IMG/VR virus record: IMGVR_UViG_3300035235_000230
Coordinates: 1 to 44,204 of that record
Length of the DNA: 44,204 nucleotides
Reading direction: 5' to 3' (one strand)
Source: a virus
Lineage: Duplodnaviria > Caudoviricetes
This document shows positions 1-44,204 of the stretch, in pieces (positions within the stretch are counted from its first letter, which is position 1; every line of letters starts with the position of its first letter). A program made the translations under genes and the position numbers. Below the pieces are notes generated by a model. It had not been told where the DNA came from and made no database searches. It saw nothing but the letters and a program-made list of their open reading frames with translations.

Positions 1-1
1 C

Positions 2-988
2 AACAAGCAAGATCCTGAAATAGAAGCCTACCGCCTTGGATTACTGGGCGATACTCAGGGGTTGGTGCGGGATCAGATTTTTGGTCAAAACGTACAAAAC
101 CTTCGGGACCAAGGCTTGGATGACGCCTCGATTGCGGAACGCTTAGGCAGAGAAGTTGCGGATGTTGGAAATATTTCCCAAGACCAATTGTTTGGTCCTC
201 CAGAGTATGAAACCGCTGGAATCTCCACGGGAGAACAGGCGGCTATTGATTTAGCGTCTAAGGGTATTGGTGGTTATCAAGAGTATTTAGATCAATCTGC
301 GGAATATTTAAAAGACGCGAGTTCTACATTACAAGCTCCCGCGGCACAGTTTGATCCCTCTGGTATTGGCGCATTTATGAATCCTTACGAGGATGCTGCG
401 GTAGCACAAGCGCTACAAGACGTTGCGAGTGCAGGGGAACGTCAGCGCGTGGACTTGGGCGCAAGAGAGGCTATGGCAGGAGGCTTTGGCCGCGCAAGAG
501 GCGGCGTGGAGCAAGCCCTATTGTCCGAAAAGATTATGGATCAACAAGCGCGGACCGCGTCTCAGATGCGTCAAGAAGGGTATGAAAGCGCGGCGCAACG
601 AGCGCAGCAAGCCTTTGAGCAACAGCAGGGGCGGGCACAACAAGGCGCAATGGGACTTGGAAATCTTGCCATGAACTACAGTAACTTGGGTCAAATGGGA
701 AGCGCGTTGACCGCCGCGGACATTGACAGGTTAATGACCACTGGTGGTTTAGAGCGCGGGATTGATCAAGCGGGAATAGATGCCTTGCGGATGACTAACT
801 TGCAGAATTATTCTCAGCCGTTCCAGCAATATGGTTTTTTGTCTGATATTTATAGCGGAGTGCCTACGGGTTCGTCTACAATGCAAGTGTCATCTATGCC
901 TTCAGCTAATCCGTTTCAAACAGCGGTTGGCTTGGGAATAGGTGCGTATGGCGCGGCTACAGGCGCTAAAAATTCGGGGATATTGTAA
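2..988 (+). CDS. Internal virion / DNA ejection protein, 5'-truncated
   Basis: The frame is open from base 2 (NKQDPEIEAYRLGLLG...). The protein is Q/A/G-rich and helical, with MNPY and a C-terminal glycine-rich hydrophobic segment (AVGLGIGAYGA). It heads a cluster of large low-complexity genes. Confidence 0.6.
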   Translation, partial: NKQDPEIEAYRLGLLGDTQGLVRDQIFGQNVQNLRDQGLDDASIAERLGREVADVGNISQDQLFGPPEYETAGISTGEQAAIDLASKGIGGYQEYLDQSAEYLKDASSTLQAPAAQFDPSGIGAFMNPYEDAAVAQALQDVASAGERQRVDLGAREAMAGGFGRARGGVEQALLSEKIMDQQARTASQMRQEGYESAAQRAQQAFEQQQGRAQQGAMGLGNLAMNYSNLGQMGSALTAADIDRLMTTGGLERGIDQAGIDALRMTNLQNYSQPFQQYGFLSDIYSGVPTGSSTMQVSSMPSANPFQTAVGLGIGAYGAATGAKNSGIL

Positions 989-3642
989 TGAACGAAGGTT
1001 TAAGATCACTGCCTGAAGATGTGCAGAAAAAGATATTAGGTAAAGCGATGGGCGGCGTAATGCAGCGGCCTTTGTTTCGTCAGATGGGCGGTCCAGCGCA
1101 ACCTATGCCGCAAGACATGATGCAGCAACCTATGATGCCGCCTGCGGAGCCAACGGCCCAAGCTGAAATGCAGGGGCAGGCTGTTGGGGAAGAAGTAGCG
1201 GCCCGCACAATGGGTAACATAGATGCGGCTACTGATGTTAAATCTGCGATTGACGCTCTTCGGGGCAACGCGGCTCCCATAGAAGCGCGGTATCAGGAGC
1301 TTGCTAACTTTGTTGGAGAGCGGGACGCGGCCCAGACGCCAGAGTCCGTTTTGGCTTTGACCCAGCCTGCTATTATGATGACAGAGCAGGGTGCAATGGA
1401 TAGCGGCATTGGCGAGTTGATGCAGAGGGTTGCGGGCGACACGCAAATGGACCAAGGCATGGACCAAGGGTTAGGCGGCTTAATGATGCAGGGGGCGGGA
1501 AACACACCACCCCAAAATTTTAGGCAGGGTGGGCCCGTAGAGGTCCGCGGTTACCAACAAGCAGGCGAAGTAAAAGAGGACGGGGGAAATTCATTAACTG
1601 GAATAAATCCGTATCTTACAAGAGCTACCGCTGCGCGTGAAAACATCTTGGGCACTCCAGAAGAACGGGCCGCGCAGTTAGCGCGAGCGCAACAGAGTGC
1701 GCGTTCAGATGCAATGTTTAATCTAGCGAATTTTGGTTTGGCGTTTGCGGGAGAGACGCAGGGCAATACGGTTGCGGAGAGATTAGCTAACGCTGCAACG
1801 CGTTCTAATGTTGTGGGCGGTTTTCAACAGGCGGGTAAGGATGTTGCTGCGGCACGTACTTTACAAGAACAGCAAGACCAACAGATGAGATTAAGCGCGT
1901 TGGATTCCGCTGAAAGATCATTGGCGGCGCAAGAAGAGCGCGGAGGCCGCATGGCTTTGGAAGAGTTAAAAATCGAGGCGGACAATCAACGCCTTGATAA
2001 GCAACTTGCAGCACAAATCGCGGCTGCAACAACAGCCTTTGGTAGGCAGGAGATTTTAAATAAAACGGCAGCGGGTTATGAAGAGCGAATTGCTAATCTT
2101 AGGATAAGTGCAACTGCCGCAGAGGGCACGGCTAATCGCAAACTGCAAGAACGCTTACAAAACGCAGCTAATTCACTCCAAGAAAAATTAGTCGGTCTGA
2201 GAGCCGACGCTAATCTTGGTAACAATGTTGCGATGTTTAACCTGCAAAGCGCCCTTGATCTTGAAAAGATGGAGATGGGTCAAGAGTTTGAAATAGCCAA
2301 GATGAACACCATGCAGGGTTATGAAACCATTGCGGCTGAAAAGCAGATGGCGTTTACGGCGGCACAGAACTCCTTAAATCGCATGGTAACTCGCGGAGAG
2401 GGTGCGAAGAATCGCAGCTTCCAAGAGAGCCAAGCAGAATTTAATGCTGGGTTGCAAAAAGACTTGAAACAAATGGGTCTTGACGAACAAGCCACGGCTC
2501 GCGCTTTGCAACACGCCCAATTTATGATTTCTTCTGCGCAAAAAGACCATCAATTGCAGCAAGGTGATGAACAGTTAACCTTGAACGGGGCTATTGCAGG
2601 GGTAGATGCTCAGTACAAAGCTGGAAAACTGGCTCTGGAAAAAGAAGCAATGAATGTTGTCAAGCTGGGTAGCGAGGCAAAGAGTTCTCAAATCAAGTAT
2701 ATTACTAATGCAGAGCGCCTTAACCAGTATGCCAACGGCGAGCTTGGAGACAATGCAACCACCTTTGAACAAGCCATACTAGACTATATGAAGCCCACGG
2801 AAACATGGGATTCTGCGTTGGGTAAGTATGTACAAGGCAAGTCTCCGGATCTTGCGCCGCGGGTCAAGAAGGCTATTCAAGCGGGTAGCCCAGAGTTCTT
2901 CAATCAATTGTTTGGTGGGGGCGGTACTCCTGCGCCAGATGCAGATGGCACGGCTTCCGCGGACGACGGACCTATTAATCTAGCAAAAAAAGCTCCGGGC
3001 GTGATGACTGCGGATGGAAAAGTAAATCTTGATTCACCGTTGTTTGACCGTGCGGACCCAACATTGTTTAAGCCAGAGGTTGATTATTCGGTGGCAATCG
3101 GGGCTTCCCGATTACTTCCCGCTGCGAGCAAAATGCTTTCCGAGACAGCTTCTGAATTTGGAATTGGTGAAGGAACTGGTCCCCAAGGTCGAAATCTTGG
3201 ACAAGCAAATACAGATTTAACGACTTTGGCAAACCGTTTATTCTCTTTGACCGTAGACAAGTCTCAAGATGATCGCGTGTTAAAATCAGTTCAAGAGAAA
3301 TTGGAGAAAGAAGTAGAAGGGATCAGACCCGGCGGATTTGCGCTTAAAAACGATTCGGATGCATTAGCGGGTTTTAAATCATTGGCTGATTCCTTGGCTC
3401 TTATTATTGAGCGCAACGCGGTTAAAGTGCCAGAGTTTGGCGGAAACGCAGAAGGTTTCAAAGCTGAACAGGTTACTAGCGCTCGCGACGACATTATTTA
3501 TTCTGTGCAAATGTTGAACGAAGTTCTTGCTTTCCAAAAGCAGTTTGAACTGAATGTTGTAGGGGCGCAAGATAGACCATCTACAGATCAAGGTGTGGAC
3601 GCCGCAGTAAACTTTTTAGACAACTTAGTTCCAAAACCATAA
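988..3642 (+). CDS. Large coiled-coil internal virion protein (884 aa)
   Basis: Long ORF coupled to the upstream stop (TAATG), Q/A/E-rich coiled coil, located in the ejection-protein cluster. Confidence 0.6.
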   Translation: MNEGLRSLPEDVQKKILGKAMGGVMQRPLFRQMGGPAQPMPQDMMQQPMMPPAEPTAQAEMQGQAVGEEVAARTMGNIDAATDVKSAIDALRGNAAPIEARYQELANFVGERDAAQTPESVLALTQPAIMMTEQGAMDSGIGELMQRVAGDTQMDQGMDQGLGGLMMQGAGNTPPQNFRQGGPVEVRGYQQAGEVKEDGGNSLTGINPYLTRATAARENILGTPEERAAQLARAQQSARSDAMFNLANFGLAFAGETQGNTVAERLANAATRSNVVGGFQQAGKDVAAARTLQEQQDQQMRLSALDSAERSLAAQEERGGRMALEELKIEADNQRLDKQLAAQIAAATTAFGRQEILNKTAAGYEERIANLRISATAAEGTANRKLQERLQNAANSLQEKLVGLRADANLGNNVAMFNLQSALDLEKMEMGQEFEIAKMNTMQGYETIAAEKQMAFTAAQNSLNRMVTRGEGAKNRSFQESQAEFNAGLQKDLKQMGLDEQATARALQHAQFMISSAQKDHQLQQGDEQLTLNGAIAGVDAQYKAGKLALEKEAMNVVKLGSEAKSSQIKYITNAERLNQYANGELGDNATTFEQAILDYMKPTETWDSALGKYVQGKSPDLAPRVKKAIQAGSPEFFNQLFGGGGTPAPDADGTASADDGPINLAKKAPGVMTADGKVNLDSPLFDRADPTLFKPEVDYSVAIGASRLLPAASKMLSETASEFGIGEGTGPQGRNLGQANTDLTTLANRLFSLTVDKSQDDRVLKSVQEKLEKEVEGIRPGGFALKNDSDALAGFKSLADSLALIIERNAVKVPEFGGNAEGFKAEQVTSARDDIIYSVQMLNEVLAFQKQFELNVVGAQDRPSTDQGVDAAVNFLDNLVPKP

Positions 3643-3654
3643 TGGATATGTAAG

Positions 3655-6600
3655 ATGGCAGAACAAGGACCACAACTGACTGAAGGCATAACAAGCGTTA
3701 AACAACAGTTTACAAAAGAACAGTTTGACGAAGCCTTGCAAAAGTTTGGAGCTAATAACTTAGCTAGAGCCCTGACGCAAAGGGCTTCTTCTTTAATGCC
3801 TGACGAATACAAATTTACGTTTGAAGACTTTCAAAGCGGTGACGCCCCGATCCTTGATCAAATGCCGATGTTTCGGGAGATGTCCAAAGACGACAGACAG
3901 CGTTACTTTGGAGACGTAAATTCTTTTTTCAGTATCTTCTCTAATGTAGAAGACTTTGGAAAGTATGATCCGTCAACTGCATCAAAACCCGGTGCGGAAG
4001 CCGCCGCTGACAAATTTGCTAGAAACATTCCTATCGGAACCGCTATGGGAGAAGGGTTGCTGGTCGGATCGCGTCTTGCAAAAAGTGTTGCGGATAAAAT
4101 ACCTGTGCGTGATCCAAGAGGCTTAGCCTTGAAGCTTGGAGTTTACGGCACAGGGGCTACTTTAGGCGCAGTTGGAGGCGCGATGGTGGGCCAAGAGGCT
4201 TCTGATCTTATCTTTGGTGAGGAACAGCCCGTCAGCCCATCATTACGAGCTTATCAAAACTTTGGGGAAACCACAGGTCTTACTATTAACCCCAGCTTTT
4301 TATCACAAACCCGTCGTTGGACTACCGATAAAAACTGGTTGGGGGCCTCTAACTTCTTAGAAAACTTCAAAAAGGTTACCCGCGACAGGTGGCCCGGTTA
4401 TGGCAATGCCTTTGACCTTACAGGAGGAGCCGCAGGCTTGTCCGCAAAGCAGCTAGAAGTGGCAAGAAACGCGCAATCTGGATTACTCATTGATCGTACC
4501 AAAGGTCCGACTGGCGTTAGATTATTGTCCGCGTTTGAAAAAGCGCTGCCCGCGGCCCAAGAGTTTGCAGTTAAAAACCCTTACTTTACTCTAGGGTTAG
4601 ATGTGTTTTCGGGCGTAGGTGCAGGAACAGGTGCTTTTGTAGCAGAAGAGATGGCCCCCGGATCTAATGGAACGCGGTTGCTTCTTGAATTAATAGGTGG
4701 AGGTCTTCCGGGGCCCGCAGTTGAGCTTGGAACACGCGGGGGACAAGCGGGTTTTGACAAATTGAAAACCTCCTTAATGCGTTATTTTTTGGACAGAGAA
4801 GGCGCAATGACCGCCGCTCAAGAAAAAGTGGCCTCTAACCGTATTTATAGCGCATTAGAGCAGGCTACGGAATCGGACACCAACCAAATAGATTTATTAC
4901 TGGGCATAATCGCGGAAGAAGCGGCCCTTATTGAGGATGGCACTAAGTCCAGCGTCAGTTTGGCCGCGGCGGCTAAAGGGAGCAAACTTGCTCCTGCTTT
5001 GGTTCAAATTGATCAGATGCTTTCAAAAGGTCTTAACGAACTTTCCGTTACCTCAAAAGCAGGCAAAGAGGCTTGGATACAAGGCGCTAAAAACAAAATA
5101 CTGGAGTTTCAAAACTCCGGTGATCCTACGCTTGTCGCAACAGCAAATCTATTACAGAAGGGTTTGTTTGAAGAGGCTTTAGCTGGAGAAATGCAAAGTC
5201 GCGTAAACCGCATGTACAGTGCTTTAAAAGCTGTTGCGGGAGACGATCCTAATAATCTGCAAAAATACCCTGTCGCGGACATGCTGTACCAGCGTCTCTC
5301 CACTTTTGTTTCCGATACGAAACAAATGGAAGGAGACTTCTGGAACAACGTAACTAACTTTGAGTTGACTGAATTTAGAAACGCCAACGGCGAGTTACAA
5401 GATTTACCCAACACTGTTCAGATTTTTGACACTCCAAAGAACCAAGGTGGTCTTCAATTCCCATCTCAGACAGGTCGCGCAACTTTTTTAGCGGCGGCTC
5501 CAAAAGGGTTGGCTAAAGACTTAACAGAGATTTTTGAATACTTCGGACAAAGCTTTGACGATGTGTTTCCAGAAATTGCCGAAGAAGCTAGTGAGCAAAT
5601 GTCTGGTCGTTTGCGCACGGCACTGAGCAGTTTTGAGGAAACTCAGGATGCCTTGCGAGGGACCGATAGCTTTAATGTTTTGCAGCGCGACATAGAGCGC
5701 GTCAACCAAATGGATAGTGTGGACGAAAAGGTCACCTATCTACGCTCTCAGGCGGAAATGCTAAAGTCTAACGCCAGAGATTACGACAATCCGCGCACGG
5801 TCCAAAGACTAGGTACGGCCCTAGATCGTTTGGCTACCGTGGAGCAAGCACGGGCCCAACAAGAGGCCACTGATTTAGCTCAAAGCGTTGTGCCCGGAGA
5901 AGAAGCTCCAAACCCAATGACCTCAGAGCGGTTGATTGAAATACGGTCAAAACTCTTAGAAGCGGCGGGTAATCTAAGAAGTGGCACCAACAAGCGCGGT
6001 AATAGCGATACCGCGGAGAAGCTGGACCGCCTTGCTAACGCAGTTCTTGACGACGTTCTTAGCGCAGATACAGATGCTGCGGATTACAATGCCGCTCGTG
6101 CCTTTACTTTAGCGCGGCGTGATTTGACACAGAGAACCTTTCTAGGGGATCTTGGTAATGCAGACCCGCTGGGCAGACCGCGGGTCACGCCAGAAGGCAT
6201 GTTGGATTATATGTTTAAGGGTGGCAATGATTCCGTTCTGCGTCGGTTTAATGAGCTTGAAACTGTAAATCAGTTTATTAGAACTCAGATGGGCCTGCCT
6301 GAAGGCGACGCTGCGGAGTATGCGGGAGACGTTGCTAACGCATACGAAAACGCTTTCCGGTATACTGCTTCTAAAATTATGGTGGATGGACCTGATCCCA
6401 ACGATCCAAATCAAACCATTAAGATGGTTGATCCTAAACGTCTAAGAGATTTTAAAGCGGATCCAGCAAATCAACAGATTTTAGCAACGATGCCTAACTT
6501 AGCTAAAGACCTTAAAAGTGCCAGCAAAGCACAGATGTTGTTTTCCAGCATAGATCCGGATAAATTTTTTAAACAAAATCCTGAAATGAAAGCTTTTGAG

Positions 6601-7827
6601 TTAGCTGCTAATCTTGGAACAGAAAAACCGGGCAAAGCGGTTGCTAAAATAATGGGTCAGGACAATCCGTTCAGGGATCTTAACTTCATGCTAAACGGAG
6701 TTCGTAATGAACAGAAGGCCCGCATTTTGCAAAACGGCGAGGTAAAGGTAACAACTAAACCTCGCAAGAATATCTTCTCAGAAGACGGTACAAAGTTTAC
6801 CGTCGGCGATGCTGAAAAGGGGATGAGGTCCGCTATAATGAACTATGCTATTATGCGCGGCGGCGGTGATGGACTTAACATCAATCCCAAAAACATCTTT
6901 GATACGTTGTTCACGAAACCTCCGGGGATTAAAGACGCGGACAATACGTTAATGAATTGGATGAGGAAAAATGACCTCGTGACTGAGGATGAATCCACCA
7001 TCATACGGCAATCTTTGCGTGAGATGATAAACGTTGAAGAAGCCTTTCAACAGGGCAACCTTGAGAACGTTTTGTTTAAGAACCCAACGCAGTCAAAGCG
7101 CACAGGTATTCGTATTTTAGGTGCTACGCTTGGTCAAAAGTCTCAAGAATCCCTGAACAACATGCTTAGTAAGATTGGTTTAGGTACTACTGGCGGCGGT
7201 ATCGGCGGTGGCATGATTGCAGCGGAAGAAGGCTCGCAAGCCTTGCAGAACATTTTGCTAGTCGCTCCAGAAACAGCCGTTGTTAAAACAATGCAGAAAT
7301 TAATGGAAGACCCCAAAAAGTTTTCTGAGATGTTGCTCGACATTCGTAATGCAAAGCAAGACGCTGCAAGTACAGAGCGTTTGAACACTTTGATGGCTGA
7401 GTTCGGAGTCAATCAATTAGCTAAACGAGACGCCGTAATCTTACGCTCCCTTCTGTTAGAAGAAGAAGAGTTTGAGCCAGAAGCGTTACCAGAAGCTGTA
7501 CCTTCCCAAGAGGAAACAACTCCACAAGATCAAAGAAACCTGCGCGGACGCAACAGACCACGTGATGACAGAAAGCCTATGCAGCTTAGTCCACAACCTC
7601 CCGCAGCTTCTCAAGGACGTAATGTCCCTCGCTCGCAGCCTGTAGGCACTCCCACCACTCAGGCGGCTCTCCCCGCTCCGCAACCCCCCATGATTAGCGG
7701 GGCGGGGACGAATCCACAGTTGCGGCAACAATACGCCGCGCTGTTCCCAAATGATCCAATATCGGGTATGTTGGTTCAACAGCCACGGACCTTCCGTCGC
7801 GGCGGCATAGCAAGCTTAATGGAGTAG
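3655..7827 (+). CDS. Very large internal virion / ejectosome protein (1390 aa)
   Basis: Glycine-rich hydrophobic segments, helical body and a P/Q-rich C-terminus ending YAALFPND...FRRGGIASL. Size and position fit a podovirus core protein. Confidence 0.6.
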   Translation: MAEQGPQLTEGITSVKQQFTKEQFDEALQKFGANNLARALTQRASSLMPDEYKFTFEDFQSGDAPILDQMPMFREMSKDDRQRYFGDVNSFFSIFSNVEDFGKYDPSTASKPGAEAAADKFARNIPIGTAMGEGLLVGSRLAKSVADKIPVRDPRGLALKLGVYGTGATLGAVGGAMVGQEASDLIFGEEQPVSPSLRAYQNFGETTGLTINPSFLSQTRRWTTDKNWLGASNFLENFKKVTRDRWPGYGNAFDLTGGAAGLSAKQLEVARNAQSGLLIDRTKGPTGVRLLSAFEKALPAAQEFAVKNPYFTLGLDVFSGVGAGTGAFVAEEMAPGSNGTRLLLELIGGGLPGPAVELGTRGGQAGFDKLKTSLMRYFLDREGAMTAAQEKVASNRIYSALEQATESDTNQIDLLLGIIAEEAALIEDGTKSSVSLAAAAKGSKLAPALVQIDQMLSKGLNELSVTSKAGKEAWIQGAKNKILEFQNSGDPTLVATANLLQKGLFEEALAGEMQSRVNRMYSALKAVAGDDPNNLQKYPVADMLYQRLSTFVSDTKQMEGDFWNNVTNFELTEFRNANGELQDLPNTVQIFDTPKNQGGLQFPSQTGRATFLAAAPKGLAKDLTEIFEYFGQSFDDVFPEIAEEASEQMSGRLRTALSSFEETQDALRGTDSFNVLQRDIERVNQMDSVDEKVTYLRSQAEMLKSNARDYDNPRTVQRLGTALDRLATVEQARAQQEATDLAQSVVPGEEAPNPMTSERLIEIRSKLLEAAGNLRSGTNKRGNSDTAEKLDRLANAVLDDVLSADTDAADYNAARAFTLARRDLTQRTFLGDLGNADPLGRPRVTPEGMLDYMFKGGNDSVLRRFNELETVNQFIRTQMGLPEGDAAEYAGDVANAYENAFRYTASKIMVDGPDPNDPNQTIKMVDPKRLRDFKADPANQQILATMPNLAKDLKSASKAQMLFSSIDPDKFFKQNPEMKAFELAANLGTEKPGKAVAKIMGQDNPFRDLNFMLNGVRNEQKARILQNGEVKVTTKPRKNIFSEDGTKFTVGDAEKGMRSAIMNYAIMRGGGDGLNINPKNIFDTLFTKPPGIKDADNTLMNWMRKNDLVTEDESTIIRQSLREMINVEEAFQQGNLENVLFKNPTQSKRTGIRILGATLGQKSQESLNNMLSKIGLGTTGGGIGGGMIAAEEGSQALQNILLVAPETAVVKTMQKLMEDPKKFSEMLLDIRNAKQDAASTERLNTLMAEFGVNQLAKRDAVILRSLLLEEEEFEPEALPEAVPSQEETTPQDQRNLRGRNRPRDDRKPMQLSPQPPAASQGRNVPRSQPVGTPTTQAALPAPQPPMISGAGTNPQLRQQYAALFPNDPISGMLVQQPRTFRRGGIASLME

Positions 7828-7830
7828 ACG

Positions 7831-8505
7831 ATGGGTTTCTTTGACGATTTAGCTGGGGCTTTTGGGTACGATAGCGGTGCAGATCTGATTGACGGCGGTG
7901 GACCCGGACGAAGCGGAGCTAGATTTTCGTCGGGTGACACAGGTGCGTTTGCAGGCGAGTCGAACTATGTATCTGAACAAATGTACCGCGAAGCTGAGAA
8001 AAACCAGCCAGAGGCTTTTGCTCAGGCACAGGGTGGTATTGCATCTTTATCAAACATGGCGGGCTTTCGCCCAAAGGGCAGTTATGAGCAAGAACGCAAT
8101 TTAGGTGCGCAGGGTATAAATATTGGTACTTCCGGTATCGGTGACTATATGGCAGGCCAAGGCGCAATTGGCAGTTTTATTCGCGGCGGCGTTCCTTCTG
8201 CGTTTCAAAGAGTCGAGCCAAACGTGCCTCTTGGAAATAGTTTAGACCCCGCCACCGTGCAGTTTTTCAATGAAGAGGCAGCGGAAGTCCCCACTTTGAT
8301 GGAACGCTTGCGTTTAACTCCGGAATTTGAAAATCCAAATCCTCCTATGATGTTTAATTCAGACAATGATAACAATTCTTTTACGCCCGCACCTCCTAAA
8401 ATAGAAGAGATTATAGCGGAACAACAGCAACCGAGGGGTAGACAAGTATTTGTAGCCCCCTTGAGACGAAATCTTGGAGGCATTGTCTCACTAGGGAGAC
8501 GATAA
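7831..8505 (+). CDS. Hypothetical virion-associated protein (224 aa)
   Basis: GGAG RBS upstream, glycine-rich, carries GGIASL and GGIVSL motifs. Confidence 0.55.
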   Translation: MGFFDDLAGAFGYDSGADLIDGGGPGRSGARFSSGDTGAFAGESNYVSEQMYREAEKNQPEAFAQAQGGIASLSNMAGFRPKGSYEQERNLGAQGINIGTSGIGDYMAGQGAIGSFIRGGVPSAFQRVEPNVPLGNSLDPATVQFFNEEAAEVPTLMERLRLTPEFENPNPPMMFNSDNDNNSFTPAPPKIEEIIAEQQQPRGRQVFVAPLRRNLGGIVSLGRR

Positions 8506-11081
8506 TGGCTGACGTCCCTGCACCAGTAGAAACCAATCGCGGCCCACGGGTCCAGACAAATTCCAAGGGCCTTGGCTCTTTTATTCCACCAGAGCTTAAA
8601 GAAACAGGGCGTCGGGCTGTAAACCTTGCCTCTGCTATAGATCCTGTCCAAGGTATAATGCGTGGTATGAGTGCTAGTGGACGCGCCGCAGATACAGACC
8701 TTAGTCCGGAAGAACGCAAAGCCGCCTTGATAGAAGCGGGCATTGAAACCGCGGCTCCTTTGGCAATGATGGGTTTAGGTGCGTTAGCCAAGCAACCCGT
8801 AAAAGCCACTGTGTTAGATATACTTACTCCAACGGGTGCGCCGCAAGCTGTGGTAGACGATGTTGCGGATCCTAGCCGCCGTGCGTTTATGAAAGGCGCG
8901 GTAGCTACGGGAGGCATTGCAGCTATTGCTCCAGACGTAATCACAGAAGCTTTGGAGAAAGTTCCTGCGGCGGTCAAAAAGCTTAAACCTGTACCTAACC
9001 CTATAGATATTTTCACTGAAAACATGAAGATTTTGCGCCGTGAGATGGAAGAGGCTTACGATGCCGCGGACGAAATGGATGTTGATGTGACTGTCTCCGG
9101 ATCAATAAGAGATGCTTACGACGAAGCCATAGAAAGTGCCGAAAAACTTGCATATGATTTGGACGCTACAACAGAAATGGATTTGCGCGAGCTTATTTCT
9201 GATATTGGTCCCAGCCAAATTGCCGAAGCCGCGGATGAGTCGTTAGAAGAAATATCTCAAGCTTTGACTGACTTTAGAATGGTCAGTGAGGATGAGTTCA
9301 TTGAACAGATGATCCCGCTTGCAGAAGAAATAAAACGACGCGGTTTGCTGGAAGTTAAGGATAACGGCATACCTCAGTATCCGTATGCTCGCACCGTCGT
9401 AGAAGACGTCGAAGATTACCGTATTGGTGAAAACAGAGCTAGCAATAACTCCGCGATCATTGACAGGCCGCGGGATCTTCAAATGACGGAAGGCGATGAC
9501 TTTGTTAACTTTGGAAAGCAAAAGCTGAAGCAGCAACAGTTACGAAACATTATAATTGACGGCGAGGCCGACGGCGAAAGTGTGGACGTTATCAACAAAA
9601 AGGTAGTGGACGCTGCAACGCGCCTGAAAGTTCCTTATCCACAAAGAGCGTTTGAAGAGCCAAAGGTAGAATATGTTGATACACAGACTATTGCGGACAA
9701 CGTAGCTCAATTCAACTTTCCTCGTTATGATGTTGGTACATTTGGCGGGGACTTTCCAAGCGGTGATATGGGAAATATGCCGGGATATCTAGCGGAGTTT
9801 CAAGCTTCCGGAAAAGAAACGCTTAAAGAAAATATTTTTAATGAAGGCATTAAGGATCCTATAGAAATTCAAGTGGACCTTAAAGACGGTGGCGTCAGTA
9901 TTGGTCAAGGACACCATCGTTTGCAAGCTGCTCTGGAGCTTGGAATGCCAGAAATCCCAGTGGTAGTGAAAACAGAAGTGACCCCTCGCCCTAATCCAGT
10001 AATGCGTCACCCAACAATTGACACTTCGGGCTTAAAAAAGTTTAAAACTTATTCTTTTTCTGAGCTTGGCTTAGAAAAACGTCTAAAAACACCGAAAGAA
10101 ACACCTGAAGAAATTCAAGCGCGTGGTGGCACGGTGTATACAGATTATGAAACAGGGAAACCTTTCGAAAGAAAACTTCCTCAATATGAAACACCCATGC
10201 GCGAAGGCTTCTTTCGGGTCGTAGATGAAAAAGCCGACGGCGGCGAGATGCGCAAGGGCGTCGGTTCGTTGAGCGAGATTGCCCGTCGTATGAACGAGGG
10301 CGGACCGTCTTCCATTGATGATGAGATAAACGCAATCGTGCCCTCTGTAATCATGGCAGAAAGCAGTAACGATCCAAAGGCGGTCAGTGAGGACGGAGCC
10401 ATTGGGTTGATGCAGGTATTACCGTCCACGGCCATGAAACCGGGCTACGGGCTTCCCACTATCTTTGAGCTTGCTCGCGAACAAGGCTTTGTCGTAGACG
10501 AAGAAACCCCTGAGACAGCAACACAACTATTGTTCATGCCTGATCTAAACGTAGAGTTTGGGTCGCGGTATCTTAAAGCCATGCGCAACGAATACGATAC
10601 GATGGAAGATGCGCTCCGCGCCTACAACGCTGGGCCCGGAAACTTTAATGATTACTTGGCTAAAGGTCGTGACTTGAGCGCATTGGACGATGAGGCCGTA
10701 CAGTATCCGTTGCGGGTCGCCGCGGCAGGGCAAGGAATAAACCCCAACGAGCCCGCGCAATACCAAGCTTTTACAGACTCTCCCGAAGCGTTTTCTACCT
10801 TTATGAACATGGCTTCAGAAGAGCGTCCGCCTGCTCCGCGTCCTCGTGCTAGACCATCTGTCACGTATGACGGCCCACGGCCCATGCAGCGTCCAACGAT
10901 GCCGCAGGATGCTCCGCAACAGCAAATGATGCAGCAAGCTGTCGCAAGTGCTCCACAGCCGCAGAGCTTACAACAGAAGTATTCGCCTCAAGGTATTGAA
11001 CAGATGCTTACTGGAACCATTGGCGAGCCTCTTCTCCCAAGACAGTTTCAGCAAGGTTCACCTTACTCTTCAATGCAGTAA
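8505..11081 (+). CDS. Multidomain virion protein: ParB/Srx-like domain plus soluble lytic transglycosylase
   Basis: ParB-like GIKDPIEI...GQGHHRLQAALELGMPEIPV. SLT motifs AESS, GAIGLMQV and ALRAYNAGPG. Internal SRRAFMK motif. Confidence 0.8.
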   Translation: MADVPAPVETNRGPRVQTNSKGLGSFIPPELKETGRRAVNLASAIDPVQGIMRGMSASGRAADTDLSPEERKAALIEAGIETAAPLAMMGLGALAKQPVKATVLDILTPTGAPQAVVDDVADPSRRAFMKGAVATGGIAAIAPDVITEALEKVPAAVKKLKPVPNPIDIFTENMKILRREMEEAYDAADEMDVDVTVSGSIRDAYDEAIESAEKLAYDLDATTEMDLRELISDIGPSQIAEAADESLEEISQALTDFRMVSEDEFIEQMIPLAEEIKRRGLLEVKDNGIPQYPYARTVVEDVEDYRIGENRASNNSAIIDRPRDLQMTEGDDFVNFGKQKLKQQQLRNIIIDGEADGESVDVINKKVVDAATRLKVPYPQRAFEEPKVEYVDTQTIADNVAQFNFPRYDVGTFGGDFPSGDMGNMPGYLAEFQASGKETLKENIFNEGIKDPIEIQVDLKDGGVSIGQGHHRLQAALELGMPEIPVVVKTEVTPRPNPVMRHPTIDTSGLKKFKTYSFSELGLEKRLKTPKETPEEIQARGGTVYTDYETGKPFERKLPQYETPMREGFFRVVDEKADGGEMRKGVGSLSEIARRMNEGGPSSIDDEINAIVPSVIMAESSNDPKAVSEDGAIGLMQVLPSTAMKPGYGLPTIFELAREQGFVVDEETPETATQLLFMPDLNVEFGSRYLKAMRNEYDTMEDALRAYNAGPGNFNDYLAKGRDLSALDDEAVQYPLRVAAAGQGINPNEPAQYQAFTDSPEAFSTFMNMASEERPPAPRPRARPSVTYDGPRPMQRPTMPQDAPQQQMMQQAVASAPQPQSLQQKYSPQGIEQMLTGTIGEPLLPRQFQQGSPYSSMQ

Positions 11082-12456
11082 GGATCTTTTCGTCCAGTGT
11101 ATCAGGCGACACCATATCAATATAGGTAACGGTGTTCTTCTGGCCGATGCGGTGCGCCCTGTCCTCTGATTGCAGGCGTATCTCCAAATCGTAGCTGTTG
11201 CTGAAGTAGATCACAGTCGTTGCGGCGGTCAGGGTAATCCCATAACCGCCCGTCTTTGGTTGGCCCACAAAAAACCGCAGGCGGTCCTCTGGATCTTGAA
11301 AGCGCTCAACAATTTGTTGTCGCTCGTCTTGGGGCGTCTCCCCGTAATAAAGTGCGACTGCTTCGGGCCCAAAGCAGTCGCGCAGGGCAGAATGTATCCG
11401 TTGAATATCGTGGGTGTACGATGCCCAAATTATACATTTTCCCTGAAGCTCTTCCGTAATGCTCATTAGCTCGTCCAGACGGTTACTGTCCAAGCTTCTG
11501 GTTTCTCCTATGTCAGGAGTGAAATGCCCACAGCATATTTGCTGCAAGCGCATAATCTGTGTCAGGACACTGGTAGTCGTGGCTAACTCTCCGTTGTCCA
11601 ATTGGGCCAAAGCCATGTCCTTCATCTGGTTATACAGTTTTCCCTGTTCCGCCGTGAGAGGCACGTAACGCTTCGTGTAAAGCTTTTCGGGTAGGTCTAG
11701 GCATTCTGACTTCAATATGCGCGTACTGAAGCCTGTCAGGCGCTCGTTAAGCTCTTCTAAGCGTCTATACCCCACAATCTCTTGGAACGAGCGGTGACCC
11801 ATCTTCTGTTGGCGTACTACAGCATACCTGTTCTGAAAAGCAAAGTAACTATTATAGCCCAAGGCCATTGGGGCCAAGAACGAACACTGGCTGAACAAAT
11901 CCATAGGGCTCTTTGTAATGGGAGATCCTGTCAGGATGCGGCGGTACTTGGCAAACTTTTGCAGAACTTGCAGGTTTTTTGTACGCGCTGCCTTGCGGTT
12001 CTTAATCGTAGTGCTTTCATCCACCACCATCATATTGTTTGGGTTTTGTACAAGGAACCGCCCCGCAGTCTTCGCTCCCCGCTGCGTAGAAAAGGCTTCG
12101 ACATTCATTACAAAAATCTTCAAACCATCATAGTCTTCCATGATGAACTCTTCTAGCATGGCCATGTAAGTTTTCGTGGTCTTTGGATCCCAACGCACGA
12201 TGCTACTCTTAATGCTCTCCGGTAGATGCGCGGGGAACTCACCCTTCACCCAGTTATCGTACACACCCTTTGGAGCTATGACCAAAGCAGCGTCCAGTTC
12301 ACCCTGCTCATAAAGAAGTCCAATGTTATCAATGGCTACCTTGGATTTACCTGTACCCATCTCCATAAACAAAGCATAATACTCCGCGGCCCACGATTCG
12401 TTGAGCGCATCCGCTTGGTGTTTAAAAGGTTTTGTTTTAAAGTTGTAGTTCTGCAT
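11008..12456 (-). CDS. SNF2-family (SF2) helicase
   Basis: MEMGTGKS, VDES, LTGSP, GYGITLT and QSEDRAHRIGQ motifs. Start moved to ATG 12456, which has an AAGGAG RBS. Confidence 0.92.
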   Translation of the reverse strand: MQNYNFKTKPFKHQADALNESWAAEYYALFMEMGTGKSKVAIDNIGLLYEQGELDAALVIAPKGVYDNWVKGEFPAHLPESIKSSIVRWDPKTTKTYMAMLEEFIMEDYDGLKIFVMNVEAFSTQRGAKTAGRFLVQNPNNMMVVDESTTIKNRKAARTKNLQVLQKFAKYRRILTGSPITKSPMDLFSQCSFLAPMALGYNSYFAFQNRYAVVRQQKMGHRSFQEIVGYRRLEELNERLTGFSTRILKSECLDLPEKLYTKRYVPLTAEQGKLYNQMKDMALAQLDNGELATTTSVLTQIMRLQQICCGHFTPDIGETRSLDSNRLDELMSITEELQGKCIIWASYTHDIQRIHSALRDCFGPEAVALYYGETPQDERQQIVERFQDPEDRLRFFVGQPKTGGYGITLTAATTVIYFSNSYDLEIRLQSEDRAHRIGQKNTVTYIDMVSPDTLDEKILTALKSKVNLAETVLGEEARQWFQ

Positions 12457-12466
12457 CTTTTTCTCC

Positions 12467-12507
12467 TTGACTATGGGATAAGATACAAATATATGGGAAT
12501 ATGTCAA
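12467..12507. promoter_or_regulatory. Overlapping divergent sigma70-like promoters
   Basis: TTGACT at 12467 (+) and TTGACA at 12502-12507 (-) lie between the divergent genes, with two TATGGGA boxes between them. Confidence 0.6.
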
Positions 12508-12552
12508 GGCTCGTAAAAGGAGTCTTTAACCACGAAAAACGGAACATGAAAC

Positions 12553-13134
12553 ATGAATGATATATCTGAACTAATGGAAGCGGACTTTGAGTCCACCTTC
12601 GCAAACCCTCTAGAAAAAACCAATTACTCAGCTTTGTCCACAGTGTCAAAGTTGGCTCGTGCTATCAAGGCCAAAGAGCAGGAAGTCCAGTCACTGGATG
12701 ACCAGCTTAAACTTGCCAAAAAAGAATTGCTCAAGTTGACAGATGAAGAATTGCCTGCCTCTATGGCAGAGGTGGGTCTTGCATCATTCACCTTGGACGA
12801 TGGTTCGGAAGTAAACATCAAGCCAACGTATGGTGCTTCGATTTTAGTAAAGAACCGTGAAGCCGCTTACGAGTGGCTACGCGATAATGGCTATGACGAT
12901 ATTATAAAGAACACAGTTTCTTGTAGTTTCGGAAGAGGCGAAGACGACAAGGCTTCGGCCTTTAAGGCTTTTGCTTCGAATGAAGGTTATTTGGCGGAAC
13001 AAGCCACGGGTATTCACTCTTCAACCCTTCGGGCGTTTGTCAAAGAACGTGTCGAAAACGGAGATGAATTTCCAATGGATTTATTTGGGGCGTATGTAGC
13101 ACAACGCGCTGTTATTAAGAGAGGGAAAGCCTAA
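12553..13134 (+). CDS. Conserved phage replication-module protein (193 aa)
   Basis: N-terminal coiled coil, WLRDNGYDDIIK and STLRAFVKE. First gene of the replication operon. Confidence 0.65.
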   Translation: MNDISELMEADFESTFANPLEKTNYSALSTVSKLARAIKAKEQEVQSLDDQLKLAKKELLKLTDEELPASMAEVGLASFTLDDGSEVNIKPTYGASILVKNREAAYEWLRDNGYDDIIKNTVSCSFGRGEDDKASAFKAFASNEGYLAEQATGIHSSTLRAFVKERVENGDEFPMDLFGAYVAQRAVIKRGKA

Positions 13135-13907
13135 TGGGTAAAGTTGCTAAGAAAAACGAAACAAATGTCGTAGAGTTCGATATCTCTATGATGGAAGCCG
13201 ACGCAAGCGTTGGTGTTTCAAACATGGGCCAAGACGATCTGGCCCTGCCGTTCCTAAAAATCTTGTCAGGGTTGGACCCCTTGCTAGATGAGTTAGATGA
13301 AGCCAAACGCGGTGACCTATACAACACCGTCAGCGGTCAAATCTACAAAGGGAAAGAGGGAGTACTTTTGATCCCTTGTGCCTACCAACGTAGGTTTATC
13401 CAATGGGCTCCACGGGGCGCAGGAACTGGGGCACCTATCGCTATCTTTGACACGGCGCAGGATTGCCCAAAGACAGAGCGCAGCAAAGACGATAACAAAG
13501 ATTACGTTGTCGGCGGTGACGGCTCTTACATCGAAGAAACTCATCAACATTTTGTAATACTGGTGAACGAGGATGGTTCGGCGGAAACGGCGCTTATCGC
13601 CATGAAGTCAACCATGCTTAAGAAAAGCCGCAAGTGGAATAGTATGATTGCGTCCGCTACGGTGCAGGGCAAGAACGGTCCATTCACTCCACCGCGCTTT
13701 GGTTTTATCTATCGCGCAAAAACAGTGATGGAAGAAAACAGCAAAGGCAGTTGGCACAACTGGGAAATCTCGCGAGAGAAACAGGTGGACGATGCCGCGC
13801 TGTATGTTCGGGCAAAAGACTTTTCTACAACCATCGACAGCGGTGATGTTGTGGTCAAGCACCAGAACGAAGAGGCGCAGAACAAGTCGGACGACGTTCC
13901 ATTTTAA
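13134..13907 (+). CDS. Putative single-stranded DNA-binding/annealing protein
   Basis: Acidic C-terminal tail DDVPF typical of SSBs, beta-rich core, directly upstream of the primase. Confidence 0.6.
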   Translation: MGKVAKKNETNVVEFDISMMEADASVGVSNMGQDDLALPFLKILSGLDPLLDELDEAKRGDLYNTVSGQIYKGKEGVLLIPCAYQRRFIQWAPRGAGTGAPIAIFDTAQDCPKTERSKDDNKDYVVGGDGSYIEETHQHFVILVNEDGSAETALIAMKSTMLKKSRKWNSMIASATVQGKNGPFTPPRFGFIYRAKTVMEENSKGSWHNWEISREKQVDDAALYVRAKDFSTTIDSGDVVVKHQNEEAQNKSDDVPF

Positions 13908-13913
13908 TGCAAC

Positions 13914-13938
13914 GGGCGGCGCAAGCCGCCCACCTTTT
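13914..13938 (+). terminator. Hairpin / weak intrinsic terminator between SSB and primase
   Basis: GGGCGGC-GCAA-GCCGCCC followed by ACCTTTT. Confidence 0.55.
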
Positions 13939-13949
13939 CTGAGGTATCA

Positions 13950-15488
13950 ATGTCTGTCCAACAATTCTCAGCCATCTTTGATGGCCTGCAAGAGGCATAC
14001 GGCACTTATCGCGTAGATAAAAAGCAGGCTAACGGGAAAAATACTGGCAAAGCACAAATCATTCGGGAGCCACGCTCCGCGAAGCTATGGCGGGAGCATC
14101 TTTCTGGTAAAGGTGCCTCAATGGGTATCATCCCCATCAACGCCGAAAACAAATGCAAGTGGGGTTGCGTAGACGTAGACCAATATCCCCTTGATCACAA
14201 ATTACTGGTAGAAAAGGTCCGCAGGCTTAAGCTGCCTCTGGTGGTATGCCGTTCCAAATCAGGCGGGGCGCACTGCTTTCTGTTCTCTATCGAATGGGTC
14301 GAAGCTTCTGATATGCAGAAGGCCCTGCAAAATATTGCCGCGGCCCTTGGCTATGGCGGTAGTGAAATCTTTCCAAAGCAAGTAAAGCTGCACCTTGATC
14401 GTGGAGACGTCGGTAACTTTCTTAACCTACCGTACTACGACGCAGAAGAGGGGCTACGCTACGCTATCTTAGATGACGGCACCTCTGGTACTCTGGAAGA
14501 GTTTTTGGCGCTGTACGAGGCGCATAAGCAAACACCGGAACAGATCGTCAATCTGCAAGTAACGCAGGAAAACGATAGCGAGGCCTTTGCCAACGGTCCG
14601 CCGTGCCTCAAAGCCTTAGCTCGTATCAAGATATCAGAGGGTGGGCGCAACAACGGCCTGTTCAACGTTGGTGTATATCTGCGTAAGGCGCACCCTGACA
14701 CGTGGGAAACAGAAATCCTGCGCTATAACAACGATTACTTTGAGCCGCCTCTGCCTCTTAACGAAGTTAACGTGGTCGCCAAGCAAGTGCAGCGCAAAGA
14801 ATATGCTTACAAGTGTAATGATGCGCCCATCAATGCTTACTGCAATAAGGATCTATGCCGTACCCAACGGTTTGGTATCGGAGCCGCAGCGTCAGGAGTT
14901 CCCGTAGCAAACCTGCGCAAGTATAACTCCACGCCACCTGTGTGGTTCTTGGACGTCAACGGTGAACCCTTAGAGCTAGACACAGATGGTCTAATGAACC
15001 AACCCTCGTTCCAACGGGCCTGCATGGAGCAACTTAATCTCATGCCGCACACTGTAGCCAAACCGCAGTGGGAAGGACGGATAAGTTCCCTACTACGCGA
15101 AATGGCAGAGAATGACAGTGCCATTGTCGAGGTCGCACAAGATGCCAGTATCAACGGGCAGTTCTACGATTATCTGGAAGAGTTCTGCGTCTTACTGCAA
15201 ACCGCGCAAGACAAGGAAGAAATCTTACTTCGCCGCCCGTGGACAGATGACGAAGAGCAAATGACTTACTTCCGTCTGAAAGACTTCGAAGCCTTTCTAA
15301 AAAAGAATAAGTTCTTTGAACTCAAGTCGCACAAGATTGCTCAACGCCTACGGGACATTAACGGCGAAAGCATGTTGCTTAAAATCAAAGGTCGGCCTGT
15401 CCGCGTATGGAAGATCCCTGCTTTTGACAACGGTGACGTTGAACTGGCCACTCCAATCTTTGCTGCAAAAGGTGAGGCACCCTTCTGA
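13950..15488 (+). CDS. Archaeo-eukaryotic-type primase with PriCT-like domain
   Basis: DVD (GCVDVD) and RSKSGGAH catalytic motifs, PPC...EGGRNNGLF PriCT-like segment. No fused Walker A is visible. Confidence 0.75.
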   Translation: MSVQQFSAIFDGLQEAYGTYRVDKKQANGKNTGKAQIIREPRSAKLWREHLSGKGASMGIIPINAENKCKWGCVDVDQYPLDHKLLVEKVRRLKLPLVVCRSKSGGAHCFLFSIEWVEASDMQKALQNIAAALGYGGSEIFPKQVKLHLDRGDVGNFLNLPYYDAEEGLRYAILDDGTSGTLEEFLALYEAHKQTPEQIVNLQVTQENDSEAFANGPPCLKALARIKISEGGRNNGLFNVGVYLRKAHPDTWETEILRYNNDYFEPPLPLNEVNVVAKQVQRKEYAYKCNDAPINAYCNKDLCRTQRFGIGAAASGVPVANLRKYNSTPPVWFLDVNGEPLELDTDGLMNQPSFQRACMEQLNLMPHTVAKPQWEGRISSLLREMAENDSAIVEVAQDASINGQFYDYLEEFCVLLQTAQDKEEILLRRPWTDDEEQMTYFRLKDFEAFLKKNKFFELKSHKIAQRLRDINGESMLLKIKGRPVRVWKIPAFDNGDVELATPIFAAKGEAPF

Positions 15489-17005
15489 TGTTTAGAATAT
15501 TTGGACCGCCCGGAACGGGCAAGACCACTACGCTACTAAATATGGTAGACAAAGCTTTGGAAGCAGGCACCCCACCACAATCCATAGGGTTCTTGGCCTT
15601 TACCCGCAAAGCGGCAACAGAAGCAAAGGAACGCGCTGCGGCGCGTTTTCGTTTGGACCCACAAAAGGATCTGCAATACTTCCGCACCCTGCACAGCTTT
15701 GCACTCTCTTTGTCAGGCATTCGTCCAGAACAAATTATGCAACCTGAGAACTACAAAGAACTTAGCGAAGCAATGGGCATCAAACTGGAGACAGGTCGCG
15801 TCAATCAATTAGAAGAAGACGTCCAAGATGCTGTCAAAGCCAGTGACCCCATCCTTGGGCTCATCAACCTCGCGAGGCTGAAGAAGACTTCTTTGCGTAA
15901 GGAGTACAACCTTAGCAGCCTGCAACACGATTGGAACACCGTCAACCATGTGGACCGCTCGCTGCGCTCTTACAAACACGAAAGCGGCCTTTATGACTTC
16001 ACCGATATGCTGCAAGGTTTTATCGACAAAGGACACCAGTTCTGCCCGCGCTTTAACCTGTGTTTTGTAGACGAAGCACAAGACTTATCTCCCATGCAGT
16101 GGGATATTGCCCATCTGATAGAAGCCAAAACCAAGCAGATGTATTGCGCAGGGGACGATGACCAAGCCATATATAAATGGGCAGGGGCCGACGTCGAACA
16201 CTTCCTTGGACTGGACGGTGGATCAGAAACGCTCAAACAATCCTACCGTATACCCGCAAGCGTTCACCGCGTAGCAGAAACAATCGCCCGCCGCATCCAT
16301 CACCGTTACCCCAAGATATACAAACCACGCGAAGAAGAAGGCCAATGCCGACGCGTGGCGCAAGTCGGGGAACTGGACATGAGCGACGGCTCGTGGCTCA
16401 TACTCGCACAAGCGGGATACCAACTACAGCCCGTGGCAACAGACCTACGGTCCTTTGGTTATCTGTACGAATATCGCGGCTCACGGTCCATTGGTCAAAA
16501 ACTAAGTGACGCTGTAAACGGGTGGACTGACCTGCAACGCGGTAAGGAAATACCTATCGACACAGCCCGAAACATCTATAGCTTTATGTCCACAGGGAAA
16601 CGCGTGGCAAGGGGGTATAAGAAAATCAAAGGAGTTCCAGATGACGAACTGGTTAACATCGACGATCTGCAAATATCCCACGGCCTTATAGCCACAAAGG
16701 ATATGATTTGGTCTGAAGCAATGGACCGCATTGCAGATAAAGACCGCGCCTACGTGACAGCATTGCTGCGCCGCGGAGAAAAGTTCAACGGCGTTCCCCG
16801 CATTGTAGTGTCCACGATCCACGGTTCAAAAGGTGGAGAGGCGGACAACGTTGTACTGTTTACGGACCTGTCCCCCGCTGCGGACAGTACCATGCGAATT
16901 GCACCCGACGATGTTCATCGTGTTTTCTACGTCGGCGTGACACGAACAAGGAAGAACTTGTATTTGGTGGAGCCTGAAGACGCGACAAGGAGTTATGATA
17001 TATGA
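15488..17005 (+). CDS. UvrD/Rep-like superfamily 1 helicase
   Basis: GPPGTGKT, AFTRKAA, DEAQD, GDDDQAIY, STIHGSKGGE and FYVGVTR motifs. Confidence 0.93.
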   Translation: MFRIFGPPGTGKTTTLLNMVDKALEAGTPPQSIGFLAFTRKAATEAKERAAARFRLDPQKDLQYFRTLHSFALSLSGIRPEQIMQPENYKELSEAMGIKLETGRVNQLEEDVQDAVKASDPILGLINLARLKKTSLRKEYNLSSLQHDWNTVNHVDRSLRSYKHESGLYDFTDMLQGFIDKGHQFCPRFNLCFVDEAQDLSPMQWDIAHLIEAKTKQMYCAGDDDQAIYKWAGADVEHFLGLDGGSETLKQSYRIPASVHRVAETIARRIHHRYPKIYKPREEEGQCRRVAQVGELDMSDGSWLILAQAGYQLQPVATDLRSFGYLYEYRGSRSIGQKLSDAVNGWTDLQRGKEIPIDTARNIYSFMSTGKRVARGYKKIKGVPDDELVNIDDLQISHGLIATKDMIWSEAMDRIADKDRAYVTALLRRGEKFNGVPRIVVSTIHGSKGGEADNVVLFTDLSPAADSTMRIAPDDVHRVFYVGVTRTRKNLYLVEPEDATRSYDI

Positions 17006-17319
17006 AAGTCTTCGAAGAGAAGTTGGGCCAAGCTATGGCCAAACTAGCTATCGTTGAAAATGCACGAGCCCGAAAAACTTGGGGGAACATGAACGCGTAC
17101 AGCGCGGAGAAAAATCAAAAAAACGCATACAAAGGGGGCAGGCCAAAGTCCGAAAAGTCTTTAAGGCCGCTTAACCCCACTGCTCGCATGGTCGATAAGA
17201 TGCTGAAAAATGGTTTGAATTGTGTTGAGATTGCAGATGTTTTAGACAAACACCCTGACACGGTGCGCGATATTAAATCGCGTTATGAATTACCACGGGA
17301 AGAAAAAAATGAAACGTGA
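17002..17319 (+). CDS. Small helix-turn-helix protein
   Basis: GLNCVEIADVLDKHPDTVRDIK HTH pattern. ATGA overlap with the helicase stop. Confidence 0.6.
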   Translation: MKVFEEKLGQAMAKLAIVENARARKTWGNMNAYSAEKNQKNAYKGGRPKSEKSLRPLNPTARMVDKMLKNGLNCVEIADVLDKHPDTVRDIKSRYELPREEKNET

Positions 17320-17560
17320 TGAAATTCTTGAGACAGCACAGTCTCTTATTAATGGCGAGCGAGCTTCCGAATACGGTGACGCAAAACAGAACTTCCAAGA
17401 TATCGCAGACCTCTGGTCCGTCTTTCTGGGTCGCCCGACAACGCGCCAAGAAGTGGCCGTCTGCATGGTCTTGGTAAAATCAGCACGGCTGATGAAATCC
17501 AACAAAGAGGACTCATGGGTGGATATCTGTGGGTATGCGGCTTTAGGAGGAGAGCAATGA
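17309..17560 (+). CDS. DUF6378-like phage protein (nucleotide-hydrolase-like helical fold)
   Basis: ILETAQSLINGERASEYG...DSWVDICGYAALG pattern. Start placed at ATG 17309. Confidence 0.7.
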   Translation: MKRDEILETAQSLINGERASEYGDAKQNFQDIADLWSVFLGRPTTRQEVAVCMVLVKSARLMKSNKEDSWVDICGYAALGGEQ

Positions 17561-19449
17561 GCCTACAGATGGCAATGTTCACACCGGAGAATGAATGGGT
17601 TCCGCCCAGTGAACTTCCTGATCTTACTGGTGCCAAGCGCATTGCTATAGATTTAGAAACAAAAGACCCAAACCTAAAGAATGCGGGCCCCGGATGGGCC
17701 ACCGGAGACGGTGAGGTAGTAGGTTATGCCGTTGCCACAGAGAACTGGAGCGGCTACATTCCTATTAGACATTTCGGCGGCGGGAACATATGCGAAAAAC
17801 AAGCCAATCGTTGGTTAAAAAAAGTTTTCGAAAGTCCCGCAGAAAAAATCATGCACAATGCTCAATACGACGTTGGATGGGCACGGCGCATGGGTTTTAC
17901 CGTAAATGGCAAAGTAATCGACACTATGGTCATAGCATCCCTGCTCGACGAAAACAGGTTTAGCTACACGCTTAACTCTCTGTCGTTTGACCATCTGGGC
18001 AAAGTTAAATCCGAAAAGCAACTGATCGAAGCTGCAAAAGCATTTGGCGTGGACCCCAAAGCAGAAATGTGGAAGCTGCCCGCCATGTTCGTCGGACCCT
18101 ATGCAGAGGCAGACGCAGAACTCGCACTGGAACTCTATAACTATTTCTCCGTAGAAGTTTCTAAAGACGGCCTGTCAAACATCGTGGACGTCGAAACACG
18201 GCTCCTGCCCTGCTTGGTGGACATGACTTGGCGCGGCGTCAGAGTAGATACGGATAAAGCAGAGCGCACACGCAATGCATTGCTCAAGCGCGAGAAAGAA
18301 ATTTTAAAAAAGATTAAGTCCACCGTGGGCTTTGACGTCGAGATATGGGCCGCACAGTCTATAGCCAAAGCTTTCGACGAAGCATCTCTCCCCTACGAGC
18401 GCACAGAAAAAGGTCAGCCATCCTTCACTAAAGGGTTTCTCTCTGACCACCCGTCAGAACTGGCGCAGCTTATCGTGCAAGCCCGTAACCTTAACAAAAC
18501 CTCTGGAACGTTTATCAACACCATCCTCAAACATTGCCGCTCAGATGGTCGTATCCACGCTCACATAAATCAAATCCGCTCTGACGATGGCGGCACGGTC
18601 AGTGGGCGCATATCCATGAACCATCCCAACCTTCAGCAAATCCCTGCACGGGATCCAGAGCTAGGCCCCATGATCCGCAGCCTCTTCCTACCAGAAGAAG
18701 GCGAGCAGTGGGCAGCAATTGACTTCTCGCAACAAGAACCGCGGATCTTGGTTCACTACGCGCACCTGTTTGGTGAACAGAGAGGTCGTCCTCTCAAAGG
18801 CGCAAAAGAATTTGTAGATAGCTACAACGAAGATAGCAGCACAGACTTCCACACGATGGTCGCAGAGATGGCGCAAATCCCACGCAAACAGGCCAAGACA
18901 ATCAACCTTGGCATGATGTACGGCATGGGCGTGGCAAAGCTCGCGGACCAATTAGATATTCCTGTGGACGAAGCCAAGGGTCTGGTTTCTCAGTACCATG
19001 ACCGTGTGCCTTTTGTGAAAGGTCTGATGCACGGGGTGATGAACAGGCTAAACGAGAAGGACAGTCGCGGGGCGCTGCGCTCGCTTCTGGGCAGGAAATT
19101 ACGCTTTCCGTTATGGGAGCCCGACACATTTGCCATGAACAAGGCGCTGCCATACGAGGAAGCCGTGAAAACATATGGCGACACAACACGCTTAAAACGC
19201 GCTTACACATACAAAGCCTTGAACCGTTTAATTCAAGCGTCCGCCGCGGACATGACCAAGCAGTCTATGGTCAACATATATGAAAGCGGACGTATCCCTT
19301 TGATACAAATCCACGATGAAATTGCCATGTCAGTAACAGACAGAGATGATGCAAAAAAGGTTGCACAGATGATGCAAAGTGCTGTACCATTAAGTGTACC
19401 TAGCCTGTGTGACGTCGAAGTAGGCCCATCTTGGGGTGAAGCCGTCTAG
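17557..19449 (+). CDS. polA: Family A DNA polymerase with 3'-5' exonuclease domain
   Basis: Exonuclease DLET, HNAQYD, YAEAD. Polymerase motifs DFSQQEPR, KTINLGMMYG and QIHDE. Start at ATG 17557 overlapping the upstream stop. Confidence 0.95.
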   Translation: MSLQMAMFTPENEWVPPSELPDLTGAKRIAIDLETKDPNLKNAGPGWATGDGEVVGYAVATENWSGYIPIRHFGGGNICEKQANRWLKKVFESPAEKIMHNAQYDVGWARRMGFTVNGKVIDTMVIASLLDENRFSYTLNSLSFDHLGKVKSEKQLIEAAKAFGVDPKAEMWKLPAMFVGPYAEADAELALELYNYFSVEVSKDGLSNIVDVETRLLPCLVDMTWRGVRVDTDKAERTRNALLKREKEILKKIKSTVGFDVEIWAAQSIAKAFDEASLPYERTEKGQPSFTKGFLSDHPSELAQLIVQARNLNKTSGTFINTILKHCRSDGRIHAHINQIRSDDGGTVSGRISMNHPNLQQIPARDPELGPMIRSLFLPEEGEQWAAIDFSQQEPRILVHYAHLFGEQRGRPLKGAKEFVDSYNEDSSTDFHTMVAEMAQIPRKQAKTINLGMMYGMGVAKLADQLDIPVDEAKGLVSQYHDRVPFVKGLMHGVMNRLNEKDSRGALRSLLGRKLRFPLWEPDTFAMNKALPYEEAVKTYGDTTRLKRAYTYKALNRLIQASAADMTKQSMVNIYESGRIPLIQIHDEIAMSVTDRDDAKKVAQMMQSAVPLSVPSLCDVEVGPSWGEAV

Positions 19450-19490
19450 TCATGTTAGTTCTGCTCATGGACAGATCGCCTGTCTTAACT

Positions 19491-19528
19491 CCCGTCCATT
19501 AGGTTTCGCACTGTTGGACGGGTTTTTT
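19491..19528 (+). terminator. Intrinsic terminator after the polymerase
   Basis: CCCGTCCA...TGGACGGG stem followed by TTTTTT. Confidence 0.6.
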
Positions 19529-19584
19529 CCTTGCTCTCCCCCATAACATCCTATATTGTTGGTTAAAACTAGAGAGGTTCACAT

Positions 19585-19731
19585 ATGGATACCGATAAAT
19601 GGAAAAGCGTTCTTGTCCCAATTGAGGTGTACAAGGAAATTAAAGCGCTCTCACAGACAGAGGGTCGTACAATTAGCGGTCAATTGCGAATCATCTTTGA
19701 GGCATACAAGCGCGAACAAGAAAACGCTTGA
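19585..19731 (+). CDS. Ribbon-helix-helix (Arc/CopG-like) DNA-binding protein, 48 aa; absent from the ORF track
   Basis: Translated by hand: MDTDKWKSVLVPIEVYKEIKALSQTEGRTISGQLRIIFEAYKREQENA. Strand-helix-GRT-helix pattern, GAGG RBS upstream. Confidence 0.75.
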   Translation: MDTDKWKSVLVPIEVYKEIKALSQTEGRTISGQLRIIFEAYKREQENA

Positions 19732-19812
19732 CTTATCCCATACACTTCTATATTCAGGGCATACCTCATAAAAGATTTGATTGCGCCCTGAAGTTTACTT
19801 TGGGGCGTTTTC

Positions 19813-20052
19813 ATGTCTAGCCAAGACGATTATCTTATCGCGCTTAAAGAAACTAATAAATTTATTGACGATATGATGGACACGGACCTCGACGCAGGGG
19901 CCGCGTATACAGGCATTATTACCGCCGCCGTCTTCCGCCTACTAAAAGGTTGTACCGATAAACAAGATGCAACAGGCATTATCGGTGCCGCAATGGCCTC
20001 GGCCAGCGCACATGTAGAGATGGAAGAAGGGGTTTTATCAGATATTCACTAA
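19813..20052 (+). CDS. Hypothetical protein (79 aa)
   Basis: Clean ORF behind a TTGACT promoter at 19728. Confidence 0.6.
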   Translation: MSSQDDYLIALKETNKFIDDMMDTDLDAGAAYTGIITAAVFRLLKGCTDKQDATGIIGAAMASASAHVEMEEGVLSDIH

Positions 20053-20057
20053 GGGTA

Positions 20058-20087
20058 TTGACATTATCCTATACCCTCGCATATACT
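20058..20087 (+). promoter_or_regulatory. Sigma70-like promoter for the RAMP gene and array
   Basis: TTGACA (20058-63), 18-nt spacer, TATACT (20082-87). The spacer carries TCCTATA and TCGCATA boxes. Confidence 0.75.
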
Positions 20088-20124
20088 CCTTTACGTTAAC
20101 AACGCTAACCAAAGGAAAAAAGAT

Positions 20125-20685
20125 ATGCGGAATGTTAGAGTACACTTTGAAGGCATCGCCCCTTACAGCCAATCTAAAATGCACGAGGAGCCCAAGCTCC
20201 CCAAAGAAACTGCCGACGCCTACGAAACAAGAACGTGGCGTTCTAAATGCACCGTCGATAAAGACGGCAACATTATTATCCCCGCGATGGCTATCAAGTT
20301 CAGCCTGTCCGCCGCAGCCAAAAAACTAGGAACACAAATTCCGGGCCGCGGTAAATCAACCTATACAAAATACTTTGAAGCGGACGTCGTACCGCTCAAC
20401 GATCCCAAGCTTGATACCAAGCAAGATAAAGTCAGAGGGGAACGCCTCAACGTTAACTCTGATGGCGTCAGAGGATCAGGTAAGCGCGTCTGGCGCACCT
20501 TCCCTGTCGTGGACACAGGATACAAGTCTTACATTGATTTTATGATTATGGATGACACCATCACCAAAGATGTATTCGAAGAGGTGTTCTACGCCGCGGG
20601 ATCAGGTATCGGCATTGGTCGCTTCCGCCCAGAAAAAGGTGGAACTAACGGTCGCTTCCGCGCCGTAAAGTTTGACTGGCAATAA
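20125..20685 (+). CDS. Stand-alone Cas7/RAMP-like RNA-binding protein (Vipr-like)
   Basis: N-terminal strand ending GIAP, IIIPAMAIKFSL (compare RAMP IPGSSLKG), thumb-like NVNSDGVRGSGKRVWRTFP, and C-terminal glycine-rich loop GIGIGRFRPEKGGTNGRF. AAGGA RBS. Confidence 0.75.
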   Translation: MRNVRVHFEGIAPYSQSKMHEEPKLPKETADAYETRTWRSKCTVDKDGNIIIPAMAIKFSLSAAAKKLGTQIPGRGKSTYTKYFEADVVPLNDPKLDTKQDKVRGERLNVNSDGVRGSGKRVWRTFPVVDTGYKSYIDFMIMDDTITKDVFEEVFYAAGSGIGIGRFRPEKGGTNGRFRAVKFDWQ

Positions 20686-20694
20686 GTTTATCAT

Positions 20695-21390
20695 CGCGTC
20701 GCGCCGTACTACGGCGCTTCGCTGCGCTCGGCATCGCTCGGCATATCGCCTTCACGCGTCGCCCCGCAATTCAACTCAAGGATTTGTTATGTACAACGCT
20801 ACGGACGCCGCAACTTGGCTCAGGGCACCTCAACGACTCGCAACGCGACTTCGCGTATTGCGACGCGCCGCAACTCAACTCAACGATTTGTTTGTTACTT
20901 TGCTCCGCACCGCCCCGCATCGCGGCGCTCCTCTCCGCTGTTCAACGCAATGCAACGCAACGATTTGTTTATTTCTTTTCGCGCCTCAACTCGCAGCGAC
21001 TTGGCTCGCCGCGTCGCGGCACCCCGCAATGCAACGATTTGTTTGTTACAACGCCTCTCCACGCGGCTCGGCTTCTCACAGGGCACCACGGCTCCCCGCC
21101 GCGCACCTCGCATCAACTCAACTCAACGATTTGTTTATTACGTCGTATCGCCCCGCGACACAGCTTTCCGCAACTCTACGCTTCTTTCGGCGGCGCTTCG
21201 CAACGCAACGATTTGTTTGTCAATTTATCGCCGCTCCTCCCCGCGTATCGGCTCACCGTAGCACTCCTCTACGCTACTCAACGATTTGTTTGTCAATTTA
21301 TTCCTTGCAACTCAGCGCCGCACAACGAAACGCAACAAACCGCGGCATGACGTATCGCCCCGCATATCAACGCAACGAACTGAAACTTAA
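20695..21390 (+). ncRNA. Putative guide-RNA array: 8 units of (CGC/CTC-NN)n pentamers separated by a constant CAACGATTTGTT linker
   Basis: Linkers start at 20777 (variant CAAGGATTTGTT), 20881, 20958, 21032, 21124, 21206 and 21279. Units keep a 5-nt register, e.g. 20901 TGCTC CGCAC CGCCC CGCAT CGCGG CGCTC CTCTC CGCTG TTCAA CGCAA TGCAA CGCAA. The repeat structure is directly visible; RNA function is inferred. Confidence 0.8.
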
Positions 21391-21403
21391 CTAGGAAAAA
21401 CAA

Positions 21404-21808
21404 ATGTTCAAACGTTCAAAAATAACTTTGGATATGTGCGACTTGTTCCGTAATGCAAACGGACACCTAAGCTACGACACAATCCAAACCCACTTTGGCA
21501 AAACTATAAATGAACTGCGCCCAACAATCCTCGCAGCCAGAAAATATCTTGAAAGAGACGAAAGCGTCGTCTTCGAAAACGTCAGAGGCGAAGGTTACAA
21601 ACGCCTCGACGATAGCGGAAAAGTGGACAGCCTTAAAACGTTCACACGACGCATCCGACGGACCGCCAATAATGGCCAACTCAGGTCACAAACCGTCGAA
21701 AAACGTGAGGAACTGTCCAACGATGACAGACTACGCCTCACGATCCGCGAAACGGCACTCTATGCTATCCAAACGCAACTCCAAGAAATCAACGATAAGG
21801 ACAGGTGA
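21404..21808 (+). CDS. Winged-helix-like protein directly after the array
   Basis: AGGA RBS at the array end. Helices followed by wing-like VFENVRGEGYKRL and a basic helical C-terminus. Confidence 0.65.
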   Translation: MFKRSKITLDMCDLFRNANGHLSYDTIQTHFGKTINELRPTILAARKYLERDESVVFENVRGEGYKRLDDSGKVDSLKTFTRRIRRTANNGQLRSQTVEKREELSNDDRLRLTIRETALYAIQTQLQEINDKDR

Positions 21809-22023
21809 TGAGCCACAAATATAAAATCTGCGCCTTCTATGTTATTAAACAATTAGAAGACATTAAAAAATCCAGCAATCCCGACATATTATTGCGGGAC
21901 TTTCTCAACCAATGCATCTACAATGTAGGTATTGATAGCATCGCAACGTGGAACGAGGAAAAACCACCAGAACCAAATCTGGTCGTCAAAAGAAAGAGAG
22001 GAAGGCCCAAAAAAGATGGGTGA
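21805..22023 (+). CDS. Small protein with C-terminal AT-hook
   Basis: KRKRGRPKK motif; overlaps the upstream stop. Confidence 0.6.
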   Translation: MMSHKYKICAFYVIKQLEDIKKSSNPDILLRDFLNQCIYNVGIDSIATWNEEKPPEPNLVVKRKRGRPKKDG

Positions 22024-22204
22024 CGAAAACCTTTCAATGTTCCAGTCAGCGCGCCTGCGCTGGCTGAAACGTCAAGTGGATAACCTGCAAGACCTGCGGT
22101 ACACGCGACACGCGCCAAAAGATCTGGAAATACAACTATTCTCCGCTCGCGAAGAACTAGACAACTTCGTAAACGAACTCAGGCAAACCAATGTTCAAAT
22201 CTAA
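22016..22204 (+). CDS. Hypothetical coiled-coil protein (62 aa)
   Basis: ATG 22016 overlaps the upstream gene end; MGDENLSMFQSARLRWLKRQV... Confidence 0.55.
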   Translation: MGDENLSMFQSARLRWLKRQVDNLQDLRYTRHAPKDLEIQLFSAREELDNFVNELRQTNVQI

Positions 22205-22487
22205 ACCAAAACCAGACGATATCGACTGGTCAACCGCATCCGACGATCCACGGCTCGCGGACCTCGCTAAAAAGATAGTCCTATACTTGAGTATAGGACT
22301 TGGCGCATAAGTATAGGAGTGACGTAACGTCATTATCCGTTAGTATGTATGGGATTTAACCCATATCCATGCTACTATAGTGTATGGGCAAAGTGCGCCC
22401 GACGCTATTTGACAATTGAATACCTCAACCCGACTAGGGCCAACGCCCGATCATGTCAGACACAATCTTTTGATGAGGTAAATCAAA

Positions 22488-23189
22488 ATGAAAATCAAAC
22501 CTGTTACTCATATCAGTACAGATCGAAATCGCTATTGCGGCCCCGCCGTGATCAGCGCAGTCACGGGCATGAACAGCGGAGAAGCCGCAAGGCTCATCCG
22601 TTCAGTCAGCGGACAACGAGCCGTAAGAGGAGCCTTTACCGCACACGTGCGACGGGCCATGAAAATCTGCGGAATACAAAGCATCTATCGAAGCTGCACT
22701 CCAAAGATCACGCTCGCCGCTTGGCTGAAAGAAAGCAAAGGTTTGCGGACCACGGGCCGCGTGTTTCTGGTTGTCGCAGGCCATCACTTCCAACTGATCG
22801 AAGGTAGACGGTACGTCTGCGGGCGCACACGAGACCTCGTGAGCATCAAAGACAAACAGGTCAAACGCAGAGCACGTGTCGAAGAAGTCTACGAACTGGT
22901 GGCCGACGGCAAGATCACAATACCCGATCAAGCCCGCAAACCAAAACAACCCGCAAATCAATACCGCAGCTACATTGACAAGATGAAGCGAAAGTATGGC
23001 TTCACAGTCGAATACGAGAGATACACCCAAGTCTACTGGGCCCACATGCCTCAGTTCGCAGAAGACCTAGCGTGGGACACGGGCCACCATCTCAGAGATG
23101 AGCATGGTTGCTACAGTCAAGGAGAAGTAGCAGACCGCTTCGAAGCAATGGCAGAGTTCATGGAAGAACACTGCATGGAGGACGCATAA
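22488..23189 (+). CDS. Hypothetical protein with C39/papain-like Cys-His N-terminal domain
   Basis: YCGPAVISAV and FLVVAGHHF. GAGG RBS. Confidence 0.55.
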   Translation: MKIKPVTHISTDRNRYCGPAVISAVTGMNSGEAARLIRSVSGQRAVRGAFTAHVRRAMKICGIQSIYRSCTPKITLAAWLKESKGLRTTGRVFLVVAGHHFQLIEGRRYVCGRTRDLVSIKDKQVKRRARVEEVYELVADGKITIPDQARKPKQPANQYRSYIDKMKRKYGFTVEYERYTQVYWAHMPQFAEDLAWDTGHHLRDEHGCYSQGEVADRFEAMAEFMEEHCMEDA

Positions 23190-23401
23190 TGATCAGACTG
23201 TATCAAATGCAACGAATAACGTTTCCAACTCCTAGAAAATGCCCCTACTGCGGTACACCCGCAGTAAAGGGCAAAGGAGAAGGCGGTAGGGATATAGACC
23301 CTGATCGTTACGGCCATCGTTATGGTTACTTCTGCACTCTTCGGTGCGGCACTAATTATGCAAATTATGTGTGGTTTCGGGAAGGAATTAAAAATTCATA
23401 A
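23189..23401 (+). CDS. Small zinc-finger protein (70 aa)
   Basis: CPYC...FCTLRC; TAATG coupling to the upstream gene. Confidence 0.6.
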   Translation: MIRLYQMQRITFPTPRKCPYCGTPAVKGKGEGGRDIDPDRYGHRYGYFCTLRCGTNYANYVWFREGIKNS

Positions 23402-23404
23402 ATT

Positions 23405-23430
23405 AAAGCCCGCTAATCGCGGGCTTTTTT
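23405..23430 (+). terminator. Intrinsic terminator
   Basis: AAAGCCCGC-TAATC-GCGGGCTTTTTT. Confidence 0.8.
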
Positions 23431-23489
23431 ATTGTCTTGACCGTACTCCCATAATATCCCATACTGGGCTTCTTTATGAGGAGATCAAA

Positions 23490-24005
23490 ATGCCATATCT
23501 ATACGAAAATCCCATCCTTAACATCGGCGTCTATTACGATAAAGAATGCATGGACGACGATCCGTCGATACATCCCTTCGATAACGGTATCGCAGAATAT
23601 ACCGCATCAACCATCCGTGATCACTTCTGTACCGCAGAAAAGACCGCCGCAATGTTTGGACGACGCCGAAATTTGAAAATGTGCGTCAAGGTAAAAGTGC
23701 CGTACAATGAAGAGAAGTTCAAAGAAAATCCGCATAACGTTGCTAAATTTGGAGGATACTACTTGGTTTGGCGGGATTTAATTAATTACAACGATGTTAC
23801 AGACCATCCCGAAGAACCTCCCCAGTGGCCCCAGAAGAAATGGCGGGTTGTAGTTGAGCAGCGCAACGTGTTCTACGAAGAAGCCGACACAGAACACGAA
23901 GCACGGAACATCGTTGCAGAAGATCGCATTTGGGGGCCAGAACACGGTATCGGCGGAGAAGATACCTACGATTTTGAAATTACTGTGGAGGAGGATGACC
24001 AATGA
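23490..24005 (+). CDS. Hypothetical protein
   Basis: Start placed at ATG 23490 after GAGGAG and a TTGACC promoter at 23437. Confidence 0.6.
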   Translation: MPYLYENPILNIGVYYDKECMDDDPSIHPFDNGIAEYTASTIRDHFCTAEKTAAMFGRRRNLKMCVKVKVPYNEEKFKENPHNVAKFGGYYLVWRDLINYNDVTDHPEEPPQWPQKKWRVVVEQRNVFYEEADTEHEARNIVAEDRIWGPEHGIGGEDTYDFEITVEEDDQ

Positions 24006-24196
24006 AAATCGAAATGACAAAAAAAGAAATATCCCTTATTCAAGAAATGATAGATGACGCAAAAGACAGGGCACGGGATCGTATAAACGAATGCTACGAT
24101 GATGAAGACTTCGCAATCTACTGCCAATATTTTTCCGACGTCCACGACTTCGAAACAAAAATAGTAGAGTTAATTAAAAATGATCAAAAAACATGA
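24002..24196 (+). CDS. Hypothetical acidic protein (64 aa)
   Basis: GGAGGA RBS and ATGA overlap. Confidence 0.6.
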   Translation: MKIEMTKKEISLIQEMIDDAKDRARDRINECYDDEDFAIYCQYFSDVHDFETKIVELIKNDQKT

Positions 24197-24272
24197 GGAC
24201 AAAATTATCGGAGCGCTGATCACGGCCCTCGTGATCGGTTGGATAACAGGAGCAAGCTTTAATGTTTGGTAA
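24180..24272 (+). CDS. Possible 30-aa membrane peptide
   Basis: MIKKHEDKIIGALITALVIGWITGASFNVW, one hydrophobic helix. Confidence 0.35.
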   Translation: MIKKHEDKIIGALITALVIGWITGASFNVW

Positions 24273-24274
24273 CT

Positions 24275-24440
24275 CTTTCTATATATACAGCCAGAAAAAT
24301 AAAAAAAATAAATTTTGCGTTTAAGGGTGTTACCCGTGTTACGGTGTTACCTTTGTATCTATGTATATAATAAGAAAGGGTTTTTCGGTAACTTTTTTGG
24401 GTAACACCTCTGTTTTGAAGGTGTTACCTTATATACCTTC
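24275..24440. repeat. AT-rich intergenic region with GTGTTAC/GTAAC iteron-like repeats; candidate replication origin
   Basis: GTGTTAC at 24327, 24336, 24344 and 24421, inverted GGTAAC at 24387 and 24400, flanked by A and T tracts. Confidence 0.55.
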
Positions 24441-24525
24441 TTAGAATGTCTTATAAACTCTTACGCTAGATTTAGTAGTTCAGCCTTGTTATGACACAAT
24501 TATAGCAAAATAAACGAGGCTAAAA

Positions 24526-25173
24526 ATGGCAAAAACACCCCCAATTCCGAAGGGTTTGGTGTTACGGGTGAAGAAAAAACCCACCGGAAAGCGTTGGACC
24601 AAACAAAATCCGGATGAATTGAGAGGCCGCAAGAGATTGCATGAACAATCGCCTCTGACCCGTATGCAAGAGAAGTTTGTAAAAGAACTGGTTTCCAACG
24701 ATGGAACCATCACAATGTCAGAAGCCGCAGAACGAGCGGGTTACACGAAAAAGTCCGCTCCTGTTCGTGCGTCTCAGATGACAAACCCCCATATCAGTCC
24801 ACATGTTTGCGCAGCGATTAAAAAATATCGTGACGAGTTAGATGAGAAGTTTGGCATCACTTATCAAAGACACGTGCGAGACTTACAGCGCATTCGTGAT
24901 TTAGCCATTGAAAACGGCGCGTACAGTGCCGCAGTGCAGGCTGAATATAGGCGAGGTCAGGCGCAGGGCGATATCTATGTCAGCAAGTCTGAAATCCGTC
25001 ACGGCAGCATTGATAGTATGAGCCGCGAAGACGTTCAAAAAGCTTTGGATGAATTGAAGCAAACATATGGCGCAATTGACATTACCCCAGACGAAGATGG
25101 AAGCGGGGCTGTATCAGCAATTGAAGGCAGCTACGAAGAGATCGAAGCGGACACTGATTCTCACGCGGATTGA
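24526..25173 (+). CDS. terS: Terminase small subunit
   Basis: LTRMQEKFVKELV...SEAAERAGYTKKSAPVRASQM is a TerS-type HTH; acidic tail. Confidence 0.75.
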   Translation: MAKTPPIPKGLVLRVKKKPTGKRWTKQNPDELRGRKRLHEQSPLTRMQEKFVKELVSNDGTITMSEAAERAGYTKKSAPVRASQMTNPHISPHVCAAIKKYRDELDEKFGITYQRHVRDLQRIRDLAIENGAYSAAVQAEYRRGQAQGDIYVSKSEIRHGSIDSMSREDVQKALDELKQTYGAIDITPDEDGSGAVSAIEGSYEEIEADTDSHAD

Positions 25174-25495
25174 AAATTGGGCAAGCCAAGGCATCCCTGA
25201 CCTGCTCATATGTGATGAGCTAGGAAAGTTTCACTTTGTTGAATTAAAGTTTTGTAAGGCTAACGCGGTCAATCTTAGCCCGCATCAGGTTGCATGGCAT
25301 ATCCGTCATAAGAACTCATCATGTTGGACTCTGATCAAAAAACAAAACAAGCCCGATAGCGCCCCATTTCTTTTTCTTTATCATGCGGATCAAGCAATGG
25401 ATCTAAAGGCGGACGGTTTAAAAACTGAGCCGCGATTAGCGCACGAAAAGAAATTCCTATGGGATGAGGTTTTCGACTTGATATGTCCTATTTAA
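25067..25495 (+). CDS. PD-(D/E)XK nuclease (VRR-NUC / Holliday junction resolvase-like)
   Basis: GIPDLLIC...FVELK...LSPHQVAW. The start could also be ATG 25097. Confidence 0.8.
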   Translation: MAQLTLPQTKMEAGLYQQLKAATKRSKRTLILTRIENWASQGIPDLLICDELGKFHFVELKFCKANAVNLSPHQVAWHIRHKNSSCWTLIKKQNKPDSAPFLFLYHADQAMDLKADGLKTEPRLAHEKKFLWDEVFDLICPI

Positions 25496-25530
25496 TCGCA
25501 TATTCTCTCATCACCAGAAAGTGAGGTAAT

Positions 25531-25803
25531 ATGAAATATAAAGATATAAACAGGTACATGTTCGAAGACATTCAGATGTGTATGGAAAAAATACACGCTT
25601 TTGACAGGCTAATGACGGATCCGGATTTAGATAGTTTTTGGGATAAGGTGCCGCGCAATGAGCCCGTCGGACATCAGAAAATTGTTTGCGCCGCGTTAGA
25701 GGAAGCGTTTAGTGCTTTGAACCGTGCGCAGCTAAATTGGTTAGCCGCTTCAAAGTATAACAATGCCGCGATAGACCCGTTGCCTAATCGCGAGGCGGTG
25801 TAA
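25531..25803 (+). CDS. Hypothetical protein (90 aa)
   Basis: GAGGT RBS and an upstream promoter-like element. Confidence 0.6.
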   Translation: MKYKDINRYMFEDIQMCMEKIHAFDRLMTDPDLDSFWDKVPRNEPVGHQKIVCAALEEAFSALNRAQLNWLAASKYNNAAIDPLPNREAV

Positions 25804-25982
25804 TGGGATTGCATAGTGAACATTGCGCGGGTTGCGGCGTTGGCGTTACTGGTTTTTATTGGCCCGATGTAAATTGGGATTTATGTGTGGAATGTTATAA
25901 AATGACAAAAGAAACGGAAGCGGAAAGCCAAGCGGATTATGACGCCGAAGAAAAAGCGAGGGGGTCATATGTTTCTGCTTAA
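25803..25982 (+). CDS. Small CxxC...CxxC protein (59 aa); absent from the ORF track
   Basis: MGLHSEHCAGCG...DLCVECYK; TAATG coupling and GAGG RBS. Confidence 0.5.
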   Translation: MGLHSEHCAGCGVGVTGFYWPDVNWDLCVECYKMTKETEAESQADYDAEEKARGSYVSA

Positions 25983-26098
25983 TTGGATTGGCCGCTTATT
26001 ATATGGTCCGGATTTTGATGACCTAAGCCGTCGCGCAAACAAGCCACGCCGTCGCAGAAAATGAAAATAAATTGTGACCGTAAATATCAATAAAGTTT

Positions 26099-26126
26099 AA
26101 CCCGCTTGCATGGCGGGTTTTCTTTT
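26099..26126 (+). terminator. Intrinsic terminator
   Basis: AACCCGC-TTGCATG-GCGGGTTTTCTTTT. Confidence 0.7.
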
Positions 26127-26164
26127 GCTATTGATATGGGATAAATCTTATATGAGGTAAGAAT

Positions 26165-26896
26165 ATGCTTAGAACTGTAGAGATATCACGGGCAAAGAAA
26201 ACTAAAGGAATAGCCGTTACATATAGAGCGGGCAATGGCGAGAAATTTGGAACATGCCCGCCGTCGTGCGCTTTAAACGATAGCGGCAAGGGCGCATCCG
26301 AAATAGATTGGCACTATTTTGACGCATTGCTTAACGCTGTACCTCGCAAGGGGGTTTCTTTCACTTATTCGCATTTCCCGTGGGTTGCTTGGTTTCGCAA
26401 ACTTAAACGCGATAAAACTGTTATCAATTACTCCGCGGACAATTTATTGGACGCGGCAATTGCGGCGCCCGCGGTTCCTACGGTAACCGTTGTTAATGAG
26501 GCGAAATGGCAGGGTAAAAAATCGTTCTCTATTGATTTGCAAATTGAATATGCGCGGGATGATGTCCCAAACGAAAAACACGCCGTTGTGAGATGCCCCG
26601 CAGAATATCGCGATATTTCTTGCGCTCAATGTGGAGACGGGGAACCGTTTTGCGCCCGTTTAAATCGTAAGTTTATTATTGGTTTTACGGCGCATGGTCC
26701 GAATAAACGCAAGGCCGCGGATGAAACCGCGCAGGGGGGTTGCTATGCCGCGCAAGGCAATTGCCGCATATGGTGGCAAGATACCGCAGAAAGTGAACAA
26801 AGCGAAACCGACGGGGAAAAGTTAACGCGCTTTGTTTCTGGCCTGCCTCCGCGTTCAATCGTTCGTCACCATGTTGCGGGGGATATCGGCAAATAA
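26165..26896 (+). CDS. Cys-rich Gp88-like / DUF7227-like phage protein (probably metal or Fe-S binding)
   Basis: TCPPSC, FTYSH, CPA...CAQC...C, IGFTAHG, GCYA and RHHVAGD motifs. Confidence 0.65.
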   Translation: MLRTVEISRAKKTKGIAVTYRAGNGEKFGTCPPSCALNDSGKGASEIDWHYFDALLNAVPRKGVSFTYSHFPWVAWFRKLKRDKTVINYSADNLLDAAIAAPAVPTVTVVNEAKWQGKKSFSIDLQIEYARDDVPNEKHAVVRCPAEYRDISCAQCGDGEPFCARLNRKFIIGFTAHGPNKRKAADETAQGGCYAAQGNCRIWWQDTAESEQSETDGEKLTRFVSGLPPRSIVRHHVAGDIGK

Positions 26897-26990
26897 ACTT
26901 TTAAAAAGTTTTATCTTGCCTAATATGGGAAAATATAAGAGAATACGGGGCGGGCGCAATCCTGCCCCGTTTTTTATGAGGAAAAGCAAA

Positions 26991-28100
26991 ATGCAAATTG
27001 AAAATCAAAAAGGTGACCTTTACGCTTTGATGGCCAAAGTTAAAGAACAGCATGACAAGCAAGGCGATTTCGTGACCAGCACGGCGGAGTTACAAAAGAC
27101 AACCGACGCGGATGGAAACCCGCAAATCATTATTGAACAAAACGGAGGCGCACCAACTCGCATTTTAGACGTTAATGACCACGCGCACGGCCAAATAGCG
27201 GCGGCGGCTGAAATTGACACAAGAACAGCGCGGCGGTTGCAGGCCCGTTATCCGCAGGAATATGACGCCTTGATCAATGCGCGTTGGCAAAAAGAGCCCG
27301 TAAACCGTATGGTCCGGACATATTTGGAAGTAGAGGAGACACGCGGGCAAGCACGTGCTTTTGTTTCCGATAAGTTCAAAACTTTTGACAATTTAAACTT
27401 GCTTGAAGCAAGCTTGCCTCAATTGATGGAAAGTGATGCGCAATGGCAGGTTGTAAATGCTAACGTTACTGACAAGCGCTTAAACTTGCGCCTCAAAAGC
27501 TTGGTACAATTGGGGCAACCCGCCGTTGGCGATAAAATGGCCAATGGCATCGGCTTGTCGAATAGTGAAGTTGGCGCGGGCGCAGTTACCGTTTATCAAA
27601 CTATTTGGACGCTTGCTTGTTTGAACGGTATGCAAACTGAAAACCGCAACCGCTCGAGCCACATAACCAGCGCGCGGGATAGCGACGATTATGGATTGCT
27701 TTCCAATGAGGCGAAAAACGCGGACAATTTGGCGCTTGAATTAAAATTGCGCGATTTAACGGGCGCATATGCGAGCCGTGATACGTTCGATAAAGTGCTT
27801 GATCAAATGAACGCCGCGCATGGTGATATCATTGAAGGCGAGTTTTCCGAAATTCCAGAACGCATTAGCACCGTTTTGAAATTGACGAAAAAAGAAAATA
27901 CTGACGTTCTAAATGGTTTGATGGCCACGATTGGCCAAAGCGGTTACGAGCATGGCAAGCCATTGACACGCGCAACGCTGGTCAATGCGGTTACGGCGGT
28001 TGCAAATAAATGTGATGCGGACGACGTCGACACGTGGCAACAGCGGGGCGGCAAGCTTTTAAATTTATCTACCCGCGATTGGCAACGCATTGCCGCATAA
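26991..28100 (+). CDS. DUF932/DUF945-family protein
   Basis: RAFVSDKFKTFDN and NSEVGAGA...LACLNGM. Start at ATG 26991 after GAGGA. Confidence 0.75.
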   Translation: MQIENQKGDLYALMAKVKEQHDKQGDFVTSTAELQKTTDADGNPQIIIEQNGGAPTRILDVNDHAHGQIAAAAEIDTRTARRLQARYPQEYDALINARWQKEPVNRMVRTYLEVEETRGQARAFVSDKFKTFDNLNLLEASLPQLMESDAQWQVVNANVTDKRLNLRLKSLVQLGQPAVGDKMANGIGLSNSEVGAGAVTVYQTIWTLACLNGMQTENRNRSSHITSARDSDDYGLLSNEAKNADNLALELKLRDLTGAYASRDTFDKVLDQMNAAHGDIIEGEFSEIPERISTVLKLTKKENTDVLNGLMATIGQSGYEHGKPLTRATLVNAVTAVANKCDADDVDTWQQRGGKLLNLSTRDWQRIAA

Positions 28101-28211
28101 AACGGTTGCCAAGCGGCAACGGTTGTCACTTGGCATTTAATATTTACATATGCGCAAATACGCGTTTATATGAGGGCGGGCAATCCCGCCCTTTTTTTAT
28201 GAGGTAATAAA

Positions 28212-28568
28212 ATGAATAGTGAAAACGCAAACGCCCCCGCTTGGACAAGCGCCGCTAATGTGGCAGAACAAACCGTTGCGCAGCTGAAGGAAGAGAACGA
28301 ACGTTTGACGCAAGCGCTTTACAATTTGCAAAAGGACAAAGAACAATTGCGCGGCGGGCTGTTTAACTTGCTTGAACCGTCATTAGATCAATGGCTAAAA
28401 GACAGCGCTAATGATTTCTTTGAAACGCATTTTGACATTTCAAGCCACATTGACGACATTGCGGACGCGTTGCCCGAAAAAGAAATTAATATGGACGAAT
28501 ACGAAGACGAATTGCGCGACGCCGTGCGCGATATCATCAAATATGCAGAAATCAAAATTGAGGTTTAA
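28212..28568 (+). CDS. Hypothetical acidic coiled-coil protein
   Basis: GAGGT RBS, 118 aa. Confidence 0.65.
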   Translation: MNSENANAPAWTSAANVAEQTVAQLKEENERLTQALYNLQKDKEQLRGGLFNLLEPSLDQWLKDSANDFFETHFDISSHIDDIADALPEKEINMDEYEDELRDAVRDIIKYAEIKIEV

Positions 28569-28571
28569 ACC

Positions 28572-28748
28572 ATGACTGAGCAACAACGCGACGCAATCAA
28601 GCGCATACATGCAAACCATGCTATCAAGATGCCCCTGCATTTATATTTGGAAACGGCGCGGCCAGAGTTGGGGTGGCCAGATAGTTTAATTATCAAGGCG
28701 AACGATCTTGTGATTGGGATTGAACCGGACGGTTACGCTCACACATAA
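28572..28748 (+). CDS. Hypothetical protein (58 aa); absent from the ORF track
   Basis: GAGG RBS; MTEQQRDAIKRI...IGIEPDGYAHT. Confidence 0.55.
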   Translation: MTEQQRDAIKRIHANHAIKMPLHLYLETARPELGWPDSLIIKANDLVIGIEPDGYAHT

Positions 28749-28887
28749 AAACGCACCTTGGTTGCGTTCATTGGCTCGCCAGTTCGTTCTGGCGGGCCTT
28801 TTTTATTTGTTTATAAAACTTGCGCCCGCCGCCCGCCCTCTTTCGTTCTTAAACGTATGGACGTGGCGCGTGGCGCATGGACGGCGG

Positions 28888-28939
28888 CACCGGATCCGCC
28901 GATTGCGGCGTTGCTCGATCACCGGATCCGCCGATTGCG
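28888..28939. repeat. 20-nt direct repeat in GC-rich non-coding DNA upstream of terL
   Basis: CACCGGATCCGCCGATTGCG at 28888 and 28920. Confidence 0.85.
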
Positions 28940-29261
28940 AGGCGCAGCTGCGCGACGGTTGCACCAGCTGGCGCGGATTTACTGCGCGGAAAACGGCGCA
29001 AAATTAATTGCATGCCTGCATTAAATTAGATCCGCGCAATTAATTAATTGCACCGGCTGGCACGGTTCGCGGCTCTTTTTTTGGGGCAGGGGCCCCTGCC
29101 TATCGGGTCAAATTGCGCAGTTTTCGCGCCAGATTCCGCGGTTTTCGCGCCGCGCACAGGGGTTTGCGCCACGGGTGCATGGGCCATGTTTTTGACAAAT
29201 AATCATGTAGAAAATACATTTGGTTTGCGTTAAGTTACATAAAATCGCATAGGGGCCCCCG

Positions 29262-30719
29262 ATGAATGCAACCGTAGGTTCAGTCGAAGATAAAGTGTTA
29301 AAGTTGCAGTTGCGTTTAGCGCAATTGGAGAAGAACGAGTTAGCGCAAAATAGTTTTCTACATTTTGTACATGCTATGTGGCCAGAGTTTATATCTGGTA
29401 GGCACCATAGAATTATCGCTGAGAAGCTTCAGCGGGTCGCGAGCGGCGATCTAAAGCGCTTGATTATTAACATGGCACCGCGGCACACGAAGAGTGAGTT
29501 TGCGTCGTTTTTGTTTCCTGCTTGGATGATGGGTCAGAACCCTCGGATGAAGATTATTCAGGCGACGCATACGACGGAGTTGGCTGTTGGTTTTGGTCGG
29601 AAGACGAAGAATCTTTTGGACACGGATGAGTACAAGGAGATTTTTCCTGATGTGAGGTTGGCTGCGGATAGTAAGGCATCTGGTCGGTGGGACACGAGCC
29701 GTGGCGGGATGTATTATGCTGTTGGTGTTGGGAGTAACTTGGCGGGTCGTGGTGGTGATTTGGTGATTATTGATGATCCACATTCTGAGCAGACGGCTAT
29801 GAGTAACAGTGGTTTTGATGATGCTTGGGATTGGTATACTGGGGGCCCTCGTCAGCGTTTACAGCCGGGAGGTAGTATAGTTTTGGTTCAGACTCGTTGG
29901 TCTGAGAAGGATATGACGGGTCAGTTATTGCGGGCTATGGCTAAGGATCCTTTGGCGGATCAGTGGGAGGTTGTTGAGTTACCTGCGATATTTGATGATG
30001 GTAAGCCGTGTTGGCCTGAGTACTGGAGTTTGGAGGATTTAACTGCGGTTAAGGCTTCTATTCCGCCTAGTAAGTGGAATGCGCAGTATCAGCAGAAGCC
30101 GACTGGTGAGGAGAATGCGATCATACCGCGTGAGTGGTGGCGTATTTGGGAGGGTGAGAACATCCCTCAATTGCAGTATGTGATACAGAGTTATGATACT
30201 GCGTTTACGAAGCGGGAGCGTTCTGACTTTAGTGCGATTACGACATGGGGGGTGTTTTATCCGGAGGAGGGTGGTCCGCCTAATTTAATATTGTTGGATG
30301 CGAAGAAGGGTCGGTATGATTTTCCTGAGTTAAAGGCGTTGGCGTTTGAGGAGTATGAGTATTGGGATCCTGATACGGTGATTATTGAGGCGAAGGCGAG
30401 TGGATTGCCATTGACGCATGAGATGCGTCAGACGGGGATACCTGTTGTGAATTTCACGCCTAGTAAGGGGAATGACAAGGTAAGTCGTGTTTATGCTGTG
30501 ACTCCGTTGTTTGAGGCAGGTATGGTTTGGGCCCCTGACAAGAGTTGGGCGGATGAGTTGATTGAGGAGGTTGCGGCGTTTCCGGAGGGGGAGTATGACG
30601 ATTTGGTAGATAGCATGACGCAGGCGTTAATGCGGTATCGTCAGGGGAACTTTATTCAGTTACCAACAGATGATTGGCATGATGTAGAAAAGTCTGCTAT
30701 GGTTAGGGCGTATTACTAG
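29262..30719 (+). CDS. terL: Terminase large subunit
   Basis: APRHTKS Walker A, IIDDP Walker B, QSYDTA and YDDLVD nuclease motifs. Confidence 0.95.
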   Translation: MNATVGSVEDKVLKLQLRLAQLEKNELAQNSFLHFVHAMWPEFISGRHHRIIAEKLQRVASGDLKRLIINMAPRHTKSEFASFLFPAWMMGQNPRMKIIQATHTTELAVGFGRKTKNLLDTDEYKEIFPDVRLAADSKASGRWDTSRGGMYYAVGVGSNLAGRGGDLVIIDDPHSEQTAMSNSGFDDAWDWYTGGPRQRLQPGGSIVLVQTRWSEKDMTGQLLRAMAKDPLADQWEVVELPAIFDDGKPCWPEYWSLEDLTAVKASIPPSKWNAQYQQKPTGEENAIIPREWWRIWEGENIPQLQYVIQSYDTAFTKRERSDFSAITTWGVFYPEEGGPPNLILLDAKKGRYDFPELKALAFEEYEYWDPDTVIIEAKASGLPLTHEMRQTGIPVVNFTPSKGNDKVSRVYAVTPLFEAGMVWAPDKSWADELIEEVAAFPEGEYDDLVDSMTQALMRYRQGNFIQLPTDDWHDVEKSAMVRAYY

Positions 30720-30728
30720 GAGAGTCGG

Positions 30729-33137
30729 ATGGCGCGGGCACCTATTGGCGGTTTGATGGACACGAATGTTCCGTCTCAGTTTGACGAGGCGGATTTAAGT
30801 GCTGAGTTAGAGTTAGAGATACCGGATTCCCAAGAGACTCCTTTGATGCTGGATAGCGGGGAGGAGATTGAGATTGTTGAGGAGGATGACGGGAGTGTTC
30901 TTGTAGACTTTGATCCTTCTGAGGACATGGCGGATGTTGGGTTTGATGAGAACTTGGCGGAGGTTATGGAGGATCGTGAGTTGGGTGCGATTGCATCTGA
31001 GTTGATGGGTGAGTTTGACGCGAACAAGGCCAGTCGTCAGGAATGGGAAGATGCGTATACTGAGGGGTTAGAGCTTTTGGGCTTTAACTATCAGGAGCGG
31101 ACGGAGCCGTTTCGTGGAGCCTCTGGTGTGACTCACCCGTTATTGGCGGAGGCTGCGACGCAGTTTCAGGCGCAGGCGTTTAACGAGTTATTGCCGTCAT
31201 CTGGGCCTGTTCGGACTGCAATTATGGGTGATGAGACTCGTGAGAAGCAGGATCAGGCGTCACGTGTTCGTGGGTTTATGAACTATTACATTACGAATGT
31301 GATGGATGATTACACTCCTGACATGGATCAGATGTTGTTTTATTTACCGTTGGCGGGAAGTACGTTTAAGAAGGTTTATTACGATGAGGTAATGGGCCGT
31401 GCGGTAAGTAAGTTTGTTCCTGCGGAGCAGTTGGTTGTTCCGTATGAGACGTCTGATTTGGATACGTGTTCGAATATTGCGCATGTTATTCGGATGAATT
31501 TGAATGATTTACGCAAGCAACAGTTGGCGGGTATTTACCGTGATATACCGATTATACCGCAACAGGCTGATGCGAGTGAGGTACAGGGTGAGTTGGATCG
31601 TATTACGGGATTTGAGCCCGGAAGTATTGATTATGACTGTACTTTGTTGGAGTTCCACGCGAATTTAGACCTTGAGGGGTTTGAAGATGTGGATGAAGAC
31701 GGGGAGCCTACGGGTATTAAGATTCCTTATATTGTGACGATTTCGCAAGATAATGGGCAGATATTGTCTATTCGGCGTAATTATCGCGAGGACGATGAGT
31801 TAAAGCGTAAAATACAATATTTTGTACATTACAAGTTTTTACCGGGCTTTGGTTTTTATGGGTTGGGGTTGATCCATACGATTGGTGGTTTGTCACGAAC
31901 TGCCACAGCGGCGCTGCGACAGTTGATCGACGCTGGTACGTTGTCCAATCTCCCAGCGGGTTTCAAGGCCCGCGGACTACGGATCAGGGACGATGATGAT
32001 CCGTTGCAGCCGGGTGAGTTCAGAGATGTGGACGCACCGGGAGGGGCTATTCGTGACAGCCTGATGCCGCTGCCATTTAAGGGTCCGGACCAGACTTTGT
32101 TTCAGTTGCTGGGTTTTGTGGTTCAGGCGGGTCAGAGGTTTGCGACTATTACTGACATGAAGGTTGGTGATGGTAATCAGAACGCTGCGGTAGGTACGAC
32201 TCTGGCTATGTTGGAGCAGGGTTCGCGAGTAATGAGTGCTGTACATAAGCGGCTTCATTATGCGATGCGGATGGAGTTTAAGCTGCTTTCGCGGGTGATG
32301 AGCGAGTTTTTACCGCAGGAGTATCCTTATACGGTTGAGGGCAGTGATCAGGCGGTTATGGCGTCTGATTTCGATGATCGTGTGGACATTGTTCCTGTTA
32401 GTAATCCGAATACGTTTAGTCAGGCACAGCGGATAGCTTTGGCCCAGACTAAGATGCAGTTGGCTGGAGCGGCCCCTGAGTTGCATAATATGCACGAGGT
32501 GTATCGTGATATGTATGAGGCGATTGGTGTTACGGATGTTGATCGTTTAATGAAGAAGGTTCCGGACGAGGAGCCGCGGCCCTTGGACCCTGCTTCTGAG
32601 AATATTAACGCGATGGACATGGTTGAGTTGAATGCGTTTCAGGGTCAGAACCATCAGGCTCATATTATGGCTCACTTGGTGTTTGGTTCTAGTCCGATGG
32701 TTGGTGGAATGCCTCCTGTTGCGATTTCGATTCAGAAGCATGTTATGGAGCATGTAAAGTTGCAGGCGGAAGAGCAGGCGATGATGCAGTTACAGCAAGC
32801 TGGACCGATGCCCGCGGATCAACAGGAGATGCAATATCAGGCGTTGGTTGCGCAGGGCGTGGCGCAGGGTATGCAGCAAGCCAAGCAGATGAGCGCACAA
32901 GTCTCTGGTCAGGGACCGGATCCTTTGATAAAGTTGAAGGAGCAGGAGTTGCAGATCAAGGCTCAAGCGGAGCAGTCGGATGCGCAATTGGATCAGGCGA
33001 AATTGCAGCTTGATGCGCAGAACCAGCAGATGCGTGGAGAGCAGTTTGAGAAGCGGCTCGCGAGCCAAGAGGCTATGACCGCGGCGCGTATTGACAGTGC
33101 GATGCAGCGTGAAATTATGAAGCAAAGGGGTCAGTAA
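30729..33137 (+). CDS. Portal protein
   Basis: 802 aa directly after terL, P22-like size with GFGFYGLG and a Q-rich C-terminal coil. Confidence 0.85.
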   Translation: MARAPIGGLMDTNVPSQFDEADLSAELELEIPDSQETPLMLDSGEEIEIVEEDDGSVLVDFDPSEDMADVGFDENLAEVMEDRELGAIASELMGEFDANKASRQEWEDAYTEGLELLGFNYQERTEPFRGASGVTHPLLAEAATQFQAQAFNELLPSSGPVRTAIMGDETREKQDQASRVRGFMNYYITNVMDDYTPDMDQMLFYLPLAGSTFKKVYYDEVMGRAVSKFVPAEQLVVPYETSDLDTCSNIAHVIRMNLNDLRKQQLAGIYRDIPIIPQQADASEVQGELDRITGFEPGSIDYDCTLLEFHANLDLEGFEDVDEDGEPTGIKIPYIVTISQDNGQILSIRRNYREDDELKRKIQYFVHYKFLPGFGFYGLGLIHTIGGLSRTATAALRQLIDAGTLSNLPAGFKARGLRIRDDDDPLQPGEFRDVDAPGGAIRDSLMPLPFKGPDQTLFQLLGFVVQAGQRFATITDMKVGDGNQNAAVGTTLAMLEQGSRVMSAVHKRLHYAMRMEFKLLSRVMSEFLPQEYPYTVEGSDQAVMASDFDDRVDIVPVSNPNTFSQAQRIALAQTKMQLAGAAPELHNMHEVYRDMYEAIGVTDVDRLMKKVPDEEPRPLDPASENINAMDMVELNAFQGQNHQAHIMAHLVFGSSPMVGGMPPVAISIQKHVMEHVKLQAEEQAMMQLQQAGPMPADQQEMQYQALVAQGVAQGMQQAKQMSAQVSGQGPDPLIKLKEQELQIKAQAEQSDAQLDQAKLQLDAQNQQMRGEQFEKRLASQEAMTAARIDSAMQREIMKQRGQ

Positions 33138-33340
33138 TGGCAAGTGTAAAGATTGTGACGAATACACCGGGCGCGGCACCTAAACCGCAGAAATATGCTG
33201 ATATTAAGGATCAAGGGAAGATTCCTTATTGTCAGATGGAAGAGATTGCTACGCCCAACACCGCTAAAGCTAAAGTAACAACAGGGAAGAAGCGAGGCAT
33301 GGGGGCCGCGTTACGCGGCTCACGTTTCACTAATGCCTAA
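33137..33340 (+). CDS. Small basic virion-region protein
   Basis: TAATG coupling; C-terminal RGMGAALRG. Confidence 0.6.
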   Translation: MASVKIVTNTPGAAPKPQKYADIKDQGKIPYCQMEEIATPNTAKAKVTTGKKRGMGAALRGSRFTNA

Positions 33341-33516
33341 TGCTGTGTGCTCTCACCGCGGTTTTGGTGGGGATGCACGGGGGCGACCTTCATAAGGCGT
33401 GTGTATACCGCTGTCCTAGAGACGTTTCGTATTTTTATTATCACTATCCGCGGATAGTACGGATTCCGTATGACTTTCGTTGTCCGCCTTTTGTTAAGGT
33501 GGGTGAGAAGGTATGA
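33340..33516 (+). CDS. Small Cys-containing protein (58 aa); absent from the ORF track
   Basis: MLCALTAV...CVYRCP...FRCPP; coupled to neighbours at both ends (TAATG, ATGA). Confidence 0.5.
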   Translation: MLCALTAVLVGMHGGDLHKACVYRCPRDVSYFYYHYPRIVRIPYDFRCPPFVKVGEKV

Positions 33517-33956
33517 TTGATCCATTTACGGCGCTTGCGGCGGTAAAGTCTGCCGTCTCCGCGGGCAAGGAACTAATCAATGTCACCAAGCAAATTGGTG
33601 AGTTTTTCGACGGCGTGGATGATTTACGCGCTGCGCACGAAAAAAAGAAAAACAGCTTGTTTTCAGGGTCCGATGAAAACGCGATGGAGACTTTTGTGAA
33701 TTTACAGAGGGCCAGAGACGCGGAGGAGGAGCTTCGTCAGATCGTCATTGCAACCAGAGGTTTTAGCGCGTGGGGTGAACTGCAAGCTATACGGGTGCAA
33801 GCAAGAAAAGATCGCAAAGCAAAGATAGAAGCAGAGAGGAAGCGCAAAGCAAAGCTGGTTGAGCGCATCGTGATCTATGGCGGCGCAGTAATCATTGTTT
33901 CTATAATGATTGGGATCACGGTTGTCATTATTTTAGCAAAGCAGGGTCGGTTGTGA
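33513..33956 (+). CDS. Membrane-anchored coiled-coil protein
   Basis: C-terminal TM helix IVIYGGAVIIVSIMIGITVVIIL. Confidence 0.65.
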   Translation: MIDPFTALAAVKSAVSAGKELINVTKQIGEFFDGVDDLRAAHEKKKNSLFSGSDENAMETFVNLQRARDAEEELRQIVIATRGFSAWGELQAIRVQARKDRKAKIEAERKRKAKLVERIVIYGGAVIIVSIMIGITVVIILAKQGRL

Positions 33957-34207
33957 GTGACGGTTTAAGCGGGGTCGGGTCTGCACCTTTTAATATCGGA
34001 AGCCACATACACGAGCAAACCAGAGCCCGTGAGGCTATTGAAACACATTTGTCGGAGCAACGCGTGGAGAAAGAGCATAGGGCGAACCACAGCCACTTAG
34101 AGGCGCTTGCAAAGCAGAGATTTGATTTACAGGAAAGTTATGATAGGTTTGGGCGCAAGACTAATGCGGATAGGCCGCAGGGAACGAAGTTAAACATAGA
34201 GGTTTGA
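33953..34207 (+). CDS. Hypothetical protein (84 aa)
   Basis: GTGA overlap with the upstream stop. Confidence 0.55.
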   Translation: MSDGLSGVGSAPFNIGSHIHEQTRAREAIETHLSEQRVEKEHRANHSHLEALAKQRFDLQESYDRFGRKTNADRPQGTKLNIEV

Positions 34208-34208
34208 C

Positions 34209-34409
34209 ATGGCTAATACCTTTGAAAAGATCCTTCAATATCGGCTTATGCCGCGTATTATGATGTTTGTTATGATGGTGATGTACATCAAGGTGATAAA
34301 TTGGGGGATGAGTTTGGACGACCTATCAACACAGCAATCTGCCATGATTAGTGTTGTTAGCGGTGCGATGACAGGCACGATAGCCGTGTGGTTAGGGTCT
34401 GAGAAATGA
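34209..34409 (+). CDS. Small two-TM membrane protein of the lysis cassette
   Basis: Two hydrophobic helices; GAGG RBS. Confidence 0.6.
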   Translation: MANTFEKILQYRLMPRIMMFVMMVMYIKVINWGMSLDDLSTQQSAMISVVSGAMTGTIAVWLGSEK

Positions 34410-34795
34410 GTATCTTTACCGCTGCATTAGGGCCGATAGCAAACCTTGCAGGCTCTTGGTTACAAGGCAAAGCCGATAAGAACGCTGCTGCTGCGGAGCT
34501 AAAGCTAACTGAGGCGAAGGCGAAAGCCCAGATATTATTGTCCGAAAAGACAAGCGTTGCTGACTGGGAACGCATCATGGCAGAGGGCGCAAAATCAAGC
34601 TGGAAGGACGAATGGTTCGTAGTAATTCTGTCTATCCCATTGATTTTATGTTGGATTCCGGGTGCAGAAGGTTGGGTTGACCGTGGCTTTCAGCAGCTTA
34701 ATAAGGCCCCGGACTGGTATTTTTACAGCCTTGGAATTGCAATTTCAGCCAGTTTTGGTGTGCGCGGGGCGCAAGCCTTTTTTAAGAGGAAATGA
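34406..34795 (+). CDS. Putative holin (3TM GTA-holin-like)
   Basis: SWKDEW, TM helices and ASFGVR; directly upstream of the endolysin. Confidence 0.65.
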   Translation: MSIFTAALGPIANLAGSWLQGKADKNAAAAELKLTEAKAKAQILLSEKTSVADWERIMAEGAKSSWKDEWFVVILSIPLILCWIPGAEGWVDRGFQQLNKAPDWYFYSLGIAISASFGVRGAQAFFKRK

Positions 34796-34796
34796 T

Positions 34797-35270
34797 ATGA
34801 GTTTTAAACTTAGCAGACGCAGCCTTGATAGGCTTGAGGGAATTGACGACAGCCTACAGGCGGTTGTGAAGATGGCGATAACTCTGACCAAAACCGATTT
34901 TGGCGTGGTGCAGGGTATGAGAACCGTTGAGCAACAAAAAGAACTTGTTGCCAAGGGCGCGAGCCAGACCATGCGGTCTAAGCACCTTGAGGGCAAAGCT
35001 TTCGATATCATGGCCTACATAAATGGTAGGGCGAGTTGGGAACTGTCTGTTTATGACGACCTAGCAGATGCTATCAAAGAGGCTGCAATACAGCTTAACG
35101 TCCCTATATGCTGGGGAGCGGCGTGGGGCACACCTGATATGCCGTATCCAATGGATATTCGTAAATGGGAAGGCACGATGGAAGAGGCTATGAACGCTTA
35201 TATTGACCTTCGCAGGTCACAGGGGCGCAGGCCTTTCATAGATGGCCCACATTTTGAAAGAATAGATTAA
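34797..35270 (+). CDS. Endolysin, M15-family Zn peptidase (L-Ala-D-Glu type)
   Basis: GMRTVEQQ, SKHLEGKAFDI and DGPHFE. Start at ATG 34797. Confidence 0.85.
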   Translation: MSFKLSRRSLDRLEGIDDSLQAVVKMAITLTKTDFGVVQGMRTVEQQKELVAKGASQTMRSKHLEGKAFDIMAYINGRASWELSVYDDLADAIKEAAIQLNVPICWGAAWGTPDMPYPMDIRKWEGTMEEAMNAYIDLRRSQGRRPFIDGPHFERID

Positions 35271-35336
35271 ACCTTTTCTTGCATATCTCTCCGATTATTC
35301 CTATAAATGGGTAGATTTTGTGGGAGTTTTTAGGAA

Positions 35337-35534
35337 TTGGACGAGATTTACATTGCGGAAGCGGTTTTTCGCATTATAAAAGAACGTAGACAAGGCGTTG
35401 TTGAACTCATGCAGTACGGCAACGTTAAGTCAATGGAGCAATATCGTGAGCTTATGGGCAATATGGAAGCCTTGAATCACGTGGAACAGGAACTCAAGGG
35501 CCTGCTAGATAAACAGGAGCGTAGCGTTGACTAA
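35337..35534 (+). CDS. Small conserved head-module protein
   Basis: TTG start after AGGA; SMEQYRELMG motif; precedes GroES. Confidence 0.55.
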   Translation: MDEIYIAEAVFRIIKERRQGVVELMQYGNVKSMEQYRELMGNMEALNHVEQELKGLLDKQERSVD

Positions 35535-35964
35535 GGTTGACCTCTCTGGCGTACAAGACGCCGTAAAAAATCTTTCGGACGCGTATGACGCTCCCAAAGT
35601 ACTTAATCCTGAAGCCATTGATGGATCTCTTTTAGATCGAATGCCTACGCCAACTGGTTGGCGCATTCTTATCTTGCCGTATCGCGGCAAAGGGAAAACA
35701 GAATCCGGAGTCTACCTTCCTGATCAGGTGGTAGAACAGAACCAAGTGTCCACACAGGTCGGTTACGTCCTTAAAACAGGCCCTCTTGTGTACAAAGATA
35801 CCGAAAAGTTTCCTGACGGACCTTGGTGCGCGGAAAAAGATTGGGTTATGTTTGCCCGATATTCTGGTTCTCGTTTTAATATTGACGGGGGCGAGGTTAG
35901 AATTTTGAATGACGATGAAATTCTTGCACGTATTAGTAATCCCGAAGACATCCTTCACTACTAG
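35527..35964 (+). CDS. groES: Co-chaperonin GroES (Cpn10)-like protein
   Basis: PTGWRILI, TESGVYLP, VMFARYSG and RILNDDEILA. Confidence 0.9.
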   Translation: MTKVDLSGVQDAVKNLSDAYDAPKVLNPEAIDGSLLDRMPTPTGWRILILPYRGKGKTESGVYLPDQVVEQNQVSTQVGYVLKTGPLVYKDTEKFPDGPWCAEKDWVMFARYSGSRFNIDGGEVRILNDDEILARISNPEDILHY

Positions 35965-35972
35965 AGGTAGAA

Positions 35973-36839
35973 ATGGCAGAAGAAAAACAAATTGAATTGG
36001 AACTGGACGGCGTTGAAGAGACGGAAGTAGAGGTAGATTCTCCCTCTCAAGAAGATAGTTCGTCCTCTATAGAGGTTTCTGAGCAGGACGAGTTTCAGAA
36101 GGCCGAAAACAATACTCAAAAACGTATTGATCGTTTGACTAAAAAGATGCGTGAAGCGCAGCGGCGAGAGGAAGAAGCTCTTCGTTACGCTAAAAGCGTT
36201 CAAGAAGAAGCGGAACAGCTTAAAACGCGGTTTGACAGCTTGGATACAAGTTATGTTAATGAGTATGAGAGCCGTGTAACCACTCAAATGGATCAAGCAG
36301 AGCAGGCTTTAGCTCGTGCTATGGAAATCGGTGATACCAGCGCCGCGGTAGATGCCAATAAGCGTATTGCGTCTCTTTCGATTGAAAATGATCGTTTATC
36401 GCAAGCTAAGATGCAGCAAGAAGCTCGTTCGCAACAGGTCCAGCAGCCGCAGCCGCAGCCGCAGCAAGCTCCTCAACAGCCCCAACAAATGCGTCGTCCT
36501 GACGCACGTGCGGAGCAATGGGCCCAGCAAAATGATTGGTTTGGCCAAGATGAGGCCATGACTTTTGCGGCTTTTGGAATACACAAACGATTGGTTGAGG
36601 CAGAAGGGTTTGACCCGACGACCGAAGACTACTATACTGAACTTGATCGGCGTATTGGAGATAAATTCAATATGCCTGCAAAAACCGCTAGTAAACGGCC
36701 CGCTCAGACCGTTGCTGGGGTATCAAGATCATCTGGGCGCAGCAGTGGGAAAAAGGTTAGACTCTCCCCTAGCCAAGTCGCAATAGCGAAGAAATTGGGA
36801 GTGCCGCTTGAAGCATACGCGAAGCACGTGAAGGAGTAA
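35973..36839 (+). CDS. Capsid scaffolding protein
   Basis: Acidic N-terminus, QKRIDRLT coil and C-terminal AIAKKLGVPLEAYAK; upstream of the capsid gene. Confidence 0.7.
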   Translation: MAEEKQIELELDGVEETEVEVDSPSQEDSSSSIEVSEQDEFQKAENNTQKRIDRLTKKMREAQRREEEALRYAKSVQEEAEQLKTRFDSLDTSYVNEYESRVTTQMDQAEQALARAMEIGDTSAAVDANKRIASLSIENDRLSQAKMQQEARSQQVQQPQPQPQQAPQQPQQMRRPDARAEQWAQQNDWFGQDEAMTFAAFGIHKRLVEAEGFDPTTEDYYTELDRRIGDKFNMPAKTASKRPAQTVAGVSRSSGRSSGKKVRLSPSQVAIAKKLGVPLEAYAKHVKE

Positions 36840-36842
36840 GTG

Positions 36843-37307
36843 ATGACAGATACAGTAAAACGGACTTCTCGCGCAAATGAAACGAGAGAGAAAACGGCGC
36901 AGCGTAAGCCGTGGGCTCCTCCCTCTATGTTAGATGCACCGCCTGCACCGGATGGTTTTCGGCATCGTTGGATTCGCGCGGAGACGCGTGGGTTTGATGA
37001 TACTAAAAACATTAGCGCAAAAATGCGCGAAGGTTGGGAATTGGTTCGTAAGGACGAATTTCCTGATTTTGAGGCCCCGGTACTTGATACAGGTAAATAT
37101 GAAGGTGTTTTTGGCGTAGGTGGCTTAGTTTTGGCTCGTATACCAGATGAAACCGCGGAAGAGCGCAATGCGTACTACCAAGCACGTAATGCGGATCAAG
37201 TAGAAGCTGTGGATTCTGAGTTGATGGCCCAAAACCAACATTCAACCATGACGATTTCTAAACCAGATCGTCAATCCCGTGTAACCTTCGGTGGCCCTCG
37301 CAGATAG
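36843..37307 (+). CDS. Conserved head-module protein
   Basis: GGAG RBS; RHRWIR...REGWELV. Confidence 0.65.
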   Translation: MTDTVKRTSRANETREKTAQRKPWAPPSMLDAPPAPDGFRHRWIRAETRGFDDTKNISAKMREGWELVRKDEFPDFEAPVLDTGKYEGVFGVGGLVLARIPDETAEERNAYYQARNADQVEAVDSELMAQNQHSTMTISKPDRQSRVTFGGPRR

Positions 37308-37337
37308 TTAGGGCTGCTCTGATAAGAGGAAAAACAA

Positions 37338-37985
37338 ATGGCAAATCAAGACACTGCCTTTGGTCTTCGTCCTATCGGGCTTAATGGCGCAGGATCTAAT
37401 ACCACTGGTGTAACTCAGTATGAGATTGCATCAAACAATACGAATGCTATTTTTCAGTATTCGCCAGTTATCCCACTGGCGGCTGGAGTAGTCGATATTG
37501 TTGGCAATGCCAATGGTGGTACAGTTCCTGCTCTTGGAGTCCTAATGGGCGTAGAGTATGTTGATAGTTCGTCAAAGAAACCAGTTTTCAAGAACTATTG
37601 GCCCGGTTCAAACAACGCAAGCGTTGATACGAACCATCCCGTAAAAGCTTTTGTGGCTGATAATCCAAATCAATTGTTTATGGTTGCGGCAGACACTTCG
37701 TCTACTAATCGTGCAACCGCGCTATCGAACATTTTTGCAAACTGTTCTTTGGCTACAGCAACTTCGGGTTCAACCACAAATGGTCGTTCTACTGGGGAGC
37801 TTGATATCTCTACAGTGGCGAACACAGCTACGTTGTTCATGCGCGTTGTCGGCCTTACGGGCGATGAAGCCAACTTGGATTATGATGCGGCTGGTGTGAA
37901 CTATGTTGTTCGCTTTAACTTCCACCACAATGCGCCTGTTGCGGCTTCGGCTTCGCAAACGACGTCATTGTCAACTGGCATTTAA
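37338..37985 (+). CDS. Putative capsid decoration / minor capsid protein
   Basis: MANQDTAFGLRP start, A/T/S/G-rich beta protein immediately before the major capsid gene. Confidence 0.6.
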   Translation: MANQDTAFGLRPIGLNGAGSNTTGVTQYEIASNNTNAIFQYSPVIPLAAGVVDIVGNANGGTVPALGVLMGVEYVDSSSKKPVFKNYWPGSNNASVDTNHPVKAFVADNPNQLFMVAADTSSTNRATALSNIFANCSLATATSGSTTNGRSTGELDISTVANTATLFMRVVGLTGDEANLDYDAAGVNYVVRFNFHHNAPVAASASQTTSLSTGI

Positions 37986-37998
37986 GGAGGGCTGAAAT

Positions 37999-38907
37999 AT
38001 GGCTATCTCTCGCGCACAATTAGCGAAAGAGTTGGAACCCGGCCTTAACGCCTTGTTCGGACTTGAGTATGATCGTTATGAAAACGAACATGCCGAAATC
38101 TTTGAAGAAGAGTCTTCGGATCGTGCATTCGAAGAGGAAGTAATGCTCGGTGGTTTTTCCACAGCACCCATTAAAGCTGAAGGCGCGGCCATCAACTTTG
38201 ATGATGCACAGGAAACATATACTGCGCGTTACACACATGAGACAATTGCTCTTGCGTTCTCTATTACGGAAGAAGCAATTGAAGACAATCTTTATGATCG
38301 TCTCGCATCTCGTTACACAAAAGCTCTGGCTCGCTCTATGGCGCAGACAAAGCAAATCAAAGCGGCTTCTATCTTGAACAATGCGTTCAATACAGGTGCT
38401 AATGCGATTGGTGACGGAGCGGCTCTGTGTTCAAATGCTCATCCATCTTTATCGGGCAATCAGAACAACGTTCTTGCAACAGCGGCGGATTTAAATGAAA
38501 CGTCACTAGAGCAAATGTTGATTGATATTGCTGGGTTTACCGATGAGCGTGGTTTGAAAATTGCTGTACGCGGCATGAAACTGATTATTCCAAAAGAACT
38601 TCAGTTTATTGCGGAACGCGTTCTCAACTCAAACCTACGTCCCGGCACTGCCGACAATGACACTAACGCGATGCGCGGCATGGGAATGTTACCAGAAGGT
38701 GCTTCTGTAAACCACTTCCTTACAGACACTGACGCATTCTTCATCAAAACTGATGCTCCAAACGGTTTCAAATACTTTAACCGTTCGGCTATCAAGACTG
38801 CGATGGAAGGTGACTTTGATACAGGAAACATGCGTTTCAAGGCCCGTGAGCGTTATAGCTTCGGTGTTTCTGACTGGCGCTGTGTTTTTGGTACACCCGG
38901 AGCGTAA
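37999..38907 (+). CDS. Major capsid protein
   Basis: Strong AAGGAGG RBS, 302 aa, MAISRAQLAKELEPGLNALFG...KARERYSFG, followed by a terminator. Confidence 0.85.
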   Translation: MAISRAQLAKELEPGLNALFGLEYDRYENEHAEIFEEESSDRAFEEEVMLGGFSTAPIKAEGAAINFDDAQETYTARYTHETIALAFSITEEAIEDNLYDRLASRYTKALARSMAQTKQIKAASILNNAFNTGANAIGDGAALCSNAHPSLSGNQNNVLATAADLNETSLEQMLIDIAGFTDERGLKIAVRGMKLIIPKELQFIAERVLNSNLRPGTADNDTNAMRGMGMLPEGASVNHFLTDTDAFFIKTDAPNGFKYFNRSAIKTAMEGDFDTGNMRFKARERYSFGVSDWRCVFGTPGA

Positions 38908-38958
38908 AGTGTGTTATAAGAGGGGAGGATACTTCATTATTCTCCTCACTCTCGACTT

Positions 38959-38990
38959 AGGGGCAACTTCGGTTGCCCCTTTCTTTTTTT
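38959..38990 (+). terminator. Intrinsic terminator after the capsid gene
   Basis: AGGGGCAAC-TTCG-GTTGCCCCT followed by TTCTTTTTTT. Confidence 0.9.
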
Positions 38991-39063
38991 AAAAATTAAT
39001 GTATGATTTGTTTATCCCTGACAAACACGTGGTGTGTTTGACTAACCCAGACAGGAGATTGAC

Positions 39064-39546
39064 ATGGGTACTACTACTTTTTCAGGTCCGATTAAAGCGG
39101 GCACTATTAAGAATACTACGGGCACCTCTTTAGGTACTGATATTAAAAATACAGGCCAAGTTGTAATGGCTCAGTCGTTTACAACGGGTACAACACTGGC
39201 GGGAGGCGCGTCCGCTGCTAACGTCACAGACGTTGTTATTCCTGCAAAGTCTCAGATCATTGACTGCGTGATTGATTGTCCGACAGCAATGGGTAATGCT
39301 ACTTGTGTATTTAGTGTCGGAGATACAGTGGGCGGTAATGCCACCATAATTAATGGATTTTCAATTACGGTAGCTTCTGGTGCAGGTCGTAAATACCCAA
39401 CTACTGAAGCGGGCGGTGCTTTGACTTGGGCAGAGACTTCCAACACGGCTGATATTCGCCTTACCTTTACTACTACAGGCGCTACCGATGCAGGCGAGAT
39501 TCGCGTAACTGTATTATATCAACAAGCAAGTGATCTTGTTTCGTAA
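39064..39546 (+). CDS. Virion structural protein (160 aa)
   Basis: MGTTTFSGPIKAG start, T/G/A-rich, AGGAG RBS. Confidence 0.65.
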   Translation: MGTTTFSGPIKAGTIKNTTGTSLGTDIKNTGQVVMAQSFTTGTTLAGGASAANVTDVVIPAKSQIIDCVIDCPTAMGNATCVFSVGDTVGGNATIINGFSITVASGAGRKYPTTEAGGALTWAETSNTADIRLTFTTTGATDAGEIRVTVLYQQASDLVS

Positions 39547-39556
39547 GGAGTCTTAA

Positions 39557-39832
39557 ATGTCTAATTCGGACGTAAGAGCGAAACGGCTTGCGGGGGCAGG
39601 AGCGGCTTCTACTGGTCGTGCGCGTCTCCGTCAGGTTCAAGTTTTAACGGGCGGCGGCGCGGGAAGACTTACGTTAACAGACGGAAACGGCGGGGCGACC
39701 GTGGTTGATTTAGACTTTACACAATCTCAAACTCATTCGGTAAACATTCCGGACGAGGGGGTTTTGTTTACGTCGGATATCCATGTGAGCGTTGCAACTA
39801 ATGTCACGGCATTAACTATATTCTTTAGTTAG
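39557..39832 (+). CDS. Small virion structural protein
   Basis: AAGGAG RBS; IPDEGVLF motif. Confidence 0.65.
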   Translation: MSNSDVRAKRLAGAGAASTGRARLRQVQVLTGGGAGRLTLTDGNGGATVVDLDFTQSQTHSVNIPDEGVLFTSDIHVSVATNVTALTIFFS

Positions 39833-39840
39833 GGCTGATC

Positions 39841-40128
39841 ATGGCTTCTAAGCGCGACGACAAGATGCCTAAGCGCAATAAAAAGAATTTCCGCCCTACG
39901 AAAAAAGGGGCGGGAATGACAGAAGCTGGCGTAAAAGAATATAGAAAGAAAAACCCCGGTTCCAAGTTAAAAACAGCGGTAACGGGAAAAGTAAAAAAAG
40001 GCAGCAAGGATGCAAAGAGACGTAAATCTTTCTGCGCTCGTTCTGCGGGTCAAATGAAAAAGTTCCCTAAAGCGGCTAAAGATCCAAATAGTCGTTTACG
40101 GCAGGCTAGAAAGCGTTGGAAATGTTAG
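39841..40128 (+). CDS. Highly basic protein (DUF6321-like)
   Basis: K/R-rich; RRKSFCAR...ARKRWKC. Confidence 0.65.
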   Translation: MASKRDDKMPKRNKKNFRPTKKGAGMTEAGVKEYRKKNPGSKLKTAVTGKVKKGSKDAKRRKSFCARSAGQMKKFPKAAKDPNSRLRQARKRWKC

Positions 40129-40328
40129 AACGTCCGTTACTGATTATTGTTTTGTCTACAAGTTTAGGTCTTATTGGGGCGGTATCCTACGCGTGGGCGA
40201 GTTGGACAACAGAAACGCTTATATCTGTGGACAAGCGCACCGAAGTAATGGCAACTCAGATTGAATACATAAAATTAGAGATGGAGAAAGCCTATGGCGG
40301 CAATGTCCAAGCGTACAAAGCAGAATAA
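40116..40328 (+). CDS. Small N-terminally anchored membrane protein
   Basis: TM helix followed by a short coil; TTG start uncertain. Confidence 0.5.
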   Translation: MEMLERPLLIIVLSTSLGLIGAVSYAWASWTTETLISVDKRTEVMATQIEYIKLEMEKAYGGNVQAYKAE

Positions 40329-40524
40329 AACCCCCAAGGGTTTAACCTACTTTCGAAAAGGTGGGGAGGCTTCATCAAAAAGCAAAGGAAGTAAGATCTG
40401 TCCAAAAGGTAAGGCTTGGGCGAAGCGCACGTTTGATACATATCCATCCGCATACGCTAATATGGCTGCATCTAAATATTGTAAGGATCCGAATTATGCT
40501 AAGAAGTCTAAGGGAAAAGCTTAA
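40294..40524 (+). CDS. Basic protein
   Basis: GGAG RBS; KICPKGKAWAKR...YPSAYAN. Confidence 0.6.
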   Translation: MAAMSKRTKQNKTPKGLTYFRKGGEASSKSKGSKICPKGKAWAKRTFDTYPSAYANMAASKYCKDPNYAKKSKGKA

Positions 40525-40902
40525 ATGGGCGAGCTTAAAGAATGGCGTGAGCAAAACTGGGTTAGGGTTGATTCAAGCGGTAATATCGCGGGCAAATGCG
40601 GTACGTCTAAGGATAAAAAAAATCCTGACCGCTGTCTTCCTGCGTCCAAAGCAAGATCTCTCTCCAAAAGCGAAAGAAGAGCCACCGCTGCAAAGAAAAA
40701 ACGTGAAGGCGCAAAAGGCAAAACCGTCGTCAAAAACACAAAAGCCGCAGAAGTCCAAAACGCCAGATTCGGCGGCGAAATCTCGCACCAAAAAGCCAAA
40801 AGGAAAAGCCCGCGCCCGAAAAACGGAAAAGTAGTAGCAAGAGGATGTGGGAAAGTGCTTTCCAACCGACGTAAACTTACGTCGGGGTCAGTGAGTACGT
40901 GA
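40525..40902 (+). CDS. Basic protein (DUF5872-like)
   Basis: LKEWREQNWV...RCLPASKA, C-terminal ARGCGKV. Confidence 0.6.
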   Translation: MGELKEWREQNWVRVDSSGNIAGKCGTSKDKKNPDRCLPASKARSLSKSERRATAAKKKREGAKGKTVVKNTKAAEVQNARFGGEISHQKAKRKSPRPKNGKVVARGCGKVLSNRRKLTSGSVST

Positions 40903-41492
40903 TGCGAGTCGAGTTTTTTGAACCTAAGATTGAACAAGGAATTGTCCACGAAATACTTCAGTGGTCTAAGGACGTTTTAGAAACAAACAGTTCTTTTTTT
41001 GGAGGGTTGCCTCCGTGTCCTTATGCGCAAAAGGCTTGGGCAGACCACAAAGTATCTATAATGTTCAAGTACGAGCCAAGCTTTCAGGTTTTGTATACTT
41101 CCATCTCTCAGTTTGACGATAACTTTGAACTTAACATAATTGTGGATATGAATTATGAGCAAGATCCAGAAAATTTTCACGAATATTTGCATAATCTCAA
41201 TGGGGGCATTGCTGACGGGATGTTCATTGATAGAGATATTTGGTTAATGGGTTTTCACCCGGATGATGAGCCGAATGATTTTGTTGCGGAGCCCTCTGAG
41301 ACATTTGAGCCCGTTGTAGAACAAGAATATGCTATGATATTTGTACAACGGTTAAGTAAGTTGCAAGAAAGCGCAGACAAACTTGCAAAAAGAGGCTATT
41401 ATAAGCCTTACGAAGAAGATTACAACGCTAAGGAACTGTTTGAACACAGACACCAACTGTATAGGAGACTTAAAGATGGCAATGCGTCCTAA
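40899..41492 (+). CDS. DUF1415-like protein
   Basis: PCPYA, GFHP and MIFVQR motifs. Confidence 0.55.
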   Translation: MMRVEFFEPKIEQGIVHEILQWSKDVLETNSSFFGGLPPCPYAQKAWADHKVSIMFKYEPSFQVLYTSISQFDDNFELNIIVDMNYEQDPENFHEYLHNLNGGIADGMFIDRDIWLMGFHPDDEPNDFVAEPSETFEPVVEQEYAMIFVQRLSKLQESADKLAKRGYYKPYEEDYNAKELFEHRHQLYRRLKDGNAS

Positions 41493-41613
41493 GAAGAAAA
41501 TGCGGGCTGGCGGCATGGTTAAGAAGATGCGCGGCGGTGGAATGGTTAAGAAGATGCGCGGCGGTGGAATGGTTAAGAAGATGCGCAAAGGCGGAATGGT
41601 AAAGAAGAAGTAA
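41476..41613 (+). CDS. 45-aa basic peptide built from MRxGGMVKK repeats
   Basis: AGGAG RBS and ATG 41476; encoded by a 27-nt tandem repeat. Confidence 0.65.
   Translation: MAMRPKKKMRAGGMVKKMRGGGMVKKMRGGGMVKKMRKGGMVKKK
41515..41595 (+). repeat. 27-nt tandem repeat
   Basis: ATGGTTAAGAAGATGCGCGGCGGTGGA at 41515 and 41542, with a variant copy at 41569. Confidence 0.9.
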
Positions 41614-41614
41614 A

Positions 41615-42283
41615 ATGGCTGTATCTGGAAGCACCGATTTTGAGCTTGACGTAGCCGAATACGTTGAAGAAGCCTTTGAGCGCTGTGGGCTTGAGGTTCG
41701 TACTGGTTACGATCTTAAAACCGCTAAACGTTCTTTGAACCTGTTGCTTGCAGATTGGGCAAATCGTGGGTTAAACCAGTGGACTATCAAACAACGCTCT
41801 GTAACGTTGGTTGTTGGCGACGGTGAATACGACTTAGGAACGGACGTCATCGACGTTCTTTCCGTAGTAGTTCGTAGGGACGGGACCGATTACTCTCTTG
41901 AACGTTTAAGTCGTGATGAGTTTCTCAACATTCCTACAAAAACAACACAGGGACGACCTAATCAGTTTTTCTTAGATCGACAGCTTACGCCAAATTTAAA
42001 GATTTGGCCCACCCCTGAAAACACCACCGATTTAGTAATTTTTGACGCCTTAACACGCATAGATGATGCGGATGTATATACCAACACAATGGATTTACCG
42101 TTTCGTTTTTATCCTTGTTTGGCGGCAGGTCTGGCATATTATATTGCGTTAAAAAGAGCGCCCAACAGAGTGCAACTGTTAAAAGCAGTTTATGAAGAAG
42201 AGTTTGAACGCGCAGCAACGGAAGACCGGGACCGTTCTTCCTTTAATGTTGTTCCAAGACATGAATACTCAAGAGCAGGATAA
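41615..42283 (+). CDS. Head-tail adaptor / tail tubular protein-like
   Basis: EEAFERCG, WANRGLNQW and IWPTP motifs; position after the head genes. Confidence 0.6.
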   Translation: MAVSGSTDFELDVAEYVEEAFERCGLEVRTGYDLKTAKRSLNLLLADWANRGLNQWTIKQRSVTLVVGDGEYDLGTDVIDVLSVVVRRDGTDYSLERLSRDEFLNIPTKTTQGRPNQFFLDRQLTPNLKIWPTPENTTDLVIFDALTRIDDADVYTNTMDLPFRFYPCLAAGLAYYIALKRAPNRVQLLKAVYEEEFERAATEDRDRSSFNVVPRHEYSRAG

Positions 42284-42612
42284 TGGCTAAGTTTGCTTCA
42301 GGAAAACACGCTTTTGCAATTTCTGATCGTAGTGGTCAGAGGTATCTTTATCGTGACATGAAGCGCGAGTGGAATGGCTTGCTGGTAGGACCGGACGAGT
42401 ATGAACCCAAGCATCCTCAATTAGGGCCTTTTCGTAAGGTAAGTGATCCCCAAGCACTTAGAAATGCTCGTCCAGAACCGAATCTTGTGCAAGAAAGAGC
42501 CGTTCAGCATGGCTTTGATCCTGTTGGTTTTGCGGATATACCGGGCCTTTCTCCCACCAATCTTTTGTCCCCAGAGGGTTTAGTGGGAACAGTTACAGTG
42601 GTGATAACATGA
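42283..42612 (+). CDS. Conserved neck-region protein
   Basis: AISDRSG...EPKHPQ...DPQALRNARP. Confidence 0.6.
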   Translation: MAKFASGKHAFAISDRSGQRYLYRDMKREWNGLLVGPDEYEPKHPQLGPFRKVSDPQALRNARPEPNLVQERAVQHGFDPVGFADIPGLSPTNLLSPEGLVGTVTVVIT

Positions 42613-43286
42613 GCTTTACATATGCGCAGTTGCGAACAGCAATATCAGATTTTACAGAAAACGCTGAATTGACGGATCCTAGCGACGCGTCAAGCTTGAC
42701 TGATTTTGGAAGAAATATTCCTATATTTATAAGATCTGCGGAAGAAAGAATTTTGAAGTCAGTTCAACTAGATTTTTTTCGTAAGAATGCGACGGGAACG
42801 GCATCTCAAAATGGAAAGTATGTAGCGCAACCTACTGATTTTTTGGCACCTTTTTCTTTTAGTTATGTGTCCAACAATGACTATGAGTTCTTAGAGTTTA
42901 AGGATGTGAGTTTTATTCAATCGTACACCCCCAACCCTGCGACAACGGGGCTACCCAAATATTATTCTGTTTTTGATAGCAGCAACTTTATTCTAGCCCC
43001 TACGCCAAATGCTAACCTTTCCGTTGAAATTCATTACTTTTATCGGCCTGCAAGTATTACCGCGGGTGCGGACAGTGGCACGACTTGGCTGAGTGAAAAC
43101 GCTGAATTAAGTTTGTTGTACGGTGCTTTAATAGAAGCTTACGTGTTTATGAAAGGTGAGCAAGATGTTATGGCCATGTATGACAAGAGGTATCAAGAAA
43201 GTTTAATCGGTTTAAAATTGTTGGGCGAATCTAAAGAAACAACGCAGGATTATCGTGTGGGACGCGTTATTCTTCCAAAGCAATAA
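42609..43286 (+). CDS. Head-tail adaptor-like protein
   Basis: FIRSAEERI, GLPKYY, LAPTP and LLYGALIEA motifs. Confidence 0.6.
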   Translation: MSFTYAQLRTAISDFTENAELTDPSDASSLTDFGRNIPIFIRSAEERILKSVQLDFFRKNATGTASQNGKYVAQPTDFLAPFSFSYVSNNDYEFLEFKDVSFIQSYTPNPATTGLPKYYSVFDSSNFILAPTPNANLSVEIHYFYRPASITAGADSGTTWLSENAELSLLYGALIEAYVFMKGEQDVMAMYDKRYQESLIGLKLLGESKETTQDYRVGRVILPKQ

Positions 43287-43295
43287 GAGGATACA

Positions 43296-43730
43296 ATGGC
43301 TATAATTCAAACAACATGCACCTCTTTTAAGGTAGAGCTTCTAAAGGCAGAACATGACTTTGACACGGCTACCTTTAAGATTGCCTTGTATTCAAGCGCG
43401 GCTTCTCTGGGAGCGGATACAACCGCATATAGCACATCGAACGAAATAACGAATACGTCAGGATCGGCGTATACGGCTGGGGGAAAGAATTTAACAGTAA
43501 CGGCGACTTTTCCAAAGTCCGCGGACACCACCGCTATGGTAGATTTTGGCAATGTAACTTGGGCTAATGCGACTTTCACAGCGCGGGGGGCCTTAATCTA
43601 CAACTCAAGTGCTTCCAATAAAGCGGTAGCTGTGTTAGATTTTGGGTCAGATAGGGTCGCTAATAACTCTAGTTTTGAAGTAAAGTTCCCCACAGCGGAT
43701 GCTACATCTGCTATAATTAGGATAGCATAG
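43296..43730 (+). CDS. Tail-associated structural protein
   Basis: FKIALY...YTAGG...ARGALIYN...VLDFG. Confidence 0.65.
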   Translation: MAIIQTTCTSFKVELLKAEHDFDTATFKIALYSSAASLGADTTAYSTSNEITNTSGSAYTAGGKNLTVTATFPKSADTTAMVDFGNVTWANATFTARGALIYNSSASNKAVAVLDFGSDRVANNSSFEVKFPTADATSAIIRIA

Positions 43731-43740
43731 GAGATATATC

Positions 43741-44178
43741 ATGGCATCCTTCGTTAAAATAAATGACTTCGTTGCAAACGCAGTGGAGAATATGGATTTG
43801 GAAAGTGATCAGCTTGCGATTGCTCTTTCCAATACAGCGCCGGGTTCTGAAAGCTCTAACCCAACTGCGGATACTAATGGAATATTGGGCAATGTAACCC
43901 AAATTAGTTACAGCAACTTGTCTTCAAGAAATCTTACTACAACTTCATCTGGACAATCAGGTGGTGTTTATAAGCTTGTTCTTGCAGATTTAACACTTAC
44001 TGCATCAGGCGGTAGTGTTGCGGCGTTTCGTTACATCTATATTTATAATGACACTGTAACATCGCCAGCAGATCCTCTTATTGGTTATTATGACTATGGC
44101 TCAAGCTTGACGCTGAACGATGGCGATACGTTTACCATCGACTTTAGCCCATCAAACGGTGTTATTCAGCTAACCTAA
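43741..44178 (+). CDS. Tail-associated structural protein, distantly similar to the preceding gene
   Basis: LAIALSN...FRYIYIYND...LIGYYDYG; AGGAG RBS. Confidence 0.65.
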   Translation: MASFVKINDFVANAVENMDLESDQLAIALSNTAPGSESSNPTADTNGILGNVTQISYSNLSSRNLTTTSSGQSGGVYKLVLADLTLTASGGSVAAFRYIYIYNDTVTSPADPLIGYYDYGSSLTLNDGDTFTIDFSPSNGVIQLT

Positions 44179-44204
44179 TTAGGAGTAGCTTATGCCTGTT
44201 TTAA

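Follow-up and report, generated by a model that had tools for sequence, protein, structure and literature searches.

A VIPR variant with a C-(G/T)-C handle in a marine phage, and predicted targets for two, possibly three, of its eight guides

What is the role of a run of five-nucleotide units, in which a loosely kept triplet alternates with two freely varying bases (NN), lying between two small genes of a marine phage? The window analysed here, by which we mean the whole 44,204-nt stretch of IMG/VR record IMGVR_UViG_3300035235_000230, contains such an array, and a preliminary description made from the letters alone proposed that its information lies in the dinucleotides and that one target base is skipped between them. 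We report that the locus is a real variant of the VIPR system, with targets predicted from sequence for two, possibly three, of its eight guides, and that it likely silences rival mobile elements in the host of the phage.

The phage is related to marine HTVC023P, with a genome of 44 kb and a PolA that is 51-55% identical to those of HTVC023P-type phages. A CRP-901-type identity was considered and rejected, because that group is described as having no PolA (PMC10149686). Genes for an SNF2 helicase, AEP primase, UvrD helicase, PolA, terminase, and portal are found at 11008-19449 and 29262-33137. Across the terminase and portal genes, at 29001-33000, GC skew is strongly positive (0.27-0.40), which sets this stretch apart from the remainder of the window. 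The features of the locus are as follows.

20058..20087, + strand: sigma-70-like promoter site before vipr, 11 of 12 consensus matches, putative function
20125..20685, + strand: vipr, a 186-aa stand-alone RAMP with a Cas7/Csm3-like fold and a glycine-rich loop
20685..20779, + strand: U1, predicted guide, with a core common to 16 of 16 close relatives
20804..20883, + strand: U2, predicted guide, matching a provirus primase-helicase gene
20896..20960, + strand: U3, predicted guide, in pentamer register
20975..21034, + strand: U4, predicted guide, in pentamer register
21047..21126, + strand: U5, predicted guide, spelling 13 codons of an HGGxSTG motif
21139..21208, + strand: U6, predicted guide, in pentamer register
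21227..21281, + strand: U7, predicted guide, in pentamer register
21301..21390, + strand: U8, predicted guide and last unit, without a constant tail at its end
20780..21300, + strand: seven short constant linkers of 12-19 nt between the units, starting at 20780, 20884, 20961, 21035, 21127, 21209, and 21282; candidate processing sites
21404..21808, + strand: vap-like partner, 134 aa, predicted N-terminal winged helix followed by long helices

The eight units comprise 117 pentamers, and the dinucleotide strings and coordinates first read by hand agree exactly with the sequence, save that U1, whose string was right, starts at 20685 and not at 20695; the ten bases gained upstream are two pentamers, and both added dinucleotides fit the best U1 target. 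A 10-nt tandem duplication is present in U1 and absent from the L001 counterpart of that unit. Each unit closes with one to four pentamers in which NN is AA, the linkers of U1-U7 begin with (C/G)GATTTGTT, a short constant tail of these units that the preliminary description had left out, and the leader before U2 takes a 2-nt step out of register. The array region ranks top in the window for lag-5 autocorrelation (0.51 vs a median of 0.25), and the repeats in 19000-23500 consist of pentamer units only.

The handle is real but loose and degenerate. The triplet had been described as mostly CGC or CTC, and C-(G/T)-C indeed occupies 67 of the 117 pentamers; shuffling within units, repeated 2000 times and scored each time in the most favourable register, gives a mean of 16.4 (sd 2.3, maximum 26). 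The triplet counts are CGC 46, CTC 21, CTT 9, CAC 6, GGC 5, and others 30. Entropy by position, calculated as had been suggested at period 5 over 94 core pentamers with the trailing AA units taken out, is 1.00, 1.37, and 0.80 bits for the triplet and 1.95 and 1.97 bits for NN, so information is concentrated in the dinucleotides as claimed without being confined to them, for the handle varies too. Folding of the units is no better than that of shuffled sequences (z -0.2 to 0.2), except in U1 at -2.2. Contigs assembled from RNA runs cover parts of the locus in four runs and are uninformative on transcription, strand, or ends.

The gene upstream of the array encodes a Vipr-family RAMP with an RRM core, a thumb, and a G-loop. 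It has 1175 homologues, and when a profile of 113 of these was compared with PDB sequences, the Vipr of SUSP1 (PDB 36pp) was the sole match up to E 10, at E 4.5e-4; hhalign placed the two proteins together with a probability of 86% over thumb and G-loop. The structure model (pLDDT 95) resembles Cas7/Csm3 by Foldseek (E 2.5e-8) and by VIA (Z 12.1, rmsd 2.6, 144 residues aligned). Pfam holds no family for Vipr or for the partner, and no Cas family was found among 30 ORFs scanned in Pfam. Best fold matches of the partner are winged-helix regulators, all at E > 0.07, and its alignment with Vap1, the gene after SUSP1 vipr, covers 78 columns at 21% with a non-significant hhalign E of 0.051; one of its homologues is labelled wHTH by its source.

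VIPR was described in 2026, with SUSP1 type II as an example comprising Vipr, Vap1, and four vrRNAs (10.64898/2026.04.26.720920, 10.64898/2026.04.26.720927, 10.64898/2026.10.15.759431). As presented in the text of these preprints, discrete vrRNAs of about 100 nt co-purify with Vipr and direct programmable transcriptional silencing; the skip rule, wobble alignment, satellite and prophage targets, and non-GGY repeats are all stated there (10.64898/2026.04.26.720920), the repeat being defined as "GGY/NN or a related consensus" and the Vipr phylogeny having seven types, I-VII. The non-canonical repeats named include NNNGG, YNNNG, and NNNNG (10.64898/2026.04.26.720920, Methods), and GAC/NN, CAC/NN, WGT/NN, and TGH/NN (10.64898/2026.10.21.760802).

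The window shares with SUSP1 a stand-alone RAMP, a small partner predicted here to be winged-helix-like, pentamers made of a triplet plus NN, the lack of a self-target, and, as predicted here, the skip-one rule with wobble alignment and targets on both strands, in satellites and prophages, including recombinase genes. It differs in its C-(G/T)-C handle, since GGY is found in only 5 of 117 pentamers, as the preliminary description had recognised in separating the handle from GGY. It also differs in its arrangement, with eight units between vipr and partner joined by linkers of 12-19 nt and ending in AA pentamers, where SUSP1 has a pseudoknot tail of 40 nt; the structured, invariant 3' tail of type II (about 40 nt) is missing. 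SUSP1 is an Escherichia phage, whereas the marine phage is known here from sequence. Like the published non-canonical repeats, the window has a non-GGY triplet beside a Vipr-like fold: CGC fits YNNNG (62 of 117 window pentamers) and CAC arrays occur in 4 of 81 clade loci, whereas CTC/CTT (30 of 117 window pentamers) fits none of the named patterns. With the Cas7/Csm3 backbone of class 1 CRISPR systems (types III and VII) it has in common the RAMP fold, the G-loop, and a predicted guide-RNA filament; unlike them it has no repeat-spacer array and no cas gene among the 30 ORFs scanned, and two of every five guide bases would be read.

A set of 81 vipr loci, the window and 80 relatives, places the array in a clade. 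The dominant triplet is CGC in 62 loci, CTC in 5, CAC in 4, GGC in 8, and AGC in 1, one array being cut off; C-first pentamer arrays are present in 71 of the 81 and a partner homologue in 64. In the eight GGC loci the array and vipr share a strand, an observation in favour of the + strand as the one that encodes the guides; matches to targets are uninformative on this point. Sixteen close relatives carry 6-11 units per array where complete, and whole guides are shared, swapped, and recombined among them. The preliminary description held that dinucleotides as conserved as the triplets among relatives would count against a guide role. In 41 orthologous guide pairs, which are not independent of each other, differences by position occur at rates of 0.074, 0.057, 0.019, 0.083, and 0.076, so that literally NN is about as conserved as handle positions 1-2; this is because whole guides are inherited, rather than because information is lacking, and a comparison of unrelated units shows differences at 73% of NN positions vs 32-55% for the handle.

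The guides appear as mosaics, with internal duplications of 10-15 nt and 5' and 3' halves swapped between units (window 20732-20741 in U1; L004 unit 4; L015 units 6 and 9), which suggests that recombination through shared handles makes new guides. The end of U8 (21373-21390) is resembled by the out-of-register leader before U2 (20792-20803), and leader-like sequence recurs ahead of several guides in relatives, where it may mark the insertion point of new units.

Viral contigs in a collection were scanned with skip-one seeds from U1, U2, U5, and U6. The U2 seed of nine dinucleotides gave two matches. One, which agrees with the guide at 25 of 26 bases once extended (12 of 13 dinucleotides), lies in the Toprim-AAA_25 primase-helicase gene of a provirus (L117/L119) that also carries an integrase, a repressor, an HNH gene, and a small terminase; the second (L118) was rejected, having no extension. 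Among 120 primase-helicase homologues, all 13 positions are codon-compatible with U2 at seven sites, one of them from a genome labelled Rhodobacteraceae. No copy of the gene turned up in 201 sampled genomes. Its closest named relatives are in the Roseobacter phages CRP-701 and CRP-406.

The U5 seed gave eight matches representing three distinct sequences, all in codon frame within the HGGxSTG motif, and membership of the HGGxSTG family (NF041373) was confirmed for three of the matches. The full pattern of 13 dinucleotides, which included two degenerate letters, found eight further loci (six metagenome, two genome), with 26 of 26 bases in six of them and some being satellite-like. The contexts include an integrase with AlpA (L109) and a VapE-like gene (L115). 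Since the matches range from 34 to 65% GC and fall in different hosts, they name the gene family and not the actual target element; no other guide exceeded 83% on the 16 U5 loci, and a literature search on HGGxSTG returned nothing. As computed matches, U2 and U5 are shown to fit real genes, each dinucleotide covering two bases of a codon and the wobble base being passed over. In all five in-gene sites tested, the third codon position is the one skipped, in keeping with the wobble tolerance proposed in the preliminary description.

U1 fits less firmly. Its seed gave nine matches, and on L127 ten consecutive dinucleotides of its core are predicted to pair antisense within an integrase gene, the match ending after 10 of 16. 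A rival site (L128) in an unrelated phage gene fits a sister variant at 21 of 22 bases. Seven of the nine seed matches were rejected as having no useful extension; L130 is an unrelated contig of 29% GC. For U6, the viral contigs yielded 20 matches, all at 8-9 of 12 and none above 9 of 12, and 401 Alphaproteobacteria genomes searched with three mismatches yielded a single match, outside an open frame and at chance level. No target for U3, U4, U7, or U8 was found in the phage's own genome, the related vipr loci, or the two target contigs, and in searches for self-targets and in related vipr loci the best guide scores were at chance for skips 0-2.

An independent check came from sister phages: 72 guides were placed on the two target contigs (L119 and L133) at skips of 0-3, with 100 shuffles each and local controls. 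At skip 1, guides that had not been used as seeds beat all 100 shuffles five times in L119 and three times in L133. In L119 they comprise a family that matches the U2 target gene in antisense, at up to 24 of 28, and one guide (L013 unit 5) before the HNH gene, at 21 of 24; in L133 they match PolA at 20 of 22 and the HGGxSTG gene at 19 of 26, with one marginal match. Of 432 guide-locus tests at skips 0, 2, and 3, three beat all their shuffles, as many as chance would give, and contiguous reading (skip 0) gave no targets. The skip-one patterns proposed at the outset find targets well above both shuffled and other-skip controls. One provirus, which has an integrase and a repressor, is thereby hit by three guide families, and the element that combines integrase, PolA, and HGGxSTG genes is likewise hit by three. 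When relatives of the two target elements were sought, nothing but the elements themselves came back, and window guides placed on 150 PolA relatives gave nothing above shuffles.

The L013 unit 5 site, at L119:11392-11427, covers the 30 nt that immediately precede the HNH start codon, in frame with the gene, although a stop codon lies within. The L133 element (L127:4401-9830) carries an Arm-domain tyrosine integrase, a family A DNA polymerase, and the HGGxSTG gene, with no virion genes among the listed ORFs; its PolA family is large, with 1702 representatives at E up to 1e-30.

We hold with high confidence that the array is a VIPR guide cassette on a C-(G/T)-C scaffold, predicted to act against prophages and satellite-like elements in the host of the phage by silencing their genes. 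By analogy with SUSP1, vipr, array, and partner would be transcribed as one + strand RNA from the promoter at 20058, and the array RNA would be cut at the short linkers into guides of 70-100 nt. Each pentamer would be bound by one Vipr protomer with the triplet hidden, leaving NN to pair with double-stranded DNA on either strand; binding would then keep resident elements from transcribing their integration, replication, and packaging-linked genes, and the winged-helix partner may act as an enhancer.

In one variation on this scheme the units stay uncut, and Vipr coats a single long array RNA to form a filament with several guides; this would account for linkers that are short and unstructured. 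It agrees with linkers of 12-19 nt for which no stable fold is predicted and no Rfam match was obtained, and with the absence of a + strand terminator-like site from 19900-22500; against it, every close relative has conserved linkers that interrupt the 5-nt register, and VIPR arrays are described as staggered and processed (10.64898/2026.04.26.720920, fig. S18 legend). We regard an uncut array as unlikely. We also think it improbable that lytic competitors or genes of the host are the natural targets of the cassette and that the matches in prophages and satellites are mere homologues of those targets. Six near-identical U5 matches in a phage terminase region, the U1 rival site in a phage gene, and the U2-target relatives in CRP-701 and CRP-406, from a group reported to be mostly without integrase (PMC12629253), would suit that reading, but placing the guides on the CRP-701 and CRP-406 genomes gave nothing above z 2.9, and the convergence of three guide families on each of the two integrase-bearing elements speaks for resident targets. 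That the region is a decayed microsatellite, as the preliminary description had already argued against, or a protein gene of low complexity, in either case serving no guide function, has next to no chance: each of the three + strand frames stays open over 190-240 codons, but spacer length modulo 3 varies over 13 loci (0 in two, 1 in eight, 2 in three), unit number varies from 6 to 11, whole units are exchanged between relatives, NN strings spell foreign genes, and the gapped matches refute it.

The initial interpretation of a guide cassette is thus supported, and the mechanism is the published VIPR one rather than a new one. What appears new is that targets are predicted for a VIPR with a C-first handle and that one residue is a candidate determinant of handle specificity; VIPR itself, wobble skipping, and non-GGY repeats had been published. 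"CGC" is absent from the text of three VIPR preprints, whose figure S17 or data tables may show the clade, and both "CGC" and "CTC" are absent from the text of the mapping preprint (10.64898/2026.10.21.760802), whose figure S10 or data tables may do so; we found no text naming the CGC/CTC handle, its targets, or a specificity residue, which figures and data tables may contain. The predicted targets would extend the skip-one, wobble-aligned code to a non-GGY scaffold, an extension that the text of the preprints assumes without showing targets. In addition, the guides may serve to predict host and competitors of an uncultured HTVC023P-related marine phage, U2 pointing to a Rhodobacteraceae-like prophage.

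How a C-first handle is read may be approached through the protein, where the analysis offers one candidate residue for scaffold specificity. SUSP1 D177, W178, R179, and R138 align with R166, F167, R168, and F126 of the window. D177 and R138 are described as base-reading residues in SUSP1 Vipr, with D177 reading G (10.64898/2026.04.26.720927), and it is likely, judging from the alignment, that the handle is unlike GGY because these residues differ (D177 and R138 to R166 and F126). Alignment columns were compared with handles in 58 non-redundant clade proteins, a set that excludes duplicates and three loci in which the gene is partial or the array cut. The middle base of the handle is tracked most closely by G-loop residue 166, where R goes with G in 52 proteins and with T in 2, Q with A in 2, and Thr with T in 2. 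The two Q166 rows lie apart on the tree, which implies about three switching events. Exceptions are L016, which is clear, and the window itself, with R166 and 28-33% T. No protein column simply explains handle position 1, and a change of D177 to R as the cause of C at that position was rejected, all eight GGC loci keeping R166. Residue 166 as handle-specificity determinant is a lead, not a result.

A broader and rather doubtful proposal is a scaffold code in which the middle handle base is dictated by one residue of the G-loop (Arg-G, Gln-A, Thr-U), with at least three independent switches and mutually orthogonal families. Were it true, C-handle Viprs would ignore the GGY decoy guides of satellites, the tolerant G/U handle of the window would mark a relaxed reader, and the clade would provide natural orthogonal silencers together with a map of the prophage and satellite competitors of abundant uncultured marine phages.

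One supported subclade (96/94) unites GGC, AGC, and CTC handles (L057, L059-L062, L065, L067, L075, L070, L077, and L080) and forms a natural series for handle evolution. The related marine phage DSL-LC04, a cultured phage (OR003939.1; L132:1990-2929), has a canonical GGY array and a Vipr homologue that is annotated as an HTH regulator and is 28% identical to the Vipr of the window, and is suited to VIPR work in aquatic Gammaproteobacteria.
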